Shown: piece by piece, positions 1 through 64,000 of the stretch | Position numbering within the stretch: the first letter of the stretch is position 1 | Layout of the letters: each line of letters starts with the position of its first letter | Virus record (IMG/VR): IMGVR_UViG_3300023297_000003 | Reading direction: 5' to 3' (one strand) | Length of the DNA: 64,000 nt | Source of the DNA: a virus | Lineage: Duplodnaviria > Heunggongvirae > Uroviricota > Caudoviricetes | Program-made: the position numbers and the translations under genes | The notes under the pieces: model-generated | What the model saw: only the letters and a program-made list of their open reading frames with translations | The model's database searches: none | What the model was told of the DNA's origin: nothing

Positions 1-283
1 GGACCCCAAGCACGATAGCCAGGATTCCGGCTGTACTAAGGACCGCCAAAAGTAAGGCCAAACCCGAACCTGATGAGGAAGCAGCACCTGAGTCTAACAT
101 GTGACCTCTCCTTTGTGCCTGGCTTTGCACACCCATCCCGTCAAGTTCGAGCAAAGCCACAGGTGGGTTTCGTCCGGGAAGTGGATGGTGATTCTTCGGT
201 CCTTGGTAGGACTACGCACGATCCGCACACAACGAGTAAGCTGTTCCACCGAATAGTGGTGCCGAATGGGGTTGGGAAGCTCG

Positions 284-727
284 TCAGCCCTCATCAGTAA
301 CCTCCGGTTCCAGTAGACCAGCAGTTTCCACGATCTGGAGGATCAGGTCGCTGACCAAGTCGGCCCGCTGTTCGTCCTCCACAACACGCTGATCCTCGGT
401 CTGGCCTCCGGGCTCGAAGGGGTTGTCCGTGAGCACGTGCCCAAGCTCGTGTCCGAGCACCTGGAGCTTCCGCCTGGGGGAGCATCCTTCCTCGAACCAG
501 ATGTGGATCTCGTTGGTGGCTTCTTCTACCCAGCCCCAGGCCCCCATCCTTTCGATGAAGCCGAGCATGTCCTGAACGGGGACACTGACGTCGTCGCCCT
601 CGGCGCTGACCGCCTCCATGGAGCACTCCGTTAGGTCAACCCCGGCGTCCTCCGAGATGCTCTTGATGTAGGCGTCCCAGACGGCCTGAGCCGTGCTGTA
701 AGGCGTTATCGAGATGCTTAGGGGCAT
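284..727 (-). CDS. HExxH zinc-metallopeptidase-like protein
   Basis: 147-aa ORF with LGHELGHV (HExxH) motif; family not resolved. Confidence 0.4.
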   Translation of the reverse strand: MPLSISITPYSTAQAVWDAYIKSISEDAGVDLTECSMEAVSAEGDDVSVPVQDMLGFIERMGAWGWVEEATNEIHIWFEEGCSPRRKLQVLGHELGHVLTDNPFEPGGQTEDQRVVEDEQRADLVSDLILQIVETAGLLEPEVTDEG

Positions 728-1140
728 GGGCCGGGCTCTTTGCGGGAGGCGTGCTTGGCCAGGGCTGTTTCCAGTCTGTCCACGGCGATCGTGGGCACCT
801 TGACGGGATGAGTCTGGCCCCGGAGTAAAATGACGTCGGATCTTATCTTGGGATCATGATAGACCGCTTCGACGGATGGCATATGTATCCACCCAAAGTC
901 CACGATGAAGGTCAGGTGCCTGAACTCAAGGGCGTCCCTCAGTTCCCGCCTGAAGTTCGCATCCCCCATTGCAGGGATGGGGATGATATGGGTGTGTCCA
1001 TCAAGGAGCATCACCGTGCGGTACTTGCCCGTCCCGTTCTTCTTGTCCGTGAAGACCGCTAGGACACGTCGGGGAATGAGCCATCCGAGTTCCTTGTACT
1101 GTCGTAGCAGTTCCTTGGGGTGTCGTAGCATGTGGCTCAT
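718..1140 (-). CDS. hypothetical protein (start moved to internal ATG)
   Basis: ORF 718..1173; conserved promoter-like motif (CTACTC..GATGATCCC at 1177-1206) abuts first ATG, internal ATG at 1140 has AAGGAG RBS. Confidence 0.4.
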   Translation of the reverse strand: MSHMLRHPKELLRQYKELGWLIPRRVLAVFTDKKNGTGKYRTVMLLDGHTHIIPIPAMGDANFRRELRDALEFRHLTFIVDFGWIHMPSVEAVYHDPKIRSDVILLRGQTHPVKVPTIAVDRLETALAKHASRKEPGPCP

Positions 1141-1211
1141 TGGATGCTCCTTGTCCGGGTCTTTGTCCCTCACACACTCTACTCAGCCACTGGCCAGGAT
1201 GATCCCGGCAG

Positions 1212-1502
1212 CTACCTCTGGCGGCGGTTGTATTCCTGGACCAAGATGTTGAGCACCCGGACGGCTTTGTCGACCTTCACGTCCCCGGCAGTGGACCGCA
1301 TGTCCTCCAGGGCCTTGTGGACATCAGCGACGGCGTCCCGCATGATCAGGTCCGTGGCTTGGCGTGCGCCCTTTGCGTCCGCACGTAGGCCCAGGATCCA
1401 ACGGACGAAGAAGTATGCCCCGACTGCGACGAGGATGATAACGATGGCGACGAGAAGTGGCATTTCAGTCCTCCTTAAGTAGTTTCCACACGGGCCGATC
1501 AA
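1212..1502 (-). CDS. small membrane protein
   Basis: 96-aa ORF with N-terminal hydrophobic helix LLVAIVIILVAVGAYFF. Confidence 0.4.
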   Translation of the reverse strand: MIGPCGNYLRRTEMPLLVAIVIILVAVGAYFFVRWILGLRADAKGARQATDLIMRDAVADVHKALEDMRSTAGDVKVDKAVRVLNILVQEYNRRQR

Positions 1503-1675
1503 AGACGAACCCGTAGCTTGCGACCTTACCCGTGTCCTCGAAAAGTCCGCTGGCCAGGAGAGCCCTGATCAGCGGGTGTTTGATGTCGTGATGCAGGATG
1601 AAAGCATTCGGGTCCAGGGTTTGCACCAAGTCTCTTACACAGATGGAGAGGGTGGCGTAAACCGTTCCTCAAAAC

Positions 1676-3100
1676 CTACTTGAATCTACTAGGCATCAAG
1701 TTTGAAGCTGTGCCGCTGCCAGACGAATCTGATCCAACGGTAGTAAGCCTCCGGCCCAACGGTAAGGGCTCGAATGACGGTTGCTCTTTTCGCCCGAATC
1801 CCAAGGAACTGGTCCGTCGAAGACGGAATCGCTCTCTCAGCACTCGTTTTACGCCTCGTGGGTGATCACCAGTTCCAATGTGTTCGTTCCCAGAACGTCT
1901 GAGCACACCAGCACTTCCTACCCAATCAGCGTGAGCCTTCCTGCCACAACAGCGGCAACGGAACCTTATTGAACTTCGGTTTCCTCGATGAACATAACCA
2001 CAAGAAGGACACTCCTGCGACGTGTAAGCAGGGTTCACTTTCTTTGTTGGAGCCTTCCTTTCCAAGTTGATCTGTAACGCCCTGTAAGCGAACCGCTTTT
2101 GACCCCGGCAACCTCGAAGATCAAGATCTTCGACTACGAACACCGTCTCGGGATGACGGGCGATGAGGGTATTCACCACACGACCCGTTTCTGTCTTGAT
2201 CAACCCACTCAACTTGCTCTCAAGGTGATCTAACCTTGGACTGTTGTCTTTCAAATCCTGTCGTTGGCGATTTGCTCGGAGATTTCTGACACGAGCATAG
2301 AGCTTATCGAATTTGGGCTTGACGTGCTCACCATAGGTCACTCCATCTGAGGTAGCTGCAAGGACGTTCAGACCAACGTCAACGCCCAACTTAGGCCAAC
2401 CCTCCTGTGCTTCAGGAACGGCCCACTCGGCCTTGCTGACAGCTTCAAAGCGCCAGAAGCCTCGCTTGGTCTTGCGGACCGAAATGCCTTTACTGACCTG
2501 ATCAGCCTGTTGGATGTAAGGATTCCCAACGAGGGGTAACCAGACGGACTTACGAGCTTCTAACGAGGATACTCTCAGCCAGAAATCCCCGAGAGGGGCC
2601 TTCGATGTATCTTCCAATCGAGCCGTCATCTCCGACAACCTCATGGGTAGGTTGTTTCTTACGATAGGCTTATTACCTCCGTAGGTGTCCAACAGGGTGT
2701 GGTAGGCGTCGAGATGGTCTTGAGTAATAACTTTCCACGGTTTACTGATGGACTTCAATCCGATGACATAGAGTGCTTTGGCATCCTGATCGGTAAGGGT
2801 ACCGTCATGCTTAAGGTTGGTAATGGTTGGCTTCAACTTACGAGCATAAGTAGCTTTCGCCCAAGCGCTCACGATTTGTATTGCATGGTCTCGTGCGTTC
2901 TTTTCGATCTGAGACGTAAGGTTGGTGGCCCGTGGGAAGAACGTTTGTTTGGCGGCTTTCGGGAGATTATAGACCCGCTGGTCAAGCATCGTTTGTACGC
3001 AGATACGGACGTACTTGACGTAGGCATTGTGTAGGACTTCCAACTTGTCGATTTTGGACTGATTGGTATCTTTATGAAGTCGGAAGATGCGACATTTCAT
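1676..3100 (-). CDS. tnpB: TnpB (IS605 OrfB-family RuvC-like nuclease with CxxC..CxxC zinc finger)
   Basis: 474 aa; RuvC motifs, AYTSQECPSCG..CRCCGRKAHAD zinc finger; 3' end overlaps right end (omegaRNA region). Confidence 0.9.
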   Translation of the reverse strand: MKCRIFRLHKDTNQSKIDKLEVLHNAYVKYVRICVQTMLDQRVYNLPKAAKQTFFPRATNLTSQIEKNARDHAIQIVSAWAKATYARKLKPTITNLKHDGTLTDQDAKALYVIGLKSISKPWKVITQDHLDAYHTLLDTYGGNKPIVRNNLPMRLSEMTARLEDTSKAPLGDFWLRVSSLEARKSVWLPLVGNPYIQQADQVSKGISVRKTKRGFWRFEAVSKAEWAVPEAQEGWPKLGVDVGLNVLAATSDGVTYGEHVKPKFDKLYARVRNLRANRQRQDLKDNSPRLDHLESKLSGLIKTETGRVVNTLIARHPETVFVVEDLDLRGCRGQKRFAYRALQINLERKAPTKKVNPAYTSQECPSCGYVHRGNRSSIRFRCRCCGRKAHADWVGSAGVLRRSGNEHIGTGDHPRGVKRVLRERFRLRRTSSLGFGRKEQPSFEPLPLGRRLTTVGSDSSGSGTASNLMPSRFK

Positions 3101-3852
3101 TTGACTGTCTCTGCCGCTTCTGCTGCTTTCTTGGCCTTACGTCGTTCTGCCGAACGTTTGCCATAAATCTTAGCGGAGAACGACGACATGAGCGTCAAAA
3201 TGTCTTCGACCAACTCTTCCTGATAGCCTTTGCCAAGGACTTCTTGTGTCCACTCGATGGTGACACCATGACTGTTGAAGTAAGCATTGACCAGATTGAA
3301 CCCGAAGCGAGTCAGGCGGTCTTTGTGTTCAACAACCACCCTATCTATTTCATGGGCATTGACCAGTTTGAACAACTTTCGGAGTTTTGGGCGTGTGTCT
3401 GACATGCCCGACCCAACGTCTTGAAGCACTTCGACCAACTTGTACTGCTTCGTGATGCTGTGTATCGTGACCCGTCCAGCCTGACGTTCAAGATCGCCTG
3501 ACTTTTTCTGATCGTGGCTGGACACACGGCAGTAGATAACAACTCGTTCCGTTTGCTGTTTATCGATTGGGAGATTGCCCAGCAACCTGTCAATGTCTGA
3601 TTGCTTGAAACGGCGATGCCCACCCACGGTGCGAACGTGAGGGATCTTGTCTTCATCAGCCCAGTCCCGAAGCGTATTCCGGTGAACACCAAGAGCTTCG
3701 GCTGCTTTGGTGAGAGCTAGGAGACGATCAGTCAGCATCCTCATCTCCCGCATCAGGTATGGGAAACACCAGTCCTTGATCTTCAAAGACCTTGCGCCAC
3801 CTGTTGTACTGTTGTTGGAACTCTTCGACGGTAGGCACCTCATCGGGATCAA
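3097..3852 (-). CDS. tnpA: IS607-type TnpA serine recombinase (MerR-like HTH + resolvase domain); true start may be internal (~3738)
   Basis: LTKAAEALGVHRNTLRDW HTH; VIYCRVSSHDQKKSGDLERQ serine-recombinase motif; 4-bp overlap with tnpB. Confidence 0.8.
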   Translation of the reverse strand: MIPMRCLPSKSSNNSTTGGARSLKIKDWCFPYLMREMRMLTDRLLALTKAAEALGVHRNTLRDWADEDKIPHVRTVGGHRRFKQSDIDRLLGNLPIDKQQTERVVIYCRVSSHDQKKSGDLERQAGRVTIHSITKQYKLVEVLQDVGSGMSDTRPKLRKLFKLVNAHEIDRVVVEHKDRLTRFGFNLVNAYFNSHGVTIEWTQEVLGKGYQEELVEDILTLMSSFSAKIYGKRSAERRKAKKAAEAAETVK

Positions 3853-4012
3853 ACGGAATGGGGTGTGGGATCACCCGTCCATCAGACGTTTCAAATTCGG
3901 TTGTGGTCACTCGGACGATCATGGTTCGTTTCATGCCTCCACTATACCAACGTGGAGGTTATAAAAGGATCACCGAGAAAAAAGGAGAGTCAGGTAGGTT
4001 TTTGGTTGCTGC

Positions 4013-4162
4013 TCATGCACCCTTGGTGCCCCCGACGACGTGTTTGAGCGTACCCGTGCGCTTGCAATAGTAGATGTCGCCGTCTTCGGTCACGATAACC
4101 AGGAAGTTGTCGGCACGCAGGACCTTGACCGTCGCTCGCTTGGATTCATACTCGTGGGCCAT
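4013..4162 (-). CDS. small hypothetical protein (50 aa)
   Basis: internal ATG with AGGAGG RBS, preceded by GAGTAGAC promoter element; longer ORF upstream part is R/S-rich junk. Confidence 0.3.
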   Translation of the reverse strand: MAHEYESKRATVKVLRADNFLVIVTEDGDIYYCKRTGTLKHVVGGTKGA

Positions 4163-4181
4163 TGTGTTCCTCCTATCCCGT

Positions 4182-4520
4182 CTACTCGTCAGAGTCCTTG
4201 GGTGGGTATTGCTGCTCCAGGATACCCCGGAAGTGGGTGACCTGGGCGGTGGCTTTCCTGATGGTTTTGTCCCCCGCCTCGATCTGACGCTGGAGCCACT
4301 CCTCCGTGAGGTACGCATCGAGAACAGCCTCGACCGTGGTTCCCCGGTACTGATCTGACCAGTTGCACTCCTGGCCAATTCTGTCCCGGAGTAGTTCCAT
4401 CTCCTTCTTGAGGGTTGATCCCGGCGTGATTTCCAGGACGACGAGGACCCAGGCTGAGTGGCCCCAGGAGTGACCTGTACAGTACCGAACGGTGATGTAC
4501 CTTGTTTCTTGTGCAGCCAT
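4182..4520 (-). CDS. hypothetical protein
   Basis: 112-aa ORF, promoter-like motif variant upstream (4540-4570). Confidence 0.4.
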   Translation of the reverse strand: MAAQETRYITVRYCTGHSWGHSAWVLVVLEITPGSTLKKEMELLRDRIGQECNWSDQYRGTTVEAVLDAYLTEEWLQRQIEAGDKTIRKATAQVTHFRGILEQQYPPKDSDE

Positions 4521-4566
4521 GAAGCCTCCTACCCTGTCTACTCAGACAGAGGCACCGATAATCTCT

Positions 4567-4866
4567 CTAGTCCGGTGGGAGGTGCTCGTTGTGGACTTTC
4601 CTGAGCCTGTTCTGGGCAACCACGAACCTGGTAGCCAGCTTTGAGTCACTGAGGCACCTGTCCCAACCACTAAGTTCAGCCATTACGAAACGGCGAGCTT
4701 CCAGTTCTTCCTGCATCCCCTGGATTGCTGTCATCAGTGTTCGACCTGTCTCCGTCAGGGGGTTGACCGTGCAAGGTGTGGGCATCGTAACGAGAGCGGC
4801 TGCGCCCAGTACGTTGAAAGCCTCTTGAATTTCAGCATCGGTCGGTCGTTCCCTACTCATCGTCAT
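4567..4866 (-). CDS. hypothetical protein
   Basis: 99-aa ORF, co-oriented with neighbours. Confidence 0.4.
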   Translation of the reverse strand: MTMSRERPTDAEIQEAFNVLGAAALVTMPTPCTVNPLTETGRTLMTAIQGMQEELEARRFVMAELSGWDRCLSDSKLATRFVVAQNRLRKVHNEHLPPD

Positions 4867-5492
4867 CTCCTTACAGCCTGGGTGCAGGCTGTCTTGATCG
4901 CTTCCTGTACCATCCAGATCGTGTCGTATCCGACTCCCGTGAACCGGAGGCTATTACTACGGGTTACCATTTCCCACCGTTTGGTGTGGACATTCACTGA
5001 ACCGTCCCACGTCCCCCGCCGGATCACCCGCTCACCATCCCGGTTGGGGGCTTCAAGTGCAGCCAGTTGCAACAACTGACAGGCCCAAGCCCGTGCCGTT
5101 GACGGGGCGTATATAATGTCAGCTTTGCCCTGACGGAGACGCACCCGCCCCTTATCCGTGAGGGTGATGCGGACGGGGTGTTTGTTGTGCACGTCGATGG
5201 TCCTCATCAGGTCACCTTTGGGTTGTACGGGACGGACGGAAACGAAAAGCCTCCCATGATCTCCTTGCTCCATCGGGACACAGAACCTGCCGCCACCCTC
5301 ACGAACAACATGGCTCTCGGGATAGCGTTCGTTAGGCCACAGGATTGCTTCGTGCTGCCGCTCCCTCATCAACATAGCTCTAAACCCGTTCGAGGAGCTT
5401 GACTCGCTTGTACATCGCCGTCCCCTTGGGCGTGGTACGCAGGAAAGGGAAGGACCAGTTCCAACCCCATTTGAGGGGCTTTCGCATAACAT
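4863..5492 (-). CDS. hypothetical protein (start uncertain, probably internal)
   Basis: 209-aa ORF; overlaps next gene if first ATG used. Confidence 0.4.
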   Translation of the reverse strand: MLCESPSNGVGTGPSLSCVPRPRGRRCTSESSSSNGFRAMLMRERQHEAILWPNERYPESHVVREGGGRFCVPMEQGDHGRLFVSVRPVQPKGDLMRTIDVHNKHPVRITLTDKGRVRLRQGKADIIYAPSTARAWACQLLQLAALEAPNRDGERVIRRGTWDGSVNVHTKRWEMVTRSNSLRFTGVGYDTIWMVQEAIKTACTQAVRR

Positions 5493-5790
5493 CCCAGAAG
5501 GCTTTGAAATCCTTGGGTCTTCCCTTTACGACGTAACCCAGGATGTGGGTCTTTACCCGGATGGACTTCTCGGTCTGACACTGCCAGATCTCGGTGTCAT
5601 CCTTGAATTTCTCACTGCTACAGAAGACTTTGGCATCATAAAGAGTTCTGAACACAAAGAGACCAGTCTCGGCCTCAGCCCAACGGTTCGGGATGTACCG
5701 TTTCCGCCAGCCCCGACATCGGACGGCGGCGGAATAGAGTTTGCCTTCGCCTGCTACGGAAACGACCTTGTAGAAGCTCCTCTGTGCCAT
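5380..5790 (-). CDS. hypothetical protein
   Basis: start set to MAQRSF.. with AAGGAG RBS. Confidence 0.4.
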   Translation of the reverse strand: MAQRSFYKVVSVAGEGKLYSAAVRCRGWRKRYIPNRWAEAETGLFVFRTLYDAKVFCSSEKFKDDTEIWQCQTEKSIRVKTHILGYVVKGRPKDFKAFWDVMRKPLKWGWNWSFPFLRTTPKGTAMYKRVKLLERV

Positions 5791-6008
5791 TCTAGTTCTC
5801 CTTCTGTCAATACGACCCGAACCGGAAAGATTTGAAGCAGCACTCACTACCAATCTCAGCAGCATGGAAGCCCAGTTTGTTCAGTTTTGCTGTGTCATCC
5901 TCGGACACATCTTCGGGATCGATACCGACGTAGAGAATGTCGTGTCCGCAACACGTGGGAGACTGTGGGTTCCCGTACTCTTTGAGGATCTGGAGCGCTT
6001 CAATCAGG

Positions 6009-6437
6009 TCACCCATCGGTTTCCTCCTGATCAATCAGGGCCATCCCGTCGTTCTGGAACAACAGCTTGGCTCTCCGTTCCTTGACGTGTCGGCCTCGGA
6101 ACCACCAGTCAGCCCCGAACTCAGACCCGAGGGAAAGAAGGGAACACATCACCCAGGTCAGCACGGGCCACCACCAGTTTATGTTCAGTTTGGCAATGGC
6201 CCCCAGGACCGTCCCGATGAGGACCCCTACCGTAATGAAGATTATGCCACGGAAGGGAGAGGTCCAGGGGATGACCAGGAGTCTTAACGCTCCCTCCTTC
6301 ATCTCAGCGTCGTACACCGTGAACTTGGTCCCGTCGAGGGTGGCGTGCCCCCTGTTGAGGGACTGCAGCCCCAGGTTCAAAGGGGTTAGCCCCCGTTCCT
6401 CCACCATCCAGGGTGACACCCCAATCCAGGTAGCCAT
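6009..6437 (-). CDS. membrane protein (2 TM), paralog of 6695..7117
   Basis: shared architecture: soluble N-term, two TM helices, WW, G(R/I)IGRH(V/K)KE. Confidence 0.45.
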   Translation of the reverse strand: MATWIGVSPWMVEERGLTPLNLGLQSLNRGHATLDGTKFTVYDAEMKEGALRLLVIPWTSPFRGIIFITVGVLIGTVLGAIAKLNINWWWPVLTWVMCSLLSLGSEFGADWWFRGRHVKERRAKLLFQNDGMALIDQEETDG

Positions 6438-6694
6438 CAGTCCTCTTCCTCCTCCTGCTCTACGGGACGTAGCACGTCCCCGAGTCTTTTATGCAGGCAA
6501 TGCTGACACAGATCGGCCCTGAAGGTCTCCATGTCCCCGAAGACCGAGCTATAGCCCCCGGTAAAACAGATGGTGATGGCTTCCTGAGCATCCAACTCAT
6601 CTTCCGCTGTGGGTCCGATGTCTTTACCGCACAGGTCACATTTGATTTCGGTGATAACCGTGGTCTCCACCATTTGCTTGGTGAGTTTTCTCAT
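6437..6694 (-). CDS. zinc-ribbon protein
   Basis: CDLCGK..CQHC; acidic C-terminus. Confidence 0.45.
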   Translation of the reverse strand: MRKLTKQMVETTVITEIKCDLCGKDIGPTAEDELDAQEAITICFTGGYSSVFGDMETFRADLCQHCLHKRLGDVLRPVEQEEEED

Positions 6695-7117
6695 TTACTC
6701 CTCCGAAGGGGGTGGGAACCCATTATCCCGAAGGAACTTGTCCAACCATTCCTTCTTGTGCCGCCCAATGATCCCCCAGTAGATGCCTTTTTCCAGACCG
6801 CTGGTCGCCAGCACCAGCCCAATACAAAGGCCAAGGGTCCACCAGTCAGGTGCTTTGCCATTGAGCCATCCCATACTCAGGCCCGCACATAAACCTAAGG
6901 TGACGATGAGGGGTGTTTGGAAGGAACTCCTGTAGGGTGTCACCCAAAACTGAAGATTCCCATGTTTGTTGATCCGGGTGTTCCCTACCTGATAGTGGTG
7001 ACTGCCACCATCATAGGGGTGTGTCAACTGCCCTTTTTGGAGGATGATCACCCCACGAGAGAGCATCTCGTCCTTTGTTGCCGAACCATTGAGCATGTCC
7101 GTGATCCAGAAGGCCAT
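6695..7117 (-). CDS. membrane protein (2 TM), paralog of 6009..6437
   Basis: see 6009..6437. Confidence 0.45.
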   Translation of the reverse strand: MAFWITDMLNGSATKDEMLSRGVIILQKGQLTHPYDGGSHHYQVGNTRINKHGNLQFWVTPYRSSFQTPLIVTLGLCAGLSMGWLNGKAPDWWTLGLCIGLVLATSGLEKGIYWGIIGRHKKEWLDKFLRDNGFPPPSEE

Positions 7118-7338
7118 TAGTCGTCCCCTTTGGCCAGGACGAGACGATCAGGGATGTTCCCGCACCCTTTGCAGTAGCATGTCTCAGAGATGCCACCGCC
7201 CTCGTTCACCTGGGTGTGGATGTACATCCGTTCCAACAAGAAGTTCCCACCGCAGGCGAGACACTCCCTAGCACTCCAGACGAAGACCAGCTTGAACGGT
7301 TCGTGGGGGTTCTGTGACGCTTTACTTTTCCAACGCAT
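7117..7338 (-). CDS. zinc-ribbon protein
   Basis: CLACGG..CYCKGCGN. Confidence 0.4.
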   Translation of the reverse strand: MRWKSKASQNPHEPFKLVFVWSARECLACGGNFLLERMYIHTQVNEGGGISETCYCKGCGNIPDRLVLAKGDD

Positions 7339-7696
7339 CTACGGCCTCCTGGATCAAGTCATTGGGGATGAAGACGTCGTTCAGATCAGGGACTCCGTTG
7401 GAGTTCGTGGGGTAGATCCTGTGTTCCCAACCCGTAAGGGGGAAATGGGGGAGAAGCGCCACCACCCAGGCATCGTCCTCCCGCTTGGTGAAGGTCGCTG
7501 CCCTGACTGCGGTGTGCATTTCCTTGGCCAGCGCCTGCTCCAGGATCTGCCTCAGGGTGCCTTTATGGTACATCCCAACGGCATCACCCCGGTCCACGAA
7601 CATCACGGGCTTCTGGGGGTTGATCCCAGCAGCCTTGTTCTCCTCCAGGTACTCCACACACAGTGCCAGGAACTCGTCCATTTCAACCTCCGTCAA
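7322..7696 (-). CDS. hypothetical protein
   Basis: 124-aa ORF. Confidence 0.4.
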   Translation of the reverse strand: MTEVEMDEFLALCVEYLEENKAAGINPQKPVMFVDRGDAVGMYHKGTLRQILEQALAKEMHTAVRAATFTKREDDAWVVALLPHFPLTGWEHRIYPTNSNGVPDLNDVFIPNDLIQEAVDALEK

Positions 7697-7927
7697 GCCG
7701 ATGAACAGCCCGTCTCAGCCCCTCTATCGTAGGTGCTACTAGCAGTACTGGGTCGTCCCCGTCCCTGTGGAGGTGCCACACGTCCGGGTGATCATTGTCC
7801 TCACCCGGACGTTGTTGGACGTATCGTCCGTCATCGCAGTCCCATTGAGTCTGCTTGCGATTGTACGTCCATTTGCCGCCGTAATTGGCCGTAAGGATGA
7901 GCATGACGCTCATTGGGTTCGAAAGGC

Positions 7928-8239
7928 TCATGACTGCGTCGTTTCCGCCAACAGCCGGGCGAAGACGCTCTTTCGTTTTTGGAAGCCGGTCAGCTTTGTG
8001 GACGTTTCAGTGATGCACCCGTCCATCTTGGCGATGTGGGCCAGGAGCAGGGGCTTGGGGTCAGAGTACACTGAAATGGTCCCGATGCTGCCCTTCCCAT
8101 CGGGGGTCGCAACACGGGCAACCTTTTCCCCACCTGTGGAGGGCCGGAGAACGAACGACAAGAGGGTCTTCTCGTCCTCGCTTATTATGTAGCCTGTGGT
8201 TTCCCCCAACACGATCTCGACGCCGTCTGCGGTTTTCAT
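7928..8239 (-). CDS. hypothetical protein
   Basis: 103-aa ORF. Confidence 0.35.
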   Translation of the reverse strand: MKTADGVEIVLGETTGYIISEDEKTLLSFVLRPSTGGEKVARVATPDGKGSIGTISVYSDPKPLLLAHIAKMDGCITETSTKLTGFQKRKSVFARLLAETTQS

Positions 8240-8604
8240 GTGTTCCTCCAGAACACCTTGGGTGGCCGAGGAACGAACTCCTTGTGGAGTTCAGTCACAA
8301 CGACCTCTTTCAGGCAGTGCATACAGGTGGTGGGGTCACCCACCAACGGATAAGCCCCCGTAAACTGTGCTGAATGACCACAAGAATAGGTGGCCACCAT
8401 GACCTGACGGGTTTCATTTAAGGGCATCGGGTGGCTCCTTCTCGGCACAGTCCGGGCACAGCAACGACTCGCTGCCCCGTGGACCCCTGCGAGGTCTGAT
8501 GGGTTTACCACACCCGACACAAATGGTGAAGAAACGGAGGAATTTGAAGTCGAGCCGGTCGACGCTGATGAGCAACTCTTGGAGTTTCCTGCGGAGTACA
8601 CCAT
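8236..8604 (-). CDS. hypothetical Cys-containing protein
   Basis: 122-aa ORF, CGHSAQ..CMHC. Confidence 0.35.
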   Translation of the reverse strand: MVYSAGNSKSCSSASTGSTSNSSVSSPFVSGVVNPSDLAGVHGAASRCCARTVPRRSHPMPLNETRQVMVATYSCGHSAQFTGAYPLVGDPTTCMHCLKEVVVTELHKEFVPRPPKVFWRNT

Positions 8605-8629
8605 CTTCGAACTGAAGCAACCTGCCCAT
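8414..8629 (-). CDS. small zinc-ribbon protein
   Basis: CVGCGKP..CPDCAEK; promoter-like motif at 8648-8675 just upstream; overlaps alternative ORF 8505..8879. Confidence 0.35.
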   Translation of the reverse strand: MGRLLQFEDGVLRRKLQELLISVDRLDFKFLRFFTICVGCGKPIRPRRGPRGSESLLCPDCAEKEPPDALK

Positions 8630-9106
8630 CCTTCCTCCTCACAGGGTCTACTCCCGAATGTCCGAGGATGATCTTCCGAGGATCTCTCGGCGGAGTTGCC
8701 CCCAGAACAGTACGGTGATGGCAGGGGAGGCCTTCCGTCCCTTTACTACAGTCGGGGCAACCCAGGACCAAGTCATTGCCCTCCACATGGTGGGCGTGCC
8801 TGTTCCATTCAAGGTGGCGACCACACTTCAGGCACGGCGTGGCGCAGTCTACGTTCTGGAGTGTTTCGAGGAGGCTCAAACCGTCGTCTTGTTGTTCTGT
8901 CCGGGGATCCGGGGGGTGTTACAGTTGGGGAAGAGGCTCTGCAGAACCTCCATGGGGACGTCCTCCAAGGGAGCGAGGAGGTAGCCGTCCAGGGACACCA
9001 CGACGGCGTCCCCGGTGTTGTCGATGATCTTCCGGCAGAGGACCATGCAGTTGTTGAACTTACTCTCGAAAGGCTTGTTGTCGCTCATGGTGTTGCTCCC
9101 ATTGGT

Positions 9107-11377
9107 TCAAGTTTTGAGCAGTACCTGGAGGGTGCCCAACAGATCGTCCACCGCAGACTTGGGCACCTCCAGGTGCGTCCTCTCACCATACCGAGCAGCC
9201 ATTGCGAGAATGACATGATCGGCGGAAACTGGCGATGCGGTCTTCCTCAGGAAGAGTTTACGGATGCCCTCGCTCAAGGTCCTCTTGGCATCAACGAGGC
9301 TGACAACTGCCACCTCCTGTTCCGACAAAGTGGGGCAATAGTACTTGAGGTCCGTGAGGCGCAGGTCGAGCATGGCCTGTCGCCATCCAGCCATCTCCTT
9401 CCACTGCTCAACGATGAGGTTGACGATGTACTCGGTCTTGGCCTCGTCGGTGGTTCCCGCCTCCTTGGGTGCCGAAGCGATGTCCCCCACCAGCGGACTG
9501 CCAAGCAGGGTGACCAGCTTGAACAGGTTGTAGGGGAGGCCCGAGGGTTTCTCCTCGGGTGCCGTGCGGTCCTGCGAGACAGCCTTCACAAGGGCCACCA
9601 GGACATCATGTTCCACATCCTGGTGGGAACCTCCCACACCCTCAGGTCCAACGGCATCGTCCACGACCTCCATATAGGAGTCGCCCATCATCCCTGCCAG
9701 TTTGGACAGGACACACAACCGTTCCCGCTGCTCCAGGGATCGCACCAGAGCTACGGTCTCGTCCCGGATCTCCTCAGGGGTTTCAGCGTTAGTCCAGTCG
9801 TCCCCCCCGATCAAACCGGCAATGGAACGAAGCGCCTGTTCCCACATGACAGGTGCTCCTGTGGGTGTCCCCGTCCCGGCTTGCAACGTTTTGAGATCCC
9901 GTTCCTTGAGCAGGGCACCGATGATCTCCAACGCCCTCTGCGGGGTCGCATCCCCGTTGGGTTCCCCTCCCAACATCGGGATGATGTTCAGAAGAGCGGC
10001 CCGCCACTGGACTGCCTCGGACTGGATGGCTTTGACCTTGTCCTGGACTGCTCCAATGATCCCCTCGGGGGAAGCCGTACCGGGAGGGGCAGACTCTACC
10101 ACCATCCGGTACACAGTCCAGAGGGTCTGTTCCCACCGGCGACCCCCGGTGGACAGCCCCTGCAAGTCAGACACCTTGTGCTGGATGTGCTGCTCCAACA
10201 TTTCAGGGCTCAAACCGGGGGGGAGTTTGAGGCCCAGGGTCTTCTCGGCCACCCGCCGCAGGGCCGCTACAACGAGGCCGTTCTCCTGTTTTGTCCGTAT
10301 CCTGTGGATGCTTTCGATGATCCGTTCCGACGTCATCTCGGGCTTCCAAGCGATCCCCGTGTCCACGTCCGACGTGTCGAACACCCTGGCCAGCCCCATG
10401 AGGAGGCTGTTGGTGAAGGTGAGCAGACCCGATTCGTCCGAAGGCTTATCCCCGAGGATCTCCTCGATGAGATCCTTCTGAGGGAGCGCTTTCAGGATCG
10501 CCTGGGCCTTCCGTCCCGCCCCGTCCCCCAGATCCTCCGGGACAGCCCCGAGCAGGGTCTCGTAGACGAGGTTCAGTCCGTTCCTGTAGGACGCCTGCGC
10601 CTGCACCAACTCCAGGATGAAGTCCTTGAGTTCGTTGTCCTTAGCGTGGGAGTACCGAGCGATGTCGTTGACTTCCGTCTTGGTCTTCCCCAACAACCTG
10701 CCGATGATCTCTTTCAGGATGTTCCGGGCGGAGTCACGACCCGCACGACCCTCCTTCCCCCGGTCCTCTTCCAGTGCCTGCTGGAGATCCTCATCCGTGT
10801 ATCGGGGCTGCTTGGTCGGGTCCGCCGGGACCAACCTCAGGGGGAGGCCCTCCAGCACCATTTTGGCGAGGTTACTGTTACGAGCGATGCACATAGTGAC
10901 GTGGAGGTGACCCTGGTCATCCGTTTTGACGGCATCCACGTGGCCTTCTGCCAACTGGGAGAAGTCAGGAAGCTGACGCGACGGCTTCGGTGCCCCACAA
11001 ATCTTCTCGAACTCCTTCTGGGAGATGGGTTCTACCTTCATAGGTGACCCCTTGGTCGGCTTTGGTGCCCCACCACCCGACATTGCTGCCAGAACGTCCA
11101 GGACACCACAGGCCTGGGTCACCTCTTTCTCCCGCTGCGCCCAGTAGGCCATGAAACCGTTTTTGCCCGCCCACGCTGTCCGATAGACACGGGTGTTGAC
11201 CTTGAGCACTTTCTCGACATTTTCGGCGGTGAAATAATAACCAGAGGTGTGTTTCTCTACTGCCCGGACACATCGGGCGTAGTCCCTGGCGGGTTTTCCC
11301 CCAAGCCCCTGCCTGCGAAGCCACGCTTTAAAATCGGCACAGCACTGGGACACATCGGAACGGGTCGGATAGCTCAT
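9107..11377 (-). CDS. large hypothetical protein (756 aa)
   Basis: long ORF co-oriented with neighbours, promoter-like element upstream; opposite-strand 783-aa ORF judged artefact. Confidence 0.6.
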   Translation of the reverse strand: MSYPTRSDVSQCCADFKAWLRRQGLGGKPARDYARCVRAVEKHTSGYYFTAENVEKVLKVNTRVYRTAWAGKNGFMAYWAQREKEVTQACGVLDVLAAMSGGGAPKPTKGSPMKVEPISQKEFEKICGAPKPSRQLPDFSQLAEGHVDAVKTDDQGHLHVTMCIARNSNLAKMVLEGLPLRLVPADPTKQPRYTDEDLQQALEEDRGKEGRAGRDSARNILKEIIGRLLGKTKTEVNDIARYSHAKDNELKDFILELVQAQASYRNGLNLVYETLLGAVPEDLGDGAGRKAQAILKALPQKDLIEEILGDKPSDESGLLTFTNSLLMGLARVFDTSDVDTGIAWKPEMTSERIIESIHRIRTKQENGLVVAALRRVAEKTLGLKLPPGLSPEMLEQHIQHKVSDLQGLSTGGRRWEQTLWTVYRMVVESAPPGTASPEGIIGAVQDKVKAIQSEAVQWRAALLNIIPMLGGEPNGDATPQRALEIIGALLKERDLKTLQAGTGTPTGAPVMWEQALRSIAGLIGGDDWTNAETPEEIRDETVALVRSLEQRERLCVLSKLAGMMGDSYMEVVDDAVGPEGVGGSHQDVEHDVLVALVKAVSQDRTAPEEKPSGLPYNLFKLVTLLGSPLVGDIASAPKEAGTTDEAKTEYIVNLIVEQWKEMAGWRQAMLDLRLTDLKYYCPTLSEQEVAVVSLVDAKRTLSEGIRKLFLRKTASPVSADHVILAMAARYGERTHLEVPKSAVDDLLGTLQVLLKT

Positions 11378-11446
11378 CTCTTTTTCTCCTGCTAAAAGGC
11401 CACAACTGCTCTACTCAACGGGCTCCTGAAAGGAACAGCCCAGGAA

Positions 11447-12055
11447 TTAATAAAGCATAGGTCCTCGGAACTGCCCTTTGCGAACCAGTGCGTAAAACTC
11501 CTCAGACGTGGTTAGGCTAAGACACTGCTCATCGATGTCATCAAGGCGAGCCGTTGGGTCCTCCGCCAGGATCGGATTAATGATCCGATAATCTGAGTTC
11601 CAGGTGAAGTAGGTACCGGGATTGACTCGCACGGTCTCCATTAGGTCCACACACCACAAAGAAATTCTTGACATGTTTTGAAAAACAGGATGAGCCGTTT
11701 TTTTGGTCTGCATCAACATGAGGTGCTCGTCCAGGGTGTCCGCCGCTAAGGACAACCAACCAATGAGGGACTCATCCAGATAGTGCTGCAGTTCAAAGGT
11801 GTGAAGGGGCTTTTGTTGTAGGACCAATCGAACACGCAAACTGTCTTTGCGAAACTGGAACCCAAGGCTGATATGTGGTGTTTGACACAGGGTCACAATA
11901 AGAATCGTTTCCTTTCCCTCCGACTGGCCCCACCACCAGCAATGGTTTTGGAGGGCCACAGGAAACACCTGGAGGATGTATTCCGCTACGACAGTTGCAT
12001 AGGGATGCGCTCCAATAGGGACGGCTTTCCCGATGGTGGCGGGCATAACAGACAA
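11447..12055 (-). CDS. hypothetical protein
   Basis: 202-aa ORF; promoter-like motif at 12062-12095. Confidence 0.45.
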   Translation of the reverse strand: MSVMPATIGKAVPIGAHPYATVVAEYILQVFPVALQNHCWWWGQSEGKETILIVTLCQTPHISLGFQFRKDSLRVRLVLQQKPLHTFELQHYLDESLIGWLSLAADTLDEHLMLMQTKKTAHPVFQNMSRISLWCVDLMETVRVNPGTYFTWNSDYRIINPILAEDPTARLDDIDEQCLSLTTSEEFYALVRKGQFRGPMLY

Positions 12056-12101
12056 AGCGGAACCTCCTACAGGGATCTACTCGCACAGCTAGGTCGATGA
12101 T

Positions 12102-12413
12102 CTACTGGCGGCTCTTGGCGATGCGGATGGCGGCGTTCAGGGATATCTCCCCGGCGCAGACCTTATGGGCAATCGTGCTCTTGGTGGGCTTGGCAGTTTC
12201 GAACTCTACGTCCTCGGAGTCCAGGTCAGCGTCCTTGAAGGCCCTGGCGACCTTGACATCCCAGCAGCCAGCTTCCAACCAGAACTGTGTGTCCTCGGGG
12301 GAAAACCTTGCGGAGAGCCAGTCACGAGCGGTATCAGTCAGTTTGCTGTCGTCCCCGTAGGCGGACGTACCAGCAGCGACGAGAACGGCAACCATCTGCT
12401 GTTCCTCAAGCAT
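12102..12413 (-). CDS. hypothetical protein
   Basis: 103-aa ORF directly downstream of TnpB-like gene. Confidence 0.35.
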   Translation of the reverse strand: MLEEQQMVAVLVAAGTSAYGDDSKLTDTARDWLSARFSPEDTQFWLEAGCWDVKVARAFKDADLDSEDVEFETAKPTKSTIAHKVCAGEISLNAAIRIAKSRQ

Positions 12414-13836
12414 TGATCACTCCTGATCGTGAGGGTTTATCCGCACACGGTTGAGAGCCTCTCGACTGCAACTCGTGCCTTTTGACGGTCAGTTCCGCCG
12501 GAGAACGTGCCAACAAGATGCGTTTTACCTCTTGATAAGGGGTGAAACACCCGATGTCCTTGTCAGACAACCGGGCTAACACGTTCAGCGCAGCATTGTG
12601 ATCGGCCTGAATAACATCCCCGTTAATACGGTAAAATTTGTCTCCAACACGCTTGCCTTGCAGCAAACCCGTTACAGAGTCCATTTGCGATGTGTAAGCA
12701 CAGTTTACCAACTCATGGCTGGCTTCACGCTGCGTACAAACTGAATCGAGGGCCTCAGCAAGTGCTCCCTTTGCCCAGCCACTCATTCTTCTATTAAACC
12801 TTTTCCAAGGTCGCTTTTTTGCGATCGGAGAGGTTAAGTCTTCTGACACGACCACCGCTGCCTTATCCACGATGGCATGAGCAGCCTTAAAGGCTACACC
12901 CCGTAGTCGTGTTTGAGCCAATCGTTTACGAGCATCAATCTTTTTACACCCAAGGTTGTGTGCCCTGATGTTGTCAGCTTTTCTGGAGTTTCCGCTTTGA
13001 CGATGCTTTTTTTCTAGGGCGTACAACTTGTTTCTAGCGGAACCCGTCTTGCTGACCTTGTCGCTGTACTCAGTCATCACAGCACCGAACTGCTCACCCT
13101 GATGCTCACCATCCGAATCAACAAATGCTTCGGTGTAGCCTTTATCAACGCCCAGCGTCCGGCTACCATGCGGACGCCCACTGCTTTTATCCACGCTGTA
13201 GTGGATCTCAGTTGTACCACCCTTCACAATGATGCGTAGGTTACAGCTACTCAGATCCACACTCGTGCCGTTTGACGTTGTCGTTAGAACTATGTCGTCA
13301 CCGTATTTACGGGCAATTTGGATGACGATCGTCAGATACCCATTAACGTGCTCTATTTTGAATTTGTCGGACCTCACGATAAACTGATTTTTCGTGTGTG
13401 AGACGCCGTGCTTGAAGTGTTTACGCATTTGGCGGTGAAGGAAGGGATCCTCCATCCATGCGTCTGATCGCAGAAGCGTGTAGAGTCGTTTGCGTTCCAT
13501 TTCATTGTCGGTGCGCTGCCAAATGGCTTTGCGAACCTTTCCTTTCGCTGCTGCTTTGTAGAACAGGATGTCGTTCACGACATCTTTGGTTGTTTCGTTA
13601 CGTATGGTCCCGTCTATGGCGAGAGTGACGTAGATGCCACCTGCTACAATTTCTTTACGGATAGCCAAGGCACTTTTACCCACGTTCTTCAGGGCACCGT
13701 ACCGACGCCAGACATCTGCACGAAGAAATCTGGTAGCTCGACACACCTGCAACAAAGCAGGCGGAACATCTGCCTGAAGAATGCGAGTGACTTTCAAGAC
13801 GTCAATCCTTCGCTCTCTGTTTCCTGAGTTTCTCAA
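12406..13836 (-). CDS. divergent TnpB-like RuvC nuclease with degenerate zinc finger
   Basis: 476 aa; GVDKGYTEAFVDSDGE (RuvC-I), VVVSEDL (RuvC-II), AYTSQ..DVIQADHNAALNVLAR (RuvC-III) but only CxxxxxxxxxxC instead of CxxC..CxxC. Confidence 0.65.
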   Translation of the reverse strand: MRNSGNRERRIDVLKVTRILQADVPPALLQVCRATRFLRADVWRRYGALKNVGKSALAIRKEIVAGGIYVTLAIDGTIRNETTKDVVNDILFYKAAAKGKVRKAIWQRTDNEMERKRLYTLLRSDAWMEDPFLHRQMRKHFKHGVSHTKNQFIVRSDKFKIEHVNGYLTIVIQIARKYGDDIVLTTTSNGTSVDLSSCNLRIIVKGGTTEIHYSVDKSSGRPHGSRTLGVDKGYTEAFVDSDGEHQGEQFGAVMTEYSDKVSKTGSARNKLYALEKKHRQSGNSRKADNIRAHNLGCKKIDARKRLAQTRLRGVAFKAAHAIVDKAAVVVSEDLTSPIAKKRPWKRFNRRMSGWAKGALAEALDSVCTQREASHELVNCAYTSQMDSVTGLLQGKRVGDKFYRINGDVIQADHNAALNVLARLSDKDIGCFTPYQEVKRILLARSPAELTVKRHELQSRGSQPCADKPSRSGVINA

Positions 13837-13987
13837 TAAATAGCATCACGGCATCAGTTTCGAACCGCAGCGACTTATCGATCTTAAGAAAGGGTAGTCT
13901 GCCATCGCCCATGAGTTTACGGATCGAATTTGGGTGCATCCCGAACAAACGGGCAACCTCGTTGATAGTCAGAAGGATGGGCTCCAT
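13802..13987 (-). CDS. small helix-turn-helix DNA-binding protein (excisionase/MerR-like)
   Basis: 61 aa, LTINEVARLFGMHPNSIRKLM; overlaps start of TnpB-like gene. Confidence 0.55.
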   Translation of the reverse strand: MEPILLTINEVARLFGMHPNSIRKLMGDGRLPFLKIDKSLRFETDAVMLFIEKLRKQRAKD

Positions 13988-14136
13988 AGTTCTCCCTTGC
14001 TCTCCCTAATGGTACATAGACACCCATGGTGTGTCAAGCGGTTTTCAGTGGCGGCTTATGGAGCACGTTTGCCTAGCTTTTCGGGAACAGTTCAAACTTC
14101 TACCTCCGAGCAACATGATCCGGGTAAAGTAGCTGC

Positions 14137-14772
14137 ATGACACTTTTAGAACAGCACCGTGACCTGGCCCTCATGATCCTCGTAGGCAGGGCACTTCCCG
14201 AAGGACTGCCCTGGACCCCGGATGAGGACCAGGGCTTCGTGTCCCGTGAGCGCCTCCTGTGGGTCCAGTTGACCGAAGAGGAGCAGGCACAGGAACAGGA
14301 GGCTCTGGGGGCGCTGTGGGGCAAGCGTGGCGCTCCCCGTACCGTTCCCGTGAATCCCCAGTGGGGTGCTTGGACAGAGGGCCTCACCGAGGTCTCGATC
14401 CCTGACTCGGCGTTCGGTTTACCGGACAACGCCTTCCGCCCCTTGGTGAAGGGCATCCAGATCCTGGCCGAGGAGCACCCCGAGTTGATCGTCCTGTTAG
14501 AGTGGTTGTGGAAGCGGGGGTTCCATCCCGTTGCTTTCGATGGGGACACCCTCACGCTGCTCATCCCGCCCCACAGAATCGTCCAGGAGTCCGAGCGGCT
14601 GGTTGGGATCCTCATCCGGGACTGGCCCAAGATCCCCGTGGTGTCCCGCCCGGCGGAGGCGTCCCTGACCGTTAAGGGTTCCTATGACCCCGTGAGCGGT
14701 CAGGCGATCATCTATCTGTCAGGGGTCACGCCGTTTCAATCCACGCACCTTTTGCCAAAAGATGCGACTTAG
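14137..14772 (+). CDS. hypothetical protein
   Basis: 211-aa ORF with protein-like composition; opposite ORF 14100..14630 is R/S-rich artefact; 3' end contains SRU2. Confidence 0.5.
   Translation: MTLLEQHRDLALMILVGRALPEGLPWTPDEDQGFVSRERLLWVQLTEEEQAQEQEALGALWGKRGAPRTVPVNPQWGAWTEGLTEVSIPDSAFGLPDNAFRPLVKGIQILAEEHPELIVLLEWLWKRGFHPVAFDGDTLTLLIPPHRIVQESERLVGILIRDWPKIPVVSRPAEASLTVKGSYDPVSGQAIIYLSGVTPFQSTHLLPKDAT
14733..14768 (+). repeat. solitary CRISPR-repeat-like unit (SRU2), 30/36 identical to array repeat
   Basis: gtttcaatccacgcaccttttgccaaaagatgcgac; both handles conserved, central hairpin replaced. Confidence 0.6.
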
Positions 14773-14776
14773 GCAC

Positions 14777-15544
14777 TCAGACGTAAAACACTCTCCACTG
14801 CGTGGCGTGCTTGAAACCGTCCTCCTCGAACTGCGGTTGCGGGGGGCAGTGACAGAGGATGACGTGTTCCCGGCATCCTTCGGGGAACGCCTGGAGGATT
14901 TTTTGGTAGGAACAGTGGACGTCGTACTTGGAATCGTCCCCGTAGACCTGACAGTCCTGGAAGATGATGTCTGCGTCCTTGTCCGAGGGGTTAACGGTGT
15001 CGCCTGTGAAGTAAACCTTACGCAAGGAGGGCACCCGGATCTTGACCCCATAGACAGGGAAATCTTCGATGTTGTGATCCTCGGGGAAGAACTCCGCCGT
15101 GAAACCCTCCACCTCCAGGTCAGCACCATTCCCCAGGAAGCAGCCCTGCCAGTAGTCCAACCACACGTTAGCTGGGCCACCTGATGTCCGTGTCAACTCC
15201 ACCATCGTTTGTTCCAGCAGCACTTGGAGCTTGCTGGGGATCACGAGAGGGATCTTGCGCTTCAACATGTATTTGAAGGTGTAGGCCAGCCCGAGTAGGC
15301 CCCCAGTGTGATCGTAGTGTACGTGCGTGATGAAGATCCCCTTCAGGTTCTTCAGGGCACGCAACCCGACCAGGGTGGCGAGGGTCTCTGGTCCGCAGTC
15401 GACCAACCAGAAGGGATGGCTTTGGAGCAACTCTGGTCCGGGGATCCCTCTGGGGGCATTCGGGACGATGGCGAAGTTCGTGTTGCCCATCCCAGGGACG
15501 GGGATCCCACCACCATGACCGAGTACGATGATTGCGGTGCTCAT
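14777..15544 (-). CDS. metallo-beta-lactamase-fold hydrolase
   Basis: THVHYDHTGG (HxHxDH) motif and downstream conserved D and H residues. Confidence 0.7.
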   Translation of the reverse strand: MSTAIIVLGHGGGIPVPGMGNTNFAIVPNAPRGIPGPELLQSHPFWLVDCGPETLATLVGLRALKNLKGIFITHVHYDHTGGLLGLAYTFKYMLKRKIPLVIPSKLQVLLEQTMVELTRTSGGPANVWLDYWQGCFLGNGADLEVEGFTAEFFPEDHNIEDFPVYGVKIRVPSLRKVYFTGDTVNPSDKDADIIFQDCQVYGDDSKYDVHCSYQKILQAFPEGCREHVILCHCPPQPQFEEDGFKHATQWRVFYV

Positions 15545-16146
15545 TCGGTGTCCTCCGTGAGAAGGGCCGCAGTCTGGACGAGTTGTTCAACCACCGATTT
15601 CCGGGGCGTCCTTGTACCATCAAAACCGAGTTTTTCACAGGCAGCGAGACCGGCAGCGACGCAGTGTCCCACACGCTCCTGGAGGAGGGTGAAACCCGAA
15701 CGGCCTGAGTCGTATCCAAAAGGGTAAAGAGCACGTCCCGCCGTCAAGAGGTGGTAGCAGACGCCTTCTCGGATTGTCTCAGGAAAAGCGAGCCACCCAA
15801 GAAGTACCCTGACATGGGGCATCACCCCGGCACAGGAAATTGCAGGGTCCATTACCGTGGTGTTCATGGTGATAAAGTTTCGTTGGTAGCTCGGGAAAAG
15901 GGGGCCTGGATCCGGGAGGTTCAGGTAAATCATCGCTGCCTGATGCGCCTCCATATTGAGGAGGTGCCGTTCCTCGAACACGGGCAGCACCCCTGCGATT
16001 TCCTCCAAGATTTTCAGGTGCTCCAGTCGAGCTTTGAGAAGCTGGTGGCCCACGTACTCCTGATACTGCTGGTCGGTGTCCTCCCACGAGGGGGGAGTGG
16101 TACCCTTTTCGATGGCAATGCCTTTCTTGGTGAATTTGACGGACAT
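15541..16146 (-). CDS. hypothetical protein
   Basis: 201-aa ORF, 4-bp overlap with downstream gene. Confidence 0.45.
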   Translation of the reverse strand: MSVKFTKKGIAIEKGTTPPSWEDTDQQYQEYVGHQLLKARLEHLKILEEIAGVLPVFEERHLLNMEAHQAAMIYLNLPDPGPLFPSYQRNFITMNTTVMDPAISCAGVMPHVRVLLGWLAFPETIREGVCYHLLTAGRALYPFGYDSGRSGFTLLQERVGHCVAAGLAACEKLGFDGTRTPRKSVVEQLVQTAALLTEDTE

Positions 16147-16575
16147 GGAACACCTCCTGACTTGGTCTACTCCATTCAGCCGAAAAGCGACCCCGTGTGA
16201 GACCTTACGGACAACCCGATGAGACGTTTTAACCGCCCGTCCTTGCAGCGTCGTTCACAGGCATCTCGATCTAGGCACTCTATCACCGGGACGCCCCGGA
16301 CACGGGTTTGCCGGAGAGCGCTCATTTTTTGAGTGGCCCCGCAGCATGTGCAGAAGCCCGTCTTCTCTAGCATTTAGGGCCTACTCCTCGTCAATAATGG
16401 TCTGGGCCGTGTGGATCATTTCGGCCCCGAAGGCCACAAGGAAGGAACCAGCGAAATAAAGGAACAGGGGCATGTCAATGCCTCCTCTGTTATTCGTATG
16501 ATACCGGCGATGGTGGGGTTGTCTAGGCTTCGAACTTTTCCAGATGGGAGGTGCCCCTGGATTTACGCTTCAGGA

Positions 16576-16929
16576 CTACGTTTGGTTTTTGAAGGCTTCC
16601 TTGTCCAGTCTGAATCCAACGGCGGTAGCCTTCGTAATGTCCTCGCCTGTACGAGCCAGGCCCGTCAGAAAAATTATTTCACCCTTTGCAGCCACTGCAT
16701 AACGGTTCCATCCCCACCAGCCGTAGATGGCACTGCCACCCTTTACATGGAGGCAAGGTCTGAGCTTGTCAGTACCCTTCAAAGAGGTGTATCCGGCCTC
16801 CCAAACGTCCTTGAAGGCGTCAAAGGAACAGTGCCCCATCCGCTCCTGGGTGCCAAGACGTCGGTAATCCTCGCCTTCTACCTCAATGAGTTTTTCAAAG
16901 GCATCAGGTTGGTATATGTAAACGGACAT
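16576..16929 (-). CDS. hypothetical protein
   Basis: 117-aa ORF. Confidence 0.4.
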   Translation of the reverse strand: MSVYIYQPDAFEKLIEVEGEDYRRLGTQERMGHCSFDAFKDVWEAGYTSLKGTDKLRPCLHVKGGSAIYGWWGWNRYAVAAKGEIIFLTGLARTGEDITKATAVGFRLDKEAFKNQT

Positions 16930-16949
16930 GTTGCGCTCCTCGGATTTCC

Positions 16950-17276
16950 CTAATGTAGCTTAGTCCCAACAGCACCATACCACAAGGTGCCGACAGTGCC
17001 ATCCGGCCAAACGACCAGGACGGGGCGTTTCCGTTTTTGAGCATACCTGACGGTTGCCCATGTACCTGAGCGCTGTATCTCATGCATTGCTTTCGAGCAC
17101 GCCACTAGAATTTGAGAGGCGTCTACAATGTCATGGTCACGGACGGTATAGGGTTTGAGGGGATGGGTTTCATCAGCTACACAGTAGGCTCGGTTTTTCG
17201 GGTTTTCAGGCGGGTGTGTGACACGGTACAAACCAAGCTCCTCAGCAACAGAGTCAGCCTCAGAATCTGCCCCCAC
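16950..17276 (-). CDS. hypothetical protein
   Basis: 108-aa ORF. Confidence 0.4.
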   Translation of the reverse strand: MGADSEADSVAEELGLYRVTHPPENPKNRAYCVADETHPLKPYTVRDHDIVDASQILVACSKAMHEIQRSGTWATVRYAQKRKRPVLVVWPDGTVGTLWYGAVGTKLH

Positions 17277-17293
17277 ACAATCCCCATGGTGGA

Positions 17294-17646
17294 GGGTACT
17301 TGACAGTACCCCTCAAACTTACTAAAGTCTAACTATTCCTGCTTGAAACAGGGAGCTGTTGTGGCAGGAAGGCTTATGCTGATTGGGTAGGAGGTTCTGG
17401 TGTGCCCAGATGTTCTGGGAATGAACACACCAAAGCTGGCGATCATCCACGAGGCGTAAAACGAGTGCTGAGAGAGCGATTCCGTCTTCGACGGACCAGT
17501 TCCTTAGGATTCGGGCGATTAGAGCGGTCGTCAATCGAGCCCTTACCGTTGGGCCGGAGGTTTACTACCGAGGTACTTGGGTCACCAAGATTCGGCACAG
17601 CTTCAAACTTGATGCCTGTTACATTTTAGCAGGTTTTAAGGAACGG
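17294..17646 (+). mobile_element. 353-bp miniature TnpB-derived element (mini A): left-end hairpin + last ~80 codons of tnpB + right end
   Basis: gggtacttgacagtaccc hairpin; junction ..cctgcttgaaacaggga|gctgttgtggcagg identical in all three minis; ends ..ggaacgg. Confidence 0.7.
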
Positions 17647-17703
17647 TTGAGTACCTCCTCGGGGCAGTCAAGGATAGCAGCAGCATCGGTTCGTGTCATT
17701 GAT

Positions 17704-17967
17704 TCAGTCATCTGCTTCCTCTTCCGCTTTCAGGCGTTTCAGTTCCGCCTTCCGAACCTGACGCTTCAACGCTCGTCCGTTGGGACAGATGCAGAAGCCC
17801 TTGAGACGGGCATCCCACCCCGGTACCGGCTGATCAAGGCGTCCGCTGCACCCACAGAGGCCACAGATGGGGACCGTCATGTTGGCACTGTGGACCTTCG
17901 GGTCGAACCATTTTGGGAGTGTCCGTACAATGAACTCGTACCAGAGGGGATCTCGCTTTGAAGCCAT
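17704..17967 (-). CDS. small zinc-ribbon protein
   Basis: CGLCGCSG..CICPNG; start moved to internal ATG to avoid 146-bp overlap. Confidence 0.4.
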   Translation of the reverse strand: MASKRDPLWYEFIVRTLPKWFDPKVHSANMTVPICGLCGCSGRLDQPVPGWDARLKGFCICPNGRALKRQVRKAELKRLKAEEEADD

Positions 17968-17971
17968 CGGA

Positions 17972-18439
17972 CTAACCCCCCGCTGCGGTGCCACCACCCT
18001 GAGTGGACGGCTGTGGGGGTAGCATTCCCTGGAGGAGTGCCGGACAGGCTGAGGCTGGAACCACGACCCACCCCGTGTCCGTGTGCATCTCACACCGGGT
18101 GGCGCTCCCAACCCCAACGACCTGGAGTTTCCCGTCCACAGCGCCTCCGGTGTTGCTTACGGGGGGCGGCGGGCAGGGCACCTTGATCACCTTCTCCTCC
18201 ACCACGGTCTCGACCTTGGTGACGACCAGGGGGTCCATCGCTTCGAGGGTGTCCACTGCCTTGCCGAGGCCCCACACCACTACGAAGGCAGTGATGATTA
18301 GCAGAGCGGATGCGCTGAGGCTCAGCCAAAAGGCCAGCCCTTTTAGGTACTCACCCTTCTTGTAGAGGTCGAGCCGTTCCCGCCGGTTCCGTTGTAGTTT
18401 AGCGTAGAAAACCTGGTCCCTTTCGGTCTGGTCCGTCAT
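17972..18439 (-). CDS. membrane-anchored protein
   Basis: TM helix LAFWLSLSASALLIITAFVVVWGLG. Confidence 0.45.
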   Translation of the reverse strand: MTDQTERDQVFYAKLQRNRRERLDLYKKGEYLKGLAFWLSLSASALLIITAFVVVWGLGKAVDTLEAMDPLVVTKVETVVEEKVIKVPCPPPPVSNTGGAVDGKLQVVGVGSATRCEMHTDTGWVVVPASACPALLQGMLPPQPSTQGGGTAAGG

Positions 18440-18451
18440 CCTTTATTCTCC

Positions 18452-18718
18452 TCAGGTCCCTAGCAGGGGCCATAGTGTTTGGGTTGTCAACCAAAAGCCG
18501 TAGAGCGGTGTCACCAGCATCAGGAAGGTCAGGCACATGTTGATTATGTACATTGGCCATACCAGGAGGATTCGTTCAACGGAATACTTGTGATAAACCG
18601 GGTTGCGACACAGACTGTCGAGAAACTGTGTCACAGGGGGCAGGATCATCCTGTTGAAAGCGAAAACGATGAAACCAAAAAGCACCCACACTCCCGCTAT
18701 TGCCAGTTCCATCCACAT
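18452..18718 (-). CDS. small membrane protein
   Basis: 88 aa, three hydrophobic segments; promoter-like motif at 18768-18800. Confidence 0.4.
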   Translation of the reverse strand: MWMELAIAGVWVLFGFIVFAFNRMILPPVTQFLDSLCRNPVYHKYSVERILLVWPMYIINMCLTFLMLVTPLYGFWLTTQTLWPLLGT

Positions 18719-18772
18719 GGTCGTCTCCTTGTTTCAGCGGGGCCTCACATCCCCCAGTTACTTGATCTACTC

Positions 18773-19267
18773 CTACAGGCACACAGGATGATCCGAGGTT
18801 TCCTCTGCCGTCCCCTGAACGGAGCACTTGGCGCTCCGTAGTATGCGATACAGGCGTATTTCCTCGAAGGGGAATGTCATGGGCAGTACCCGCACACCCC
18901 ACATCAGCGACCCGTCGTCCTGCATAATGGGGCAACACTCCGCTTTGACTTCGCCCCGCTCACGGAACTCATACTCCCAGATGCTGATCTGGACCCACTT
19001 GGCATTGTCCTTGGGATCAGCATCGTTGTCCCTCAGTAGTGCATACAACTCAGGGAGGGGCAACTGCTGGAGGTAGTCCAGGCGAACCCTGTCCGCAATC
19101 GTCAGGGAGCGGCGGGGTGTCCCGTCCGGGAGCCTCTGCTCACTGTGTGCCATCGTGGTAGAACGCTGACCCACGTACCCCATGAGGACACCGAGGGCAT
19201 GTTGATTGAGGCCACGTTTCTCTCGGAAGGTTTTGACTGTTTCCGGCGTCCACTTTTCCTGGCTCAT
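18773..19267 (-). CDS. XRE-like HTH domain protein
   Basis: TFREKRGLNQHALGVLMGY..RSTTMAHSE N-terminal HTH. Confidence 0.45.
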   Translation of the reverse strand: MSQEKWTPETVKTFREKRGLNQHALGVLMGYVGQRSTTMAHSEQRLPDGTPRRSLTIADRVRLDYLQQLPLPELYALLRDNDADPKDNAKWVQISIWEYEFRERGEVKAECCPIMQDDGSLMWGVRVLPMTFPFEEIRLYRILRSAKCSVQGTAEETSDHPVCL

Positions 19268-19818
19268 GTCGTCTCTCCCGTTTGTTCCTGTGCTCCGTTG
19301 ATGAGGGCGGCGACCCGAGTCAGGGACTTCAGGAACCGTCGCTCCAGGCCCTTGATAGCGTGGGCTTCCGTTTTCCCATATGCCAGTTTGCTGACCGTTG
19401 AGGCAGAGAAGGTTGTGCCGTCCTCATGGGAAAACTGGAAAACACCACGGCCAGCCACCGACCAGGAGTTGCCACGCTCCTCAGGGTCCGTGTGCTCGAC
19501 CCAGTAGGTCACCCGCCCGTCCTGGGTCTTGTTCGTTTTACGCACGATCAGTCTCCCCGTTTCTTGTCCAGTGTCCTACTGATCTGCAGGATTCGGACCA
19601 CCGTCCCCCCAGGGGACACCTTGAGATGACCCTGGTCCAGAGGGAACCGGGCCGGTGCCTCCGTAGACCCATCAGCACCGATAGCACCAATCAGCCAAGG
19701 AACACTCAACAGGTCTCCCACCGTCACATCCTGAGCTGCCTTCCAGGTCATGTCGGCCATGAGAACCTTATGCTGTCCTGTGATCATCATTGGCTTGTCT
19801 CCTTGTCCTGTAACTGTG

Positions 19819-20442
19819 TCATTGCCGGGGCCATTCTTGGAGAGACCAATTGGCCCAACGGTGCGTCAAAAGTGGTGCCGATGAGCAGGCGTATTCATGC
19901 CATCGTTTGGTTTTCATCAGGTCCCAGTCCGCTGCCTCCAATTCGCCGTCAAATTGTCGAATGAAGGCAAGTACTCTGGGGTGTTTGCGCCATCCCTTTG
20001 TGTGGTATTTGTTCATGATGGGAGCAAATCTTCGTTCTCCCCGAGTAATAGCCTCGGGGACAATACACGTTACGGCATCCCCGGCATCCCCGCAGTTCCC
20101 ACAACCACAAGGACGAAAGACAAAGCGAACATCCAAGTACCACTGACTGATCGTGTATTCCAAGGCATCCTCATCATCGAGGTTGTCTGGGTTGATGGGG
20201 TTTTTGAGGATGTCATCACTGAAGTTTGCGATGATCATATCAAACAGGTCAAGCCCTTCCCGCTGCCAGGGACCTTCGGGCCAAGTGTGATGGCCTTTAC
20301 CTCCAGGCAACCGAGCGGCCATCTCCTTTATTTCCTCGTCCGTGACGAGTTCCGGGTGGTCAATGAACTTCCGATCCAGCGGATCCTTCATCTGGTTAAA
20401 GGCAAACTGAAGCGTGCCCGGCCCTGGTATGACATTGTCCAT
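19819..20442 (-). CDS. hypothetical CGCxNC-motif protein (paralog A)
   Basis: 207 aa; paralog of 21116..21742 (PGPGTLQFA, CGCGNC/CGCQNC, GERRFA/GERHYA). Confidence 0.5.
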   Translation of the reverse strand: MDNVIPGPGTLQFAFNQMKDPLDRKFIDHPELVTDEEIKEMAARLPGGKGHHTWPEGPWQREGLDLFDMIIANFSDDILKNPINPDNLDDEDALEYTISQWYLDVRFVFRPCGCGNCGDAGDAVTCIVPEAITRGERRFAPIMNKYHTKGWRKHPRVLAFIRQFDGELEAADWDLMKTKRWHEYACSSAPLLTHRWANWSLQEWPRQ

Positions 20443-20504
20443 CAGTCATCCTCTAAGTCTAGTGCCTCATCCACACTACTCTGCCGCCGCCACAGATGAT
20501 CCCG

Positions 20505-21116
20505 TCAACTGCAAAGGGCCTCCCGGAAGGGCTGAAACTCCCGACGAACACGCTGGAGAACACGACCGATCCGACCCTTAGTAGAACCGAACTCTGCGGC
20601 TATCTCAGTCTGGCTGTAACCTTCAACCCTTCGTTTGATGATAGCCACGTACCGTTCAGCGTTGTCCGGAAAGATCTGAGTGCAAACGGACTCCACAAGC
20701 TCCATTTGACAACCCGCTGTCCATTGGCTGTTCGACGGGTCCACTTCATACGATGTGGGCGGCTGTGGTGCTGTGGTTTTGCCTTGCCACTCCCATTTTG
20801 TCTGTGCCCCCAGGCTGCTACGGGGAACTACGTCTTGACCGGCTCGTTGGAGCCACTTGATGGCCTTACGGGCTATAAACAGACCTAGTCGGTCTAAGGT
20901 CAGAGAGCTTTTCAGTTCCTCCCCTTCCCGGTGAATGAAGAAGCGAAGAGCATCGACATGAATGAATTGTATGGCCGTGTCCTGGATCACGTCCTCCACA
21001 TCACTTGAAGGGATGGGCACCGCCCAGGTACGGAGACCGTAATGTCCCGCTTCCTGAAAGGTCTGCCAGTTCTGTCCCAACCACTGGCTGGTGACGTTTG
21101 TAGCCTCAGTGTTCAT
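20505..21116 (-). CDS. sigma-70-family sigma-factor-like protein (region-4 HTH)
   Basis: C-terminal AERYVAIIKRRVEGYSQTEIAAEFGSTKGRIGRVLQRVRREF; start set to ATG overlapping upstream stop. Confidence 0.5.
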   Translation of the reverse strand: MNTEATNVTSQWLGQNWQTFQEAGHYGLRTWAVPIPSSDVEDVIQDTAIQFIHVDALRFFIHREGEELKSSLTLDRLGLFIARKAIKWLQRAGQDVVPRSSLGAQTKWEWQGKTTAPQPPTSYEVDPSNSQWTAGCQMELVESVCTQIFPDNAERYVAIIKRRVEGYSQTEIAAEFGSTKGRIGRVLQRVRREFQPFREALCS

Positions 21117-21742
21117 CACCAACTGTACTCCCGAGGCCATTCCCGAAGGGTCCATTCCTTTCCGATTGGCCCGGTTGCCTCAGGTGCTGTATCCCCAGCG
21201 TAGTTGTCCCCCCGTGCCGTCCGCATGAGATCGTTGCCTGCTGCCTTCAGTTCCTGGTCAAACTTGGCAATGAGGGCCAGCACTTTAGGCTGTTTTCTCC
21301 ACCCCCGTGGCAGGCGTTTGTTCATTACGGCTGCGTAGTGCCTTTCACCACGGGCAATTGCAGCGGGCGCTGTCATCGTTTTTGCCTCTCCAATCTGCAT
21401 GCAGTTTTGGCACCCACACTCTTGGAATGCGAGTCTCACACCTCGGTACCACTCCCAGATTGTGTTCTCCAGGTATTCATCTGTCTCCTTATCACAGGAG
21501 CCAAAAACCGTAGTGTCCTTCAAATAATCAAGGGCGAGCATATCCGGGTCGTCCCGTTTCCAGGGGCCATGACCCCAAGGCACATGCTCAGGACCAGGAA
21601 GCCCCATCTTTTCCCTCAGATGATTTTGGTCTTCAGGGGTGAGGGGCTGCTGGTCCTTAACCTTTTGCAACACCGGATCATTTATGCTGTCCAGCGCAAA
21701 CTGAAGCGTCCCTGGTCCTGGTACGACCTCACCCATCGTCAC
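21116..21742 (-). CDS. hypothetical CGCxNC-motif protein (paralog B)
   Basis: 208 aa, see 19819..20442. Confidence 0.5.
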   Translation of the reverse strand: MTMGEVVPGPGTLQFALDSINDPVLQKVKDQQPLTPEDQNHLREKMGLPGPEHVPWGHGPWKRDDPDMLALDYLKDTTVFGSCDKETDEYLENTIWEWYRGVRLAFQECGCQNCMQIGEAKTMTAPAAIARGERHYAAVMNKRLPRGWRKQPKVLALIAKFDQELKAAGNDLMRTARGDNYAGDTAPEATGPIGKEWTLREWPREYSW

Positions 21743-23604
21743 ACCCCCGCCAGCTTGTACGCCTCGTCCAAGCCGATCACCTTCACGCCGTACTGCTTGG
21801 CCTTTTTCGCTTTGCCCGAGGTACTGTCCGGGTCCAGGGCGATCAGGTAGGATAGTTTCTTGGACACGCTGCCCTTCATTGTGCCACCCGCCTTTTCGAT
21901 AGCATCGAGCAGGGCGGGTTCACGGGTGCCAGTCAGGCAAAAGGTCATCCCGAGCAACGGCCCGGAGATGTCCTGGATGGTGATGTCGGCTCCGCCAAGG
22001 TCTTGCGTGGCCCGCAACTTGACGATCAGCCCGGCCTTGGCAGCAAATCCCGTCACGAAGGCCAGCGCTTTCGTGTCCCCCATTCCAGGGATGCTGGCAA
22101 CTGCCGGGAGGGTCTTGCCCCTGGTGACGATGGGAACATGCACCTTGGCCTTGAAGAGCAGGTTCAGGGTGGTGTATCCAGCGTCCACAACCACCTTGGC
22201 CATGCTGCGCCCGATCAGGGGGATACCCAGGCTCCCTATCAGGACGTGCAGGGGCAGCGTCTTCTTGGCGTTAAGGTTCCTGAGGGCTTTGTCCGCCGAG
22301 CCGCCGACACGCCGTCCGCTCAACTCCAGGGAGGCGACCTCGTCCAGGTCCAGGTTGTAGAGGTCAGCGATGTCCATTGGGGCGTTGCGTATCCGTTCCT
22401 GATCCGCTGCCGGGAGGGTCTTCACGTCATCCTTCTTTACGCCGAAGGTGACTTCAAACACTTCCTCGGTGAGGGTGAAAGGGAACGCATCCACCATTGC
22501 GTCGATCAGGGTCTCGCCAACGTGTAGGACACCGAGCTTCTTGACCCAGCGTCTGATGGCCCCGGTTGCCTGGGCGGGGCACTCCTCGCTGCGGCACACA
22601 AGGTACTCGCCGTCCCGCACCAAGGCTCCCTGGCAGGAGGGGCACTGGGTCGGGGTGCGGAGTCCCGTGCCTGTACCGAACTTGTTCAGGACTTCCTCTA
22701 CATAGGGGATAACATCATTTCTGCGAGAAACGAGAATTGCGTCGCCGGGTACCGGAACAGTGGCTTTGCCCCACAGCCCTTCGATGTTGCTGATGTTGTG
22801 AAGGCTCGCCTGTTTGACGTTCGCCCCTGCGAGGTTCACAACGTCAAATTCGGCCACCGGGGTGATGCGCCCGCTGTTGCCTACCTGCCAACGGATGCTC
22901 CGCAGCGTGGTCGGCTTGGACTCATGAGGAAACTTATAAGCGCAGGCACCCTTGGGGCGGTTGTTCAGTTCCCCAAGCATCGCACGGGCGTTGGCGTCAG
23001 CCACCTCGATCACCAGCCCGTCGATATCGTAACCCAGGCTCTTCCTGACGGTGGCGATGTAGTCCTGGTAGAGGGCCTCCACTGCTGCCAGTCCCTTGTA
23101 CTCACCCCAGCGGGGTACCTGGAAGCCCATCGTGGCCAGGGCCTTCAACTCGGCGCTCTTGGACGCCATCGGGCGACCACCGGGCAGGAGTTGATAGCAG
23201 ATAACCGTCAGGAAGGCACATTTGCTGTTGTCAGTTTGACGTTTCGCAGTGCCGCTCGCCGTGTTACGGGGGTTGGATTCGCCCTTGAAGTGGGTGACGA
23301 AGTCATCGTGGGTCACCACAACCTCGGCCCGCACCCACACATCGTCTGGGGTGGGGGTGCCATCCGGTAACGTCGGGGGCAGTACCTTGACTGCACCCTT
23401 CATCAGCAGGACGTTCCGGGTGATATCCTCGCCTATCGTCCCGTCGCCCCGTGTCAGCGCCTGCACTAGCTTCCTGTTTTCGTATCTCATCCCACAGTTG
23501 TGTGCTAAAATTCCAGGCCCCACAAAGTAACAGGACGTATTGCGGATTGTCAGATCAAAGGCTCTTCTGGGTCCCGGTACTTTCTCAACGGATGCAACTC
23601 GCAT
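21739..23604 (-). CDS. ligA: split-intein C-half (36 aa, ..GILAHN) fused to NAD-dependent DNA ligase C-terminal portion
   Basis: MRVASVEKVPGPRRAFDLTIRNTSCYFVGPGILAHN|CGMRYENRKLVQALTRGDGTIGEDIT (LigA motif after KxDG); own promoter motif 23635-23663. Confidence 0.8.
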   Translation of the reverse strand: MRVASVEKVPGPRRAFDLTIRNTSCYFVGPGILAHNCGMRYENRKLVQALTRGDGTIGEDITRNVLLMKGAVKVLPPTLPDGTPTPDDVWVRAEVVVTHDDFVTHFKGESNPRNTASGTAKRQTDNSKCAFLTVICYQLLPGGRPMASKSAELKALATMGFQVPRWGEYKGLAAVEALYQDYIATVRKSLGYDIDGLVIEVADANARAMLGELNNRPKGACAYKFPHESKPTTLRSIRWQVGNSGRITPVAEFDVVNLAGANVKQASLHNISNIEGLWGKATVPVPGDAILVSRRNDVIPYVEEVLNKFGTGTGLRTPTQCPSCQGALVRDGEYLVCRSEECPAQATGAIRRWVKKLGVLHVGETLIDAMVDAFPFTLTEEVFEVTFGVKKDDVKTLPAADQERIRNAPMDIADLYNLDLDEVASLELSGRRVGGSADKALRNLNAKKTLPLHVLIGSLGIPLIGRSMAKVVVDAGYTTLNLLFKAKVHVPIVTRGKTLPAVASIPGMGDTKALAFVTGFAAKAGLIVKLRATQDLGGADITIQDISGPLLGMTFCLTGTREPALLDAIEKAGGTMKGSVSKKLSYLIALDPDSTSGKAKKAKQYGVKVIGLDEAYKLAGV

Positions 23605-23634
23605 TGTAGACCTCGTTTGATGACCGTCACTAGG

Positions 23635-23663
23635 TCTACTCTGTGGGGTCCGCAGATGATCCC
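23635..23663 (-). promoter_or_regulatory. conserved phage promoter-like motif upstream of IntC-ligA-C ORF
   Basis: tctactct-N12-gatgatccc (reverse complement of GGGATCATC..AGAGTAGA). Confidence 0.5.
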
Positions 23664-24733
23664 GTTTTAAACTGATTCAGAAATGTCCGCACTCTGCTCA
23701 ACACATCTTCAGGGTTTTTACGCCAGTCACTTTCCCATACCACTAGAATACGGTACCCTACTTTTCTGAGTCCCGCTAAACGACGGCGATCATACTGCCA
23801 TTTTTGGGCCGATGTCATTCGGATTGTTGTGTTGTAGAACTCAGGGTCTGAGAATTTGGGGTTACTCGGGTTACAATGATAGTAGTCCCCAAAGAACTCA
23901 AGGATCACTTTCAAGGTCTCATTAGCCTCATCAACGGTGAAACCTGAAATGACTTGTTCACTTACAAAGCCTGCATACAATCTCGCATCTATCAGATGTT
24001 GTCGAAAATCATCCGATATCTTTGATCGAGGGAGCCCCTTGATCATCCGAGCAACCCGTTGGTTTCTTTGTTCTGGCGTTAATGAGGCCCAAACTTTTTT
24101 GGCACCCTCGCCTATTTTTTTTGCTCTCCGTTGTTTAGCCTCCTCCGTCATTGTTTGCCATTGCTTGACGACACCTCTGCGTCGTTCCTTCGGTGTCATG
24201 CGGGAATAGGTGGCAATACGGGTTTGACGTGCTCTTTCATATCGTTCTGCATTTTTGTCTGACGGTATTAAAGCCAGACCCAAAGCTACTTGACGACCAA
24301 AGTTCTCACTCCATCCGGGCGTTGCTCTCGTAATAGCTGCCTTTTTGCGTGCCTCCTTACGAGCACATTTGGGGCAAAGATGCAGACCCCACTTCTGTTC
24401 CTGTTCTACAGCTTGTTTAACCACGTGCCGAACCCGAGATAATGGACTCGATAAGGTGATCTCTTTATGTCCACAGCGGTCACAAATTTTTGTCAGGACA
24501 GGTTTTTCTTGCTTTACTCGCAAGGTCCATTGACGACCAGCTATCGTGTTACCCCGTTTTCTGGTTTTCCTGAAATGTTCAACAAACCAAGCGTCCCCTA
24601 ATAACATAAGGCCCCCCAGGACACCCGCTAGATGGGGTATCCTGGGGTCTAAACTATCAGGGTTGTTCGGTACAGTCAAGCACGTCTTCACCCGTGAGAT
24701 CTTTAGCTTCAACCCACCCTTTATCCTTGACAT
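23636..24733 (-). CDS. free-standing homing-endonuclease-like protein (zinc finger, NUMOD-like repeats, C-terminal Vsr/DUF559-like domain)
   Basis: 365 aa in third frame between the two ligase fragments; CDRCGH..CPKCARKE; GYRILVVWESDW C-terminal. Confidence 0.5.
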   Translation of the reverse strand: MSRIKGGLKLKISRVKTCLTVPNNPDSLDPRIPHLAGVLGGLMLLGDAWFVEHFRKTRKRGNTIAGRQWTLRVKQEKPVLTKICDRCGHKEITLSSPLSRVRHVVKQAVEQEQKWGLHLCPKCARKEARKKAAITRATPGWSENFGRQVALGLALIPSDKNAERYERARQTRIATYSRMTPKERRRGVVKQWQTMTEEAKQRRAKKIGEGAKKVWASLTPEQRNQRVARMIKGLPRSKISDDFRQHLIDARLYAGFVSEQVISGFTVDEANETLKVILEFFGDYYHCNPSNPKFSDPEFYNTTIRMTSAQKWQYDRRRLAGLRKVGYRILVVWESDWRKNPEDVLSRVRTFLNQFKTGSSADPTE

Positions 24734-25292
24734 AGAAGAGATGGTCTTCAGTCACCACAACAGAGGATCCCAGATGCAGGGGATCCGTTTCAAAGGTAAC
24801 CCGAACCCAGTTATCCTTGATGCCGTTGTCTTTGACGGCCACGACTTGTTCAGTGGTGACCCCCCTTTCAGGATCCCAGGTTAAAACTTGGGGCATCAGT
24901 CCCTTTTCTACGACCTCTTGAAGGGGGACAGTTTCCCCATTAGCCAGATGCAGTGGGGTAGCCCCATCAAAACACGAGATACCATCAAGTTTGTCCATCA
25001 CAGCGACATCGGCGTTGCTCACCGAGGCGAACCACGCAGCCAGATCCGTTTCGACCTGGGCCTTGTTCAGGCTGGACATTGGGATGCTGTGCCGGACCTT
25101 CGGCCATGCACCCTTGACCGGGGCGGGGGCTGCACCGACCTTGAGGAGTTCCGGGTGCTTGGGGTCGAGCGCTCGAAGCTGATCTTCCAGGGCGTCGTAA
25201 ACCACATCCGTCATGATGGGGGAGCCGTTGTAATAAGCGTCCCGAGCGGCGGCGATCCGTTTGACCAGGGTATCTATCTGAGGGTTGCTCAT
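24657..25292 (-). CDS. ligA: NAD-dependent DNA ligase N-terminal portion (KLDG adenylation motif) fused to split-intein N-half (105 aa)
   Basis: ..VAVMDKLDGIS|CFDGATPLHLANGETVPL..; start moved to MSNPQ (first ATG lies in the conserved UTR hairpin). Confidence 0.8.
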   Translation of the reverse strand: MSNPQIDTLVKRIAAARDAYYNGSPIMTDVVYDALEDQLRALDPKHPELLKVGAAPAPVKGAWPKVRHSIPMSSLNKAQVETDLAAWFASVSNADVAVMDKLDGISCFDGATPLHLANGETVPLQEVVEKGLMPQVLTWDPERGVTTEQVVAVKDNGIKDNWVRVTFETDPLHLGSSVVVTEDHLFYVKDKGWVEAKDLTGEDVLDCTEQP

Positions 25293-25378
25293 TGCGTTGG
25301 TCTCCTTGTCAGGGGTCATTTGCCCCCTCACTTTAACTACTCAGCAGGTCGGTGAGATGATCCCTTTTTGTCGTGCTC

Positions 25379-25768
25379 CTAGTAGGCAGCGGGGATGTGT
25401 ACCCACAGGTCCTTCCACAGCGTGTCGCTTCCATCGGGGCTTCCCCACGTCAGCGTCAGACTCCCGTCCGCTCCCTTCTCTAACTCAATGTCAAAGTTGT
25501 GATCCTGAGAGTCCCCTCGCCAGAGGGTGCCATCGGACAACTCCACCATGCACAGCAGTCGGGGGTTGTCCCCCATGAGGGAACACTCCCGGATGACCCC
25601 GACAGCCTTCCGCACTTCTGGGGCTTGCTGACCGCCTTCTTCCGCCGTGGTGACAGTCCACGGGACGGGGAGAGGCCCCCCCTGGCTCCATCCCTCCTGC
25701 TGCCACTCCATCTCTCCCACCCACTCGTACACGGTGCAGGGTTTCCCTACAAACTTTTGCATGTCCAT
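25379..25768 (-). CDS. hypothetical protein
   Basis: start moved to MDMQKF; promoter motif 25795-25840. Confidence 0.45.
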   Translation of the reverse strand: MDMQKFVGKPCTVYEWVGEMEWQQEGWSQGGPLPVPWTVTTAEEGGQQAPEVRKAVGVIRECSLMGDNPRLLCMVELSDGTLWRGDSQDHNFDIELEKGADGSLTLTWGSPDGSDTLWKDLWVHIPAAY

Positions 25769-25841
25769 CGGTGAGCCTCCCAGGGGACGTTTGCCCCTCA
25801 CTTGGACTACTCAACAGGGTGGTGAGATGATCCCTTCCTTC

Positions 25842-26153
25842 TTAAGCGTCAGGTACCCAACCTTCTAACTCAAACTCTTGGGCAACGTGACACACGTTGT
25901 GGTCATCGGCGTTCAGGACGAGTAAATCGCTGGGGTCCAGACCAAGTTGCTGCTCATGCCGCTCCGCCCATATGGCCTTGTTGGGAGTGGCCTCAGCAGT
26001 TACCTTGTGCAGAGTGGCACCGTCAGCCACCAATGCGTCGATGTCTTTCTGCATGATGGCTTTGGCCGCTTCGGGTGTTGCGGCAACACCGAGGAAGTTA
26101 GCCGCTTGAAGGTGTGCATAGGTGACATGCTGGAACACGGCCAAGACTTTCAT
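25842..26153 (-). CDS. hypothetical protein
   Basis: 103-aa ORF. Confidence 0.4.
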   Translation of the reverse strand: MKVLAVFQHVTYAHLQAANFLGVAATPEAAKAIMQKDIDALVADGATLHKVTAEATPNKAIWAERHEQQLGLDPSDLLVLNADDHNVCHVAQEFELEGWVPDA

Positions 26154-26806
26154 GTGGTAGTCTCCTCTTCAGACAAACCCTTTTCGTGGTCTGCCTGACG
26201 GGCCAAGGCACCCTTGGCCCAATTGAACAGGTGACGGAGTCCTTCCTGTGTTTCGGTGGAAGGCCAGAGCGCCTGAAGATGACGATTACTCGCCCGCAGG
26301 GCTGAACCGAAGTGTCTGTTCAGGATCTTCGCCGTGTCCGTACCGAGCACGCCCTTACGGTAGAGATCCTTCAGTTCCACGGACAGGGTTACCCGTGCCC
26401 TGGTCTCCTCCCGGAGAGCCTCGGTCAGATCCTCAACCTGAGCGGTCGCCTGGTCTCGTTCCTCTGTAAGGACCCCGATAGTCATCAGGGCTTCCTTAAC
26501 GGCATCTGCCGACCCTTTGTTGCCGAACTGGTCGGTGGCAAGAGAGTTGGCTAAGGTCCCCAACGTGTCGCTCTGTGTCGCCATGCCCTTGAGAGCATCC
26601 AGGACTGTCGTCTGGAGGGTCTTCCCCATTGCCCTTGCCTTGTCAGCCTCCTGGGAAAGGGATACAGCAGCCTCCCGGATTTTGGTCCGTTCCAACTCGA
26701 TCAGATGGTCCTGCGTCCCCTGGATCAACGCCGCCCGTTTCAGGGCAGCAAGTGCCTGAGCCGTTTCCTTGTACCGGAGCTTCCAGTTCACTTTGTCTTT
26801 GGACAT
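26150..26806 (-). CDS. coiled-coil protein
   Basis: start MSKDKVNW with AAGGAG RBS; heptad-rich. Confidence 0.45.
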   Translation of the reverse strand: MSKDKVNWKLRYKETAQALAALKRAALIQGTQDHLIELERTKIREAAVSLSQEADKARAMGKTLQTTVLDALKGMATQSDTLGTLANSLATDQFGNKGSADAVKEALMTIGVLTEERDQATAQVEDLTEALREETRARVTLSVELKDLYRKGVLGTDTAKILNRHFGSALRASNRHLQALWPSTETQEGLRHLFNWAKGALARQADHEKGLSEEETTT

Positions 26807-26823
26807 CTCTCTCTCCTTTTCGT

Positions 26824-27093
26824 TTATTTCTGTTCCGCCTCGGGCACCAGTTCTCGCACACAGTTGGCCATCCTTGCATATCCTGTATCGTCTGAATCCC
26901 TGACGTGTGACCAGTTCCAACCGCTGTGTTCCAGTTGTTCGGAAGTACAGTTTCCGAATCCGTTACCACGGCAAAACACATACCATTGTTCGTTGGCAGT
27001 CAGGTACCGGGAGTTGCTTCCATGGTTGTGGAGGAAGGAAATAACGACCACATGGTCGTCGTCCCAGTCAACGGGGTTCAGTGATGTCGTCAT
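26824..27093 (-). CDS. hypothetical protein
   Basis: 89-aa ORF; promoter motif 27110-27160. Confidence 0.4.
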   Translation of the reverse strand: MTTSLNPVDWDDDHVVVISFLHNHGSNSRYLTANEQWYVFCRGNGFGNCTSEQLEHSGWNWSHVRDSDDTGYARMANCVRELVPEAEQK

Positions 27094-27198
27094 CGTTGGG
27101 CTCCTTTGTCAGGGGTCCTTTGCCCCTCACCTGTACTACTCAACCGGACACCAGGATGATCTCTTCCTTCTCAGGTATCCGTTGATGATCGTCCTTCA

Positions 27199-27699
27199 TC
27201 AGACCGCTTCCCGGATAGGCTTCTTCCAGAACACTCGCTCACCCTGGATCATTGCTCGGCGGGCCAACTCATCAACCCGTGTGTTCAGGTATGCCTGCAC
27301 GTTGCGATTCCTCGGCTGGTGGCTTTCCACCCACTTCACAATCAGAGTCACGCCCGCAGCCTCAACGGCGGCGAGGGTCTCGGTTACTACCTGCGTCTCC
27401 CGATCCCCGCACCCCATCCCCTTTTTAAACCACCCAACGACCCCTTTGTTGTCCGTCTTCACAACGAGATGCGTCCCGGTCTCGCTGTCCAGATGTTTTA
27501 AGGCGCAGAGGACAGTCTGGTAGACAGCGAACAACTCCACCTGTGTGTTGCCCTTGAGCCAATCCACCGATGACGGGATCGGTGCTGCCACCAAGACCCG
27601 TGTCTTGCTGTCCCGTAGCCATGCGCCCCACCCGGCCTGCCCAGTCACATAGTAATAACTAGCGTCGCAATACGCTGAGAGATAGACCGGGGCGCTCAT
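27199..27699 (-). CDS. rnhA: RNase H (RNase HI-like)
   Basis: YCDASY..GWGAWL..E..D..VESHQPRNRNVQAYLNTRVDELARRA; start set to MSAPVYL overlapping upstream stop. Confidence 0.65.
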   Translation of the reverse strand: MSAPVYLSAYCDASYYYVTGQAGWGAWLRDSKTRVLVAAPIPSSVDWLKGNTQVELFAVYQTVLCALKHLDSETGTHLVVKTDNKGVVGWFKKGMGCGDRETQVVTETLAAVEAAGVTLIVKWVESHQPRNRNVQAYLNTRVDELARRAMIQGERVFWKKPIREAV

Positions 27700-28496
27700 T
27701 AGGACGTTCCCAGGTGCTTCTGGATTGCGTCGGGGATCTCGGTGTGCTGTACACCGTTGAGGTAGGGTGTCGGGTGCGCCTGGACTTTGCCCCCCACCTC
27801 CATCTGCTTGAGGAAGAAGGGGATGCCAAAGTGGTCGCATTCGCCATGAAGCTGGGTCACCCAAGCGGGGTCCATCGGCCTCCGGTCGTCCCCAGACTCG
27901 CAACCCACGATCACCCACTCGACAAGATCCCAGTTGTGGTGTGGGGACGGGGCGAGGGTCACCGACCCGATCAGCGGCTCCATCGAGACCCAGGTGTGCC
28001 ATCCACGTTCCGCCAGTTGTGCAAGGATAGGCAGGCGCTCAATAGCGCCCGCCATATTTTCCACGGACACACCGAGCCATACGTTCGGGACCGGGTCCAC
28101 CCCGAGGAGGGCCTCTCCCAGCCTGTCTGCTCGTTTCGTCAGCCACAGGTAGGTGTGCTGGTTTGCGATCCTGCAGGACTGGAGCACACACGCCAGGGCG
28201 TCCTCCGGGAGATCCGGGTGGCAGATGTCCCCCATGAAGCCCACACCGATTACTGACGGCGTCTTGCGGTGGGAGGGCTCGTCCAGCCTGTCCCGGTGCA
28301 GCGTAGGCTTGAAGGGGTCCTTCGGGTCGTACCACTTCGACCCCGTTGCAGCGTTCTCGGTGGCCCTCTTCTTGGCCCAGCAGTTCTGGCACCCGGCAGA
28401 CACCGGGGAACATCCCGTGAGGGGGTTCCACGAGTAGTCCAGGTAGCCGATTCCTGTCTTGTTCATCAGGACTCCTGGTTTTGAGAAGTTGACCAC
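27699..28496 (-). CDS. phage Gp37/Gp68-family (DUF5131) protein
   Basis: YSWNPLTGCSPVSAGCQNCWA signature. Confidence 0.65.
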   Translation of the reverse strand: MVNFSKPGVLMNKTGIGYLDYSWNPLTGCSPVSAGCQNCWAKKRATENAATGSKWYDPKDPFKPTLHRDRLDEPSHRKTPSVIGVGFMGDICHPDLPEDALACVLQSCRIANQHTYLWLTKRADRLGEALLGVDPVPNVWLGVSVENMAGAIERLPILAQLAERGWHTWVSMEPLIGSVTLAPSPHHNWDLVEWVIVGCESGDDRRPMDPAWVTQLHGECDHFGIPFFLKQMEVGGKVQAHPTPYLNGVQHTEIPDAIQKHLGTS

Positions 28497-28502
28497 ATGT
28501 CC

Positions 28503-28727
28503 CTAGTAGTCACCGCCGTCGTCGGCGCTCCCGTTGGGCAGATCCGCCATGCGGACCCACGGCCCGTCCGGGTCCAGGATGGAGGTGAGCTTCTCGGCCA
28601 ACTCCTTCATCTCGTTGTCGACGTAGTCCTCGAAGTCCCTGTCCGGGGTCCGCCCCCGCTGCTCCAGTTCCTTGAGTTTACGCTGACGAACCATCTCACG
28701 CAGCCGTCCACAAAAGACACAGGTCAT
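28503..28727 (-). CDS. hypothetical protein
   Basis: 74-aa ORF. Confidence 0.35.
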   Translation of the reverse strand: MTCVFCGRLREMVRQRKLKELEQRGRTPDRDFEDYVDNEMKELAEKLTSILDPDGPWVRMADLPNGSADDGGDY

Positions 28728-28835
28728 ATCAGCCTCCCTTCTCCAGGTAGTTGCCGATGATCAGGGTGGCGAAGCCCGCAACCGCCATCCCAGCGCACAA
28801 CAGGGTCATGCCACTGTGGAACGTCATTGGGTCTC

Positions 28836-29090
28836 CTAGCGCCACATTGTGATGGCGTTATAGTTGCACTTCGTGTTGCAGGCGAAGCGGTCAGCCATCA
28901 GGATCGTGATGGCGTCGCACATCGGCTTCACCTTCCGTTCCTGAACAAGCCGCCTCAGGAAGGCCAGGGCCGTGGGCAGCACATCCCCGTACTCATCGAA
29001 CAGCAGATCCGTGGTTGGGTTGCTGTTCCGGTAGGGGTCGCCCATGGTCGGGCAGTTCCCATGCTTGTCAAACAGTTGCTCCAGGGTCAT
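28836..29090 (-). CDS. hypothetical protein
   Basis: 84-aa ORF; promoter motif 29100-29155. Confidence 0.4.
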   Translation of the reverse strand: MTLEQLFDKHGNCPTMGDPYRNSNPTTDLLFDEYGDVLPTALAFLRRLVQERKVKPMCDAITILMADRFACNTKCNYNAITMWR

Positions 29091-29126
29091 CGCATCCTCC
29101 CAGGGGTCATTTGCCCCTCACCTTAA

Positions 29127-29702
29127 CTACTCTGTGGGTCGGGGAGATGATCCCGCCGATCCGCCTTCAAGAGTCATTTCACTCTCTGCGGTTTGGTTAA
29201 GTCGCACCTCCAGGGTGTCATACAGTTCTTGCAGTGTTTTGTTCGGTTTCTCAAAGGGGAGAGGCCGATGATCGAAAACACCCTTATGCTTGTAACGACA
29301 AGAGGGGCACTCAAACCAACCAGTTATGATGGACGGTTCTACCTGTTCATGTAGGCAAGGAACGCCATCCCGTTTTGGGAGGTTGTTAAGTGCTTTGGCC
29401 ACCTGAAGGGGGACCATTGTTCCGCAGGTCTCACAGGTACGCCATCCTGAGGGAGCCTTGCCCTTACGTTTGTAATTGGGTGCGTAACAACATCGGGCGT
29501 TCTCAACGTCTGGTTTGGGTTTCAGATAGGGGCACCCATGAAGATGTCTCTGCATACAGACGGGGAGCGGTTTCTTGTGATAACGAGTGTAGCCCCGGCC
29601 CTGGGCAAGGATCCCCTTGTCCTCACCCGGCCACATACAGGAACGGTACACACATTGGCTGTCACAACCTTCTGCAGTATATCGTGTGGGGTAGCCACTC
29701 AT
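29127..29702 (-). CDS. cysteine-rich hypothetical protein
   Basis: 191 aa, many CxxC pairs; promoter motif 29710-29770. Confidence 0.45.
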   Translation of the reverse strand: MSGYPTRYTAEGCDSQCVYRSCMWPGEDKGILAQGRGYTRYHKKPLPVCMQRHLHGCPYLKPKPDVENARCCYAPNYKRKGKAPSGWRTCETCGTMVPLQVAKALNNLPKRDGVPCLHEQVEPSIITGWFECPSCRYKHKGVFDHRPLPFEKPNKTLQELYDTLEVRLNQTAESEMTLEGGSAGSSPRPTE

Positions 29703-29721
29703 TTAAGATCCTCCTCGGGGG

Positions 29722-30171
29722 TCATTCCCCCTCACCCTGTCTACTCTGTGGGTGCCGGGGATGATCCCAACACCCTAGCAGTTCCTGAGCTTCTCGGTAC
29801 AGGCGTTGTTCCAGGTCCTTGAAGTCTGCTCCGTGATTGGGATGTCGGAGGTGGGCAACCTCATGGGCAACCGTCAATACGATCTGATCCCAGGGGTCTG
29901 GCTTCGACCACCACCCCCCGCCGTCTTCTACACGATCCTTACACCGGAGCCGGATTGCAATACGCCTCTCGTGGCAATAGCATACTCCCGCTGCTCCATC
30001 GGACAGGGGTCTACGTTTGGGTTCTACAAAATGGAGGGGTAGACCGTGACTGTTCGCAAGAACCCAAGCCAGCCGTTCCATTGTTTCCCATAAAGGATGA
30101 TCGTCCGGGTGCAGGCACAGGGACGGACGTGGGGCTTCGATGATAACCCCCGGTGGTTGTCGGAGTCCCAA
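29722..30171 (-). CDS. SprT-like zinc metalloprotease domain protein
   Basis: TVAHEVAHLRHPNH (HExxH..H). Confidence 0.5.
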   Translation of the reverse strand: MGLRQPPGVIIEAPRPSLCLHPDDHPLWETMERLAWVLANSHGLPLHFVEPKRRPLSDGAAGVCYCHERRIAIRLRCKDRVEDGGGWWSKPDPWDQIVLTVAHEVAHLRHPNHGADFKDLEQRLYREAQELLGCWDHPRHPQSRQGEGE

Positions 30172-30372
30172 CTACCGCACGGTGACGGACAGTGCGAGGA
30201 AGGCTCTGTTGTCCTCGGCATCGGCAATGGTACTGATCCGAATGATCGTTCCGTCGCTGCACCGGATCTGGACCTCGCCGCTGTCACACCAAGAGGTCAT
30301 CTCCCCGACTTTTATGTCTTTGATGACTTTTCCCTGTACGCCTTGAAGTGCCTGACTCTGTTCTGTGGTCAT
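30172..30372 (-). CDS. small hypothetical protein (66 aa)
   Basis: start at ATG directly after promoter motif 30375-30425. Confidence 0.4.
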   Translation of the reverse strand: MTTEQSQALQGVQGKVIKDIKVGEMTSWCDSGEVQIRCSDGTIIRISTIADAEDNRAFLALSVTVR

Positions 30373-30394
30373 TTGCCACCTCCATACACCCTGT

Positions 30395-30958
30395 CTACTC
30401 TGTGGGTGCCGGAGATGATCCCACGGGGCTAAGGGCAGCGGCAGCGTGGGCGTCGTAGAGGCCCCGCACGAACTCGTAACAGGCGAGCACAAGCTGTCCG
30501 TACTGCATCTGATAGGCGGCATCGTCCTGCGCTGATTCGGGGAAGAGTATCGTGTCGTAGTGCTCTACCTGACCCTGGAATTTGCCGACTCGGAGATTGC
30601 CAACGAACATGCCGTACAGGGTGAGGTGGTAGTTGACGACCTCATCCTCACCCTTTTCGAAATCCGGTTTGCTGTCCCCCTCAGACTGGAAGGTGATGGT
30701 TTTCCTTTGCAGCGGGGTAGGGACGGCACCAAGGATGGCGTTGAAGCTGACAACTGCGTCCGCTTCCTCCGTAGTGGATGAGCACACCGACCACCAGTGG
30801 CGCCGTGGGTCAAACAGGCCGATTTTGTGCTCCCCAGCCTTGTTCAGCAGGAACCGGATCTCCAGTTCCTCCCCTTCGTGCAACCCGAGCGGCACCGAAC
30901 GGAAGGTATCCCAACTGACCTTCTTGTGATCTTGGAGGTCTTCTAGTGTGAGGCTCAT
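30395..30958 (-). CDS. hypothetical protein
   Basis: 187-aa ORF. Confidence 0.45.
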   Translation of the reverse strand: MSLTLEDLQDHKKVSWDTFRSVPLGLHEGEELEIRFLLNKAGEHKIGLFDPRRHWWSVCSSTTEEADAVVSFNAILGAVPTPLQRKTITFQSEGDSKPDFEKGEDEVVNYHLTLYGMFVGNLRVGKFQGQVEHYDTILFPESAQDDAAYQMQYGQLVLACYEFVRGLYDAHAAAALSPVGSSPAPTE

Positions 30959-31016
30959 GAGGGGTCTCCTTGACCAGGGACCGCCCCCTCCCCGTAGGGA
31001 AGGGGGCAGCAGGGGA

Positions 31017-32930
31017 CTAATTGGCGGGTCCGGCCTTCTCTTGGAGCATCATGGCCATCAGTGCCTCGAAGGCGTTGTTGCCCCCGTTGGCACCTCCGCC
31101 GCTGACTGCGACGTTCGGGGTGATCTTGATCTTGCCCTCGGAGATGATCAGGAAGGCTTCCAGCATTGCCACCCCCTGGGGACCAAGGGCGGCAACCTTC
31201 AGGGTGTAGCCGTCCGCTTCCGCCTTCTTGATCTTGAAGATCCGCTCGGCTTCAGCCGTGGCTGCAATCGTCACCTTCTCGGCAGCGGCCTCAGCGTCGG
31301 TGATGGTCTTCTTCTTGTTTTGTACGGCGACCTGGGCCTGATACGCAGCGGCGGCGAGCTTCTTCTCCTCCTCCGCCTCCTGCATCGTCTTGTTCAGCCG
31401 CTTCTGCTGTTCCGCTGCCTTCTGCTGTACGGCGAAGGTGACCTGCTGCTGCACGGCGATCTCACGGTCCCGCTGGGTTTTCATCAGTTCACCCAGGGAA
31501 GCCTCGTCGCCCACACGCCCGATGAGTACCTCATCGACCGTCACACCGTACACGGCGCACTTCTTGGCGATGAGATCCTTAGCGTCCTTCTGCCGGACCT
31601 CCAGGTCTGCGAAGAAGTCCAGCACGTTGGACCGACCTGCCAGCACACGGGAGATTGAGAGGACCGTAGGGGTCATCACGACATCCCCGATCTTCTCGTC
31701 GTCACCTACCATTGCACGGACCCAAGGGGCGTTCATTGGTTCCACATGGTACACAATGCGTATGTCCATCGGGAACTCGTACCCATCCTTGCTACGGACG
31801 ATGACCCGCCCGTCGTCTTCCCCTTCCTCACCAGGCGGAGTGTAGGAGATTCGCAGGCGCATCGTATTGATATCCGTCATCTCGTGGGCGAACGGATGCA
31901 TTGGATACTTGTTGGGGACCAGCGCATCACGCCAGATGCCCGCCTCACCCACATCGACCAGCGGGTCGGGGATCTTCCGTTTGACCTCCACCAGCACGAT
32001 CTTGGTCTTTCGCACCTTCAAGCTCTTGCGGTCGATCCTGATGTCCTTCTCCGCCACCCCCGCAGCCAGCAGCCGTCGCTGCTCGGCGTCTTCCGCCTCC
32101 AGATATGCCGCTTCCAGTTCATCCTTGGACAGGGCAATCTCCTTCTCCACGAGATCCGTGATCTCGATGGTTGCCCGCTCCTCGGGCACATCGCCGTAGT
32201 TGGCCTTCACGACCATCACATGGCCCATCTCCACGTTGGTCATAGGTGCCTCTGTCATCGAGTACACCCCTGAGTGGAACTTCCACGTTCCCGGCAGGGC
32301 CACTGTCACCTGTTGGCCCTTGTACCCGTCCTCATGATCCAGGAAGACCTGGGCGTCGAGGAAACCGTCGAAGTCCGTGAACTTGGGGCCGTAGATCATT
32401 CCCTCCGGCATGGACTTGCCCGCCTTGGTGGTGATCACGCCGATCATCCCGTCCGGGATAACCACAGGCTCCCGTTCATTCGTGGAGTACATGAAGGGCA
32501 TGACCCACTTGAGACCGGGGGACAGCAGCGCTGCCTGGGGGCCGTTCTCGCCTTGTGTAGCGATGATCTGGCCTGCGGGCATCGAAGCCCCACCGAAGTT
32601 CCGCTCCAGTTCCATGAACCCGGATTGCGGCACGTCCACCATCATGGAACTGAAGAAAATGGCCAACAGGGCGTACAGGAAGAGCGGGATGCTCAACAAG
32701 CCCAAGCCCTTCGGTACGTTCGCCTCCGCAGCGTCCATCTCGACCTGCACCTGAGCGTCGAAGTCTGTCTGTGTCACCCGTTGGTCCATCATCTGGACCT
32801 TGTCCGTGACCTTGCGGGTGACCTTTCGCCACGTCTTCAGCATCCAGATTTTGCGTCTTGCGATGAGCCAGACGCCGAGACCGACCGCTCCGATGCCCGT
32901 AAGCATCAGGATCCAGATAAGAAACCCCAT
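31017..32930 (-). CDS. flotillin/SPFH (band-7) family membrane protein
   Basis: N-terminal TM, SPFH-like core, C-terminal EA-rich repeats (AEAAAEKVTIAATAEAERIFKIKKAEADG). Confidence 0.55.
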   Translation of the reverse strand: MGFLIWILMLTGIGAVGLGVWLIARRKIWMLKTWRKVTRKVTDKVQMMDQRVTQTDFDAQVQVEMDAAEANVPKGLGLLSIPLFLYALLAIFFSSMMVDVPQSGFMELERNFGGASMPAGQIIATQGENGPQAALLSPGLKWVMPFMYSTNEREPVVIPDGMIGVITTKAGKSMPEGMIYGPKFTDFDGFLDAQVFLDHEDGYKGQQVTVALPGTWKFHSGVYSMTEAPMTNVEMGHVMVVKANYGDVPEERATIEITDLVEKEIALSKDELEAAYLEAEDAEQRRLLAAGVAEKDIRIDRKSLKVRKTKIVLVEVKRKIPDPLVDVGEAGIWRDALVPNKYPMHPFAHEMTDINTMRLRISYTPPGEEGEDDGRVIVRSKDGYEFPMDIRIVYHVEPMNAPWVRAMVGDDEKIGDVVMTPTVLSISRVLAGRSNVLDFFADLEVRQKDAKDLIAKKCAVYGVTVDEVLIGRVGDEASLGELMKTQRDREIAVQQQVTFAVQQKAAEQQKRLNKTMQEAEEEKKLAAAAYQAQVAVQNKKKTITDAEAAAEKVTIAATAEAERIFKIKKAEADGYTLKVAALGPQGVAMLEAFLIISEGKIKITPNVAVSGGGANGGNNAFEALMAMMLQEKAGPAN

Positions 32931-33086
32931 CCCATTCTCCTTCTCGGGGGTCCACCCCGATGTTAGTGAGCCTTCCTCAGGCTACCCACACTACTCCAAC
33001 GGAATCTGAGATGATCAACAAAAGTTCTGGGGGTCTTTGCTCAAGGGCCGTTTCGGACACACCTTCCTTAGATCCTTACGTGCAAT

Positions 33087-33138
33087 GGGATCATCTGCTG
33101 ACCCCGCTGAGTAGAGTAAGTGAGGGGCAAATGACCCC
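33087..33138 (+). promoter_or_regulatory. conserved promoter-like motif + UTR stem-loop
   Basis: gggatcatct-N13-agtagagtaa gtgaggggcaaatgacccc. Confidence 0.5.
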
Positions 33139-33154
33139 TGAGGAGAATGAAACG

Positions 33155-33742
33155 ATGGGAAGCAATGTCAAAAACAGGCCGGAAGTGGACTCGACCCTGC
33201 GTAGCTACCAGGACTGGCCCTTGCCAACTGGTCAGTTAGACTTTCCCCTAGACTTCCTGCTGGAGGAGGTTCGGGCGATTGGGCGGAAAAACAAGGTCCC
33301 TTGGGACCTGAACCCAGACTATCAGAGGGGGCTGGTCTGGACGGACTCGCAGGCGTCCCGCTTCATAGGGCACCTGATCACAGGTGGTCCGGTTCCGCCG
33401 ATATACATCCAGAGGTACGAGACGGACGAGAATCTTCCAGAGGGGGTGTCCTGGCTGGACGCAGCGGCTGAGGTGATCGACGGACAACAGAGGATCCGGG
33501 CGACGCTCCGTTGGCTAGAAGGGGTGATCCCAGCGGAGATGGACGACGGGAAGGCGTTCTGGTTCCGTGACCTGTCACTGCGGGATGTGCGTCGGTTACC
33601 CAATGTCCATGTTTCGTTTGTGGACCTTTCCCGTAAAGAGCGGCTGCGGTTCTACCTGCGGCTGAACAGCGGTGGCACCATACACACCACCGAGGAAATC
33701 CAGCGGGTCCAGGAGTTGCTCCTGGCGGAAGAAAACAAATGA
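33155..33742 (+). CDS. DUF262 / ParB-like nuclease domain protein
   Basis: PDYQRGLVW and IDGQQR motifs. Confidence 0.55.
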   Translation: MGSNVKNRPEVDSTLRSYQDWPLPTGQLDFPLDFLLEEVRAIGRKNKVPWDLNPDYQRGLVWTDSQASRFIGHLITGGPVPPIYIQRYETDENLPEGVSWLDAAAEVIDGQQRIRATLRWLEGVIPAEMDDGKAFWFRDLSLRDVRRLPNVHVSFVDLSRKERLRFYLRLNSGGTIHTTEEIQRVQELLLAEENK

Positions 33743-33748
33743 TGAGGG

Positions 33749-34027
33749 GTGGACCCACTGGACACCTCTTCCCGAAGACCCCACGGAGGCCACATGAAAT
33801 ATATTTGTAGTCATGCTACAGATCCTCGGTGTCCTTACCCCAACACTTGTCCCCACTTCGGACATCATGAGTGGAATAGCGACGAGTTTGATGATGAGGA
33901 GTGTGGCGAAGCTGAATGTGAGATTCGGGAAGGGGACTCCATCGGGGTAATCCTCTGTGTCAATTGCGTGCCTGTGCAGGAAAACGGCAGCGCAGAGACG
34001 CTTCCCGTTCCGTCCAGGGCACTGTAG
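33749..34027 (+). CDS. Cys/His-rich small protein
   Basis: 92 aa, CxxxxxxC, CPHFGHHEW, CGEAEC, CVNC. Confidence 0.4.
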   Translation: MDPLDTSSRRPHGGHMKYICSHATDPRCPYPNTCPHFGHHEWNSDEFDDEECGEAECEIREGDSIGVILCVNCVPVQENGSAETLPVPSRAL

Positions 34028-34271
34028 TTGAGGAGAAGAATATGGCCGATTGTATTTCTAGTGGACTTAGAGCTAGGATGAGTAAAGACCCCTCACTGGG
34101 GGGGCTATAGTTCACGCCGCTTCCTTGCGGAATACGAAAAGGCGCATATTGGCCCTCAAGAAACTTGGACTTAAACTTGTGGCCAATATGCGAGTGCCAC
34201 GCTAGGAAGTCCTCAGCGTCGAGTTTGAAGAAGAGTACTGAACGAACTGAAAACCGAACAGGAGCGATATC

Positions 34272-34538
34272 ATGACGAAGTCTACACCCGTAATCACCAA
34301 GGGTCATTCCTACACCAAGGGTCCGTACCGCTGGTCGGAGGATTATCAGGAGGTGACCATCTCGGTCCCCGGTTACGGTGGCACCAAGCGTGTCCTCAAC
34401 GTGACCCGGAAGGAAGCCACCCCCGAGAAGCTGGAAGTGCTCCGCATCGCTGAGGGTACCCGGATCGTGGAGATCATCGAGGCCCATTCCCTGACGTTCG
34501 GTAAGGAAGAGGTCGCTAAAAAGAAAGTGGCTGCGTAG
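34272..34538 (+). CDS. hypothetical protein
   Basis: 88-aa ORF. Confidence 0.45.
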   Translation: MTKSTPVITKGHSYTKGPYRWSEDYQEVTISVPGYGGTKRVLNVTRKEATPEKLEVLRIAEGTRIVEIIEAHSLTFGKEEVAKKKVAA

Positions 34539-34656
34539 CCGTTCTCCTAACCGTCAAAAACGCACAACCACAAGGCCCCGACTTTTAGGAGCGTTGATCC
34601 AGCCCCCTGAGCGGCCACTCCTGAGTCAGGTCATCAAGGTGGAACATCAACATCGT

Positions 34657-35042
34657 GTTTCAATCCACATACCGTTCCTTAAAACCTGCTAAAATGTAAC
34701 AGGCATCAAGTTTGAAGCTGTGCCGAATCTTGGTGTCCCAAGTACCTCGGTAGTAAACTTCCGGCCCAACGGTAAGGGCTCGAATGACGGTTGCTCCTTC
34801 CGTCCGAATCCCAAGGAACTGGTCCGTTTAACACGGAATCGCTCTCTTAGCACTCGTTTTATGCCTCTCGGATGATCGTTAGTTTTGATGCGTTCGTCCC
34901 CAGAACATCTGGGCACACCAGAACCTCCTACCCAATCAGCATGAGCTTTCCTGCCGCAACAGCTCCCTGTTTCAAGCAGGAACAGTTAGACTTTAGCAGG
35001 TATGAAGGGCACTGTCAAGTACCCTTTGTCAAAGGATACGAC
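34657..35042 (+). repeat. solitary CRISPR-repeat-like unit (SRU3) split by insertion of mini element B
   Basis: left flank gtttcaatccacata (34657-34671), right flank tttgtcaaaggatacgac (35025-35042) together resemble one 36-bp repeat. Confidence 0.5.
34672..35024 (-). mobile_element. 353-bp miniature TnpB-derived element (mini B)
   Basis: same composition and deletion junction as mini A; right end ccgttcc.. at 34672, left-end hairpin gggcactgtcaagtaccc 35007-35024. Confidence 0.7.
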
Positions 35043-35071
35043 TCGACTCTTTATATTGCGTCTGCCCTGCT

Positions 35072-35971
35072 TCAAACTACCTTTTGTCCTTTCAGGGGCA
35101 CAATGAGGTAGCCCAAGAGCGGCCATTTCTCGGCAATCTCATCAATACGGTACCGCAACATCGTCAGACGGACGTGGAAGTCCCGCATCTCAACCAGGGG
35201 AGCAGTGTGGTCTGCATGGTTCCTGGCGCTCTTGCAACCGTTCCACAGGCCCATCCACTTCCATTCGTCAGGGAGACCCCGGCAGTTGGCCTTACCAACG
35301 CCCCTGTGGGCCGCTGCAAGCTGTTCCTCCCGGAGGGTGTGTACGGCGTGGATCATTGCGTCACGGGCACAGAAACGCTCCAGGGCGCACTCAGAGGACA
35401 CATCCCGACCCGTGTCCCGTTCAAAGTCTCGCAACCAGGACCACCCGCAGAACCGCTTGGAGTCCTCAGGGCCACCGACCCGCTCGACCACGTCCCGAAG
35501 CTGATACAGACCGACGTCGAGGTGGTTCCTCCAAACATGCCGCTTTTTCCGGCAGTTCGTGTAGCAGGAGCCGAGCTTGACGCACTTCTTCTCCCAGCGT
35601 TCTTTGCTCTCGTTGTAGAAGGGCTCACCCCACACCTTACAGTAGTTGATGACGTCACGGTCCCCACCGCTTTCCGTGGAAACAATGTGGGCGATGAGCA
35701 TCGGCTCCTCTGCCGTGTGCAAGGCCACATGTAGGATGTCCTCTATTACGGTGTCATCGAACCCGAAGTGCTCCTTGATCATCCAGTAGTTGATCTCCTC
35801 CTCCACGTCAACGGTGAGGATCAACTCAGCCTCTTCCGCTGTGATGGTCTCCGCCACTGCAGTGAGGGTCTGGTCGTAAGAGTACGGGGTATATGCAGGG
35901 TGGGTGGTCTGCTCCGGGGTCGTTGTCCCCAGGACGGCTAAGACCGCCAGTTTCATCCAAAGCGTCATCAT
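35072..35971 (-). CDS. secreted protein, possible lytic transglycosylase-like
   Basis: signal peptide MMTLWMKLAVLAVLG; HIVSTESGGDRDVI resembles SLT ES-motif (weak). Confidence 0.35.
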   Translation of the reverse strand: MMTLWMKLAVLAVLGTTTPEQTTHPAYTPYSYDQTLTAVAETITAEEAELILTVDVEEEINYWMIKEHFGFDDTVIEDILHVALHTAEEPMLIAHIVSTESGGDRDVINYCKVWGEPFYNESKERWEKKCVKLGSCYTNCRKKRHVWRNHLDVGLYQLRDVVERVGGPEDSKRFCGWSWLRDFERDTGRDVSSECALERFCARDAMIHAVHTLREEQLAAAHRGVGKANCRGLPDEWKWMGLWNGCKSARNHADHTAPLVEMRDFHVRLTMLRYRIDEIAEKWPLLGYLIVPLKGQKVV

Positions 35972-36054
35972 TTGAACCTCCTTTCAGGCCCCTTGTCTAC
36001 TCCGTTCTAGGGGAAGGGGCGTGCCTGGATCGGGAGTATAACTGGATCACCGAT

Positions 36055-37245
36055 GTTTCAATCCACGCCCCCTCATGGGAACGACGAGGTTGTCTACACT
36101 TACTACCCTAATGTTTCAATCCACACACCCGTGAGGGAGTGACCCCTTCTGCCTCGCTGCGGTTTCGTTTCAATCCACGCATCCCCTTGTTAGATGGTAC
36201 GACGGCAGGGTTGCGCCTTCTCAGGGATCAGTCCGAATCAGCGTTTCAATCCACGCACCCCTTGTTAGAGGATGCGACGTGAGCCGACCAGCCAGTTCCC
36301 CGTAAATCGGATTTAGTTTCAATCCACGCATCCTTTTTTCAGAGGATGCGACAGTAAGGCAGGCATGGCTCGTGGGGCGCTGGCTCACTGCGTTTCAATC
36401 CACGCACCCTTTGTTAGAGGATGCGACCGGTCACCCACGGACCAGGGGTGGAGTTCGCTTACGTTTCAATCCACGCACCCTTTGTTAGAGGATGCGACTT
36501 CGCCAGCGCCTTCAGGGCGGGAGTCGCAAGGGGGATCTCGTTTCAATCCACGCACCCTTTGTTAGAGGATGCGACGCTCCAAGGGCGGACAGGAAAGGGA
36601 AGTGTCATCGGATTGTTTCAATCCACGCATCCTTTGTTAGAGGATGCGACTTGTGACCGTCATTCCTGGATTTCGCCCAACTTCGAGTTTCAATCCACGC
36701 ATCCTTTGTTAGAGGATGCGACGAGGAAGACCGTCTTGTCCCGTCGAGCAGTCCTCTGAGCGTTTCAATCCACGCATCCTTTGTTAGAGGATGCGACACG
36801 GCGTCCCCAGGCCGTGGGAGCCGTTCTGTGGGCCTGTTTCAATCCACGCATCCTTTGTTAGAGGATGCGACTTCAGCTTCCCCTCTGGATCCTTGACGGC
36901 GAGGCACTTGTTTCAATCCACGCATCCTTTGTTAGAGGATGCGACACCCACCAAGTCGCACTCGACTGGGTCGCTGTTTGAAAGTTTCAATCCACGCATC
37001 CTTTGTTAGAGGATGCGACACCACCATAGGTCGGCTTCTTCCCCGCCAGGTCCACAGTGTTTCAATCCACGCATCCTTTGTTAGAGGATGCGACTGGTGA
37101 TCTCATCCGGGGTGTCATGCGGGCAGTAACGTTTCAATCCACGCATCCTTTGTTAGAGGATGCGACTTTCCGTTGGCTTGAGCCCGCTGGACGCCTGCAC
37201 GTACTCTCTGTTTCAATCCACGCATCCTTTGTTAGAGGATGCGAC
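36055..37245 (-). CRISPR. type I-C CRISPR array, 17 repeats of 36 bp (GTCGCATCCTCTAACAAAGGATGCGTGGATTGAAAC in transcript sense), 16 spacers of 35-43 nt
   Basis: direct repeat count by eye; leader-distal repeats at 36055-36280 degenerate; perfect repeats next to cas7. Confidence 0.95.
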
Positions 37246-37441
37246 AGTGCCCCTCGCAAACCGTTGTGGGACGCAGCTTTCCCGCCCCCTTTGCGAGCGG
37301 TCCTTCCCAACCGTCACTTTTCAAGCCGTTTGGTTCGGTTATCAAAGAACGGCTGCGGTATAACGACCCCAGATCACGGGGTTTTCTGGGTTGCGAGCGA
37401 CTCCGGGGTTTTCGTCGCCACGGAACCGCTCGCAAAGGGCC
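37246..37441 (-). promoter_or_regulatory. CRISPR leader
   Basis: 196 bp between last perfect repeat and cas7 stop; contains three gctcgcaaag-like elements. Confidence 0.45.
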
Positions 37442-38467
37442 TTACTGGATGGCCCGGAACTCGACACCTTCCGGGAGCTTGGACTCGTCCACGGTGACAG
37501 TGTAGTCGTCGAAGGACATCGGGGCCTCTACCCCGTCCTTTTTGACCACAGTCACGATGCGTCCGTTGTCCAGCAGCTTATGGGCCGGGGCGCACCCGAG
37601 CTTGGCCTGCTGTGCCCGCTCTTCGGGGTCGTCCGCCGTCCCGACGTGCTTGAAGATGTAGATGCCCCGACAGGTCATCAAACCCTTGCTGGAGGTCCGA
37701 TCATGGTCGTACATGTTTTCCAGACCCTCGATCATCAGGGCCAGATCCTCCGCCGAGAAGCCCGTCTGTTCCGCCACGAAAGCGCTCACCGTGATGTTGG
37801 CAGCGAAGAGACCGTAGGGGATGATCGCCTTGGTTCCCATCGTGCGGAGAGCCGCCGCCTCGGCCCCGTCCTCATACTCCTGCCACTGGGCGGAGGAGAA
37901 ACCCTGATCCTTGGGGGTCTTGACCTTCTTGGGATCAGGGGAGCCCTTGGTGTCGGTCATGCGGGTGATGGTGATCTCCTGGATGGATACCGGATCGAGG
38001 GACCGGGCACTCACCACCTGGACGGGTCCACGAATCTGGCCCGCCTTGGCACCTGTGTTGAGAACACCGCCGAAGGTGCGGACATCCCAATAGTCCTGGC
38101 ACATCCGGTCACCCGCCGCCCGCTCCTCCTGCTTGGTAGCCTTCGCCGGGACGGTCCCGTGGGAGTCCTCGTGGGCCTTGGCGATGAGCCTGTTGGTACA
38201 GGTGTTCATCATCAGCAAAATCTGGTACGGGGTCTTGCCTGCCTTGCGGAGACTCACGTAGTTGCGGAGACGCCGCTTGATGGCGACGTCGGTGACGAAC
38301 CCGTGTCCCGTGTCCGGGATGGTCCGGGGCAGGTTGCCGAAGTCGGGGTCACCGTTGGGATTCCCCATCAGACAATCGAACAGGAACAAGATCTCGAACC
38401 TGTATCCGATTGCCGCCGTCCCACTCTTCAGCCACATCAAAAGATCCTTCATGATACTTCTCCTCAC
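37442..38467 (-). CDS. cas7: Cas7 (Csd2, type I-C)
   Basis: FLFDCLMGNPNGDPDFGNLPR Csd2 signature; start may be M6 (38452). Confidence 0.8.
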   Translation of the reverse strand: MRRSIMKDLLMWLKSGTAAIGYRFEILFLFDCLMGNPNGDPDFGNLPRTIPDTGHGFVTDVAIKRRLRNYVSLRKAGKTPYQILLMMNTCTNRLIAKAHEDSHGTVPAKATKQEERAAGDRMCQDYWDVRTFGGVLNTGAKAGQIRGPVQVVSARSLDPVSIQEITITRMTDTKGSPDPKKVKTPKDQGFSSAQWQEYEDGAEAAALRTMGTKAIIPYGLFAANITVSAFVAEQTGFSAEDLALMIEGLENMYDHDRTSSKGLMTCRGIYIFKHVGTADDPEERAQQAKLGCAPAHKLLDNGRIVTVVKKDGVEAPMSFDDYTVTVDESKLPEGVEFRAIQ

Positions 38468-38512
38468 TTTATGCCTAATCCAACTCTAAGGCCCACCTTA
38501 GGCCATTAGAGA

Positions 38513-40345
38513 CTATGCCTTAATCGGGGGTGTCCCTGCGGGCTTGTCCTGCTTCTTCCAGGACGAGCGCTGGTGGAGCAACCCCATGGCAAACAAAGCT
38601 TGATCCTCGATGCCGAGGCGGGTCGGAAGGTCTGTGGGCAGGCGGTCGACGATCTCCTGCCGTTTGTGATCCGCCCATCCCTTTCCCTGTCGGACGAGCT
38701 TGTTGACGTGCTTCTCGGAACGGAGCAGTAACCGGGCCAGCGCACGGGCCGGGTTCTGCATCGTTGCGGACGAGAACTGAGCAGCCAGGGCCATCGGGGG
38801 GTTCCTCCCACCGATGGCGAGGCTCTGGAGTTCGGACAGGACGGACAACAACCGCCCACACTGGTACGCCACACTCGGGTGGTCCTTGTTCAATCCTGCT
38901 TCACACATGGTGTTCCCTCTCCTGTTGATGAAGGTTTTGAGGATTCCCGGCAATGCCGGAGCGATCCCCATGTTGGTTGACGGTTTGATGGACAGGTGCA
39001 ACTGTGACCGGAACTGCACCAGGGCCTTTTTGACAATGCTCATTGGGACCGACTGGCCCCGCAGGGCTACCTGAACGAGCATCTCACGCTCCAGTTCGGA
39101 AGCTTTGCCCCTTGGGCCGTTGACAGCGGAAAGGATCTGCCAGAGTGCAGAAAGGCGGGCGATCCCCGTGTCATTGCGGTTGTTGCTGATGGTCATATCC
39201 TGATACCATCGATAGATGTTCTTGAACAGGACGGACAGGGGTCCAGTCTCCCAGTGCCGGACAGCCAACCGGGGACCGTTGCTAGAAACGATGCCCAAGG
39301 TGCAGTCCATGTCTAGGACACCTCCCGGTCCGGTGCCCGTGTCCAGGTATTCCTTCACCTTCCGGGTGGCACCCCGGAGTTCCCCATCCGTCAATCCCGA
39401 GTTCAAGAGGTCGGACATAACGTCGGACAGGATCTGGGTCCACTCGCCCCCTTCAAGAACCGGCCCTTGGCCCGCCAGCAGTCCAGCCTTCCCCGTAAGG
39501 GTTTCTCCCCTGGAACAAGCCCACACAAGGATTCGAAGATCCCCAAAGGCCGTCCCGGCGTTTTGGGCGGCATGAACCAGAGCCTGGGTCATTGTGCTCG
39601 CCGTCTGGTCTGACATCGGAGCAACGAGGCCAGACTCCTGGCCATAGTGGTGACTGGAGGTCTGCTTGGCGGCAACCAGCTTCGTCTTCGTTGTGCCGAA
39701 GGCAATGCCGTCAGGATGGATGCGGCAGGGGTTCGTGATCTCGTCCCCGGTGACGACGCAGCGGAACGTCTTATCGCTGGTCTTCTTCTTTTTGTCCGCT
39801 CCTGAAAGGTAGGTCGCCCACCACTCCCGCCATTCCTTCTTGTCCTGGAACGGGATGCCGAGTTTCTTCCCCTCGGTCTGGAAGATCACAGCCCGCTTGA
39901 GGTCTGCCTCCATCTTCGTCAGAGCCTGAACCACAAGGGCGACCTGCTCGTCGTCCTCCAGGAAGGTCTGGATGGGGGTCAGGTACTTCCGAGTGCAGGG
40001 AACCTCCTTGATGACCGTTCTGATCTGCTCCAGGAAGAGGCCCCTCTTCACCTCGTTCTTGGTGTTGTCGTGCGGTTCGGCCACGAGGAGAGGGAACACC
40101 TGGGGGACATACCCGATGAAGAAGTGAGTCTTGGGGGGCGTGGCCCTGAGCAAATTGGAGGGCACCCGAGGTGTCAGGATCGGGGAGGCCGTCTTGGTGT
40201 CCCTGAGGTGACAGTCCTGGTACTTCCCGTCCGGGGTCAGGCACACTACGGTTTCCACGACGGTCAGGTACTCGTACCCCACCGGAGCCTGCTGGGGCAT
40301 ATAGTGTGCGGCATAGTTGAGGAGGCTCTGTCCGATACCACTCAT
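38513..40345 (-). CDS. cas8c: Cas8c (Csd1) large subunit
   Basis: 610 aa between cas5c and cas7, size and position typical of Csd1; no independent motif. Confidence 0.65.
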   Translation of the reverse strand: MSGIGQSLLNYAAHYMPQQAPVGYEYLTVVETVVCLTPDGKYQDCHLRDTKTASPILTPRVPSNLLRATPPKTHFFIGYVPQVFPLLVAEPHDNTKNEVKRGLFLEQIRTVIKEVPCTRKYLTPIQTFLEDDEQVALVVQALTKMEADLKRAVIFQTEGKKLGIPFQDKKEWREWWATYLSGADKKKKTSDKTFRCVVTGDEITNPCRIHPDGIAFGTTKTKLVAAKQTSSHHYGQESGLVAPMSDQTASTMTQALVHAAQNAGTAFGDLRILVWACSRGETLTGKAGLLAGQGPVLEGGEWTQILSDVMSDLLNSGLTDGELRGATRKVKEYLDTGTGPGGVLDMDCTLGIVSSNGPRLAVRHWETGPLSVLFKNIYRWYQDMTISNNRNDTGIARLSALWQILSAVNGPRGKASELEREMLVQVALRGQSVPMSIVKKALVQFRSQLHLSIKPSTNMGIAPALPGILKTFINRRGNTMCEAGLNKDHPSVAYQCGRLLSVLSELQSLAIGGRNPPMALAAQFSSATMQNPARALARLLLRSEKHVNKLVRQGKGWADHKRQEIVDRLPTDLPTRLGIEDQALFAMGLLHQRSSWKKQDKPAGTPPIKA

Positions 40346-41013
40346 GCTGCACCCCCTGGCCGGAACACGGCGGCACTATCAGTGAACTCCGGGTAGGCCA
40401 CGGCCCCATCCTTGATCTGTGCGTGGAACACGCTGACCGAAGGATCTCCATCGGGCACCAGCAGATTGAAGGTGTCGTAGACCATCACCCCCACGTCCAC
40501 CTGAAGGTCTGCGAGTCCCTGTGATGGATCATGCTCATCCACCGGGACAAGCTGGAAGTTGGCCATAAACTCCTTGCAACCTAAGAAGGGCTGGTGGAAA
40601 CATTGGCCCCTCTCCGCCCGACGACGGAATTGGGCGTCGATGGCGTTGGTGTTCCCATCAGGATTCCGGCAGACCGCCCGTGCGAAGATGCGGTACCGGG
40701 GGTCCAGGAGAGTCCTGGTGTGCTTTTGGGTCCGGTGCTTCTGGGTTGTAAGATCAACCTGAAGAGTGCGGCGGGTGACCTTGTCTTTCATCTCGTTCCG
40801 CATGATCCCCATGTACCGGATCGGGTTCACAACCTCTACCCCGACGATCTGCCAGTAGAAGTTGGCGGACCTTTTCCAGTAGATAGCGTCGAAGATCCCC
40901 CGACAGGCTGAGTGGGTTGGGATGGGGTAGGTGGTCCGCTCCGTCACCTCTGGGCGGGAGAAGCAGGCATTGTCCCCCCACACTTCCAACCCGTGCAGCA
41001 TACCTTTTTTCAT
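40342..41013 (-). CDS. cas5: Cas5c (Cas5d) pre-crRNA endonuclease subunit
   Basis: 223 aa, N-terminal GLEVWGDNACFSRPE resembles Cas5 glycine-rich region; position upstream of cas8c. Confidence 0.7.
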   Translation of the reverse strand: MKKGMLHGLEVWGDNACFSRPEVTERTTYPIPTHSACRGIFDAIYWKRSANFYWQIVGVEVVNPIRYMGIMRNEMKDKVTRRTLQVDLTTQKHRTQKHTRTLLDPRYRIFARAVCRNPDGNTNAIDAQFRRRAERGQCFHQPFLGCKEFMANFQLVPVDEHDPSQGLADLQVDVGVMVYDTFNLLVPDGDPSVSVFHAQIKDGAVAYPEFTDSAAVFRPGGAA

Positions 41014-41107
41014 CTGTCCCTCCGTCTGTTTATCCAGCCGAGTTTCTTCGGCGGCACTTCTTACTACTCAATGAAGTCGCAAAAGGAACCCCTGTCCGCA
41101 GACTTTT

Positions 41108-43486
41108 TCATTGCACCAGCCCAAGTTCCGGGTGGTAGGCTCTTGGGTCAGTGCAGATGTACCAGCCCGTTTCGGTGATGGAGCCGTCCTTCCTTTTCAG
41201 CGTGACGGGGTCAAGGCTGAGCCAGAGGGGGTGATCCTTCTTCAGTGACAGAACAGAGACCGATAGCAGGGCCGCTCGGTTCATCCACATCCGGAAGCTT
41301 TTCCGGGTGGGCCGCTCCTTGTTGAGTTTCCTGTACTGCTCCCCACACCCTCCTTCCAGGTAGGGAACGACGACCTGGACCCCTTTGTCGGGAATGACCC
41401 GGTAGCGTCGACTGACCTTCTCGAAGGAACCCTCCTGGTACGCCTCGATGATCTTTTTGGTGGCCGGGTGATCTAGCCCTGCTTCCCGATAGAGGGCCTC
41501 ATAGTACTGGGTCAAGATTTCCGGGTTCGTCGGGTCGAGACGTTGTCCGTAGCGCCGGAGGAACCGCTCCGTGATCCGGGCAGCAGCCTGGAACCACTCG
41601 TCATGCGGGAACATGTCCTTGTATTCAACGTCCGGGCGGAAAACGAAGATGTCCCCTAGTACCCGCAAGCCCTCCCGGTTTACCCGCCCAGCGGTTTGTG
41701 CCGTCCCATCCAACGGTCCCATGGCCGGGAAGCCCCTGTTGAAGTCGAAGTCCGTCCCTGAGTTCACACAAGGAGTAGCTGCCAGAACGAAGTAGTCCCC
41801 AACGGTCTTCAACCGACGAACCACCTCTTTGAGTAGCCCCTTCCGGTGGGCTGGACACAGGTTGGAAGTCAAATAGATAGCTCGATCCGCCCCCCACCGT
41901 GTCTGTATTTCCCTCCAGGCCGCTTCCGCATGGTCCTTCCTGTTGAGAAGCACGAGGTTTGACATCCTTTCCGAACACACCCGGTCAGCCAACTGCGCCC
42001 AGGTCCACCTCTCGTCGTCGTTGTGCGGCCAGTGAAACTTGTTGCGGACCATCGCCTTGGCCGAGGCTACGGGGGCGGAGGCAATCTCCTCGTAGGGCTG
42101 GAGCGGTTCCCCCACGAGTGTTTCTACCTGAGGCAGGATGCTCTGGAAGGCAGGCTGGGTGGCCGTGGCAGACACCACCGTGACCTGATACTGACGGCTG
42201 AGTCGGTCGAGCATTGCTATTGTGGGGAGCATAAGGTGGCTGGGCAAAGACTGGCCCTCATCAAAAATGATCACGCAGTCCTGGATGTTGTGGAGTTTCC
42301 GGCATCTCCCTGGCCGATTGGAAAACAAGGACTCCAATAGTTGAACGTTCGTGGTGAGGATGATTGGTGCATCCCAGTTTTCAGTGAGCCCTCGTCGGTC
42401 AATCTCATTTGATCTACCATCCTGTTGGAGATCCTCCTCTTCGACCCACTGCGTGGCGTCCGTGTGATGCTCCAACACAAAGTGGGGACCGAAGGCCCGG
42501 TCCTTGAAAAGCTCCTTCAGGGTTTTCGCCGTCTGTTGAATGATGCTTTTGTAGGGTACAGCGATGATCACCCGTTTAAGTTGGTGGGCCTGACAGTGCG
42601 CCAGGGCGAACGAGACCAGCGCTAGAGTTTTGCCTACACCGGTGGGGGCTGTACAGGTCAAAATGCGTCCTGGAGGCCCCTGGGCGGCTCTGAGGCAGTC
42701 CTGTCGTAGACGGTCCCGTTCCTGTTGCACCACAGGGGAAGCACCATCGCTGCGTTTGCTCTTGGCACTGAGGCCGTCGATGTATTTGTTCAAAACGTCA
42801 AGGGCGAGACCGGCGTCCAACGGGGGGTTGGGACAGGTGCGCCCTGGTTTGAAGTGCTCGGCGGTGTCCAGGAAGTCGGCGTCAACGAGCGCAGAAAAGG
42901 CCATTCGGACATCCAAGCCCTTGGCAATGGACAACTGCCAGCCTTTCACCAGTTCAGAAAAAGAAAAGAAGGTCTCATCATCATTTATATTGATTTCAGG
43001 AAGCTCGATGCCATCCTCACGTAGGGGAACCAACAAGTCTTTCGCTGGCCCCGGATAGACATGGAAGACACCGGGGTTAGGATGAGTCCCGCTACCCATC
43101 GGCTGTGCAGAGGGGCGTAGGACACACCCCAAATAGACGCGTGAGAAATCCGGCAGACCCCTATGGTGTCCGGCGATCAACAGGGAAGCGAGGAGGGATC
43201 CTCGGTCGTAAGCAACCCAGGCTCCAGGTGAGGAATGATCCAGCACCCCTCGGGCTACCCCGTTCAGTACATCAGGGAACAGGGGACTGTATTTGCCGAT
43301 GTCATGCCCCCGGCTGGCGAAAGAAACCTCTCTGACGTGCTGGGGTGGGAAGTGGGTGCCCAGGAAACGGAGAGTCAGCGCTTCAACCCCCAACAGATGT
43401 TCCACCATCGTTTGGACCTTGCCGGTTACTTTGCTGGCGCTGTGGGCTATTCGGTTCCAGTTGGGCATCTGTCCCCCCCTATACAC
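41108..43486 (-). CDS. cas3: Cas3 HD nuclease-helicase
   Basis: N-terminal HD (HDIGKYSP, HHRGLPDF), Walker A TCTAPTGVGKT, DExx IFDEGQ. Confidence 0.85.
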   Translation of the reverse strand: MYRGGQMPNWNRIAHSASKVTGKVQTMVEHLLGVEALTLRFLGTHFPPQHVREVSFASRGHDIGKYSPLFPDVLNGVARGVLDHSSPGAWVAYDRGSLLASLLIAGHHRGLPDFSRVYLGCVLRPSAQPMGSGTHPNPGVFHVYPGPAKDLLVPLREDGIELPEININDDETFFSFSELVKGWQLSIAKGLDVRMAFSALVDADFLDTAEHFKPGRTCPNPPLDAGLALDVLNKYIDGLSAKSKRSDGASPVVQQERDRLRQDCLRAAQGPPGRILTCTAPTGVGKTLALVSFALAHCQAHQLKRVIIAVPYKSIIQQTAKTLKELFKDRAFGPHFVLEHHTDATQWVEEEDLQQDGRSNEIDRRGLTENWDAPIILTTNVQLLESLFSNRPGRCRKLHNIQDCVIIFDEGQSLPSHLMLPTIAMLDRLSRQYQVTVVSATATQPAFQSILPQVETLVGEPLQPYEEIASAPVASAKAMVRNKFHWPHNDDERWTWAQLADRVCSERMSNLVLLNRKDHAEAAWREIQTRWGADRAIYLTSNLCPAHRKGLLKEVVRRLKTVGDYFVLAATPCVNSGTDFDFNRGFPAMGPLDGTAQTAGRVNREGLRVLGDIFVFRPDVEYKDMFPHDEWFQAAARITERFLRRYGQRLDPTNPEILTQYYEALYREAGLDHPATKKIIEAYQEGSFEKVSRRYRVIPDKGVQVVVPYLEGGCGEQYRKLNKERPTRKSFRMWMNRAALLSVSVLSLKKDHPLWLSLDPVTLKRKDGSITETGWYICTDPRAYHPELGLVQ

Positions 43487-43551
43487 ACAGCTACTCGGGG
43501 AAGACCGGCGATGATCAATTGGGGGACTGGGATCTCGTCAGATGTGTCGAG

Positions 43552-43905
43552 TTAGTCCGTGGTGGGTACTGGCGGCAGGACCGGAAGGTGGACAACATAG
43601 ACGTCCAGATGGGTCACGACGATGTAGGAGGGATCCTTCCTCGCCCTGTCCAAATCCTTCATCAGGGCCTCCAACTCGTCAGCGTCGGCTCCCTCCGCAG
43701 TAACCAGGGGGACCATCCCCTCCTGCTGTTCTACAGTCTGTAGGGTGACGTCGAAGTTGGTGACCACGATGTAGTCAGGATCCTGCGAGGCTTTGGCGAC
43801 CTCGTCCCGGAACGCCTGAACCTGTTCCGGCGTGTGGTCTGTTGCTGTGAGAATGTGAATATCCGGCATGGTCTTCCTCCTGTGTTTCTCTACCGTACCG
43901 AGCAA
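43552..43905 (-). CDS. hypothetical protein with internal tandem duplication
   Basis: DPDYIVVTNFDVTL / DPSYIVVTHLDVYV repeats; immediately upstream of cas3 on same strand. Confidence 0.45.
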   Translation of the reverse strand: MLGTVEKHRRKTMPDIHILTATDHTPEQVQAFRDEVAKASQDPDYIVVTNFDVTLQTVEQQEGMVPLVTAEGADADELEALMKDLDRARKDPSYIVVTHLDVYVVHLPVLPPVPTTD

Positions 43906-43907
43906 AA

Positions 43908-43936
43908 GGGATCATCTCGGAACCTCTCTGAGTAGA
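43908..43936 (+). promoter_or_regulatory. conserved promoter-like motif
   Basis: gggatcatct-N13-agtagac. Confidence 0.5.
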
Positions 43937-43938
43937 CA

Positions 43939-44101
43939 GTGTGTACCGACCGGCTAGAACAGCGGTCTGATAAACCGAAGATGTAGGTAGCCAGTCCTAC
44001 TACAAGGTCGTAGCTCGTGTTCGAGCGTGGCTCTGATAAAGCCAAGGTGTGGTTCAATTCCACCGACTGAGTGGTAGTTTAATAAGCTGGTCGGTACACA
44101 C
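43939..44101 (+). other. structured leader / candidate ncRNA: 13-bp perfect long-range inverted repeat enclosing five hairpins (tRNA-like anticodon and T arms)
   Basis: gtgtgtaccgacc at 43939-43951 and its exact complement at 44089-44101; two CUGAUAA loops; GGTTCAATTCC. Confidence 0.35.
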
Positions 44102-44191
44102 GACGGAGGTTCTCAATGACCGACAAATCGACCGTAACCGGACGTCTACTGGTTTTCAGGGAAAAGCACGGGGACCTGTACTATGATGCCA

Positions 44192-45700
44192 CTACGGACG
44201 AGATGGCTCAGGCTGCAATGATCCAGGTGGTGAACAGGCGGTTCGCTGATGGACACTGGTACCGTTCCTTAAAACCTGCTGGAATGTAACAGGCATCAAG
44301 TTTGAAGCTGTGCCGCTGCCAAATGACTCTGATCCAACGGTAGTAAGCCTCTGGCCCAACGGTAAGGGCTCGAATGACGGTTGCTCCTTCCGCCCGAATC
44401 CCAAGGAACTGGTCCGTTTAACACGGAATCGCTCTCTTAGCACTCGTTTTACACCTCTTGGATGATCGCCAGCTTTGATGTGTTCGTCTTCAGAACGTCT
44501 GAGCACACCAGAACTTCCCACCCAATCAGCGTGAGCCTTCCTACCGCACGAGCGGCAATGGAACCTTATTGAACTTCGGTTGCCTCGATGAATGTAACCG
44601 CAGGAGGGGCACTCCTGCGACGTATAAGCCGGGTTCACCTTCTCTGTTGGGGCTTTTCTCTCCAAGTTGGTCTGTAACGCCCTGTAAGCAAACCGCTTTT
44701 GGCCTCGGCAACCTCGAAGGTCGAGATCCTCGACCACGAACACTGTCTCAGGATGGCGGACGATAAGGGTGTTTACTACACGACCCGTTTCTGTCTTGAT
44801 CAACCCACTCAGCTTGCTTTCAAGGTGATCCAACTTTGGGCTGTTGTCCTTCAGGTCCTGTCGTTGGCGGTTTGCTCGGAGATTTCTGACACGAGCGTAG
44901 AGCTTGTCGAACTTAGGTTTGACGTGTTCACCATAGGTCACGCCATCTGAAGTAGCTGCAAGCACGTTCAAGCCCACATCCACACCCAACTTAGGCCAAT
45001 CTTCCTGTGCTTCAGGAATGGTCCACTCAGCCTTGCTAACTGCCTCAAAGCGCCAGAACCCCTTCTTGGTTTTACGGGCTGATATCCCCTTGTTAACCTG
45101 ATCAGCCTGCTGGATGTAAGGATTCCCAACAAGAGGCAACCAGACGGATTTCCGAGCTTCCAACGAGGACACCCTCAGCCAAAAACCCCCCAAAGGAGCT
45201 TTAGTTGTGTCTTCCAATCGAGCCGTCATTTCTGACAACCTCATGGGTAGGTTGTCCCTTACGATAGGCTTGTTGCCTCCGTAGGTGTCCAACAGGGTGT
45301 GATAAGCATCGAGATGGTCTTGGGTGATGAACTCCCATGGCTTGCTGATGGACTTCAACCCGATGACACAGAGTGCTTTGGCGTCCTGATCGGTGAGGGT
45401 ACCGTCATGCTTGAGATTGGTGATAGTCGGCTTTAATTTACGAGCGTAAGTAGCTTTGGCCCAAGCACTTACGATTTGAATTGCATGGTCTCGTGCGATC
45501 TTTTCGATTTGAGACGTAAGATCAGTAGCCCGTGGGAAGAACGTTTGTTTGGCGGCTTTCGGGAGGTTGAGGGTTTGCTGGTTGAGCATCGTCTGTACGC
45601 AGATACGGACGTACTTGACATATGCTTTGTGCAGGGCTTCCAACTTATCGATCTTAGATCGGTTGGTGTCCTTGTGAAGTCGGAAGATGCGACACTTCAT
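44192..45700 (-). CDS. tnpB: TnpB (second copy; 3' tail reads through right end)
   Basis: 502 aa, ~90% identical to 1676..3100 copy, intact RuvC and zinc finger. Confidence 0.85.
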   Translation of the reverse strand: MKCRIFRLHKDTNRSKIDKLEALHKAYVKYVRICVQTMLNQQTLNLPKAAKQTFFPRATDLTSQIEKIARDHAIQIVSAWAKATYARKLKPTITNLKHDGTLTDQDAKALCVIGLKSISKPWEFITQDHLDAYHTLLDTYGGNKPIVRDNLPMRLSEMTARLEDTTKAPLGGFWLRVSSLEARKSVWLPLVGNPYIQQADQVNKGISARKTKKGFWRFEAVSKAEWTIPEAQEDWPKLGVDVGLNVLAATSDGVTYGEHVKPKFDKLYARVRNLRANRQRQDLKDNSPKLDHLESKLSGLIKTETGRVVNTLIVRHPETVFVVEDLDLRGCRGQKRFAYRALQTNLERKAPTEKVNPAYTSQECPSCGYIHRGNRSSIRFHCRSCGRKAHADWVGSSGVLRRSEDEHIKAGDHPRGVKRVLRERFRVKRTSSLGFGRKEQPSFEPLPLGQRLTTVGSESFGSGTASNLMPVTFQQVLRNGTSVHQRTACSPPGSLQPEPSRP

Positions 45701-45775
45701 TTACTGACCTCTGCTTCTTGTTTCAAGCAGGAATAGTTAGATTTTAGCAACTAAATTGGGTACTGTCAAGGACCC
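44262..45775 (-). mobile_element. IS1341-type (tnpB-only) IS200/IS605-family element
   Basis: right end ccgttcc.. at 44262; left-end hairpin gggtactgtcaaggaccc 45758-45775; no tnpA. Confidence 0.75.
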
Positions 45776-46465
45776 CGACCCAGGGCCAGAGCCTTCGAGC
45801 CTTTCCGAGGAGACCCGTTCCGACCTCCAAACACGTTCTCTGGAATTCGCTGTGGACGCCCAGCACAACCCCTACCTAAGAGCACTGCAAAATGACAGGC
45901 AGTCCCTCAAGATTTGGGAGACCAGAAGGAAACATTTTGAACTGGCGCAGAAGGCGTCAGAAGGGGACGCTGAGGCTGCTCTGGAGTTGCTCACTACTCG
46001 TGGAAGTTACGAGTACGAGGGTTGGGACTATGAGCATGTCCAGTGCGCTGTTCCCTTTCCCTCTGAACCACTCGATGTGGCGCTAACAATAGTGGTGGAA
46101 GCTATAAGGTCAGCGGAAAAGCGGGCAATTCGGGCAAAGGCCACAGCAGACAGGGTACAGGAAAAGGATCGACAGGAAAAGGCCCTGAACAGGGCCTTAC
46201 AAGCAGACAACAAAGCCAAAGTGCTCCGAGGGATCCTGCGGGACATTTGTAGGGCCACGGCTCACGCTCTTCCGGAAAACGAAAAGGACTAGGTGATGGG
46301 AAAAACAGGGGACCGGAAAAAGGGGCCAAACCTTCAAAACATCCCTATCAGGACACCTGAGGGAAGGCGTATTCGTGATGCGTTCCGCCGTCCCCTTCCT
46401 CATGTGGACTATGCCACTCTTGAACGGCACCTCCTTGAAAGAGGGGTTGTGCCTTCTGACTTTCA

Positions 46466-46518
46466 GGGATCATCTCCCCGACCCACAGAGTAGACAAGGG
46501 TGAGGGGCAAATGACCCC
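46466..46518 (+). promoter_or_regulatory. conserved promoter-like motif + UTR stem-loop
   Basis: gggatcatct ccccgacccac agagtagacaagg gtgaggggcaaatgacccc. Confidence 0.5.
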
Positions 46519-46534
46519 GAAAAAGGAGCACCCA

Positions 46535-46789
46535 ATGGATTTCGACAAGTACATCAACCACAAGCCTTTTCTGACACTCCGACGCAGCCCCAGCATCTTC
46601 CGTGCTTACCAGGATGAGTCTTTTCGGCTCAAGACCTTGTTCAAGCAGGACGCCCTGAGGGATGTCGGACTGACGGGACACCCCAAGGCAGACAGAGCGT
46701 TTGACGTCGCCTGGGGTGAGGGGCACGCCTTTGGGTTCGACACAGTTCACGGTTGGCTCCGCACCCTGGCGGATCTGCTCCTGGATTAA
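46535..46789 (+). CDS. hypothetical protein
   Basis: start MDFDKYINHK after AAGGAG. Confidence 0.45.
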   Translation: MDFDKYINHKPFLTLRRSPSIFRAYQDESFRLKTLFKQDALRDVGLTGHPKADRAFDVAWGEGHAFGFDTVHGWLRTLADLLLD

Positions 46790-46793
46790 TCCA

Positions 46794-46845
46794 GGGATCA
46801 TCTGGGCAACCTGCAGAGTAGTTAAGGTGAGGGGCACTGACGCCC
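46794..46845 (+). promoter_or_regulatory. conserved promoter-like motif + UTR stem-loop
   Basis: gggatcatct gggcaacctgc agagtagttaag gtgaggggcactgacgccc. Confidence 0.5.
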
Positions 46846-46861
46846 ACCAGGAGGATTGACG

Positions 46862-48403
46862 ATGGCCGGGACAATTGTTGAGAGTGTGACCCTGAATTTC
46901 ACAGATTTGACGGGGGCTAAGACCGGCTGTGTGACCCTCGGCAGTAACAAATTCTGGAAGGGGTGGGTGGAGGATCTCGGAGGGGGGATGGCGAACTTCG
47001 AGTGTCGATGGGGTCCGACTGGCAAAGCCGGATCTGACAAGGGCAGCAAACGGGGCATCAGCTTGGGGCAGGCACAGTCGCTGCTTTCCAAAAAGGTGCA
47101 GGGGAAGGAACGTAAAGGGTACACCCGGCTGGAAACTCGTTCTGATCAAGAGGAGATGAATAAAGCCGCTGCCAATGGGACGGCTGTGCCCGTCGCTTTA
47201 ACACCCGCCCCCGTAACTTCTTCCCTTAACCCCGAAGTCGGGCAACTTCTGAGCGTCATCTACAACGAGACGAGTCGGGTAGTTCGGGCTGGTCTTTCCG
47301 CTCAGGCCGGGGCAACGGCGGACAACCCCATCGGTAATTTATCAGATAGGCAATTAGACATCGGAGGCTCCATCCTCGATGAGATCGAGACCACCTTAGA
47401 ACAGGAGTTCGGGCGGGAGAGTTCCCGAAACCGGGAACAGACGCTGCCCCTCGTAAAGGGTGTGCCCCGAGATGGGGTCATTGACCTGACCAACCGTTTC
47501 ATGTCCAATGTTCCGAGAGAGATCAGACGTGATCAGCGGGGGCAGGACAACCTGCATCTAGTGGTGCTCTCCAGCTATGCTCGGTTGCAGGAACAGCGCA
47601 AATTCCTCCAGCTTCTTCGGGATGCCCACCTGACCAAGGAGGTGTTTCAAGCTGCAGCACACACGTCCAGCACAGCGGGCAAAGAACAGATATGGTACGA
47701 TGGCCTCGGCTGCTCCATTGAAATTTGTGAACCAAGCACCCAGGACTTCCGCAAAGTCGTGGAGATCTTCAACACGGCACAGTCACAGCGGAATCAAAAC
47801 TGGTGGCGAGGAGGCCGTTCGGTGTTGCGGGTTGCCAGGGTGTTCAAGTTCACACGCAACGGTACAGACAGCCGCTTTAGTACCTATGCCACTCAAACCG
47901 CCAAAAAGCCGGGGGCAACAGGACGGATCATGGCGTGGCATGGCACACGCACCGAAAACTTGTTGGGTATCAGCAAGCAGGGACTCCTGATGCCTGAGAA
48001 TCTTCCTCGGGGTGTCCACAAGGCGGGAGCAGCCTTCGGACGAGGCATTTACCACGCCCCCGCTTGGAACGCCACAGGACACAAGCTCGTCGGGGGTTCG
48101 CCTACGGATGGTACGAATGGGGCACTTAAGTCGATGAACTACACCAGCGCTAGAGGAGCCTACTACGGGTCAGGCAACGCCTCTCGCAATGCTTTCATGT
48201 ACCTTCAGGAAGTTGCCCTCGGGTTAGCGGACATACGGGGCTCGGCTTGCTGGGACAGGCATCGCCCGGCAGGGTGGCCGACTAAGGACTTCATCTTTGC
48301 CTGCGGGAAACAAAGTCAGGGGGGCTTTGTGCATGACGAGTTGGTTACCTTCAACCAGGATGCTCAGGTGTTCCGCTATTTGGTGGAAATTGCGGTGGTT
48401 TGA
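46862..48403 (+). CDS. PARP-like ADP-ribosyltransferase with N-terminal WGR domain
   Basis: WGR-like FECRWGPTGKAG..KGY; catalytic H-G-T (MAWHGTRTENL), GRGIYHA, FVHDELVTF (HGS/Y/E triad equivalents). Confidence 0.65.
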   Translation: MAGTIVESVTLNFTDLTGAKTGCVTLGSNKFWKGWVEDLGGGMANFECRWGPTGKAGSDKGSKRGISLGQAQSLLSKKVQGKERKGYTRLETRSDQEEMNKAAANGTAVPVALTPAPVTSSLNPEVGQLLSVIYNETSRVVRAGLSAQAGATADNPIGNLSDRQLDIGGSILDEIETTLEQEFGRESSRNREQTLPLVKGVPRDGVIDLTNRFMSNVPREIRRDQRGQDNLHLVVLSSYARLQEQRKFLQLLRDAHLTKEVFQAAAHTSSTAGKEQIWYDGLGCSIEICEPSTQDFRKVVEIFNTAQSQRNQNWWRGGRSVLRVARVFKFTRNGTDSRFSTYATQTAKKPGATGRIMAWHGTRTENLLGISKQGLLMPENLPRGVHKAGAAFGRGIYHAPAWNATGHKLVGGSPTDGTNGALKSMNYTSARGAYYGSGNASRNAFMYLQEVALGLADIRGSACWDRHRPAGWPTKDFIFACGKQSQGGFVHDELVTFNQDAQVFRYLVEIAVV

Positions 48404-49608
48404 AAGGTCTGGATCCGTTTTGCCCAAGCCAGGAAGTCAGCTAATTCATCGGTGTTCTTTGCCCGATTGCACCTGATGCAGGCAGGCACACAGTTATCTG
48501 CGGCATAGCCCAAAACATTGTCGACTCGGTCTATCCCTGTGTAAACATGTTTTCTGTACCGAGATGCAGGGGGTGTTCCACAGTACCCACAGTTGGACTG
48601 AATCAGGGCTGCAAAAGGAGTGAGATCAAGACTAAAGGAGATGCCTCGTCGAGTAGCGTCTCCTTGATATTTCCGGTAAATTTGTTTGTCTTTGGGGGTG
48701 ACCACTACACGGGCCAGACCTGAGGCAGAGATGGGTGGTATTGGGTCATGTAGTAACATCACCCAGTTCAGAAAGTCTTCTCTAGTTGCCTCTCTCTTGG
48801 CTCTATTGCACTTCCAGCAGCAGGGCACCACGTTTGAGGGTGTGTAACCCTCGGTGTTGTCCACCCGATCCAATCCATTGTAGATGCAGTTTCCTCTGGG
48901 GTGTTTGTAAATCATTGTCGGGGGCGCACCACAGTAGTAGCAGTTTTGTTTGAAAAGAGGCAGTGTGTCGTTTCGGATCAAGGTAAAGGACAACCCTCTT
49001 AGCTGTGCGTTTTTTCGATTCCTCAGAAAAACAGCATTCTGCGCCGCCTGTCCCCAAGGCAGGGGCGAACCTCGTAGGCACCCACAGCTTTGCACGGAAC
49101 CTGCTCTCAAACGGACATAGGGGACGATTTTTGTTCCTCCGCAAGAGCAGTTGCAAAGATGCTCCCCCTTCCCAGCCTGTGCAACTACTGTCAACCGTCC
49201 GAAATGATCTCCCTTGCATATGGGTCGGGCAGTACCATAATGAGACCCCCGTAGGCAGCCACAGCTTTTTACTCGCCCTTTGGTGAGGTCGGTTCTGTCT
49301 ACGATGTGCTCGTTTCCGCAGTCGCATCGACAGATGTAGTGGGGCAACTTCCGACCCTGTTTCATTTTTCGGGTTAGGGCCAGGACTGTTAACCGATGGA
49401 ATTTTTGTCCTATGAGATCGGGGGAACGAAGACAGCCGCAACTACGTGTTACGCCTTGCTGAAGGCTGCCTCTGGCAACGGTAACTTCTTTCCCGCAGTC
49501 ACATAGACAGCGATATTTGGTTTGCCCTTCGGGAATCCTCTCCAGGGCCAAGAGTTTACCAAAACGTTGCCCCACTAACGAGTGTCTTTGTGGTTTGTTT
49601 TTGGCCAT
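48376..49608 (-). CDS. HNH homing-endonuclease-like protein with two HNH-type modules and Cys-rich repeats
   Basis: GLDRVDNTEGYTPSNVVPCCWKCNRAK and GIDRVDNVLGYAADNCVPACIRCNRAK; repeated G..KSCGCL; start set to MAKNKP (GGAGG RBS). Confidence 0.6.
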   Translation of the reverse strand: MAKNKPQRHSLVGQRFGKLLALERIPEGQTKYRCLCDCGKEVTVARGSLQQGVTRSCGCLRSPDLIGQKFHRLTVLALTRKMKQGRKLPHYICRCDCGNEHIVDRTDLTKGRVKSCGCLRGSHYGTARPICKGDHFGRLTVVAQAGKGEHLCNCSCGGTKIVPYVRLRAGSVQSCGCLRGSPLPWGQAAQNAVFLRNRKNAQLRGLSFTLIRNDTLPLFKQNCYYCGAPPTMIYKHPRGNCIYNGLDRVDNTEGYTPSNVVPCCWKCNRAKREATREDFLNWVMLLHDPIPPISASGLARVVVTPKDKQIYRKYQGDATRRGISFSLDLTPFAALIQSNCGYCGTPPASRYRKHVYTGIDRVDNVLGYAADNCVPACIRCNRAKNTDELADFLAWAKRIQTFQTTAISTK

Positions 49609-49732
49609 TGTTAAGCCTCCCCGGACTGGTTTACAGCTTCCGTCCTTTATAGGCCTTTCACCGGGATCATCTGGGGACGCTTCAGAGTAGACAGAGTGGA
49701 GAGTTACCGTTTTGCAGGGTGGGAGCACGAGC

Positions 49733-50209
49733 ATGCCTGAAAAACCAAACTTCTGGACTGGTTTTTACCAAACAGCAGAGGCACACCCTCGGGTACTTGG
49801 CTACGTCTGGGCAGCAGACAGCGAGGAAGCGTTCGATGTTCTCGCTACCTTGTACAGGGACACTCTAGAACAGCCTCAGGTGATCAGCTTTTATGTCTGT
49901 CAGTTGTATAAGAAAGCCAGCAAACGGACAGGTTGGGGGAAGTGGGTACGTCGCCATTGGGGCGGTTGTTCGATCCGAGAGCTTGCTGACGTCATTGACA
50001 GAGGTGCCCCGCAGCGGTGTTGCCAATGCTCCCAATTGCTGGCTCCCAGTTGTGTTCTTGAGTCCTGTGATCTTTGCGGACGAACCCCCCTGTGTCATTT
50101 TTGTTTAGAGGATCATGTGGCGGGTCTCTGCGTGGATCCACAGTGGGAGATCCGGGATGGCTATATGGTCAAAGTCGAAACGGGATCATCTGACTCGGCC
50201 ACGGAGTAG
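49733..50209 (+). CDS. cysteine-rich hypothetical protein
   Basis: start MPEKPNFW; promoter motif 49661-49700. Confidence 0.45.
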   Translation: MPEKPNFWTGFYQTAEAHPRVLGYVWAADSEEAFDVLATLYRDTLEQPQVISFYVCQLYKKASKRTGWGKWVRRHWGGCSIRELADVIDRGAPQRCCQCSQLLAPSCVLESCDLCGRTPLCHFCLEDHVAGLCVDPQWEIRDGYMVKVETGSSDSATE

Positions 50210-50251
50210 ACCTTGTAACGGGACAAATGACCCGAAGGGAAGGAGTACCCG

Positions 50252-50575
50252 ATGAATACCCAGACCCGTATCCATTTCAAGTTCGATGCCAAGCTCCCCT
50301 TCATCAAGGCGCTCAGGGGGGCCACACAGATGGGTCTCAAGGAGACCAAGGAAGCCTCCGAGCGGGGTTGGGTCGACGTGGACCCGGACAAGGCCACCGA
50401 GGTGGCTCGGGCGTTGCAGGCTTGGAGCACGTTTGTGTCCTACGACCCGCCTCTGGAAATGAGGCACGCCCTAATGCGCCTGGAGACTGTCAGCGCACGC
50501 CTCGGTACCCGGCTGGTCAACACCCTCGCCCTCGGGTTGGAGTGTATTGACGCCGCCCTGGGAAGCGTCAAGTGA
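50252..50575 (+). CDS. ribosomal protein bL12 (L7/L12) C-terminal-domain-like protein
   Basis: FDAKLPFIKALRGATQMGLKETKEASERGWVDVDPDKATEVARALQ resembles bL12 CTD ([20 protein letters not shown]..). Confidence 0.5.
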   Translation: MNTQTRIHFKFDAKLPFIKALRGATQMGLKETKEASERGWVDVDPDKATEVARALQAWSTFVSYDPPLEMRHALMRLETVSARLGTRLVNTLALGLECIDAALGSVK

Positions 50576-51270
50576 GGGCTCCCCAGACCATCGGAGAGTG
50601 TCAGTCCCTGATCAAGACCTGTGAAGAGCAGATTGCGCTGCTGCAAAGGGAACAGGCCGAAGCTGACGCTAAGGCCAAGGCTGACGCTAAGGCTGACGCC
50701 GACAAAGCCCCTGTTTGGGCCACCCAGCGGCAGGAAAACATCGAAAGGTGGAACAATCTCTTCCAGCAGCTCAAGGGTAAGCCCTGTTGTGTGAGTAGGA
50801 ATCACAACATGGAGATCGACCCCGCAGACATCACCCCTCCGTGGTACGGGGGGGAGGTCGATCAAGACGCTTACGCTGAGGGGGAGATAGGCTGGCCTGA
50901 GTCTGAGTGTGCCGATGGGACTCTCATAGAGTGTCAGATCACCCCTGTGGACTATGAAACGCTGTGCCAGGAATATCCCTGTGCCAGCTTGGATGTGCTG
51001 AGGCACGTCAACGTCGGGGTTGTCTGCAAGGTGCGCCTGTCCGATGGTTCCATTTGGCAAATGACAGAGACCACAGGCCCCCACTTCTTCAGTCCTTGGC
51101 CTGAGGGTTACCCAGAACGGACAGGGTACGGTTTGCTGTTGGGATGGCAAATCCCGACTGACCACGGTCCTGGCACCCCTGAAAGTGTGGATTTTGACAC
51201 TGTCTGGTGTGTGGACGACCCGGAAATGCCCCCGGAGTGGGACACACTGGAAATGAAGGGGACGGGATGA
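50572..51270 (+). CDS. hypothetical protein
   Basis: 232-aa ORF, 4-bp overlap with upstream gene. Confidence 0.5.
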   Translation: MRAPQTIGECQSLIKTCEEQIALLQREQAEADAKAKADAKADADKAPVWATQRQENIERWNNLFQQLKGKPCCVSRNHNMEIDPADITPPWYGGEVDQDAYAEGEIGWPESECADGTLIECQITPVDYETLCQEYPCASLDVLRHVNVGVVCKVRLSDGSIWQMTETTGPHFFSPWPEGYPERTGYGLLLGWQIPTDHGPGTPESVDFDTVWCVDDPEMPPEWDTLEMKGTG

Positions 51271-51578
51271 ACGACACCGTACACCGCATCGTGATGATAG
51301 CTTTCGAGGTGGGTTTCTTCGTGTTCCTGTTCCTTTACATTAGGAGCTACCGGAACGAGGCCATCCTGCATCGGATGGTGAAGCACCTGGAGTATAGGCT
51401 AGAGGCCATCAGCCACCCGGAAACGAACACGTACTGCCTCTACTGCGGAGTCAATCGGTTCAAGCAGCCTTGCAATAGCGAGGTCGATCACACGAAGCCG
51501 CCCTCGGAAGAGGGCTGTTACTGTCACATTTGTGGAGCAGCACCAGGAAAGCCCTGCGATGCTGGTCTCCACTCATAG
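51267..51578 (+). CDS. small membrane protein with C-terminal zinc-ribbon
   Basis: IVMIAFEVGFFVFLFLYI TM; CLYCG..CYCHICG. Confidence 0.45.
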   Translation: MNDTVHRIVMIAFEVGFFVFLFLYIRSYRNEAILHRMVKHLEYRLEAISHPETNTYCLYCGVNRFKQPCNSEVDHTKPPSEEGCYCHICGAAPGKPCDAGLHS

Positions 51579-51589
51579 AGGAGGACGAG

Positions 51590-51874
51590 ATGAGGAAGAT
51601 CTTGGTGATCCTGTGTCTGCTGGCGTTCGGGCTGGCTGTGGGTGGCTGCGGCTACATGGTGGGCGAGGATGACGCCGTCAAGGCGGCGACCTCCTCGGGG
51701 ATGTCTGACGTGACTGTACTCAGCACACACCAGCTCTCCCCGCACTGGTTCGGAGGCTGCTCCGGGTCGGACGACGCCGCCTTTAAGATGGCGGGTATGA
51801 ACGTTGCGGGCGAGAAGGTCAATTTCACCGTTTGCTGCGGAGCGGTGGCCAAGGGCTGCACCGTCCGCTTCTAG
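51590..51874 (+). CDS. lipoprotein
   Basis: MRKILVILCLLAFGLAVGGCG signal peptide with lipobox. Confidence 0.5.
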   Translation: MRKILVILCLLAFGLAVGGCGYMVGEDDAVKAATSSGMSDVTVLSTHQLSPHWFGGCSGSDDAAFKMAGMNVAGEKVNFTVCCGAVAKGCTVRF

Positions 51875-51884
51875 GAGGAACGTC

Positions 51885-52109
51885 ATGGGAACTGCGCTGA
51901 TCATTGCTGGCCTCAGCATCGTGTTTATCGGTTTCGTTTTCGCTGTCCTGAACTTCAAGAAGAACTTCCGCATCGACCGGGACATGAGCAGCGCCGACGT
52001 GCTGAAGGGCTTCGGCAAGCACCTCACCGCAATGCTGATCGTGGTAAGCGGGTTCATCCTCGCCGCCATCGGCGTTGTGCTCTCGGTCGCCCACCACTTT
52101 GGAGGATAA
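51885..52109 (+). CDS. small membrane protein
   Basis: two TM helices; AGGAGG RBS. Confidence 0.45.
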   Translation: MGTALIIAGLSIVFIGFVFAVLNFKKNFRIDRDMSSADVLKGFGKHLTAMLIVVSGFILAAIGVVLSVAHHFGG

Positions 52110-52112
52110 CCC

Positions 52113-53129
52113 ATGCTGGAATCAAGCCTCCCCCTGTGTCCCTGCGGGCACTTCAACTACCGATCCGGGGGTGCCCACATCGGCCCAGATCGATCCTCCC
52201 AGTGGTTTTTCTGCGAGGAGTGCGGGCGTCCGGTGCTGACCATCGCAGATGCGGGGGTTGTCCATTTGCTCACAGCGTCCCTTACCCCGAAGCTCCCCCT
52301 GTCCGAGTTCCCTCAGGAGGGGCTTGACTGGGCGAACACGATCCTCAACGTCCACATCGCTGACCGGAACGACCGTTACAGCACGGCTGCGAAGCACTGG
52401 GCGAAGACCTTCGCCTGGGACGCCGTCTGCGACGAGCAGGGCTTCCCGCACGGGACTACTGTGGGGTGGGAGGCCCTCCCCGAGGAGGAGCGGACGGCGG
52501 GCCATAACGGGGTCAACTTCCTGCAGGATGTGTCCGAGACGAAGATCCCCGAGACCACGGACCAAGAGCTGGTGGACAAGTTCCGGGACCGCTGGCGTGA
52601 CCTGGAGAGGGCGTGCCCCTTCTCCCCAGGCACCCGCCTGCCGCCTCATGTGCCCGAGTGTCTCAGCGTGCGGGTCGGGTTCTATGTCAGCGGCCTCGGT
52701 GAGAACGTCGCCTGGAGTCCTCTCGTCAGCCACACTGAGACCAAGGACATCCCCATCCCCGAAGACCCTCGGCGGCGCAAGAACCTGGAGTTCTGGAAGG
52801 GCGTCTTCGATGAGTTGCGGGGTAAAGGCTACGCCTTCAGCGAGCCGGAAGAAACGCAGAACTGCTACTGGAAGGATTCGAACAAAACGGAGCCTTGGTT
52901 CACCTTCACCCACGGCAAAACCGGATATCTCCTCGGCCCCCGTAAGCGGGTCTATTCCATTCACATGAGGAAGGGTACCCGCTTCCCCCTGAAACGGCAG
53001 ACGGCGGTCTTCGGGAAGCTCGGGAAACGTGACAAGGTCACCTACGAGGTCGGGAATGACGATGCCCTGATCCACGCCTGGGGGCGGGACAAGCTCATCG
53101 AATACCTGACGGCTGCGATGGAGGCGTAA
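52113..53129 (+). CDS. hypothetical protein (N-terminal zinc-ribbon)
   Basis: 338 aa; CPCGH..CEECGRP; antisense 317-aa ORF rejected. Confidence 0.55.
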   Translation: MLESSLPLCPCGHFNYRSGGAHIGPDRSSQWFFCEECGRPVLTIADAGVVHLLTASLTPKLPLSEFPQEGLDWANTILNVHIADRNDRYSTAAKHWAKTFAWDAVCDEQGFPHGTTVGWEALPEEERTAGHNGVNFLQDVSETKIPETTDQELVDKFRDRWRDLERACPFSPGTRLPPHVPECLSVRVGFYVSGLGENVAWSPLVSHTETKDIPIPEDPRRRKNLEFWKGVFDELRGKGYAFSEPEETQNCYWKDSNKTEPWFTFTHGKTGYLLGPRKRVYSIHMRKGTRFPLKRQTAVFGKLGKRDKVTYEVGNDDALIHAWGRDKLIEYLTAAMEA

Positions 53130-53217
53130 TGAGTCAGACCATTTCTATCGACCGGATCCAGGTGTTGCACTTCGCTGACGGGGTAGATCGGGTGGAAATC
53201 CTCACGGACAAACCCTA

Positions 53218-53570
53218 CCGTTCCTTAAAACCTGCTAGAATGTAACAGGCATCAAGTTTGAAGCTGTGCCGAATCTTGGTGACCCAAGTACCTCGGTAGT
53301 AAACTTCCGGCCCAACGGTAAGGGCTCGGATGACGGTTGCTCCTTCCGTCCGAATCCCAAGGAACTGGTCCGTCGAAGACGGAATCGCTCTCTCAGCACT
53401 CGTTTTACGCCTCGTGGGTGATCGTTAGTACCAATGTGTTCACCCCCAGAACATCTGGGCACACCAGAACCTCCTACCCAATCAGCATAAGCCTTCCTGC
53501 CATAACAGCCTCCTGTTTCAAGCAGGAACAATTAGACTTTAGTAAGTTTGAGGGGTACTGTCAAGTACCC
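53218..53570 (-). mobile_element. 353-bp miniature TnpB-derived element (mini C)
   Basis: right end ccgttcc.. at 53218, left-end hairpin ggggtactgtcaagtacccc at 53552-53571; same junction as minis A and B. Confidence 0.7.
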
Positions 53571-53795
53571 CTTCTTTGAGGACGACGGAGACTTGTCGTT
53601 AACCCTCAGTTTCACAATCCCAAGGAAAGACACGGCGAGGTACCTCAAGGAACACCTGGGGGTCACCCGCTACCAGGAGTTCAGACGACGGGGAAGTCGC
53701 ACCAAGGCGACTAGTGGGATCATCTGGGGGACCGTCCGAGTAGTTAATGGTGTACATGAGGACGCTAATGGATACCCGAAGGGCCAGGAGACAAA

Positions 53796-54221
53796 ATGAT
53801 ACCCTGTAGTGCTCGCTGCCCAAACAAAATAGTGGATGGCCGCTGCATTAACGAAATCACAGTAGCCCCTGCTTCCTACACAGACGAGGAATGGGCTGAA
53901 TGCATGGAGGACATGGGGTATGAACCGGATAAGATCCCATCTCGCAAAGACATGGTGGTAGCGGGGTATTTCGACATCTTTATGGAAACCCGTTTCTTCC
54001 GAGTCCCACGAGGCACACACATCTACATCTGGGATGTGGAAGGTCTCGTAGCACAAGGGGACAGCGAAAGCTCGACCATCGTGCGAACCAGAGGGGCCGT
54101 TAATGGACGTCTCCCTTGGCTTGAGAAGGAGCATTCCTCCTGGGTGCTCCTGTGGAAAGGTGCCGATGGTCGCCTTCGGGGGGCATCCCGTGCAACGTGC
54201 ATCCCCCTAGAAGACAGGTGA
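53796..54221 (+). CDS. hypothetical protein
   Basis: 141-aa ORF; promoter motif 53716-53750. Confidence 0.5.
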   Translation: MIPCSARCPNKIVDGRCINEITVAPASYTDEEWAECMEDMGYEPDKIPSRKDMVVAGYFDIFMETRFFRVPRGTHIYIWDVEGLVAQGDSESSTIVRTRGAVNGRLPWLEKEHSSWVLLWKGADGRLRGASRATCIPLEDR

Positions 54222-54279
54222 CGGCAGTATAACTGTCACAACCTGACAGCCCCGTCCGTCCTGTCAGGCAGGAGGAAAC

Positions 54280-54855
54280 ATGAAGACACCAAGCATCGCA
54301 ATGAGCCCTTTCGTGGACCGGCAACGGGATCCCAACAGCGGACTCACCCACTGGGAGATCACGGACGAGGAACTGCTCAAACGGGTCCAGGAGAACTTCG
54401 ACCTCCAGCGCCCTGGCTACCGGGACGGCGTCGTCTTGGTGCCCGTCTCACCCGATGGTTTCAAAGCAGGGATCCGTGTGCTCCAGGAGGGGGACAAGCT
54501 CCGGGGGTCCTACAAGGCCCGGAGGGACGGCGAGACGCCCCGCATGTCCGTTGGGTACGAGTGCCCCACGCCCATCTCGGAGGCCAAGGTGACGCCCCGG
54601 TCGGTGGACGTCGTGCTCTACCATCGGGATGTCCTGGCCGAGGACGAAACCTACGTCGAGACCGAGTGGAACGTCATCTGTGTGCTGGGGAAGTTCTGTT
54701 CTGCGGAGGATGAGGAGCCGATGATCCCTCAAACCCTGATGGCCAACCACTTCGGGGATGACGGTGGCTCGGCCACGGGGATGTCGCCGGAGGCTTTCGA
54801 GGCCGCTCTGAAGGCCTCCTACTACTACTGGCGGGACAAGGTGATGCTGGGCTAG
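54280..54855 (+). CDS. hypothetical protein
   Basis: 191-aa ORF; stop codon immediately followed by SRU1. Confidence 0.5.
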   Translation: MKTPSIAMSPFVDRQRDPNSGLTHWEITDEELLKRVQENFDLQRPGYRDGVVLVPVSPDGFKAGIRVLQEGDKLRGSYKARRDGETPRMSVGYECPTPISEAKVTPRSVDVVLYHRDVLAEDETYVETEWNVICVLGKFCSAEDEEPMIPQTLMANHFGDDGGSATGMSPEAFEAALKASYYYWRDKVMLG

Positions 54856-54891
54856 ATTTCAATCCACGCATCCATTTCTAAAGGACACGAC
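54856..54891 (+). repeat. solitary CRISPR-repeat-like unit (SRU1), 29/36 identical to array repeat
   Basis: atttcaatccacgcatccatttctaaaggacacgac; 3' handle (transcript sense GGATGCGTGGATTGAAAT) conserved, 5' stem arm lost. Confidence 0.55.
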
Positions 54892-54896
54892 CTACT

Positions 54897-55079
54897 TTAA
54901 GGGGTCTCGGTGACCACCTCGGAGCCGATTTTTGTAGCGTCCCGTTCCCGGAGGGCCTTGAGTTCTTTGAGCCACTCAGCCAATTGCTGGTGCTCCACCG
55001 CACAGGTGCAGTCGGGGCCATCCTTGTGCTTCTGGCGGGCTGTGTCCTCAGCGTGCTCTATTGCCTCATCCAGTGTCAT
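54897..55079 (-). CDS. small hypothetical protein
   Basis: 60-aa ORF, overlaps thyX stop. Confidence 0.4.
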   Translation of the reverse strand: MTLDEAIEHAEDTARQKHKDGPDCTCAVEHQQLAEWLKELKALRERDATKIGSEVVTETP

Positions 55080-55801
55080 TCAGGTGCTCCTTCGATGTCC
55101 TCAAACAGGACAGGGGTCCGTGTTCGTAGCTCCTTCAACAGGGGGATCGTCACCTCCCGCATCTGCGGGTGGGCAGCGTGGGCTGTCCGTTGTTTCCTTA
55201 TGAGACGCCATTCCCTGATGTTTGCCGTGACAAAGATCTCGGTCTTGGTGGAGTTGGGTAGAACGCTCCGGGCCTGCTGTGGTGTCCACTGTGCTCCCCG
55301 AAGGGCCTGGTAGTGACCTTCAGCCTGGAGCATAGCGTTCAGCCACATTCTGACAGGGTCCTCGGGCATCAACCAGACGTCCTGATAGAAAGCTTCGCCT
55401 TCCTTCGTCTGCCAGACCCGGCGGTAGTTGTCCTGTTCCCAATGTAACCAGTAGCCACCCTCGTACTCGGAACCGAACCAAGATGGGATGATGAACTGGC
55501 AGTGGCCGTCCGACTTCATTCCTGTGTAATCCACGTAACGGCTGCTTTCCTGGGAGAAGGACGCAAGCCTGTGTCGAACCAACTCGTGCGAGATCCCCCG
55601 ATCAACCACGAACCGCACGGTGAACCCAGCGTGCTCCAGGATGGATTCGTGACCTTGCCTGAGGCGCTTCCGCACGAAGGCCTTCGGGTTGCCCCTCGGC
55701 TCGCTCTTGTAGCAGATACGCCCGGCACGCTCGATGAGACGCAGTGCATCATCACCGAACAGTCCCTCTTCGATGTGGAAGCTGGGTTTCAACAGGATCA
55801 T
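55076..55801 (-). CDS. thyX: flavin-dependent thymidylate synthase ThyX
   Basis: ISHELVRHRLASFSQESSRY (RHR..S..SxRY ThyX motif); start set to MILLKP overlapping upstream stop. Confidence 0.85.
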   Translation of the reverse strand: MILLKPSFHIEEGLFGDDALRLIERAGRICYKSEPRGNPKAFVRKRLRQGHESILEHAGFTVRFVVDRGISHELVRHRLASFSQESSRYVDYTGMKSDGHCQFIIPSWFGSEYEGGYWLHWEQDNYRRVWQTKEGEAFYQDVWLMPEDPVRMWLNAMLQAEGHYQALRGAQWTPQQARSVLPNSTKTEIFVTANIREWRLIRKQRTAHAAHPQMREVTIPLLKELRTRTPVLFEDIEGAPE

Positions 55802-56391
55802 GAGGTCTTCCTTTTGAAGGTGTAGACCCAGACCCAGGGGTTGTCCTTCCAACGGAAATCAGGTTTGGCGAGGCTGTCCCAAAGGGCTGCGAAGGCAGTT
55901 TGGGCTGAGTAGAAATCAGCGTCAACACCCGGAGCGTGAAATAACCATTTGCCGGGGCGCACGTCCTGCATCTCGATCCCTTCCGCAATGCAGTCGTCCT
56001 CGCTAATGTCCTGCAACCGTTCGACACTCACGTTGGTGATGCGGAGCCAGGTGCGGGCATATGCCGCCGACAAGCCCTTTCCAGATACAGGAACCCAACC
56101 ATTGCCCTTTGGCTGGTAGAACCGAATAGAGCTTCCTGTCACATTACTCCAAAAGGGCTCCTGAAGGTAGACACTGTCACCAGTAAGATAACGGGGTTGG
56201 ATGTTGTGGTGCCACTCCCCGCCGCAACCAGACTCGGTCACAACAAACACAGGTTGATCATCTTCGTTTTGCCCCTGACGAATGACACCCCCTTGGTCGG
56301 GTTGCGGTTTCACCACCCTACGGGTTTGGGTCTTGCTGTCATCTCTCAGCTTAGGCAAAAGAACGTCTACGAATCGAATTCCTGTGCTCAT
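55798..56391 (-). CDS. hypothetical protein, possibly ASCH/PUA-like
   Basis: MSTGIRFVDVLLPKLRDDSKTQTRRV.. and ..ISEDDCIAEGIE; weak. Confidence 0.35.
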   Translation of the reverse strand: MSTGIRFVDVLLPKLRDDSKTQTRRVVKPQPDQGGVIRQGQNEDDQPVFVVTESGCGGEWHHNIQPRYLTGDSVYLQEPFWSNVTGSSIRFYQPKGNGWVPVSGKGLSAAYARTWLRITNVSVERLQDISEDDCIAEGIEMQDVRPGKWLFHAPGVDADFYSAQTAFAALWDSLAKPDFRWKDNPWVWVYTFKRKTS

Positions 56392-56684
56392 TACCTGATC
56401 TCCGTTGTGTCCGTAGACCTTTCGGGCATCTGAATAGACAGCACACGCCCATCCTCCAACAGGATGTCTCCGAGCCTCTCCCCGCCGTGCCCACAGCAAC
56501 TTGCCACGGTGATGATGTTGGCTGCGTTCAGGGCGGCTACAATATCAGCAATACAGATGTCAATCTCCTGCCGACGTCCCCGAAGGGCCATGGGCACCTG
56601 ATGCTCGTAACTGCCAACAGGGCAACAGCCTCCTGCTCGGATTTTACGGGCCAAACGGTTGGTGGAGCCTGTTCCGTCACTCAT
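56391..56684 (-). CDS. hypothetical protein
   Basis: 97-aa ORF. Confidence 0.35.
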   Translation of the reverse strand: MSDGTGSTNRLARKIRAGGCCPVGSYEHQVPMALRGRRQEIDICIADIVAALNAANIITVASCCGHGGERLGDILLEDGRVLSIQMPERSTDTTEIR

Positions 56685-57199
56685 CGGCCAACACTCTTCT
56701 TCAGCAGCTTGTCACGGAGGAATTTGAACACTTGCCAGACCTGGGGTTGATGCGGTTGCCGTGCGAGTGCCTCGATGTCATCCACATCGGGATAGGTTGT
56801 TCGGAGGCGGCGGAGCACCTCCTTGTAGTAGATGTAGACGATGTTCCGGTCACTCACGGACCAGGCAACTGCAGCCTTAGCCTCTATGGGCCATTCCTTT
56901 TCGTCAGCGAACCGAGCCATCACCAGCCGGGCAAGCTCCTCCGCTGAAGGTACCTTGCCTTCGTAGATGCCCTCTACCAACGGGGACCAGACTCCATTGT
57001 CGTAGTCGGATACGAGATAGTTGACACCCTGAGCCAGCCAGAAAAGCAATTGCTCATCTGGAAACTCCTCCAGGGTCACATCGGCAAGCCCCTTGGGCTT
57101 TGTTTGTCTGGCCTTGGCTGTCCTTTCCTTACGCTTGGTTGCACGGCGCTGTGCTGCCTTCCTACGCCGTTTCTCTTTCTCCTGCTCTTTGTTTCCCAT
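56681..57199 (-). CDS. hypothetical protein with basic N-terminus
   Basis: KEKRRRKAAQRRATKRKERTAKARQTK. Confidence 0.45.
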   Translation of the reverse strand: MGNKEQEKEKRRRKAAQRRATKRKERTAKARQTKPKGLADVTLEEFPDEQLLFWLAQGVNYLVSDYDNGVWSPLVEGIYEGKVPSAEELARLVMARFADEKEWPIEAKAAVAWSVSDRNIVYIYYKEVLRRLRTTYPDVDDIEALARQPHQPQVWQVFKFLRDKLLKKSVGR

Positions 57200-57332
57200 A
57201 GATGCCCCCCAGCCTTATATCATCTACTCTACCGTCGTGTCCCTGGCACAAGGTGGGATCAAGGTGGGATCATCGTTGTCAGGACCAGAGTAGTACTTGT
57301 GAGGGCAAATGATCCCTGCAAGGAGCACCTTG

Positions 57333-57605
57333 ATGACGATCACAAGCAAAAACCTGAAACCCACCAAACGTCAGTACCAGGCCCTCAGGCGTGTCCTTAG
57401 CACCTCCCTGGCCAAGCAAAAGACCTACATCGCAACGTGGCGGTCCTTGATCCATCATGGGTGGCTCCAGGACAGTTTCGGCCACACCGAGCTTTCCCCC
57501 AGCGGGGAGGAGGCATTCGTTTGTGGGTGCCGGAAGTACGAGAGCGAGGCCGTCCAGGATTCGTGGAAGGAACGACTTCCCCGAGGACCTTGGGAAACAA
57601 AGTAG
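57333..57605 (+). CDS. hypothetical protein
   Basis: start MTITSKNL after AAGGAG; promoter motif 57268-57310. Confidence 0.4.
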   Translation: MTITSKNLKPTKRQYQALRRVLSTSLAKQKTYIATWRSLIHHGWLQDSFGHTELSPSGEEAFVCGCRKYESEAVQDSWKERLPRGPWETK

Positions 57606-57606
57606 T

Positions 57607-57658
57607 GGGATCATCTCCTCCGACCTCAGAGTAGTAAGGGTGAGGGGCAAATGACCCC
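57607..57658 (+). promoter_or_regulatory. conserved promoter-like motif + UTR stem-loop
   Basis: gggatcatct cctccgacctc agagtagtaagg gtgaggggcaaatgacccc. Confidence 0.5.
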
Positions 57659-57672
57659 GCAGGGGAGACACC

Positions 57673-58152
57673 GTGAAGAAACACACCAAGGAACTCTATG
57701 AAGTGTGGAAGGAACGGGACCACGAGTGGAAGTTCCGCTCTCCCCACGGTGTTGTGACCATGAGGACCAAAAGGAAAGCCGAGGCTGCTGCCCGTTCCTG
57801 GAGACGGGCCAACCGCAAGGTTCCCAAGTCCCTCAAGGATGAGTGCGGTGTGACCAACATCTCCTTGGATAACGCTCGCTACATGCAGGCCCGTTACGGG
57901 ATACCTGAGACCGTGGTATTCCACACTGATGGTTCGGATTACCGCACGGAAGCGGCGTATCGTGACACAGACATACAGGAGATTGTCCTGATGGTCTACA
58001 CGGGATTCGGATGGGGCTACAGCGGGGAAGGTCCGCACGGCACTCTCGAATTCCTCAACGACATGTGCAACGTCGACATCAGCATCAGCACCATCGCAGG
58101 GTGGGACAACAAGGGGTCCTATCGGACCATAGACATCCTGACCGAGGCATAG
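57673..58152 (+). CDS. hypothetical protein (GTG start)
   Basis: 159-aa ORF. Confidence 0.45.
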   Translation: MKKHTKELYEVWKERDHEWKFRSPHGVVTMRTKRKAEAAARSWRRANRKVPKSLKDECGVTNISLDNARYMQARYGIPETVVFHTDGSDYRTEAAYRDTDIQEIVLMVYTGFGWGYSGEGPHGTLEFLNDMCNVDISISTIAGWDNKGSYRTIDILTEA

Positions 58153-58163
58153 GAGAACACACG

Positions 58164-58523
58164 ATGAGCACACACACCGACAGAGAGCAATGGGCTGACG
58201 ACCACGGATACCGCCGGATGCGTTGCCCGCATTGCGGATGGTATGACTACACCGATGGCGACGCCCCCGAGTGTGGTTGTTTCGACGGGGAAGGTGACGG
58301 CGCACGTTGTGCCTTTTGTGACGAAACCCAAGACAACTGCCGGTGCGACCTCGGCTTCATGGTCGAGACCTTCTCCCGCCAGAGCAAAGTGCGGACGGCC
58401 CGGAAGGACCATAAGGGTGGGCGCATCAAGGCAGGCGACCGCTACTATGAGGTCGTGACAGGCGGGTACCACAAGGACGGCCCCAGGTGGATGAGCACCC
58501 ACAAGGTGAAGGTGTCCCAATGA
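58164..58523 (+). CDS. cysteine-rich hypothetical protein
   Basis: CPHCGW..ECGCF..CAFCDETQDNCRC. Confidence 0.45.
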   Translation: MSTHTDREQWADDHGYRRMRCPHCGWYDYTDGDAPECGCFDGEGDGARCAFCDETQDNCRCDLGFMVETFSRQSKVRTARKDHKGGRIKAGDRYYEVVTGGYHKDGPRWMSTHKVKVSQ

Positions 58524-58774
58524 AGGTGCAACTGGGGAGTGGGGAAACCGAGTTCGGCCCCGGTGTGAACATCGAATTTACGGGCGAGGAGGTGGCCACG
58601 GCAATAGAGGCGTGGCTGGTTGCTCACGAGGTATGTGTCAGGGGACCGAGGACCATCTCCGTGAACGGGGACCTCTGTCAGACCGGGCGCATCTATGTCG
58701 ATCCGTCTGGGACCGTGATACACGAGGGCAAGCGCTTTTCCGGACGGGGCAACGACGACATCGAGGAGGGCTGA
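58520..58774 (+). CDS. hypothetical protein
   Basis: ATGA overlap with upstream gene. Confidence 0.4.
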   Translation: MKVQLGSGETEFGPGVNIEFTGEEVATAIEAWLVAHEVCVRGPRTISVNGDLCQTGRIYVDPSGTVIHEGKRFSGRGNDDIEEG

Positions 58775-58775
58775 C

Positions 58776-59000
58776 ATGACCCGTTTCCAACGATGGATGC
58801 TCCGCAAGATCTTCAAGGAGGAGGTTCGCCAAGGACCGCACGTGGTCAACATCACCGAGTGCCTCAGACTCCTGCGGGACGCTGTTGCCGTAGAGTTCAC
58901 CGAGGATAACGATGCCACCCTGGACGCCCTCCTCCGTGAGTGCCTGGATAACACCCGGTATTCGCCTGTCCTGCCCAAGGTCGAGGGATCATCTCCCTGA
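58776..59000 (+). CDS. hypothetical protein
   Basis: 74-aa ORF. Confidence 0.4.
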   Translation: MTRFQRWMLRKIFKEEVRQGPHVVNITECLRLLRDAVAVEFTEDNDATLDALLRECLDNTRYSPVLPKVEGSSP

Positions 59001-59035
59001 CCCGCAGAGTAGTAGGTGTAAGGGACGAATGATCC
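58985..59035 (+). promoter_or_regulatory. conserved promoter-like motif
   Basis: gggatcatct ccctgacccgc agagtagtaggtgtaagggacgaatgatcc. Confidence 0.5.
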
Positions 59036-59046
59036 TGGAGGTCAAG

Positions 59047-59589
59047 ATGGGACAGGCTAAAAAGAACAAGAGAGTATGGGAGGTTCTCCTAGAAGACTAC
59101 AAGGAGGGCACGTTGGTGTCCCTCGACGGTTTCAGGAGGAAGGCCCAGGAATGCTTGGCCACGCCACACGCCAGGGTGCTCCGAACGTTGACATCCAGGA
59201 GTGCAAAGGAGCAGGACAAGGACGCCTGGGGTCGTTCGTTAAAGGGTGGCCCTATCTTTTGTGAGAAGGAACGACCCATCTACCGGGGGAGAACTCCCGA
59301 AGGCCACTTCGATTTCCGCACCGGAAGTCGGGTACTGAACCGAGTCATCTACCAGAGAGGGCTGGATTTCCCTCACGTCAAGGCCTTTGGACCGTCTACC
59401 CGCTGGGTGGACGTTTCCGGCCAAGAACGCTGGAACCTCCGTTACTTCTGGCTGGACAGTAAGAGAAGGGTGAAGATGTTGATTGTCCCCTCCAAACTCC
59501 CCCACTGGTCTGTTGACGTATTCACACGACTGGATGGCAAGGTGGATCCTCCCTGTACTGTGATCTCGTATGGTTCGAAGGAGCGCTAG
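59047..59589 (+). CDS. hypothetical protein
   Basis: 180-aa ORF. Confidence 0.5.
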   Translation: MGQAKKNKRVWEVLLEDYKEGTLVSLDGFRRKAQECLATPHARVLRTLTSRSAKEQDKDAWGRSLKGGPIFCEKERPIYRGRTPEGHFDFRTGSRVLNRVIYQRGLDFPHVKAFGPSTRWVDVSGQERWNLRYFWLDSKRRVKMLIVPSKLPHWSVDVFTRLDGKVDPPCTVISYGSKER

Positions 59590-59677
59590 AAGATGGATGC
59601 ATTAGAATATGAGGGATTGCACTGGGGCACCGTGGTGCTCATTGTGGCTGATTTATAAAACAAAGGGGGGGGTAGAG

Positions 59678-60607
59678 ATGAGGTATCTGGTTGTGCTGTT
59701 GGCTCTGTTGGCTTTCACGTCTTGTGACGAGGAGGTGGGCCGCACAAGTGGCGAAGGAGAGAGCTGCACGAGGACGGATGACTGTGACAGCGGTCTGATC
59801 TGTGTGGACCTTGTCTGCGAGGAGCCTGAACCCGAGGTCAATCAGAAGGAGAGTTGCACGAAGACGTCGGACTGCGACAGCGACTACGTGTGCGTGGGTT
59901 TCTTCTGCGTTGAGGAGCCCCGTTTCCCACAGTGTATTCCGGGGGTGTCTCAATCCTGTGTGTGTAGTGACGGCTATATGTCCGATCAAACGTGCAATCT
60001 TGACGGGTTCTTTTACACGACATGCGCTTGTCCTTGTTCGCAGGGAGAGACAATAGCCTGCCCCTGTCCCGGTGCCCTAGCGGGACTACAACAATGTGGG
60101 TCTGATGGGTTTTACGAGGTCTGTATTTGTTACGAGCCCGACCATCGGGGGATTCAGGATGACGGTACTTGGATGGACTCCGCAACGGGGCTGACCTGGG
60201 AGACAAAGCTCTCTGCCTCTGTGGCTCTGTCCTGGGCTGGGGCGTCGGAGCACTGTGCGGGTGAGGGTGCAGGTTGGCGGCTACCAACGATCTCGGAGTT
60301 TAGGAGTTTGATCCGGGGCTGTGCGGACACAGAACTTGGAAGTGATAGCTGCGAAGTTGAGGAGGATGGTTGCCTTGACGTCTTTTGCGATGACGGAGAC
60401 CAGTGCGCTGGCTGCTCCTGGAAGGACGGCCCCGGAGAAGGGGGCTGCTATTGGCCGGAAGAGATGGAGGGGGGCTGCACCTCCTACTGGTCTTCGGCTA
60501 TGATGGCGGGCAGTGATCTGTATGCCTGGTCCGTGAATTTCCTAGAGGCCAGCGTCAACGGTGTTTACATAGACAACGACGGTATCGGCACACGCTGCGT
60601 CCGTTAG
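59678..60607 (+). CDS. lipoprotein with Cys-rich repeats and C-terminal DUF1566 (Lcl-like) domain
   Basis: MRYLVVLLALLAFTSC lipobox; ESCTRTDDCDSGLICV repeats; GLTWETKLS..WRLPTISEFRSLIRGC. Confidence 0.55.
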   Translation: MRYLVVLLALLAFTSCDEEVGRTSGEGESCTRTDDCDSGLICVDLVCEEPEPEVNQKESCTKTSDCDSDYVCVGFFCVEEPRFPQCIPGVSQSCVCSDGYMSDQTCNLDGFFYTTCACPCSQGETIACPCPGALAGLQQCGSDGFYEVCICYEPDHRGIQDDGTWMDSATGLTWETKLSASVALSWAGASEHCAGEGAGWRLPTISEFRSLIRGCADTELGSDSCEVEEDGCLDVFCDDGDQCAGCSWKDGPGEGGCYWPEEMEGGCTSYWSSAMMAGSDLYAWSVNFLEASVNGVYIDNDGIGTRCVR

Positions 60608-60719
60608 CGGACCCCATAGTCCCATTCCCCACTGCAGCGTTCTACAACAGGGAACGGGTCCTAAAGGCATCTCAATAAAATGGCTATCCACAAGGAAATG
60701 GTGACAGGAGGTTGTCACC

Positions 60720-61532
60720 ATGACTTACAACATTGATCTCAGGGATCCCCAATGGGCCTACTTTTTCGGTTTTACACAGGCAGACGGCCACCTGTGGCAA
60801 GGTCCAGGTAACAAGGGCAAATTAACAATCGAACTTCAGATTTCGGATAAGCCTCTTTTGTGTGCCTTTCAGAAGCTCATCCCTTTTTACTCTAGTGTGT
60901 CTACACGTTGCCGGGACACAAACTTCAAACAGGGTTATGAGTCCTGTAGCCTCAGGGTGTCCAATTGGCATTTCAGAAAGGAGTTGCAGAGATTAGGACT
61001 TCCTGCGGGTAAAAAGTCTACCTCTGTAAAAACCCCCGAGACCCCCTTTTCTGCTTCTGACTATTTTCGGGGGTGGCTTGATGCAGATGGATCCGTAGGC
61101 ATCACAGGAAAAGGTTTTCCTTTTGTCAGTTTCGGCACGAAAAGCCCCCACATCGCTGCCGCCTTCATGAGTTTTTGTCAAGCCATCACGGGTAAGCCCC
61201 GAAAATTACAGCCTAACAAAAGAGACAACATGTTCAATATAATGTACTTGAAGGAGGATGCTCAGTCCTTGGTGCAAGCCTTTTATTATCCAGGAGCATT
61301 GGCCTTAGAGCGCAAACAGAAGGCATCAGCCACTGTCCTACTTTGGCAGAGACCTCCTGAAATGCGACAAAGGCCACCCTACAAAAGGTGGACCCCGGAA
61401 GAAGATGCCGTTGTTTGGGCCGAACTCCCTTATGTAGCGGCACAACGGCTTGGGAGAACAGAAAAAAGTGTCACTGCCCGTGCTTGGCGTTTAAAACACC
61501 AAGTGGGATCATCCGTGGTCCCACTTGAGTAG
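60720..61532 (+). CDS. LAGLIDADG homing endonuclease (two-motif, free-standing)
   Basis: YFFGFTQADGHL and YFRGWLDADGSV; lower GC than surroundings. Confidence 0.8.
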   Translation: MTYNIDLRDPQWAYFFGFTQADGHLWQGPGNKGKLTIELQISDKPLLCAFQKLIPFYSSVSTRCRDTNFKQGYESCSLRVSNWHFRKELQRLGLPAGKKSTSVKTPETPFSASDYFRGWLDADGSVGITGKGFPFVSFGTKSPHIAAAFMSFCQAITGKPRKLQPNKRDNMFNIMYLKEDAQSLVQAFYYPGALALERKQKASATVLLWQRPPEMRQRPPYKRWTPEEDAVVWAELPYVAAQRLGRTEKSVTARAWRLKHQVGSSVVPLE

Positions 61533-61534
61533 AC
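61505..61534 (+). promoter_or_regulatory. conserved promoter-like motif upstream of rtcB, overlapping the LAGLIDADG stop codon
   Basis: gggatcatcc gtggtcccacttg agtagac. Confidence 0.5.
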
Positions 61535-61553
61535 CCTTGTGACGGAGGGTTTA

Positions 61554-62726
61554 ATGAGTATAGGACACACCATTCAGGGAGGCCGGACAACGGCTGTTGT
61601 TTACGGGGACTACCCAGATCAATTGGAGGCTCAGCAGATCTACGCACTCTTGGATCTCCCCGCTTTTGCGGGGGCCAAAGTGAGGATCATGCCCGATCAT
61701 CACGCAGGCTTTGGTTGTGTGATCGGATTCACCTGCCCCCTGGATGAGGAGGACTTGGCTGTTGTGCCCTCTCTTGTTGGGGTCGATATTGGGTGCGGCG
61801 TAAACGCTGTTCGGTTAACGGGCACAACCAAAGATCAGACTGATTTCGAAGCTTTCGATAAGCATTTGCGAACCCATGTCCCTTCGGGGTTTCGGAACCG
61901 AACAGAGGTGTCCAAAGACCTCCCATACTTGTTCAAACACTACTTGGGGAGAGGCCCTTCCTGGTCTGATTTTCAGGACACCGTGAATGATGTGGACTGG
62001 AGTGCCCGAGGAGATGGGAGTAAGGTGTGGCATTCTCTTGGTTCTTTGGGGTCAGGGAACCACTTCTTAGAACTGGATCAGGAAAAGGACGGTGCAGATG
62101 TTTGGCTGATTATCCATTCCGGTTCCCGGAATTTCGGTCTACGGGTAGCTGAGAAGCATCAAAATGTTGCCAAGACCAAGTTGGGTTCCTGGGGTGGTCT
62201 CGCTTGGCTGACTGGAGATGACGCTCGGTCCTATCTTCGTGAAATGCGTCTGGCCCAACAGTTGGCAGCCCTGAACCGTTTGGTGATGGCTACAGAACTG
62301 GTACGCTTTTTCGGGTTGAAACTGGCAGACCTGGAAATGGTCACATCGGTACACAACTTCATCGGGAACGACGACATCATCCGCAAGGGTGCCATCTCGG
62401 CCAAGGCAGGGGAAGAACTCATCATACCCTGGAATATGCGGGATGGGTGTATTTTGGGCGAAGGCAAAGGTAACGAGGACTGGAACAACTCGGCACCCCA
62501 CGGGGCCGGACGGAAGATGGCTCGGGGAAGGGCCAAGCGGGAGTTGTCCCTGGAGGAATTCAGGGACACGATGAAGGACGTTTGGACCTCCTGTGTGACC
62601 CGGAAAACCTTGGATGAAGCTCCGATGGCATATAAGGACTCGCAGACCGTTGAGGACTGCATCGGGGACACGGTCGAAATCAAGGCCCGGTTGAAGCCGG
62701 TCTACAACTTCAAGGCAGGGGCGTAA
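61554..62726 (+). CDS. rtcB: RtcB-family RNA ligase
   Basis: MPDHHAGFGCVIG, SLGSGNHFLE, APHGAGR motifs. Confidence 0.85.
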   Translation: MSIGHTIQGGRTTAVVYGDYPDQLEAQQIYALLDLPAFAGAKVRIMPDHHAGFGCVIGFTCPLDEEDLAVVPSLVGVDIGCGVNAVRLTGTTKDQTDFEAFDKHLRTHVPSGFRNRTEVSKDLPYLFKHYLGRGPSWSDFQDTVNDVDWSARGDGSKVWHSLGSLGSGNHFLELDQEKDGADVWLIIHSGSRNFGLRVAEKHQNVAKTKLGSWGGLAWLTGDDARSYLREMRLAQQLAALNRLVMATELVRFFGLKLADLEMVTSVHNFIGNDDIIRKGAISAKAGEELIIPWNMRDGCILGEGKGNEDWNNSAPHGAGRKMARGRAKRELSLEEFRDTMKDVWTSCVTRKTLDEAPMAYKDSQTVEDCIGDTVEIKARLKPVYNFKAGA

Positions 62727-62747
62727 CAGCCCCGAAGGAGCGTCGCT

Positions 62748-63152
62748 ATGTTGTCGATGGAAGACCAGAAAGACCTCGTGAGGACGGGGGTTAGCAGGGC
62801 CGTGTGGGACATCTTCGGGGGGTACCCCGAGGAACGGATGAAGACGCTGACGAAACACTTCGCCACCATCCTCGGGGACATACTGAGACCGGCCCTGATC
62901 CAGGTCCTCAAAGACAGCCTGCCCTCGAAGTCCATATACAGCACCTGCGTGTCCTACAGGCGGGGCGACACCGTCGAGGTGGTCCCCCGGACCAAGGGGC
63001 CTGGGGCGACGGGTGCCCGTGGTACGCTGATCTCCTTCTCGGAGCACCACATCGAGGTGTTGGTCCCGGCTCGTGGTCCGCACAAGGCCCTGAAGGAAAC
63101 CTTCCCCATGGGCAACGTGGCGAAGGTCATCATCGTTCAGGTCGAGGAGTGA
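62748..63152 (+). CDS. hypothetical protein
   Basis: 134-aa ORF. Confidence 0.45.
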   Translation: MLSMEDQKDLVRTGVSRAVWDIFGGYPEERMKTLTKHFATILGDILRPALIQVLKDSLPSKSIYSTCVSYRRGDTVEVVPRTKGPGATGARGTLISFSEHHIEVLVPARGPHKALKETFPMGNVAKVIIVQVEE

Positions 63153-63556
63153 TGTCGTCCCGAAAGGACCTACTCCGTTGTAAGGACTGCAAGCACGTTC
63201 TCCATTGTGCAGCGGAATGGAACAGAGGGACTCCGGCAGATCCAGATCAATACGCTTGCAAACCACTGTCCGAGGGTGGCTTCTTCGAGCCCCTCTGCGA
63301 TGCAGCGGTCTTCAACAAAGAGGAGATTACCCCCATGCGAAATAGGACTGATCAGAGATCCTTCTGGTTTTCGGCCCTGGCGGAAAGCTCTAAACTGAGC
63401 ACTTTCGTGGGCAGAAAGACCAACTCCTATTGCCGACTGAACGATGGCACCGTGATGATCTACAGTTTCAGTACCGACGTGGGAAAATCCCATGGCACGA
63501 TCTGGGACGACATCACATACCTGGGCGACGGTGTGTGGGACCATACGGGCTCGTAA
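63152..63556 (+). CDS. hypothetical Cys-containing protein
   Basis: MSSRKDLLRCKDCKHVLHC; TGATG overlap with upstream stop. Confidence 0.45.
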   Translation: MSSRKDLLRCKDCKHVLHCAAEWNRGTPADPDQYACKPLSEGGFFEPLCDAAVFNKEEITPMRNRTDQRSFWFSALAESSKLSTFVGRKTNSYCRLNDGTVMIYSFSTDVGKSHGTIWDDITYLGDGVWDHTGS

Positions 63557-63698
63557 AGCACCACGGGATTTGAGCACGGCATCTGGGGTCCGGGTCGGAA
63601 GGTACCTCCCGCCTCCTAACACAGCCACCCAAAGCGCTGGTTTTCCGTTCCTTTCACACCCGTTGGGGTAGAAGTGTCTGAAAAGGAGGTGCTCAAAA

Positions 63699-64000
63699 TG
63701 CTTTACGATGATGGCAATTGGCTCGGTTTCGGTCATGTTGGGGACGTTCTGTCCCCTCTGTTAACGCCCGAGAATGTAGCGGGGTGCATCTACCTGGATC
63801 CACCGTACACCCTTAACCCTGTTTATGGGTTAGAGGGAGCGGACGAAGCTCAGAACAAGGCTTTTAGCGCCTTGTCCAAAATGGCCTCGGAGGAAACAGT
63901 GAGAGCAGAAAAGGCCCTTCAAAAGTGTACGGGCCTACTGGACTTCCTTGAGATGGAGAAGGTACTAAGGCCCAATTCAGAATGGGCCTTTCTGATCAAT
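63699..64000 (+). CDS. DNA methyltransferase (N6-adenine/N4-cytosine class), 5' partial at window end
   Basis: CIYLDPPY motif IV; ORF runs off the window. Confidence 0.5.

What the first reader, a model, noticed from the sequence alone, without database searches (positions are those of the whole stretch)
14733..14768. Solitary CRISPR-repeat-like unit SRU2, 21 kb from the array, with conserved handles and a swapped hairpin
The sequence gtttcaatccacgcaccttttgccaaaagatgcgac matches the array repeat at 30 of 36 positions. The first 15 nt and last 9 nt are intact. The repeat stem GCATCC/GGATGC is replaced by a different self-complementary core (cttttgccaaaag). It has the same orientation as the array. 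In crRNA sense it begins 8 nt after the stop codon of the minus-strand MBL-hydrolase gene (14777..15544), and it also forms the last 13 codons of the plus-strand gene 14137..14772. There is no second repeat or spacer nearby. Together with SRU1 and SRU3 this shows a recurring placement of single repeat units at convergent gene ends. Possible roles are an RNA decoy for Cas5c/Cascade (RNA anti-CRISPR-like), a crRNA-like regulatory RNA, a Cas5c-dependent 3'-end processing site, or a recombination relic.
Basis: seen in the sequence. Interest (0 to 1): 0.75.

Follow-up and report, generated by a model that had tools for sequence, protein, structure and literature searches.

The report
Lone CRISPR repeat in giant phage
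A single, intact-looking copy of a type I-C CRISPR repeat sits 8 bases after an anti-defence-like gene in a ~528-kb phage that also carries its own matching CRISPR system; it is most likely a repeat-mimic RNA of a kind already described in phages, and what it does next to a matching phage-encoded system is untested.

Summary
14733-14768 matches the 36-nt array repeat at 30/36 positions (31/36 to the older array variant), and no shuffle of the window produced such a match. The crRNA sense is the minus strand. All six differences fall in the inner stem and loop, and pairing is kept (one C-G to U-A swap). The parts that published Cas5c work names as recognition determinants are unchanged: the 2-nt 5' overhang, the stem base, UGG and the 11-nt handle.

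The window is part of a ~528-kb phage contig. It carries cas3-cas5c-cas8c-cas7 and an array but no cas1/2/4. SRU2 lies 8 nt after the stop of a hydrolase whose family profile matches Apyc1 (anti-Pycsar) structures at E 1e-49 to 1e-55. This resembles the published acrIC5-racrIC1 pair. SRU2 also encodes the disordered, non-conserved tail of the convergent gene.

SRU2 is identical in a relative whose flanking genes differ by about 6%. It is absent from relatives at 73% protein identity or below, where the two genes overlap.

Best reading: a Racr-like solitary repeat RNA co-transcribed with an anti-defence gene (confidence about 0.4). Rivals: neutral relic, single-repeat crRNA-like guide, Cas5c-dependent mRNA end processing. 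This is a new variant of a known kind, of moderate interest.

The parts
14733..14768 (-). SRU2: solitary 36-nt type I-C repeat unit. crRNA sense: GUCGCAUCUUUUGGCAAAAGGUGCGUGGAUUGAAAC.
   Evidence: 30/36 to the array repeat; none in shuffles; scores 13.9 bits to Rfam CRISPR-DR9 on the minus strand, the same as true array repeats.
14733..14743 (-). 11-nt 3' overhang UGGAUUGAAAC. It would become the crRNA 5' handle and is identical to the array repeats.
   Evidence: unpaired 11 nt. Cas5c recognition centres on U-G-G after the cut site and on the 3' overhang.
14744..14766 (-). Hairpin with a 10-bp stem and 3-nt loop. It holds all six differences from the array repeat, including a compensatory C-G to U-A swap.
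14777..15544 (-). Apyc1-family MBL-fold (metallo-beta-lactamase-type) phosphodiesterase gene. Its stop codon lies 8 nt upstream of SRU2 in the crRNA sense.
   Evidence: Lactamase_B_2; Apyc1 model 30 bits, below the cut-off of 50. (best solved relatives are 7T28/7U2S/7U2R). (family profile against the Apyc1 structures, E 3e-55 to 4e-49, full length).
15541..16146 (-). 201-aa gene of unknown function. It overlaps the MBL start by 4 nt, so it is probably in the same operon as SRU2.
   Evidence: No Pfam or PADLOC hit.
14137..14772 (+). Convergent 211-aa gene, found in the database search only in unnamed metagenome contigs (up to about 530 kb). Its last 12 codons are encoded by SRU2.
   Evidence: family core ends at ...LSG; tails are variable. 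(residues 201-211 have pLDDT below 50). (no structural relative).
36055..37245 (-). CRISPR array: fifteen 36/37-nt repeats, plus two 32-nt I-C-type units at the trailer end.
37442..43486 (-). cas3 (41108-43486), cas5c (40342-41013), cas8c (38513-40345), cas7 (37442-38467). No cas1/2/4 is present.
54856..54891 (-). SRU3: second solitary unit (29/36). It starts right after the stop of the DUF3228 gene on the + strand and lies 5 nt after the stop of the 60-aa ORF downstream of thyX on the minus strand.
34657..35042 (-). SRU1: a repeat unit split into 34657-34670 and about 35023-35042 by a 355-bp IS607/TnpB-derived mini element (34671-35025).

Best explanation
SRU2 is a genuine solitary type I-C CRISPR repeat unit. 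It is transcribed on the minus strand as the 3' tail of an operon that ends with an Apyc1-family (anti-Pycsar-like) hydrolase gene. In that sense it folds into the canonical I-C layout: a 2-nt overhang, a hairpin, and the 11-nt UGGAUUGAAAC overhang. It is therefore bound and cut by Cas5c at the 3' base of the hairpin. The most likely role is a Racr-type repeat mimic. The RNA would load Cas5c, and then Cas7, onto a guide-less or self-derived RNA, and so draw Cascade subunits of a compatible I-C system away from productive crRNAs. Shown here: the sequence, the fold, the retained determinants, the genomic position, and the conservation and indel pattern. Inferred: transcription, Cas5c binding and cleavage, and the inhibitory effect. 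Also undetermined is which system is affected, the host's or the phage's own.
For: 1. The unit matches the array repeat far beyond chance.
2. All six differences lie in + positions 16-28. By my calculation the chance of that under random placement is C(13,6)/C(36,6) = 9e-4. The differences keep or extend pairing only in the minus-sense RNA: -10.4 kcal/mol against -6.7 on the + strand. Across the array variants and the three solitary units, 93% of cells are paired, with two double-sided swaps.
3. The unchanged parts are the ones reported to matter for Cas5c: the stem base, U-G-G and the 3' overhang. The loop is reported to be tolerant of change (PMC8524198).
4. The phage encodes a Cas5c homologous to solved pre-crRNA endonucleases at E 8e-31.
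5. The unit lies 8 nt after the stop of a gene whose family profile matches Apyc1 structures at E 3e-55 to 4e-49 (single sequence 4e-10). The published RacrIC1 lies 11 nt after acrIC5 and is co-transcribed with it, and racr genes cluster with anti-defence genes (PMC10651486).
6. No promoter-like site of its own lies upstream, which fits read-through from the operon.
7. The unit is 100% identical in a relative from three samples. That relative's syntenic 2.1 kb differs at 127 positions (6%), but there are no differences in 14692-14815.
8. The + gene tolerates the unit because the SRU-encoded residues form a non-conserved, disordered tail.
Against: - There are no expression or binding data.
- The phage carries a cognate cas3-cas5c-cas8c-cas7 module and array 22 kb away, so a decoy would also tax its own system. 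Published Racrs are described as not associated with cas genes.
- Identity to the nearest known repeat is 83-86%, below the 90% used by SRUFinder, and the unit overlaps a coding sequence.
- In a 121-nt context the local hairpin is not the minimum-energy fold, and the region is not unusually stable (z = +1.5).
- The identical 124-nt block in the relative could be a recombination tract. Other blocks of 150 nt and more than 470 nt are also identical.
- One of the three units (SRU1) is split by a mobile element, so not every unit is protected by selection.
- The unit is absent from relatives at 73% protein identity or below.
- The Apyc1 Pfam model scores below its cut-off on the single sequence (30 bits against 50).
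Confidence: 0.4

Rival explanations
1. Neutral relic. One repeat unit was copied from an array, past or present, into a site that tolerates insertions: a convergent gene junction. It has no function of its own. Its repeat-like pattern of conservation was inherited from the source repeat.
For: - The unit is absent from relatives at 73% protein identity or below, where the two genes simply overlap by 8 nt. SRU3 behaves the same way.
- Convergent junctions are the places where insertions do least harm.
- SRU1 has been split by a mobile element.
- All three solitary units share U at crRNA-sense position 11, where every array repeat has C. This suggests a common source variant rather than in-place selection.
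- No further unit was found in 17 kb of extra flanking sequence.
- The identical block in the close relative may be a recombination tract.
Against: - Six differences, none in the 23 determinant positions (p about 9e-4 if they arose in place), with pairing kept only in the crRNA sense.
- There is no change in a lineage whose flanking genes differ by 6%.
- Three units lie within 40 kb. The two intact ones stand 5-8 nt after the stop codon of the upstream minus-strand gene, and the split one 29 nt after.
- No known process inserts exactly one repeat unit without spacer remnants.
Confidence: 0.25
2. Single-repeat crRNA-like guide (crlRNA or Cracr type). Cas5c cuts SRU2 and leaves the 11-nt handle on the downstream RNA (GGCGUGACCCCUGACAG...). 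That RNA assembles a Cascade, which binds a partly matching, PAM-flanked promoter in the host or phage and represses it.
For: Type I-C loci make working crlRNAs from a single repeat-like unit. These carry an 11-nt 5' handle and a 16-bp match next to a TTC PAM (preprint 10.1101/2024.12.27.630466). Phages encode such RNAs against host cas or toxin promoters, including I-C (preprint 10.1101/2024.10.29.618823). SRU2 keeps everything needed to generate the handle.
Against: - No TTC-flanked site with at least 11 of 15 seed matches exists in the 81 kb of phage DNA available, for SRU1, SRU2, SRU3 or the two short trailer spacers.
- The would-be spacer is the antisense of a conserved coding segment (...IYLSGV), so its sequence is constrained by the protein.
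- There is no defined 3' hairpin.
- The host genome and the other 447 kb of the phage could not be searched.
Confidence: 0.12
3. Cis-acting mRNA processing site. The phage's own Cas5c cuts read-through transcripts at solitary repeats placed at operon ends. The upstream mRNA gains a hairpin-capped 3' end, and the antisense read-through into the convergent gene is severed.
For: - SRU2 and SRU3 both sit at the rare convergent junctions, 8 nt and 5 nt after the stop of the minus-strand gene (gene calls).
- No intrinsic terminator is predicted at either junction.
- Cognate Cas5c is encoded in cis.
- In relatives the convergent genes overlap, so transcription would collide there.
Against: No natural precedent was found; only engineered uses of Csy4 came up (PMC4604432, listed). 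Only two or three sites exist in 81 kb, while most operon ends have none. SRU1 is not at a convergent junction and is disrupted. Either orientation at a convergent junction would look 'downstream of a gene'.
Confidence: 0.13
4. Cas-independent hairpin. It would act as a terminator or 3'-end stabiliser for the convergent genes and only happens to derive from a repeat.
For: It forms a stable local hairpin (-10.4 kcal/mol) at a convergent junction.
Against: No U-tract follows the hairpin on either strand, and the terminator scan does not call it. This model does not explain the perfect conservation of the 11-nt single-stranded handle. The hairpin is weak on the + strand.
Confidence: 0.05

Closest known systems
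RacrIC1 and other RNA anti-CRISPRs (solitary repeat units of phages; Camara-Wilpert et al. 2023, PMC10651486)
   Same: A solitary copy of a type I-C repeat on a phage. The hairpin and handle are preserved. It lies a few nt downstream of an anti-defence-type gene (8 nt here; 11 nt after acrIC5 for RacrIC1), so it is probably co-transcribed with that gene.
   Different: The phage itself encodes the cognate cas3-cas5c-cas8c-cas7 module and an array with the same handles. The unit overlaps the 3' end of a coding sequence. Its identity to any known repeat is 83-86%. The upstream gene is Apyc1-like (anti-Pycsar), not an Acr. Nothing has been tested experimentally.
Single-repeat type I-C crlRNAs (the Nezha-regulating SRU; preprint 10.1101/2024.12.27.630466) and viral Cracr RNAs (preprint 10.1101/2024.10.29.618823)
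   Same: One repeat-like unit would be processed by Cas5c to leave an 11-nt 5' handle on the downstream RNA. Such RNAs can be encoded by phages.
   Different: Those RNAs have a spacer-like segment with about 16 bp of PAM-flanked complementarity to a promoter, and they usually sit inside or next to cas operons. No such target was found for SRU2. SRU2 is 22 kb from the cas genes, and its downstream sequence is the antisense of a coding region.
Type I-C CRISPR array repeat
   Same: The layout is 2-nt overhang, hairpin, 11-nt UGGAUUGAAAC. SRU2 scores the same against Rfam CRISPR-DR9 as the true repeats of this array.
   Different: It has no spacer, no second repeat and no leader. The unit is 36 nt with a 10-bp stem, not the common 32-nt form.
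CRISPR systems of huge phages that lack adaptation genes (Al-Shayeb et al. 2020, PMC7162821)
   Same: A ~528-kb phage contig with a type I-C variant lacking cas1/cas2/cas4 and a compact array.
   Different: The passages of that paper returned by my term search do not mention dispersed solitary repeats. Here Cas3 aligns across the HD motifs of solved I-C Cas3 proteins, whereas that paper describes a helicase in place of Cas3.

Membership tests
Type I-C CRISPR repeat (as an RNA substrate of Cas5c) | A 2-nt 5' overhang, a stem-loop, and an 11-nt 3' overhang | tested here: met
   The fold is ..((((((((((...)))))))))).........., the same register as the array repeats. The layout is described in PMC8524198.
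Type I-C CRISPR repeat (as an RNA substrate of Cas5c) | U-G-G immediately 3' of the cut site, and a conserved handle ...AUUGAAAC | tested here: met
   UGGAUUGAAAC is identical to all array repeats.
Type I-C CRISPR repeat (as an RNA substrate of Cas5c) | Cleaved by the cognate Cas5c | not testable with these tools
   A Cas5c homologue is present. No biochemistry was possible.
CRISPR array | Two or more repeats separated by spacers | tested here: not met
   No other unit or half-unit lies within about 20 kb.
Racr (RNA anti-CRISPR) / SRU as defined by SRUFinder | A solitary repeat-like unit on a phage or plasmid, with no repeat within 100 bp | tested here: met
   The phage context rests.
Racr (RNA anti-CRISPR) / SRU as defined by SRUFinder | Intergenic, with at least 90% identity and 90% coverage to a catalogued repeat | tested here: not met
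   Identity to this phage's own array is 83-86%. The unit overlaps the last 12 codons of gene 14137-14772.
Racr (RNA anti-CRISPR) / SRU as defined by SRUFinder | Not associated with cas genes on the same element | tested here: not met
   A cognate cas operon and array lie at 36-43.5 kb in the same window.
Racr (RNA anti-CRISPR) / SRU as defined by SRUFinder | Expressed as an RNA that binds Cas proteins and inhibits interference | not testable with these tools
   No transcript or binding data are available.
Racr (RNA anti-CRISPR) / SRU as defined by SRUFinder | Frequently next to anti-defence genes (a supportive feature, not a defining one) | tested here: met
   The upstream gene belongs to the Apyc1 family by profile, but the single sequence scores below the Pfam cut-off.
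crlRNA / CreR / Cracr regulatory mini-array | A spacer-like segment with a PAM-flanked partial match (about 9-16 bp) to a promoter | tested here: inconclusive
   No site with TTC and at least 11 of 15 seed matches in 81 kb. The rest of the phage and the host could not be searched.
crlRNA / CreR / Cracr regulatory mini-array | Located within or beside a cas operon (bacterial forms) | tested here: not met
   SRU2 lies 22 kb from cas7.
Intrinsic terminator | A G+C-rich hairpin followed by a U-tract | tested here: not met
   The scan does not call it, and no T-run follows on either strand.
Apyc1 (anti-Pycsar nuclease), for the neighbouring gene | Pfam PF23023 at or above its gathering score | tested here: not met
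   30.2 bits against a cut-off of 50.
Apyc1 (anti-Pycsar nuclease), for the neighbouring gene | Full-length similarity to solved Apyc1 structures, with the MBL metal-binding motifs | tested here: met
   Single sequence E 4e-10. Profile of 36 homologues E 3e-55, 4e-50 and 4e-49 over residues 3-250, against 7e-25 for RNase Z. H74, H76, D78, H79, H157, D182 and H232 are invariant.

The most novel reading that the evidence does not exclude
The phage has co-opted its own adaptation-less type I-C module, and Cas5c in particular, together with dispersed solitary repeats as a gene-expression device. Repeats placed a few nucleotides after the last stop codon of an operon would be Cas5c cleavage sites. 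They would define hairpin-capped mRNA 3' ends and cut off antisense read-through at convergent gene junctions. The released handle-bearing RNAs might also load Cascade. This would be a natural CRISPR-endoribonuclease-based system for mRNA processing or insulation in a virus.
Probability: 0.1. Interest if true: 0.8.

Novelty: new variant of a known kind. Interest (0 to 1): 0.45.

Why it matters
Solitary repeat units are a recently recognised class of RNA anti-CRISPRs and regulators. Known cases sit on phages that lack cas genes and mimic the host's repeats. Here the mimic and a complete cognate interference module are on the same giant phage genome. This raises a concrete, testable question: how does a CRISPR-carrying phage use, or tolerate, repeat decoys? 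Possible answers include self-regulation, discrimination between host and phage Cas5c, and mRNA processing.

The unit is tightly joined to an Apyc1-family gene. That would extend the 'anti-defence genes travel with repeat mimics' rule beyond Acr proteins.

The case also shows that searches restricted to intergenic matches of at least 90% identity will miss units like this one.

Tried and rejected
1. Phage databases. A distant DNA search of 12-18 kb against INPHARED found nothing. Scans of IMG/VR with the repeat pattern, with Cas7 and with the SRU2 core found only an unrelated solitary I-C unit on a 16-kb viral contig, L001 (the same contig appears in a Turicibacter MAG, L003). This phage is not in those sets.

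2. Metagenome scan. My pattern (TTTCAATCCACGC-N18-CGAC) was badly chosen. I therefore could not search the whole 528-kb genome or host arrays.

3. Genome scan. It gave one Verrucomicrobia MAG array with 36-nt repeats, the same handles and different hairpins. No repeat with the SRU2 hairpin was found there, in the fetched loci, or in INPHARED or PLSDB.

4. Cas7 relatives. The best are only about 52% identical and bacterial, so there was no sister phage system to compare.

5. Part of the neighbouring TnpB element? Rejected. Relatives have the 211-aa gene without the element, so the element's boundary lies upstream of 14137.

6. Targets of the flanking 'pseudo-spacers'. A 14-nt match to cas3 and a 12-nt match to a promoter-like motif do not extend and have no PAM. 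The PAM-aware seed scan was empty.

7. Rfam. It found only a tRNA at gathering threshold. CRISPR-DR hits are sub-threshold for SRU2 and for the true repeats alike.

8. Function of the 211-aa protein. The model is confident (pLDDT 83) but has no structural relative in the PDB. It has no Pfam, PHROG or PADLOC hit.

9. Population variation. Three loci from other samples are identical over 5.0-6.6 kb, so they are uninformative.

Full report
OBSERVATION. The 36-nt sequence is at 14733-14768 as stated. The window holds a CRISPR array at 36055-37245 whose leader-proximal repeat is GTTTCAATCCACGCATCCTTTGTTAGAGGATGCGAC. SRU2 matches it at 30/36 positions, and it matches the older in-array variant (GCACCC) at 31/36. 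Neither the full sequence nor the two-handle pattern occurred in 100 dinucleotide-preserving shuffles. A scan for units with at least 21 of 36 matches found only four things: the array, SRU2, SRU3 (54856-54891, 29/36), and two half-units at 34657 and 35007-35042. Two details need correcting. The last 8 nt are intact, not 9. The stem is remodelled rather than replaced.

ORIENTATION AND ANATOMY. The repeat read on the minus strand ends in GUGGAUUGAAAC, the type I-C signature. The genes cas3, cas5c, cas8c and cas7 are on the minus strand directly upstream of the array, and the degenerate repeats are at the far end. The crRNA sense is therefore the minus strand. In that sense the array repeat, SRU2 and SRU3 all fold in the same register: a 2-nt overhang, a hairpin over nt 3-25, and an 11-nt overhang. 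Their energies are -11.7, -10.4 and -8.1 kcal/mol. On the + strand the two solitary units fold poorly, at -6.7 and -2.7 kcal/mol, against -13.9 for the array repeat.

All six differences in SRU2 lie in + positions 16-28. By my calculation the chance of that under random placement is 9e-4. One pair is swapped on both sides (C-G to U-A). A C/A mismatch in the array repeat becomes a U-A pair. One U-A pair becomes a U-G wobble, a state that the older array repeats also have. I counted pairs across three array variants, SRU2, SRU3 and a reconstructed SRU1. In that set 93% of cells pair and two pairs carry double-sided changes; 37 of 500 shuffles did as well, so the support is modest. Published work on Cas5c places recognition on the stem base, on the U-G-G after the cut and on the 3' overhang, and reports that the loop tolerates change (PMC8524198). 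The conserved parts of SRU2 are exactly these. Rfam's CRISPR-DR9 model scores SRU2 on the minus strand at 13.9 bits, the same as true array repeats. All are below the family threshold.

GENOMIC SETTING. The identical 211-aa protein occurs on contigs of up to 528 kb (JGI 3300025697, Ga0208769_1000001). The gene content is phage-like: NAD-dependent ligase, ThyX, HNH endonucleases, IS607/TnpB elements and many unknown ORFs. The I-C module lacks cas1, cas2 and cas4, as reported for CRISPR systems of huge phages (PMC7162821). Cas5c is homologous to solved pre-crRNA endonucleases (E 8e-31), and Cas3 aligns across its HD motifs.

SRU2 sits between convergent genes. On the minus strand the upstream gene (14777-15544) is an MBL-fold (metallo-beta-lactamase-type) hydrolase with an intact HxHxDH motif. 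Its best solved relatives are the Apyc1 anti-Pycsar nucleases (E 4e-10). A profile of 36 homologues matches them at E 3e-55 to 4e-49 over the full length, against 7e-25 for RNase Z. The single sequence is nevertheless below Pfam's Apyc1 cut-off. This gene overlaps the preceding 201-aa gene by 4 nt, so SRU2 is the 3' tail of a minus-strand operon. No sigma-70-like promoter or intrinsic terminator is predicted next to it.

On the + strand, gene 14137-14772 reads through the unit. Across 15 homologues the conserved core ends at ...LSG, and the tails vary from 0 to 16 residues. In an AlphaFold model (pLDDT 83) residues 201-211 are disordered. The coding overlap is therefore a tolerated by-product.

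COMPARATIVE EVIDENCE. Relatives with 73%, 68%, 60% and 55% identity in the 211-aa protein have no repeat-like unit. In the closest of these, the 204-aa gene and the MBL gene overlap by 8 nt, so SRU2 with its immediate flanks is a lineage-specific insertion of about 50 nt.

A closer relative was recovered through the MBL protein (89% identity; three samples). It has the same arrangement and an identical SRU2. Across 2,081 syntenic nt the two phages differ at 127 positions (6%), but there are no differences between 14692 and 14815. Divergence along this alignment is patchy, with identical blocks of 150 nt and more than 470 nt elsewhere. This result is therefore compatible with purifying selection without proving it.

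SRU3 shows the same pattern. It is unchanged in a strain with 3 SNPs in 2.4 kb, and it is absent from a 67%-identity relative in which the convergent genes overlap by 4 nt. Extending the contig by 17 kb beyond the window found no further unit.

THE THIRD UNIT. The half-units at 34657-34670 and about 35023-35042 flank a 355-bp element. This element is a deletion derivative (left end plus right end/omega-RNA region) of the IS607-type TnpA/TnpB elements at 1661-3170 and 44261-45775. Other copies lie at 17293-17652 and 53212-53570. If the 3-4 nt ACC(C) shared by the element end and the repeat is counted once, the flanks join into a 36-nt unit, GTTTCAATCCACATACCCTTTGTCAAAGGATACGAC. That unit matches the older array variant at 31/36 and has its own compensatory C-G to U-A swap. 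SRU1 was thus a full unit that a mobile element has since split. All three solitary units share U at crRNA-sense position 11, where every array repeat has C. This points to a common source variant or to a shared preference for a longer stem.

MECHANISM. The known precedents are these:
- Racrs are solitary repeat mimics of phages. One example is RacrIC1, which lies 11 nt after acrIC5 and is co-transcribed with it (PMC10651486).
- Single-repeat type I-C crlRNAs are cut by Cas5c to leave an 11-nt handle, and they repress promoters through a 16-bp, TTC-flanked match (preprint 10.1101/2024.12.27.630466).
- Viral Cracr RNAs are the phage-encoded counterparts (preprint 10.1101/2024.10.29.618823).

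SRU2 fits the first best: it keeps the determinants, has no partner repeat, and follows an anti-defence-type gene by 8 nt. For the second and third I found no PAM-flanked target in the 81 kb available. The host and 85% of the phage genome could not be searched. The main difficulty for a decoy role is that the phage's own cognate system would be affected too. A cis role in mRNA 3'-end processing at convergent junctions and a neutral relic both remain open. A Cas-independent terminator is unlikely: there is no U-tract, and that model would not explain the conserved single-stranded handle.

VERDICT. The element is a solitary type I-C repeat unit that keeps all the sequence determinants reported for Cas5c recognition. 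It sits in an unusual setting: a giant phage with its own cognate effector module, with the unit fused to the 3' end of an Apyc1-family operon and overlapping a coding tail. It belongs to a known kind (SRU, Racr or crlRNA) and is a new variant of it. I put about 0.4 on a Racr-like role, about 0.25 on a relic, and the rest on guide-like, processing or terminator roles.

Noticed in passing
window 34657-35042: A third solitary repeat unit is split by a 355-bp IS607/TnpB-derived mini element (34671-35025). The flanks rejoin into a 36-nt unit that matches the older array repeat at 31/36 and has a compensatory C-G to U-A swap. The flank next to the element's omega-RNA end is the repeat handle.
   Followed up: partly
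window 17293-17652, 34671-35025, 53212-53570; full copies 1661-~3170 and 44261-45775: A MITE-like family (63-nt left end plus about 300-nt right end/omega-RNA region) derived from IS607-type elements. The full copy at 1661 has a 213-aa resolvase-type TnpA and a 474-aa TnpB. A further TnpB (12406-13836), with a 61-aa HTH remnant, sits between genes that are adjacent in relatives.
   Followed up: partly
window 36055-36166: The array trailer ends with two 32-nt canonical I-C-type units that have different hairpins, followed by unusually short spacers of 26 and 22 nt. This could be a hybrid array or a Cracr/crlRNA-like mini-array. No TTC-flanked target was found in 81 kb.
   Followed up: partly
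window, e.g. 25324-25366, 29114-29156, 33086-33146, 57606-57666: A promoter-like motif, GGGATCATC-N~17-GAGTAG-N-GTGAGGGGCAAATGACCCC, occurs in at least 13 long copies. Its core GGATCATC occurs 23 times against 2.9 expected, and its strand follows the direction of the genes. It is probably a phage-specific promoter plus 5'-UTR hairpin.
   Followed up: partly
window 14733-14768, 54856-54891, 34657/35023-35042: All three solitary units carry U at crRNA-sense position 11 (an extra U-A pair), where every array repeat has C. This suggests a common source variant or selection for a longer stem.
   Followed up: partly
window 37442-43486: The type I-C module consists of cas3-cas5c-cas8c-cas7 only, with no cas1/2/4. 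The nearest Cas7 relatives are only about 52% identical and are bacterial (several named hits are from Methylococcaceae). Cas3 keeps its HD motifs.
   Followed up: partly
L004 4915-5400 (Verrucomicrobia MAG QHPC01000165.1): An array of 36-nt repeats with the same handles as this phage, but with several different hairpin sequences within one array. This is a possible relative of the host's system.
   Followed up: no
L001 269-304 (IMGVR_UViG_2820303403_000002; same contig as the Turicibacter MAG locus L003): A solitary 36-nt I-C-type unit in an intergenic region of a 16-kb viral contig, just after a terminator-like hairpin. It looks like a typical Racr candidate.
   Followed up: no
window 44002-44073: A tRNA-Ile (GAU) gene lies between the ORF upstream of cas3 and a TnpB element.
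   Followed up: no
window 14795-14808 and 42446-42459: A 14-nt identical stretch (ACGCCACGCAGTGG) is shared by the 3' end of the MBL gene and cas3, on the same strand. It does not extend and is probably chance.
   Followed up: yes

What the first reader, a model, noticed from the sequence alone, without database searches (positions are those of the whole stretch)
17294..17646. Three 353-bp TnpB-derived mini elements share one deletion junction and retain only ends plus the omegaRNA-scaffold region
The mini elements at 17294..17646 (plus), 34672..35024 (minus) and 53218..53570 (minus) are the same length. Each has the left-end hairpin (gggtacttgacagtaccc type) about 22 nt upstream of where tnpB would start. 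That is fused at the identical point (..cctgcttgaaacaggga|gctgttgtggcagg, within the zinc-finger codons CCGRKAHADW) to the last ~80 codons of tnpB and the right end. An identical junction in three dispersed copies means one deletion derivative has since transposed. The retained part is where TnpB omegaRNAs are encoded. These may be non-autonomous elements that supply guide RNAs to TnpB made from the two full copies, each with a different flank-derived guide.
Basis: partly seen in the sequence, partly recalled or inferred. Interest (0 to 1): 0.65.

Follow-up and report, generated by a model that had tools for sequence, protein, structure and literature searches.

The report
IS607 mini-transposons that keep only the guide RNA
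Three 353-bp copies of one deletion derivative of an IS607-type transposon keep only the left-end promoter and the complete structured guide-RNA (omegaRNA) region of tnpB; they are probably protein-less transposons that borrow transposase and TnpB nuclease from full copies nearby, a kind of element already described for the related IS605 family.

Summary
Three 353-bp elements (17294-17646 +, 34672-35024 -, 53218-53570 -) are 90-92% identical, share one LE/tnpB junction and have unrelated flanks. The family is IS607, not IS605. A complete copy (LE, 68-aa ORF, serine-recombinase tnpA, tnpB, RE) lies at about 1661-4021, and a tnpB-only copy at 44261-45776. The LE "hairpin" overlaps a near-consensus sigma-70 promoter (TTGACA-17-TAAAGT) present in every copy.

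The retained tnpB tail carries a roughly 270-nt RNA structure. In 33 sequences, 41 of 76 pairs show compensatory changes. Synonymous sites in full tnpB genes become constrained from about codon 385, which is where the deletion junction lies. Mini-specific mutations ignore the old reading frame (21 nonsynonymous, 6 synonymous) but mostly keep base pairs.

Same-junction minis occur in other metagenomes. The left flank is always RGGGT and the RE ends CGGT, matching the published IS607 TAM logic.

The structure matches no Rfam family, including RAGATH-18. Guide supply to TnpB in trans is inferred, not shown. The concept is already published for IS605 PATEs, so I rate this a new member of a known kind with moderate interest.

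Side finding: mini2 sits inside a type I-C CRISPR repeat on a 528-kb, possibly huge-phage, contig.

The parts
17294..17647 (+). mini1: complete 353-bp non-autonomous element (GGGT...CGGT)
   Evidence: The metagenome contig L012 is 100% identical across window 14423-17612.
17294..17356 (+). mini1 left end (LE). It holds the palindrome GGGTACTTGACAGTACCC and the hairpin TTCCTG-N7-CAGGGA. The deletion junction with GC microhomology is at 17355-17356.
   Evidence: The same LE sits upstream of tnpB in full2, L007, L020 and L034, and upstream of orfX-tnpA in L028.
17300..17328 (+). LE promoter-like site, TTGACA-17 nt-TAAAGT, reading into the RNA region
   Evidence: 10 of 12 matches. The -35 box and the 17-nt spacing are invariant in 13 of the 14 left-end sequences compared (the 14th, L048, is a doubtful left end with TTGACG and no -10 match).
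17378..17647 (+). mini1 omegaRNA-like scaffold: 14 helices and 76 pairs, with the 3' end at the RE
   Evidence: 41 pairs with compensatory changes; 75 of 76 pairs are intact in mini1. MFE z-score -4.6.
17648..17667 (+). predicted guide of mini1 (flank after RE), TGAGTACCTCCTCGGGGCAG
   Evidence: unique in the window. That it acts as a guide is inferred by analogy to IS607 omegaRNAs.
34671..35024 (-). mini2: the same element, inserted inside a solitary degenerate type I-C CRISPR repeat. Promoter at 35018-34990; predicted guide at 34670-34651, ATGTGGATTGAAACACGATG.
53217..53570 (-). mini3: the same element. Promoter at 53564-53536; predicted guide at 53216-53197, AGGGTTTGTCCGTGAGGATT.
   Evidence: L013 carries the same left flank.
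1661..4021 (-). full1: autonomous IS607-type element. It comprises a diverged LE (~4021), orfX (3934-3728), tnpA (3744-3097), tnpB (3100-1676) and the omegaRNA region/RE (~1930-1661).
   Evidence: The LE position is tentative.
3097..3744 (-). tnpA, an IS607-family serine transposase (215 aa)
   Evidence: NF033518, 196 bits against a cutoff of 110. Resolvase plus an N-terminal HTH_17/MerR domain.
1676..3100 (-). tnpB (474 aa). The RuvC residues D241, E324 and D392 and the CxxC..CxxC zinc finger are conserved.
44261..45776 (-). full2: tnpB-only derivative with the LE (45776-45713) directly upstream of tnpB (45700-44192). The ORF reads through the RE into the flank, giving 502 aa.

Best explanation
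The three elements are copies of one non-autonomous, MITE/PATE-like deletion derivative of an IS607-family transposon. A tnpB-only parent lost everything between the end of its left end and tnpB codon ~385.

What remains is:
- a 62-nt left end that carries a near-consensus sigma-70 promoter;
- the complete ~270-nt structured RNA that overlaps the tnpB 3' end and stops at the right end, i.e. the omegaRNA scaffold of this TnpB clade;
- the right end itself.

Inferred mechanism. The serine transposase TnpA of the full copy (3097-3744) excises and inserts the minis in trans at RGGGT sites. The LE promoter transcribes scaffold plus downstream flank, which gives each mini its own guide. TnpB made by the full copies loads these RNAs and cuts the vacated RGGGT+flank site after excision, so that recombination restores the mini ('restorative homing').

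Shown here: common origin, dispersal, a conserved RNA structure, a conserved promoter, RNA-level but not protein-level constraint in the minis, and the presence of tnpA and tnpB. Inferred only: transcription, TnpB loading, cleavage and homing.
For: **Single origin and mobility**
- The junction is identical and the flanks are unrelated in three window copies.
- The same junction occurs in L037 and L039 from other metagenomes, at 86-91% identity.

**IS607 family**
- tnpA matches NCBIfam 'IS607 family transposase' at 196 bits against a cutoff of 110.
- L028 has the same LE upstream of orfX-tnpA-tnpB.

**RNA structure**
- In 33 distinct sequences, 76 pairs were predicted and 41 have changes on both sides.
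- 96.6% of cells are paired, against 83.3% in shuffles and 33-48% when partners are slid; the covariation score is 0.460 against 0.228, and 0 of 500 shuffles reach it.
- The structure ends at ...AAGGAACGGT, which is conserved even in copies from Myxococcota and Actinomycetota MAGs.

**The 5' edge of the constraint coincides with the junction**
- The identical-codon fraction among identical residues is 0.35-0.55 for codons 50-388. It rises to 0.62-0.95 from codons ~384-398 onward.

**Constraint in the minis is on the RNA, not the protein**
- 75 of 76 pairs are intact in each window mini.
- Mini-specific variants are 21 nonsynonymous against 6 synonymous. They include zinc-finger C->Y, HAD-motif H->Y and L->P.
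- 8 of 11 mini-specific variants in paired columns keep the pair.

**Promoter**
- TTGACA-17-TAAAGT is present in all three minis and conserved across the LEs.

**TAM logic**
- The left flank plus boundary is RGGGT in every identifiable LE, while the RE ends CGGT.
- This parallels TGGG against TCGG in the C. botulinum IS607 element (10.1101/2023.11.20.567912) and the G-rich AGGAG/GAGGG TAMs of IS607 TnpBs (PMC11061315).

**TnpB competence and trans action**
- The D-E-D residues and the zinc finger are invariant across 37 homologues.
- OmegaRNA supplied in trans works for an IS607 TnpB (10.1101/2023.11.20.567912, fig. S10 legend).
- PATEs that 'often encode omegaRNAs' needing TnpB in trans are already noted for IS605 (PMC10055086).
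Against: - No expression, RNA-binding or cleavage data exist for this family. The promoter is a consensus match only, and the replicon may not use sigma-70.
- The structure matches no Rfam family, not even RAGATH-18 (the known IS607 reRNA) at E <= 10. Its identity as an omegaRNA therefore rests on position and analogy.
- TnpB scores just below NCBIfam's guided_TnpB cutoff (91.5 against 100). Only its C-terminal ~100 residues resemble solved TnpB/Cas12 proteins.
- Polymorphisms shared in mosaic fashion between minis and full copies suggest gene conversion, which could help keep the structure intact without selection on the minis themselves.
- The RNA-constraint test rests on few events (11 in paired columns), and those events are not phylogenetically independent.
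- Part of the retained region may be needed for TnpA binding rather than for RNA function.
Confidence: 0.7

Rival explanations
1. The minis are plain MITEs. TnpA mobilises them in trans, but the retained tnpB tail has no RNA function in the minis. It survives because the deletion happened to end there, because the copies are young, or because homologous gene conversion from full copies keeps refreshing it.
For: - Mosaic sharing of variant blocks between minis and full copies, for example CGATTAG..GGTCG in mini1 and L020, and GTGTTAAACG in mini2 and full2.
- No expression data.
- The remnant reading frame is still open in all minis.
Against: - The minis differ from each other by 8-15% and occur in several related genomes, so they are not very young.
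- Mini-specific changes are about 3.5:1 nonsynonymous to synonymous, so they were not imported from coding copies. They still mostly preserve pairs.
- The junction sits at the 5' edge of the synonymous-site constraint.
- A second, independent mini (L018) also joins an LE promoter to a diverged version of the whole scaffold.
Confidence: 0.17
2. The conserved structure is not a TnpB guide RNA. It is instead a cis-acting element of transposition or regulation, such as a TnpA synapsis site, an antisense or attenuator RNA controlling tnpB, or an RNA stability element. The minis would keep it because TnpA or element regulation needs it.
For: - No Rfam omegaRNA or RAGATH-18 match.
- The TnpB clade is distant from characterised ones.
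- The LE palindrome overlapping the -35 box suggests regulation by a DNA-binding protein.
Against: - Compensatory base-pair changes indicate selection on a single-stranded fold rather than on duplex DNA sites.
- The position (tnpB 3' end up to the exact RE boundary), the size (~270 nt) and the GGGT/CGGT boundary logic match characterised TnpB omegaRNAs (10.1101/2023.11.20.567912; PMC11061315).
Confidence: 0.08
3. The minis are domesticated stand-alone guide-RNA genes of the host replicon, used for something other than their own retention. Examples would be targeting competing elements or regulating genes through TnpB binding. Mobility would then be secondary.
For: - Each mini has a promoter and a different flank-derived 3' sequence.
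- One mini lies in a CRISPR repeat beside a type I-C cas operon.
Against: - Each predicted guide matches only its own flank in the window; other matches have 4 or more mismatches.
- The guides are set by the insertion site, as in ordinary TnpB elements.
- Nothing suggests an alternative target.
Confidence: 0.05

Closest known systems
PATE-like, protein-less IS200/IS605 derivatives that retain an omegaRNA (Geobacillus stearothermophilus; Meers et al. 2023, PMC10055086)
   Same: Both are non-autonomous and have no ORF. Both keep the two transposon ends plus the guide-RNA region, and both need TnpA and TnpB from other copies in trans. The paper says this explicitly for PATEs.
   Different: Those elements have Y1-transposase, single-strand hairpin ends and TA-rich TAMs. 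The elements here belong to an IS607 (serine recombinase) family with a G-rich RGGGT boundary, a different and larger scaffold, and a strong LE promoter fused about 20 nt upstream of the scaffold.
IS607-family TnpB-omegaRNA systems (C. botulinum CboIStron, 10.1101/2023.11.20.567912; ISFba1 TnpB with RAGATH-18-derived reRNA, PMC11061315)
   Same: - A serine TnpA with tnpB downstream.
- The omegaRNA overlaps the tnpB 3' end and stops at an RE ending ...CGG.
- The TAM/target is G-rich and differs from the RE end by one base (TGGG vs TCGG there; GGGT vs CGGT here).
- No TIRs or TSDs.
- A laboratory 'mini-IS' lacking both genes is excised by TnpA in trans, and omegaRNA works in trans.
   Different: - TnpB here is ~474 aa, against ~390 aa there, and is only weakly similar to characterised TnpBs.
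- The RNA does not match RAGATH-18 or any other Rfam model.
- The full element has an extra conserved 68-aa ORF upstream of tnpA.
- Natural omegaRNA-only IS607 minis did not turn up in the papers I searched.
Bacterial MITEs in general
   Same: Short, non-coding internal-deletion derivatives of an IS. There are multiple dispersed copies, mobilised in trans.
   Different: There are no terminal inverted repeats and no target-site duplication, because a serine recombinase is the transposase. The interior is a conserved functional RNA rather than filler.

Membership tests
IS607 family insertion sequence | Serine-recombinase TnpA with an N-terminal MerR-like HTH | tested here: met
   window 3097-3744(-): NCBIfam NF033518 'IS607 family transposase', 196 bits against a cutoff of 110. 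Pfam Resolvase (2e-21) plus HTH_17/MerR at the N-terminus.
IS607 family insertion sequence | tnpB immediately downstream of tnpA, or overlapping it | tested here: met
   tnpA 3744-3097 and tnpB 3100-1676 overlap by 4 nt.
IS607 family insertion sequence | No terminal inverted repeats or target-site duplication; a GG core dinucleotide at both boundaries | tested here: met
   The LE starts (R)GGGT and the RE ends CGGT in all copies. GGT is shared at both ends, and there is no TIR and no duplication beyond it. The crossover position itself cannot be tested here.
IS607 family insertion sequence | The minis share both ends with a tnpA-bearing element | tested here: met
   L028 has the same LE (74% over 65 nt, including TTGACA and the TTCCTG..CAGGAA hairpin), followed by orfX-tnpA-tnpB-RE. 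The LE of the window's own full1 is much more diverged.
TnpB / OMEGA RNA-guided nuclease system | RuvC D-E-D catalytic residues and a C-terminal zinc-ribbon (TNB) domain | tested here: met
   D241, E324, D392 and the CxxC..CxxC motif are invariant in 37 homologues. Pfam Cas12f1-like_TNB scores 45-49 bits against a cutoff of 26. NCBIfam guided_TnpB scores 91.5 bits, just below its cutoff of 100.
TnpB / OMEGA RNA-guided nuclease system | A structured RNA that overlaps the tnpB 3' end and terminates at the RE | tested here: met
   76 pairs, 41 of them with compensatory changes. Synonymous-site constraint starts at about codon 385.
TnpB / OMEGA RNA-guided nuclease system | The RNA is transcribed, binds TnpB and guides TAM-dependent DNA cleavage | not testable with these tools
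   Only indirect evidence: promoter-like sites and the RGGGT/CGGT boundary logic.
RAGATH-18-derived reRNA (known IS607 TnpB guide RNA) | Match to the Rfam RAGATH-18 covariance model | tested here: not met
   No hit at the gathering threshold in the window, and none at E <= 10 in 17200-17750.
Non-autonomous mini element (MITE/PATE-like) | No functional ORF, both ends of the parent retained, several dispersed copies with different flanks | tested here: met
   The remnant frame lacks a start in frame with the catalytic core and carries H->Y and C->Y changes.
Non-autonomous mini element (MITE/PATE-like) | Mobilisation in trans by the parental transposase | not testable with these tools
   Inferred from identical junctions at different sites in this genome and in related genomes. 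No empty-site allele was recovered.

The most novel reading that the evidence does not exclude
This IS607/TnpB family may be shedding its protein genes stepwise within one large, possibly huge-phage, replicon: an autonomous 2.4-kb copy, a tnpB-only 1.5-kb copy, and 353-bp promoter-plus-omegaRNA copies. On this reading the smallest form is a free-standing, selectable guide-RNA gene under RNA-level purifying selection. It would make a dispersed multi-guide repertoire served by one or two nuclease genes. That would be a natural intermediate between one-guide transposon nucleases and multi-guide CRISPR-like systems. One copy has already landed in a CRISPR repeat whose reverse complement carries the element's target motif.
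Probability: 0.12. Interest if true: 0.75.

Novelty: new member of a known kind. Interest (0 to 1): 0.45.

Why it matters
If the minis are transcribed and loaded by TnpB, the guide RNA alone would be a sufficient selfish unit in the IS607 family, as has been proposed for IS605 PATEs. That would extend the 'modular TnpA / TnpB / omegaRNA' picture to serine-recombinase transposons.

In practical terms, the deletion junction, the covariation model and the synonymous-site profile together mark out a minimal natural scaffold of about 270 nt and its promoter. They do so for an uncharacterised ~474-aa TnpB clade with a predicted RGGGT TAM, which is useful for anyone wanting to reconstitute this nuclease.

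The setting also gives a concrete case of interplay between a transposon guide system and a CRISPR array: the minis lie on a 528-kb, possibly phage, contig that carries a type I-C CRISPR-Cas locus, and one mini sits inside a CRISPR repeat.

Tried and rejected
- **Rfam.** The gathering-threshold scan of the window gave only a tRNA. A permissive scan of the mini (E <= 10) gave only noise hits, psbT-asRNA and CLRN1-AS1. The RNA is therefore not RAGATH-18 or any other curated family.
- **Genome-contig scan** with a TnpB alignment gave only 6 MAG loci, and the source genome was not among them.
- **Covariance model from A6.** I used nhmmer instead. It found the five known copies plus one weak hit at 35897-35960 (E 0.007), which I rejected as chance after alignment.
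- **Plasmid collection**, blastn with the mini: no match.
- **IMG/VR** exact 32-mer across the mini1 left junction: no match.
- **Is the replicon a phage?** The 756-aa ORF has no match in GenBank phages. LigA is only ~30% identical to phage ligases. This stays unresolved.
- **Other truncated copies.** I considered counting L010, L022/L043, L040 and L048 (truncated at TnpB residues 332-358) as independent minis whose junctions cluster just upstream of the scaffold. Only L010 has a recognisable LE, so I do not rely on them. L009/L036/L047, L042 and L045/L046 are LE-less 3' fragments, i.e. remnants.
- **Shared LE/RE motifs** as possible TnpA sites (GGTACTTG, TCAAACTT): not conserved in the full copies, so I dropped them.

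Full report
**1. Observation**

The three elements are real. BLAST of 17294-17646 against the window returns 53570-53218 (91.8% identity) and 35024-34672 (90.1%) over the full 353 bp. It also returns matches of positions ~62-353 to 1953-1662 (84.9%) and 44548-44262 (84.0%), and of positions 1-63 to 45775-45713. Alignment with 50-bp flanks shows that homology begins at GGGTACTTGACAG and ends at AAGGAACGGT, with the flanks diverging at once.

Aligned to the two long copies, all three minis join LE ...TTCCTGCTTGAAACAGGRRGC to tnpB ...TGTTRYGGCAGGAAGGCT (codons CCGRKAHADW). The junction is at the same nucleotide in each, with a 2-nt GC overlap at 17355-17356. A family profile (nhmmer) finds only these five copies in the window.

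The GGGTAC..GTACCC palindrome is ~57 nt, not ~22 nt, upstream of the tnpB ATG in the tnpB-only copy. About 90 codons are retained. GGT is present at both boundaries, so the inserted unit is 350 bp if the shared GGT is counted once.

**2. What the parents are**

ORF 1676-3100(-) (474 aa) and ORF 44192-45700(-) (502 aa) are 91% identical. Both carry the Cas12f1-like TNB zinc-ribbon domain and a weak OrfB_IS605 match. The RuvC residues D241, E324 and D392 and the zinc finger are invariant in 37 homologues. NCBIfam guided_TnpB scores 91.5 bits, just under its cutoff of 100. Against solved structures, only the C-terminal ~100 residues match CasPhi, Cas12f and TnpB. This is therefore a divergent TnpB clade.

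The ORF at 3097-3744(-), directly upstream of the first tnpB, is an IS607-family serine transposase (NF033518, 196 bits against a cutoff of 110; Resolvase plus N-terminal HTH).

A conserved 68-aa ORF (3934-3728) precedes tnpA. It recurs in metagenome locus L028 between the LE and tnpA. The window thus holds three tiers of one family:
- an autonomous copy at ~4021-1661;
- a tnpB-only copy at 45776-44261, with the LE abutting tnpB (an arrangement also seen in L007, L020 and L034);
- three minis.

**3. Relatives elsewhere**

The TnpB has 510 detectable homologues, almost all unnamed metagenome proteins. Only six loci turned up in the species-representative genome set, from Myxococcota, Actinomycetota, Planctomycetota and other MAGs.

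A DNA pattern from the conserved tail (GCCCTYACCGTTGGGC-N7-TTACTACC) retrieved 38 metagenome loci and 4 IMG/VR loci.
- L012 is 100% identical to window 14423-17612.
- L037 and L039 are complete minis with the same junction, at 86-91% identity and with different flanks.
- L013 carries mini3's left flank.

The mini lineage therefore predates the divergence of several related genomes.

L018 is an independent mini. It has an LE with TTGACA-17-TAAAAG, followed by a diverged but recognisable scaffold and no tnpB similarity. Several other loci are truncated at TnpB residues 332-358, or are LE-less 3' fragments. I do not rely on these.

**4. The retained region is a conserved structured RNA**

A MAFFT alignment (A6) covers 33 distinct tails: the minis, the full copies and distant relatives down to ~55% protein identity. 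RNAalifold on it predicts a consensus structure of 76 pairs in 14 helices. Of these pairs, 41 show changes on both sides that keep the pair.

The counting controls are clear:

| Measure | Observed | Shuffled | Partners slid 1-3 columns |
|---|---|---|---|
| Cells paired | 96.6% | 83.3% | 33-48% |
| Covariation score | 0.460 | 0.228 (0 of 500 reach observed) | 0.04-0.11 |

Examples:
- Hairpin CYCAGA-YG-TTCTGRG changes to CTGCGA..TCGCAG and to CTGAGA..TCTCAG.
- CCGTC..GACGG changes to CTGC..GCAG and to CCTC..GAGG.
- CTTGG..CCAAG changes to CGGGC..GCCCG and to CTCC..GGAG.

The structure runs from A6 column 48 (17378 in mini1) to the last base before the flank; the first helix that shows compensatory changes starts at column 63 (17393). 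The 3' boundary ...AAGGAACGGT is conserved even in copies from MAGs of other phyla. The mini1 transcript alone folds with z = -4.6, and its centroid reproduces the main helices.

**5. The junction sits at the 5' edge of the RNA constraint**

I codon-aligned 14 full tnpB genes and measured how often identical residues use identical codons. The fraction is 0.35-0.55 over codons 50-388. It rises to 0.62-0.78 for codons 384-437 and to 0.75-0.95 further on. Codons ~439-460 are inflated, because the search pattern that selected the loci lies there.

The minis start at codon ~385, 22 nt before the first predicted pair. The deletion has therefore removed almost exactly what is neither LE nor scaffold.

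**6. The minis evolve as RNA, not as protein**

Each window mini keeps 75 of 76 pairs. I examined variants that are found in minis but not in the five closely related full copies:
- 21 are nonsynonymous and 6 synonymous in the old frame, roughly the unconstrained expectation.
- They include zinc-finger C->Y, HAD-motif H->Y and L->P. The L->P change turns a U·G pair into a C-G pair in helix 4.
- 8 of 11 that fall in paired columns keep the pair. The three exceptions are in one hairpin of L037.

My own calculation: if at most about one third of random substitutions preserve a pair, 8 or more out of 11 has a probability of about 0.01. The events are few and not independent. Mosaic sharing of variant blocks between minis and full copies also shows that gene conversion occurs, which weakens this argument somewhat.

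**7. Promoter and ends**

The LE 'hairpin' overlaps a near-consensus sigma-70 promoter, TTGACA-17-TAAAGT (10 of 12 matches), present in all three minis. The -35 box and the spacing are invariant in 13 of the 14 left-end sequences compared (the exception, L048, is a doubtful left end), and the -10 box is TAAAGT, TAAAAT, TAAAAG or TAGA-type. It points into the scaffold.

The left boundary reads RGGGT in every identifiable LE, while the RE ends CGGT. This matches the published IS607 logic. In the C. botulinum element, TnpA_S and TnpB both recognise TGGG, the omegaRNA scaffold ends ...UCGG, and the single-base difference prevents self-cleavage (10.1101/2023.11.20.567912). ISFba1-type IS607 TnpBs use AGGAG or GAGGG TAMs (PMC11061315).

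By analogy, the predicted TAM is RGGG(T) and the guide is the flank after CGGT. The five predicted guides are all different, and each is unique in the window.

**8. Comparison with what is known**

The idea that protein-less derivatives keep an omegaRNA and depend on TnpB in trans is already stated for IS605 PATEs (PMC10055086). Laboratory IS607 'mini-IS' constructs are excised by TnpA_S in trans, and omegaRNA works in trans.

What is specific here is threefold. This is a natural IS607-family mini. The TnpB clade and scaffold are uncharacterised, and the scaffold matches no Rfam family, including RAGATH-18. And the structure, synonymous-site and mini-specific-mutation evidence pins down the functional unit.

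I file it as a new member of a known kind.

**9. Context noticed on the way**

The window is part of a 528,260-bp JGI contig, Ga0208769_1000001. Most ORFs lack Pfam hits, and the recognisable ones are phage-like: HNH/Srd-like endonuclease, RtcB, a divergent LigA and a PARP-like protein. The best GenBank phage hit for TnpB is a 485-kb uncultured phage. The replicon type remains open.

A type I-C cas3-cas5-cas8c-cas7 operon and a CRISPR array of at least 17 repeats lie at 36055-43486. mini2 is inserted inside a solitary degenerate repeat. Removing the mini and one copy of the shared ACC core reconstitutes a 36-nt repeat variant, GTTTCAATCCACATACCCTTTGTCAAAGGATACGAC. The reverse complement of the older array repeats contains AAAGGGT, which is the element's target motif.

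**10. Verdict**

Function in trans is inferred but not shown. The concept is not new, so interest is moderate.

Noticed in passing
window 34657-34670 and 35025-35042 (flanking mini2); array 36055-37245: mini2 is inserted inside a solitary, degenerate type I-C CRISPR repeat. Removing the mini reconstitutes GTTTCAATCCACATACCCTTTGTCAAAGGATACGAC. The reverse complement of the older array repeats (36243-36575) contains AAAGGGT, the element's RGGGT target motif. mini2's predicted guide matches 12 of the first 14 nt after that motif in those repeats, with mismatches at guide positions 1-2.
   Followed up: partly
window 37442-43486 (-) and 36055-37245: A type I-C CRISPR-Cas interference module: cas3 41108-43486, cas5 40342-41013, cas8c/Csd1 38513-40345 and cas7 37442-38467, with an array of at least 17 repeats. 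No cas1, cas2 or cas4 is recognisable next to it. The only ORF between the array and the solitary repeat (35072-35971, 299 aa) has no family hit.
   Followed up: partly
whole window; L049: The window is part of the 528,260-bp JGI contig Ga0208769_1000001 (sample 3300025697). Most ORFs have no Pfam hit. HNH/Srd-like endonuclease (48376-49734), RtcB (61539-62726), a divergent NAD-ligase (21739-23604) and a PARP-like protein (46856-48403) suggest a huge phage or another large mobile replicon. The best GenBank phage hit for TnpB is a 485-kb uncultured phage, LR745208.1, at 44% identity.
   Followed up: partly
window 3728-3934 (-); L028 ~5190-5390: A conserved 68-aa ORF (MKRTMIVRVTTTEFETSDGRV...) lies between the LE and tnpA in the autonomous copy and in metagenome locus L028. 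It has no Pfam or NCBIfam hit. It may be a third gene of this IS607 lineage.
   Followed up: partly
window 12406-13836 (-): A third, distantly related TnpB-like ORF of 476 aa. It scores 62 bits on NCBIfam guided_TnpB and hits the PHROG 'transposase' family. It has DKG / EDL / QADHNAALN RuvC motifs but no zinc-finger cysteines, and it is 29% identical to the IS607 TnpB over 223 residues. I did not examine its own ends or RNA.
   Followed up: no
window 23636-23700, 25295-25369, 25783-25836, 27091-27141, 29095-29154, 29711-29768, 33084-33146, 46465-46518, 46793-46853, 57607-57669: A dispersed ~60-nt repeat, GGGATCATCTCC..C.GAGTAG...GGTGAGGGGCAAATGACCCC. It is usually followed by a GGAGG-like site and a start codon, and it is also present in L037. 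It looks like a repeated promoter or 5'-UTR element of this replicon.
   Followed up: partly
A6 columns 100-165 and 200-225; minis vs full1, full2, L020: Blocks of variants are shared in mosaic fashion between minis and full-length copies, for example CGATTAG..GGTCG in mini1 and L020, and GTGTTAAACG in mini2 and full2. This points to recombination or gene conversion among family members.
   Followed up: no
L013 (FUWD013109582.1) vs window 53216-53964: A related metagenome contig has mini3 with the same left flank (95% over 750 bp), but a different 3' third of the element and an unrelated right flank. This is either recombination between two minis or an assembly chimera.
   Followed up: partly
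window 44192-44262 (-): In the tnpB-only copy the tnpB stop codon is lost (TAG to CAG). The ORF reads through the RE into the flank, giving 502 aa against 474. L020 does the same (488 aa). A tRNA-Ile(GAT) gene lies ~190 bp beyond this RE, at 44002-44073.
   Followed up: no
L045/L046 (IMGVR_UViG_3300009514_000001, 222 kb), L047 (IMGVR_UViG_3300025615_000008), L048 (IMGVR_UViG_3300009514_000515): Scaffold-bearing fragments or truncated copies of the same RNA family occur on contigs classified as viral in IMG/VR. Some are LE-less 3' remnants directly after a gene or a terminator hairpin.
   Followed up: partly

What the first reader, a model, noticed from the sequence alone, without database searches (positions are those of the whole stretch)
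34657..35042. A third solitary repeat unit (SRU3) has been split by insertion of a TnpB-derived mini element
The 15 nt just left of mini element B (gtttcaatccacata) match the 5' end of the CRISPR repeat. The 18 nt just right of it (tttgtcaaaggatacgac) match the repeat's loop and 3' end. Joined, they give a near-complete repeat with the insertion falling in the stem arm. The unit is again in array orientation and about 30 nt downstream of the stop of a minus-strand gene (35072..35971). Either the IS200/IS605-type element prefers a site inside the repeat, or the insertion was tolerated or selected to inactivate the unit. The mini element's right end abuts ..GTGGATTGAAAC, so its predicted omegaRNA guide would be repeat-derived sequence.
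Basis: partly seen in the sequence, partly recalled or inferred. Interest (0 to 1): 0.7.

Follow-up and report, generated by a model that had tools for sequence, protein, structure and literature searches.

The report
Mini transposon splits solitary CRISPR repeat
A 354-bp non-autonomous IS607-family (TnpB/omegaRNA) element sits on a GGGT inside a lone type I-C CRISPR repeat of a huge-phage-like genome. The insertion is real and disables the repeat, but it looks like an ordinary insertion rather than repeat-specific targeting.

Summary
The bases on either side of a 354-bp element (34671-35024) match the window's type I-C CRISPR repeat far better than anything else in the window.

The family and the joint were misassigned. 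The only transposase in this element family here is a serine recombinase (IS607 family), not an IS200/IS605 Y1 enzyme. In every copy with both ends visible, the left junction reads R|GGGTAC and the right end reads AACGGT|N, so the empty site keeps 4 nt (GGGT). This was checked on another copy: removing the mini at 53217-53570 and leaving ACCC restores a gapless small ORF matching a relative's 78-aa protein.

Applied to SRU3, the rule gives a full 36-nt unit, GTCGTATCCTTTGACAAAGGGTATGTGGATTGAAAC. It is 31/36 identical to the older array repeats and folds in the same hairpin-plus-handle register.

The insertion separates hairpin from handle. It also makes the predicted omegaRNA guide (ATGTGGATTGAAACACGATG) repeat-derived, which follows simply from where the element landed.

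Only 1 of 7 mapped sites is a repeat, so repeat preference is unsupported. No empty SRU3 site was found.

A related genome lacks SRU3, the mini element and the CRISPR-Cas locus. It shows that SRU3 abuts a displaced copy of the neighbouring gene's original 3' end, which I cannot explain.

The parts
35025..35042 (-). SRU3 5' portion in crRNA sense (GTCGTATCCTTTGACAAA): 5' stem arm, loop and start of the 3' arm
   Evidence: 15/18 identical to the array repeat, best elsewhere 13/18; sequence
35021..35024 (-). GGGT at the LE junction. This is the 4 nt that would remain in the empty site (target / TAM-like motif) and the continuation of the SRU3 3' stem arm
   Evidence: R|GGGTAC at 7 of 7 LE junctions; 4-nt joint restores a gapless ORF at another copy
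34671..35024 (-). Non-autonomous IS607-family mini element ('mini element B'): LE about 66 nt plus the last 288 nt of tnpB/RE
   Evidence: Mini positions 1-63 and 67-354 align to the two ends of the tnpB copies; 89-91% identical to three other minis at different sites
34990..35018 (-). Promoter-like site in the LE (TTGACA-17 nt-TAAAGT, TG-extended) pointing into the element
   Evidence: the hexamers are present in the LE sequences of the other copies shown. A consensus match only
34677..34700 (.). RE-side arm of a 24-nt subterminal inverted repeat (partner at 34985-35008); candidate transposase-binding sites kept in the mini element
   Evidence: 83% complementary
34671..34958 (-). Predicted omegaRNA scaffold (3' end of tnpB plus RE, ending ...GGAACGGU)
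   Evidence: Eleven copies align; 86 predicted pairs, 25 with compensatory changes; no Rfam family
34651..34670 (-). Predicted omegaRNA guide template, ATGTGGATTGAAACACGATG: 14 nt of SRU3 handle plus 6 nt of flank
   Evidence: Lies immediately 3' of the RE in tnpB orientation. Guide position is inferred from IS607 TnpB biology
34657..34670 (-). SRU3 3' portion in crRNA sense (ATGTGGATTGAAAC): end of the stem plus the 11-nt handle
   Evidence: 12/14 to the repeat, best elsewhere 11/14
35072..35971 (-). 299-aa gene of unknown function whose stop lies 29 nt upstream of SRU3. Its last 93 nt (35072-35164, 'copy A') are only 59% identical to the relative L121
34552..34656 (-). 'Copy B': displaced ancestral-type 3' end of the same gene. 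It starts at the base after SRU3, is 102/105 identical to L121, and carries a 2-nt deletion
1661..3738 (-). Autonomous IS607-family copy (RE at 1661, tnpB 1676-3100, serine tnpA 3097-3738). It is the only source of TnpA in the window. Its LE was not located
44261..45775 (-). tnpB-only copy of the same element; a second TnpB source
36055..37245 (-). Cognate CRISPR array (17 repeats). The older repeats carry AAAGGGTGCG, the variant SRU3 resembles most
37442..43486 (-). Type I-C cas3-cas5c-cas8c-cas7; no cas1, cas2 or cas4 was seen between cas7 and the array
14733..14768 (-). SRU1, an intact solitary unit
54856..54891 (-). SRU2, an intact solitary unit

Best explanation
SRU3 was a complete 36-nt type I-C repeat-like unit on the minus strand: GTCGTATCCTTTGACAAAGGGTATGTGGATTGAAAC. 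It has a 10-bp hairpin followed by the 11-nt handle, and it lay 29 nt downstream of gene 35072-35971.

A 354-bp non-autonomous IS607-family element integrated at the GGGT in the 3' arm of that hairpin. The element consists of the LE with its promoter-like site plus the omegaRNA-encoding 3' end of tnpB/RE. The serine transposase TnpA, supplied in trans (for example from the copy at 1661-3738), would recombine a circular element with a G-rich target through a shared core. That leaves GGGT at the LE junction and CGGT at the RE end, with no target duplication.

Consequences:
1. The SRU3 hairpin is separated by 354 nt from its handle and downstream sequence, so it can no longer give a Cas5c-processed, handle-bearing RNA.
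2. The mini element's omegaRNA acquires the guide AUGUGGAUUGAAACACGAUG. With TnpB from the two intact tnpB genes, this guide would cut only an uninterrupted SRU3 allele (TAM-like GGGT, whereas the RE's own CGGT is 'self'). That is the usual retention/homing role.

Site choice is explained by the short GGGT motif plus tolerance of an insertion there, not by recognition of the repeat.

Shown: element anatomy, family, junction rule, the 4-nt joint, reconstruction of the repeat, structured RE RNA.
Inferred: trans-mobilisation, omegaRNA expression and guide length, the TAM, and loss of SRU3 function.
For: - Both flanks are repeat-derived, beyond the window background.
- Element family: the MerR-HTH plus resolvase ORF overlaps the tnpB start. 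It scores 196 bits against NF033518 IS607 transposase (cutoff 110). Its closest solved structures are ISC1926 and IS1535 TnpA.
- TnpB: Pfam/NCBIfam TnpB hits. GVDVG, VVEDL and HADWVG, which I read from memory of TnpB as the RuvC motifs, are visible in the translations.
- Junction rule: 7 two-ended copies and 4 further distinct RE-only sites all give R|GGGTAC and AACGGT|N, with nothing else conserved in the flanks.
- Published parallel: CboIStron TnpA_S target and TnpB TAM are TGGG, its RE ends in TCGG, and position -3 (G versus C) discriminates self from non-self (bioRxiv 10.1101/2023.11.20.567912).
- Independent test of the joint: excising 53217-53570 and leaving ACCC gives an ORF with 73.6% identity over 72 aa and no gaps to the L035 78-aa protein. 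Leaving 0 or 3 nt frameshifts; leaving 1 or 7 nt needs a gap.
- The reconstructed SRU3 is 31/36 to the older repeats and folds in the same register as the array repeat, SRU1 and SRU2 (-9.0 kcal/mol). It carries a compensatory C-G to U-A change in the stem. The 0-nt joint does not fold (-3.7 kcal/mol, z -0.4).
- The mini keeps both subterminal inverted-repeat arms, a promoter-like site and a covarying RNA scaffold.
- Minis occupy four different sites (three in the window plus L028), so they have been mobile.
Against: - No uninterrupted SRU3 allele was recovered. Exact-pattern scans found none in IMG/VR or JGI metagenome contigs. All 10 contigs shown for the identical neighbour gene, and the one contig shown for the 88-aa gene that spans the site, carry the insertion.
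- The 4-nt joint is validated on one other copy only. At 44261-45775 the same joint opens a 221-aa frame, but no uninterrupted homologue exists to confirm it.
- The LE of the tnpA-bearing copy was not identified. That this TnpA mobilises these particular ends is therefore inferred.
- Copies differ by 9-15%, so the insertion may be old and the elements may no longer be active.
- Nothing here shows transcription, TnpB activity, the TAM, or that SRU3 ever had a function to lose.
Confidence: 0.85

Rival explanations
1. The element preferentially targets type I-C repeats. This could be because its target/TAM GGGT sits in the 3' stem arm of I-C repeats, or because an omegaRNA guide matching GTGGATTGAAAC drives TnpB-stimulated homing into repeats.
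For: GGGT followed by GCGTGGATTGAAAC is part of the canonical I-C repeat in many viral contigs and of 5 older or degenerate repeats of this array. Under uniform use of the 786 GGGT sites, the chance that any of 5 window copies hits one of the 6 repeat-like sites is about 4%.
Against: - Only 1 of 7 mapped sites is repeat-like. The mini at 53217 lies within a small ORF conserved in L035, and the 44261 copy splits a possible 221-aa ORF.
- None of the array's own GGGT-bearing repeats is invaded.
- The 4% figure is post hoc, because the site was picked for being in a repeat.
- The miniB guide differs from array repeats at TAM-proximal positions 1-2 and beyond position 14.
Confidence: 0.08
2. The insertion was selected because it inactivates SRU3. 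One example would be a repeat-mimic RNA (Racr-like) or crRNA-like unit that became harmful once this lineage carried its own I-C system.
For: - The insertion is present in every contig examined from several samples, including one from a 528-kb contig.
- SRU3 occurs only in the CRISPR-bearing lineage.
- The insertion separates hairpin from handle.
Against: - Fixation is equally expected for a neutral insertion in a clonal population.
- SRU1 and SRU2 remain intact in the same genome.
- No function of SRU3 is known.
Confidence: 0.12
3. One reading: an IS200/IS605-type (Y1 transposase) element inserted 3' of a target motif in the repeat, with the flanks joining directly.
For: TnpB and an RE-encoded structured RNA are shared by IS605 and IS607 elements.
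Against: - The associated transposase is a serine recombinase.
- There is no conserved 4-5-nt motif outside the LE. The flank bases are ACAAA, AGAAG, GTGGA, GGTCG and so on.
- A 0-nt joint frameshifts the testable copy and gives a 32-nt non-folding sequence.
Confidence: 0.02
4. The flanks resemble the repeat by chance, or the similarity comes from the element's own ends.
For: The LE begins with GGGTAC, which itself completes a hairpin with GTATCC in the flank.
Against: Both flanks exceed every other position in the window. They are in the correct order and orientation at the exact borders. Other copies of the element have unrelated flanks.
Confidence: 0.01

Closest known systems
IS607-family transposons with TnpB/omegaRNA (e.g. 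the Clostridium botulinum IStron studied by Zedaveinyte et al., bioRxiv 10.1101/2023.11.20.567912; IS607/IS1535 TnpA, eLife 2018, PMC6188088)
   Same: - Serine TnpA with an N-terminal HTH, followed by tnpB.
- No target duplication.
- A G-rich core shared by both junctions: here GGGT versus CGGT, there TGGG versus TCGG.
- The omegaRNA is at the RE with its guide in the flank.
- The same motif is expected to serve as transposase target and as TAM.
   Different: - The motif carries an extra conserved T (GGGT/CGGT).
- No group I intron was detected (no Rfam hit).
- Most copies here are tnpA-less or are 354-bp minis.
- The host genome is a huge-phage-like element.
- Activity is untested.
Non-autonomous, guide-RNA-only derivatives of TnpB elements (PATE/MITE-like minis of IS605-superfamily elements; named from memory, not checked in a paper here)
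   Same: The ends plus the omegaRNA scaffold are kept, the nuclease gene is deleted, there are multiple dispersed copies, and mobilisation and TnpB supply are presumed to occur in trans.
   Different: The element has IS607-type ends, and one copy sits inside a CRISPR repeat-like unit.
Viral solitary repeat units / RNA anti-CRISPRs (Racrs; Camara-Wilpert et al., Nature 2023, PMC10651486), including RacrIC1, which lies 11 nt after acrIC5
   Same: - A lone type I-C repeat mimic with hairpin and handle in a virus-like genome.
- It lies a few nt downstream of a gene, so co-transcription is plausible. SRU1 lies 8 nt after an Apyc1-like MBL gene and SRU3 lies 29 nt after its gene.
   Different: - The matching array and cas genes are in the same genome.
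- The host repeat is unknown.
- There is no functional test.
- SRU3 is interrupted.
crRNA-like regulatory RNAs (CreA/CreR, crlRNAs; Shmakov et al., bioRxiv 10.1101/2023.03.03.530964)
   Same: A stand-alone repeat near a cas locus that could give an RNA with a 5' handle plus adjacent sequence.
   Different: No partially matching target with a TTC PAM was found in the window for any of the three pseudo-spacers, and there is no second repeat-like unit.

Membership tests
IS607 family (the element) | Serine-recombinase TnpA with an N-terminal MerR-type HTH | tested here: met
   ORF 3097-3738 hits Pfam Resolvase plus HTH_17/MerR, NF033518 at 196 bits against a cutoff of 110, and PDB 6dgc at 2.9e-32 and 6dgb. 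It is present only in the autonomous copy, not in the mini.
IS607 family (the element) | tnpB downstream of tnpA, with RuvC and zinc-finger motifs | tested here: met
   tnpB overlaps the tnpA stop by 4 nt. It hits Cas12f1-like_TNB and OrfB_IS605 and guided_TnpB (91.5 bits, below the curated cutoff of 100). The motifs are readable.
IS607 family (the element) | No target-site duplication; both junctions share a GG-containing core, so excision leaves one copy | tested here: met
   R|GGGTAC at 7 of 7 LE junctions, and AACGGT|N at those 7 copies plus 4 further distinct RE-only sites. The 4-nt joint restores a gapless ORF.
IS607 family (the element) | TAM equals the transposase target, and the RE variant (C at the discriminating position) avoids self-cleavage | not testable with these tools
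   The sequence pattern GGGT versus CGGT parallels the published TGGG versus TCGG. TAM function needs an assay.
IS607 family (the element) | Structured omegaRNA encoded at the RE | tested here: met
   86 pairs, 25 of them with compensatory changes, across 11 copies. Expression was not tested and there is no Rfam model.
   The only transposase attached to this element is a serine recombinase. None of the ORFs scanned hit a Y1 family.
   The bases outside the LE are not conserved. A 0-nt joint frameshifts the test ORF.
Type I-C CRISPR repeat-like solitary unit (SRU) | Sequence similarity to a cognate repeat over its full length | tested here: met
   31/36 after reconstruction, against a background maximum of 21/36.
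Type I-C CRISPR repeat-like solitary unit (SRU) | Hairpin followed by the 11-nt ...UGGAUUGAAAC handle | tested here: met
   It folds in the same register as the array repeat, SRU1 and SRU2. This holds for the reconstructed unit only; in the present DNA the two parts are 354 nt apart.
Type I-C CRISPR repeat-like solitary unit (SRU) | Solitary: no neighbouring repeat at spacer distance | tested here: met
   The nearest repeat is the array end at 36055, 1 kb away with a gene in between.
Racr (RNA anti-CRISPR) | Mimics the repeat of the host's CRISPR-Cas system and inhibits it | not testable with these tools
   The host is unknown. The only matching system seen is in the same genome.
crRNA-like regulator (CreA/crlRNA) | The adjacent pseudo-spacer partially matches a PAM-flanked target, typically a promoter | tested here: not met
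   No match above shuffled controls and none with TTC within the 64-kb window. The rest of the genome, which is at least 528 kb, was not searchable.

The most novel reading that the evidence does not exclude
SRU3 was not a passive relic but the guide unit of a CRISPR-based homing or exclusion device. Its handle is followed, from the very first base, by 48 nt identical to the 3' end of the neighbouring gene as it exists in the CRISPR-less sister lineage (L121). The carrier's own functional gene end (copy A) is only 59% identical. A handle-plus-flank RNA loaded into the phage's Cascade-Cas3 would therefore match sister genomes but not self. Recombinational repair on the carrier would then copy the CRISPR island up to exactly this junction. 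On this reading the IS607 mini element has replaced a Cascade guide with a TnpB guide at the same spot. The anatomy fits. However, the PAM position in L121 is CTG, not the usual I-C TTC, and a single repeat may not yield a loadable crRNA.
Probability: 0.05. Interest if true: 0.85.

Novelty: new member of a known kind. Interest (0 to 1): 0.35.

Why it matters
For annotation, the finding corrects the element family. That changes how every copy's boundaries, empty sites, TAM and guide should be read: a 4-nt GGGT joint, not a flush joint.

It documents non-autonomous IS607 omegaRNA elements spreading inside a huge-phage-like genome of at least 528 kb. At least one of them interrupts a small ORF conserved in a relative.

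For CRISPR biology, the value lies less in the insertion than in what it exposed. This genome carries three repeat mimics next to gene ends. One of them (SRU1) is perfectly conserved in contigs from the same sample as the CRISPR-less L121 contig, and sits behind an Apyc1-like gene. Another (SRU3) sits at a precise recombination junction. These are testable candidates for Racr-like or guide-like functions in a phage that also has its own adaptation-less type I-C system.

Tried and rejected
- Empty-site searches: the pattern TCCTTTGACAAA-N(0-8)-ATGTGGATTGAAAC gave nothing in IMG/VR or in JGI metagenome contigs.
- The element's RE 24-mer is absent from IMG/VR.
- The RE 20-mer in GTDB genomes gave only a distant relative in a Proteobacteria MAG and a probable chance hit. 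The source genome is therefore not in that collection.
- Phage database (INPHARED), blastn of 33000-37400: no match. This gives no protospacers and no relatives.
- Rfam: no family for the omegaRNA or the repeat.
- Homologues of the 299-aa neighbour in more distant relatives (L030, L032-L035) have no I-C unit downstream.
- I suspected that the insertion site of the 53217 mini was also repeat-like. This was rejected because the site is coding sequence of a conserved small ORF.
- Second check of the 4-nt joint, through the restored 221-aa ORF at 44261-45775: no uninterrupted homologue exists in the protein database or in the fetched loci.
- SRU pseudo-spacers against the window, with and without a TTC PAM: nothing above shuffled controls.
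- Array spacers against all fetched loci: no hits, so the PAM is unknown.
- Scan of IMG/VR for GGRTRYGTGGATTGAAAC: 83 stretches (about 80 listed) with generic 32-33-nt I-C repeats or single units, none close to this 36-nt repeat.
- The LE of the tnpA-bearing copy could not be recognised.
- Contigs L002 and L004 leave the mini element at its RE into other flanks. I treated these as assembly joins through a repeated element, not as alleles.

Full report
**Setting.** The window (56% G+C) carries a type I-C cas3-cas5c-cas8c-cas7 operon on the minus strand (43486..37442) and a 17-repeat array (37245..36055). No adaptation genes lie between cas7 and the array.
- In crRNA sense the repeat is GTCGCATCCTCTAACAAAGGATGCGTGGATTGAAAC.
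- The older repeats read ...AAAGGGTGCG..., and the last ones are degenerate.
- Other genes include NAD ligase, a PARP-like protein, RtcB, ThyX, an HNH endonuclease, one tRNA and many ORFs with no family hit.
- A promoter-like motif is repeated before many genes.
- Identical genes lie on a 528-kb metagenome contig.
- I read this as a huge-phage-like genome. That is an inference from gene content, not a demonstrated fact.

**The observation.**
- GTTTCAATCCACAT (34657-34670) and TTTGTCAAAGGATACGAC (35025-35042) flank a 354-bp repeat-family member.
- Each half matches the CRISPR repeat better than any other position in the window: 12/14 against a best of 11/14, and 15/18 against a best of 13/18.
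- An exact GTTTCAATCCAC occurs only in the array, SRU1 and here.
- The halves are in the right order and orientation and sit exactly at the element borders.
- Other copies of the element have unrelated flanks. The similarity therefore belongs to the site, not to the element.

**What the element is.**
- Five copies share the end ACCGTTCC... and four share ...CTGTCAAG(T/G)ACCC.
- The copy at 1661 carries tnpB (1676-3100). Overlapping the tnpB start is an ORF with a MerR-type HTH and a resolvase catalytic domain.
- That ORF scores 196 bits on NCBIfam's IS607 transposase model, against a cutoff of 110.
- Its closest solved structures are the ISC1926 and IS1535 IS607-family transposases.
- A second copy (44261-45775) has tnpB only.
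- The three 354-bp copies, and one in a metagenome contig (L028), consist of about 66 nt of LE joined to the last 288 nt of tnpB/RE.
- The retained RE part folds into a conserved structure with 25 covarying pairs across 11 copies.
- The LE carries TTGACA-17-TAAAGT.
- A 24-nt subterminal inverted repeat is kept at both ends.
- This is a non-autonomous IS607-family element that still encodes an omegaRNA. It is not an IS200/IS605 element.

**The junction rule.**
- In tnpB orientation, the 7 copies with both ends visible read R|GGGTAC... at the LE. These 7 plus 4 further distinct RE-only sites read ...GGAACGGT|N at the RE. Nothing else is conserved outside.
- This is what a serine recombinase crossing over in a shared core produces.
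- It parallels the experimentally characterised C. botulinum IS607 element: target and TAM TGGG, RE ending TCGG, with G versus C at one position separating non-self from self.
- The predicted empty site is left flank + GGGT + right flank.

**Test of the joint on another copy.**
- The mini at 53217-53570 interrupts a small ORF.
- Removing it and leaving ACCC (+ strand) gives MSQTISIDRIQVLHFADGVDRVEILTDKPYPFFEDDG....
- This aligns without gaps, at 73.6% identity over 72 residues, to a 78-aa protein of the relative L035.
- Leaving 0 or 3 nt causes a frameshift. Leaving 1 or 7 nt requires a gap.
- The same joint opens a 221-aa frame across the 44261-45775 copy, but no intact homologue exists to confirm it.

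**Reconstruction of SRU3.**
- With the 4-nt joint the unit is GTCGTATCCTTTGACAAAGGGTATGTGGATTGAAAC.
- It is 36 nt long, 31/36 to the older repeat variant, against a background maximum of 21/36.
- It folds as a 10-bp hairpin at positions 3-25 followed by the 11-nt handle. That is the same register as the array repeat, SRU1 and SRU2, and it carries a compensatory C-G to U-A change.
- The flush joint implied by an IS605 model gives 32 nt with no significant fold.
- The crossover lies at positions 19-22, in the 3' arm.

**Consequences (inferred).**
- At the LE junction, the element's own GGGTAC completes a hairpin with the flank. The LE palindrome GGGTACT/AGTGCCC competes with it, and the handle is replaced.
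- At the RE junction, the handle is preceded by the omegaRNA scaffold rather than the repeat hairpin.
- SRU3 can therefore no longer yield a hairpin-plus-handle RNA.
- The predicted guide, ATGTGGATTGAAACACGATG, is repeat-derived simply because of where the element landed.
- Against the array's GGGT-bearing repeats the guide mismatches at TAM-proximal positions 1-2 and beyond position 14. Self-cleavage of the array is therefore unlikely. This rests on general knowledge of TnpB seed requirements, not on a test.

**Is the repeat a preferred target?**
- Only 1 of 7 mapped sites is repeat-like.
- At least one other site lies in coding sequence, and another splits a possible ORF.
- GGGT occurs 786 times in the window, 6 of them in repeat-like units. 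The chance that one of five copies hits such a unit is about 4% before allowing for post hoc selection.
- None of the array's own GGGT repeats is occupied.
- Canonical I-C repeats elsewhere do contain GGGTGCGTGGATTGAAAC. Such hits are therefore to be expected occasionally.
- I conclude there is no evidence for repeat-specific targeting.

**Empty site.**
- None was found by exact-pattern scans.
- All 10 contigs shown for the identical neighbour gene carry the insertion, as does the 528-kb-contig locus that spans the site.

**An unexpected relative.** L121, which is 89-98% identical in the flanks, lacks three things: the CRISPR-Cas locus (36055-43895 is replaced by about 1.27 kb), the mini element and SRU3. 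There the homologous 303-aa gene ends 15 nt from the convergent 88-aa gene. Aligning the three sequences gives this order in the window:
- The gene runs up to ...GTCCGTCTG.
- 'Copy A' follows: ACGATGTTGCGG...TGA, only 59% identical to L121. It encodes a different C-terminus.
- Then come 29 nt, then SRU3.
- Starting at the very next base is 'copy B': ACGATGTTGATG..., 102/105 identical to L121's gene end. The first 48 nt are identical, and copy B carries a 2-nt deletion.

So a segment of about 150 nt, consisting of an alternative gene end, a 29-nt spacer and SRU3, lies between two ACGATGTTG 9-mers. The repeat's last base is a precise junction with displaced ancestral sequence. I cannot explain this. 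Three options remain open:
- Module exchange with an illegitimate junction.
- A precise deletion in L121.
- A guide-like role of SRU3 plus copy B against sister alleles.

The PAM position in L121 is CTG, which argues against the third option for a standard I-C system. The array spacers hit nothing that would reveal the real PAM.

**The other units.**
- SRU1 lies 8 nt after the stop of an Apyc1-like MBL-fold gene. It also forms the last codons of a convergent called ORF.
- SRU1 is identical, within a 124-nt block free of mismatches against a 93% background, in contigs from the same sample as L121.
- SRU2 abuts the stop codon of a DUF3228 gene. The sister lineage keeps its hairpin part but has a different handle and 561 extra nt.
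- No pseudo-spacer has a secondary target in the window.
- The gene-adjacent layout resembles published acr-racr operons. No function can be assigned here.

**Verdict.**
- The element is IS607-type, the joint is 4 nt, the unit is complete, and the insertion looks like an ordinary use of a short target motif.
- It is a new member of known kinds. The unexplained junction at the end of SRU3 is the part most worth following up.

Noticed in passing
window 34552-34656 and 35072-35164; L121 6808-6912: The last ~100 nt of gene 35072-35971 exist twice. A diverged functional copy (59% to L121) lies before SRU3. A near-identical-to-L121 copy (102/105, 2-nt deletion) starts at the base after SRU3. Both begin with ACGATGTTG.
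   Followed up: partly
L121 (ENA ERZ27316756 k141_169078) versus window 36051-43896: A sister genome lacks the whole cas3-cas7 operon and array. The homology breakpoints lie 3-4 nt from the end of the terminal degenerate repeat (36055) and at about 43896, next to a promoter-like motif and tRNA-Ile.
   Followed up: partly
window 53217-53570: This mini element interrupts a small ORF conserved in relative L035 (78 aa). Excision leaving ACCC restores the ORF.
   Followed up: yes
window 44261-45775: The tnpB-only copy splits a possible 221-aa ORF (the C-terminal part is called as 45756-46292). Its tnpB has lost the normal stop and reads 28 codons into the flank (stop at 44192).
   Followed up: partly
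window, 17 or more sites, e.g. 29733-29769, 30387-30423, 46464-46499, 57605-57640: A repeated intergenic motif, GGGATCATCT-N12-GAGTAG-N5-GTGAGGGGCAAATGACCCC, oriented with the downstream gene. It looks like a genome-specific promoter plus ribosome-binding site and start codon.
   Followed up: no
window 14733-14768; L122 4775-4812; L123: SRU1 sits 8 nt after the stop of an Apyc1-like (anti-Pycsar-like) MBL gene, and it encodes the last 13 codons of the convergent called ORF 14137-14772. It is 100% conserved within a 124-nt identical block in contigs from the same sample as the CRISPR-less L121 contig (Ga0307992 also carries it).
   Followed up: partly
window 54856-54891; L124 2157-2190: SRU2 starts at the base after the DUF3228 stop codon. 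The sister lineage keeps the hairpin part, has GAGGATGGGTGAGG in place of the handle, and carries 561 extra nt including a 160-aa gene.
   Followed up: partly
window 12406-13836: A second, unrelated TnpB-like ORF (476 aa) lies on the minus strand about 0.9 kb from SRU1. Its ends were not examined.
   Followed up: no
window 36055-36150: The two terminal array repeats are shorter, with different G+C-rich stems (GTCGTTCCCATGAGGGGGCGTGGATTGAAAC). They resemble the generic 32-33-nt I-C repeat rather than this array's 36-nt repeat, and the adjacent spacers are only 18 and 22 nt.
   Followed up: no
L020 11050-11110 (Ga0075125_10001163): Another contig carrying a copy of the same IS607 element also has a lone unit, GTCGCATCTTCTGAAAAGAATATGCGTGGATTGAAAC. 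Apart from the element, the contig does not match the window.
   Followed up: no
L032-L034 (e.g. LP_F_10_SI03_150DRAFT_c1000349): In more distant relatives, the homologue of the 299-aa gene is followed by a different CRISPR-Cas module (Cas3-HD ... CasE-type protein). The neighbourhood of this gene therefore seems to be a hotspot for CRISPR-Cas islands.
   Followed up: no
L002 3647 onward; L004 1404 onward: Two metagenome contigs leave the SRU3 mini element at its RE into other flanks: a methyltransferase gene, and the flank of the 44261 copy. These are probably assembly joins through the repeat, and possibly real recombinants.
   Followed up: partly
window 3739-4030: The LE of the tnpA-bearing copy does not resemble the LE shared by the tnpB-only and mini copies. 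A 68-codon ORF precedes tnpA. The boundary is unresolved.
   Followed up: partly
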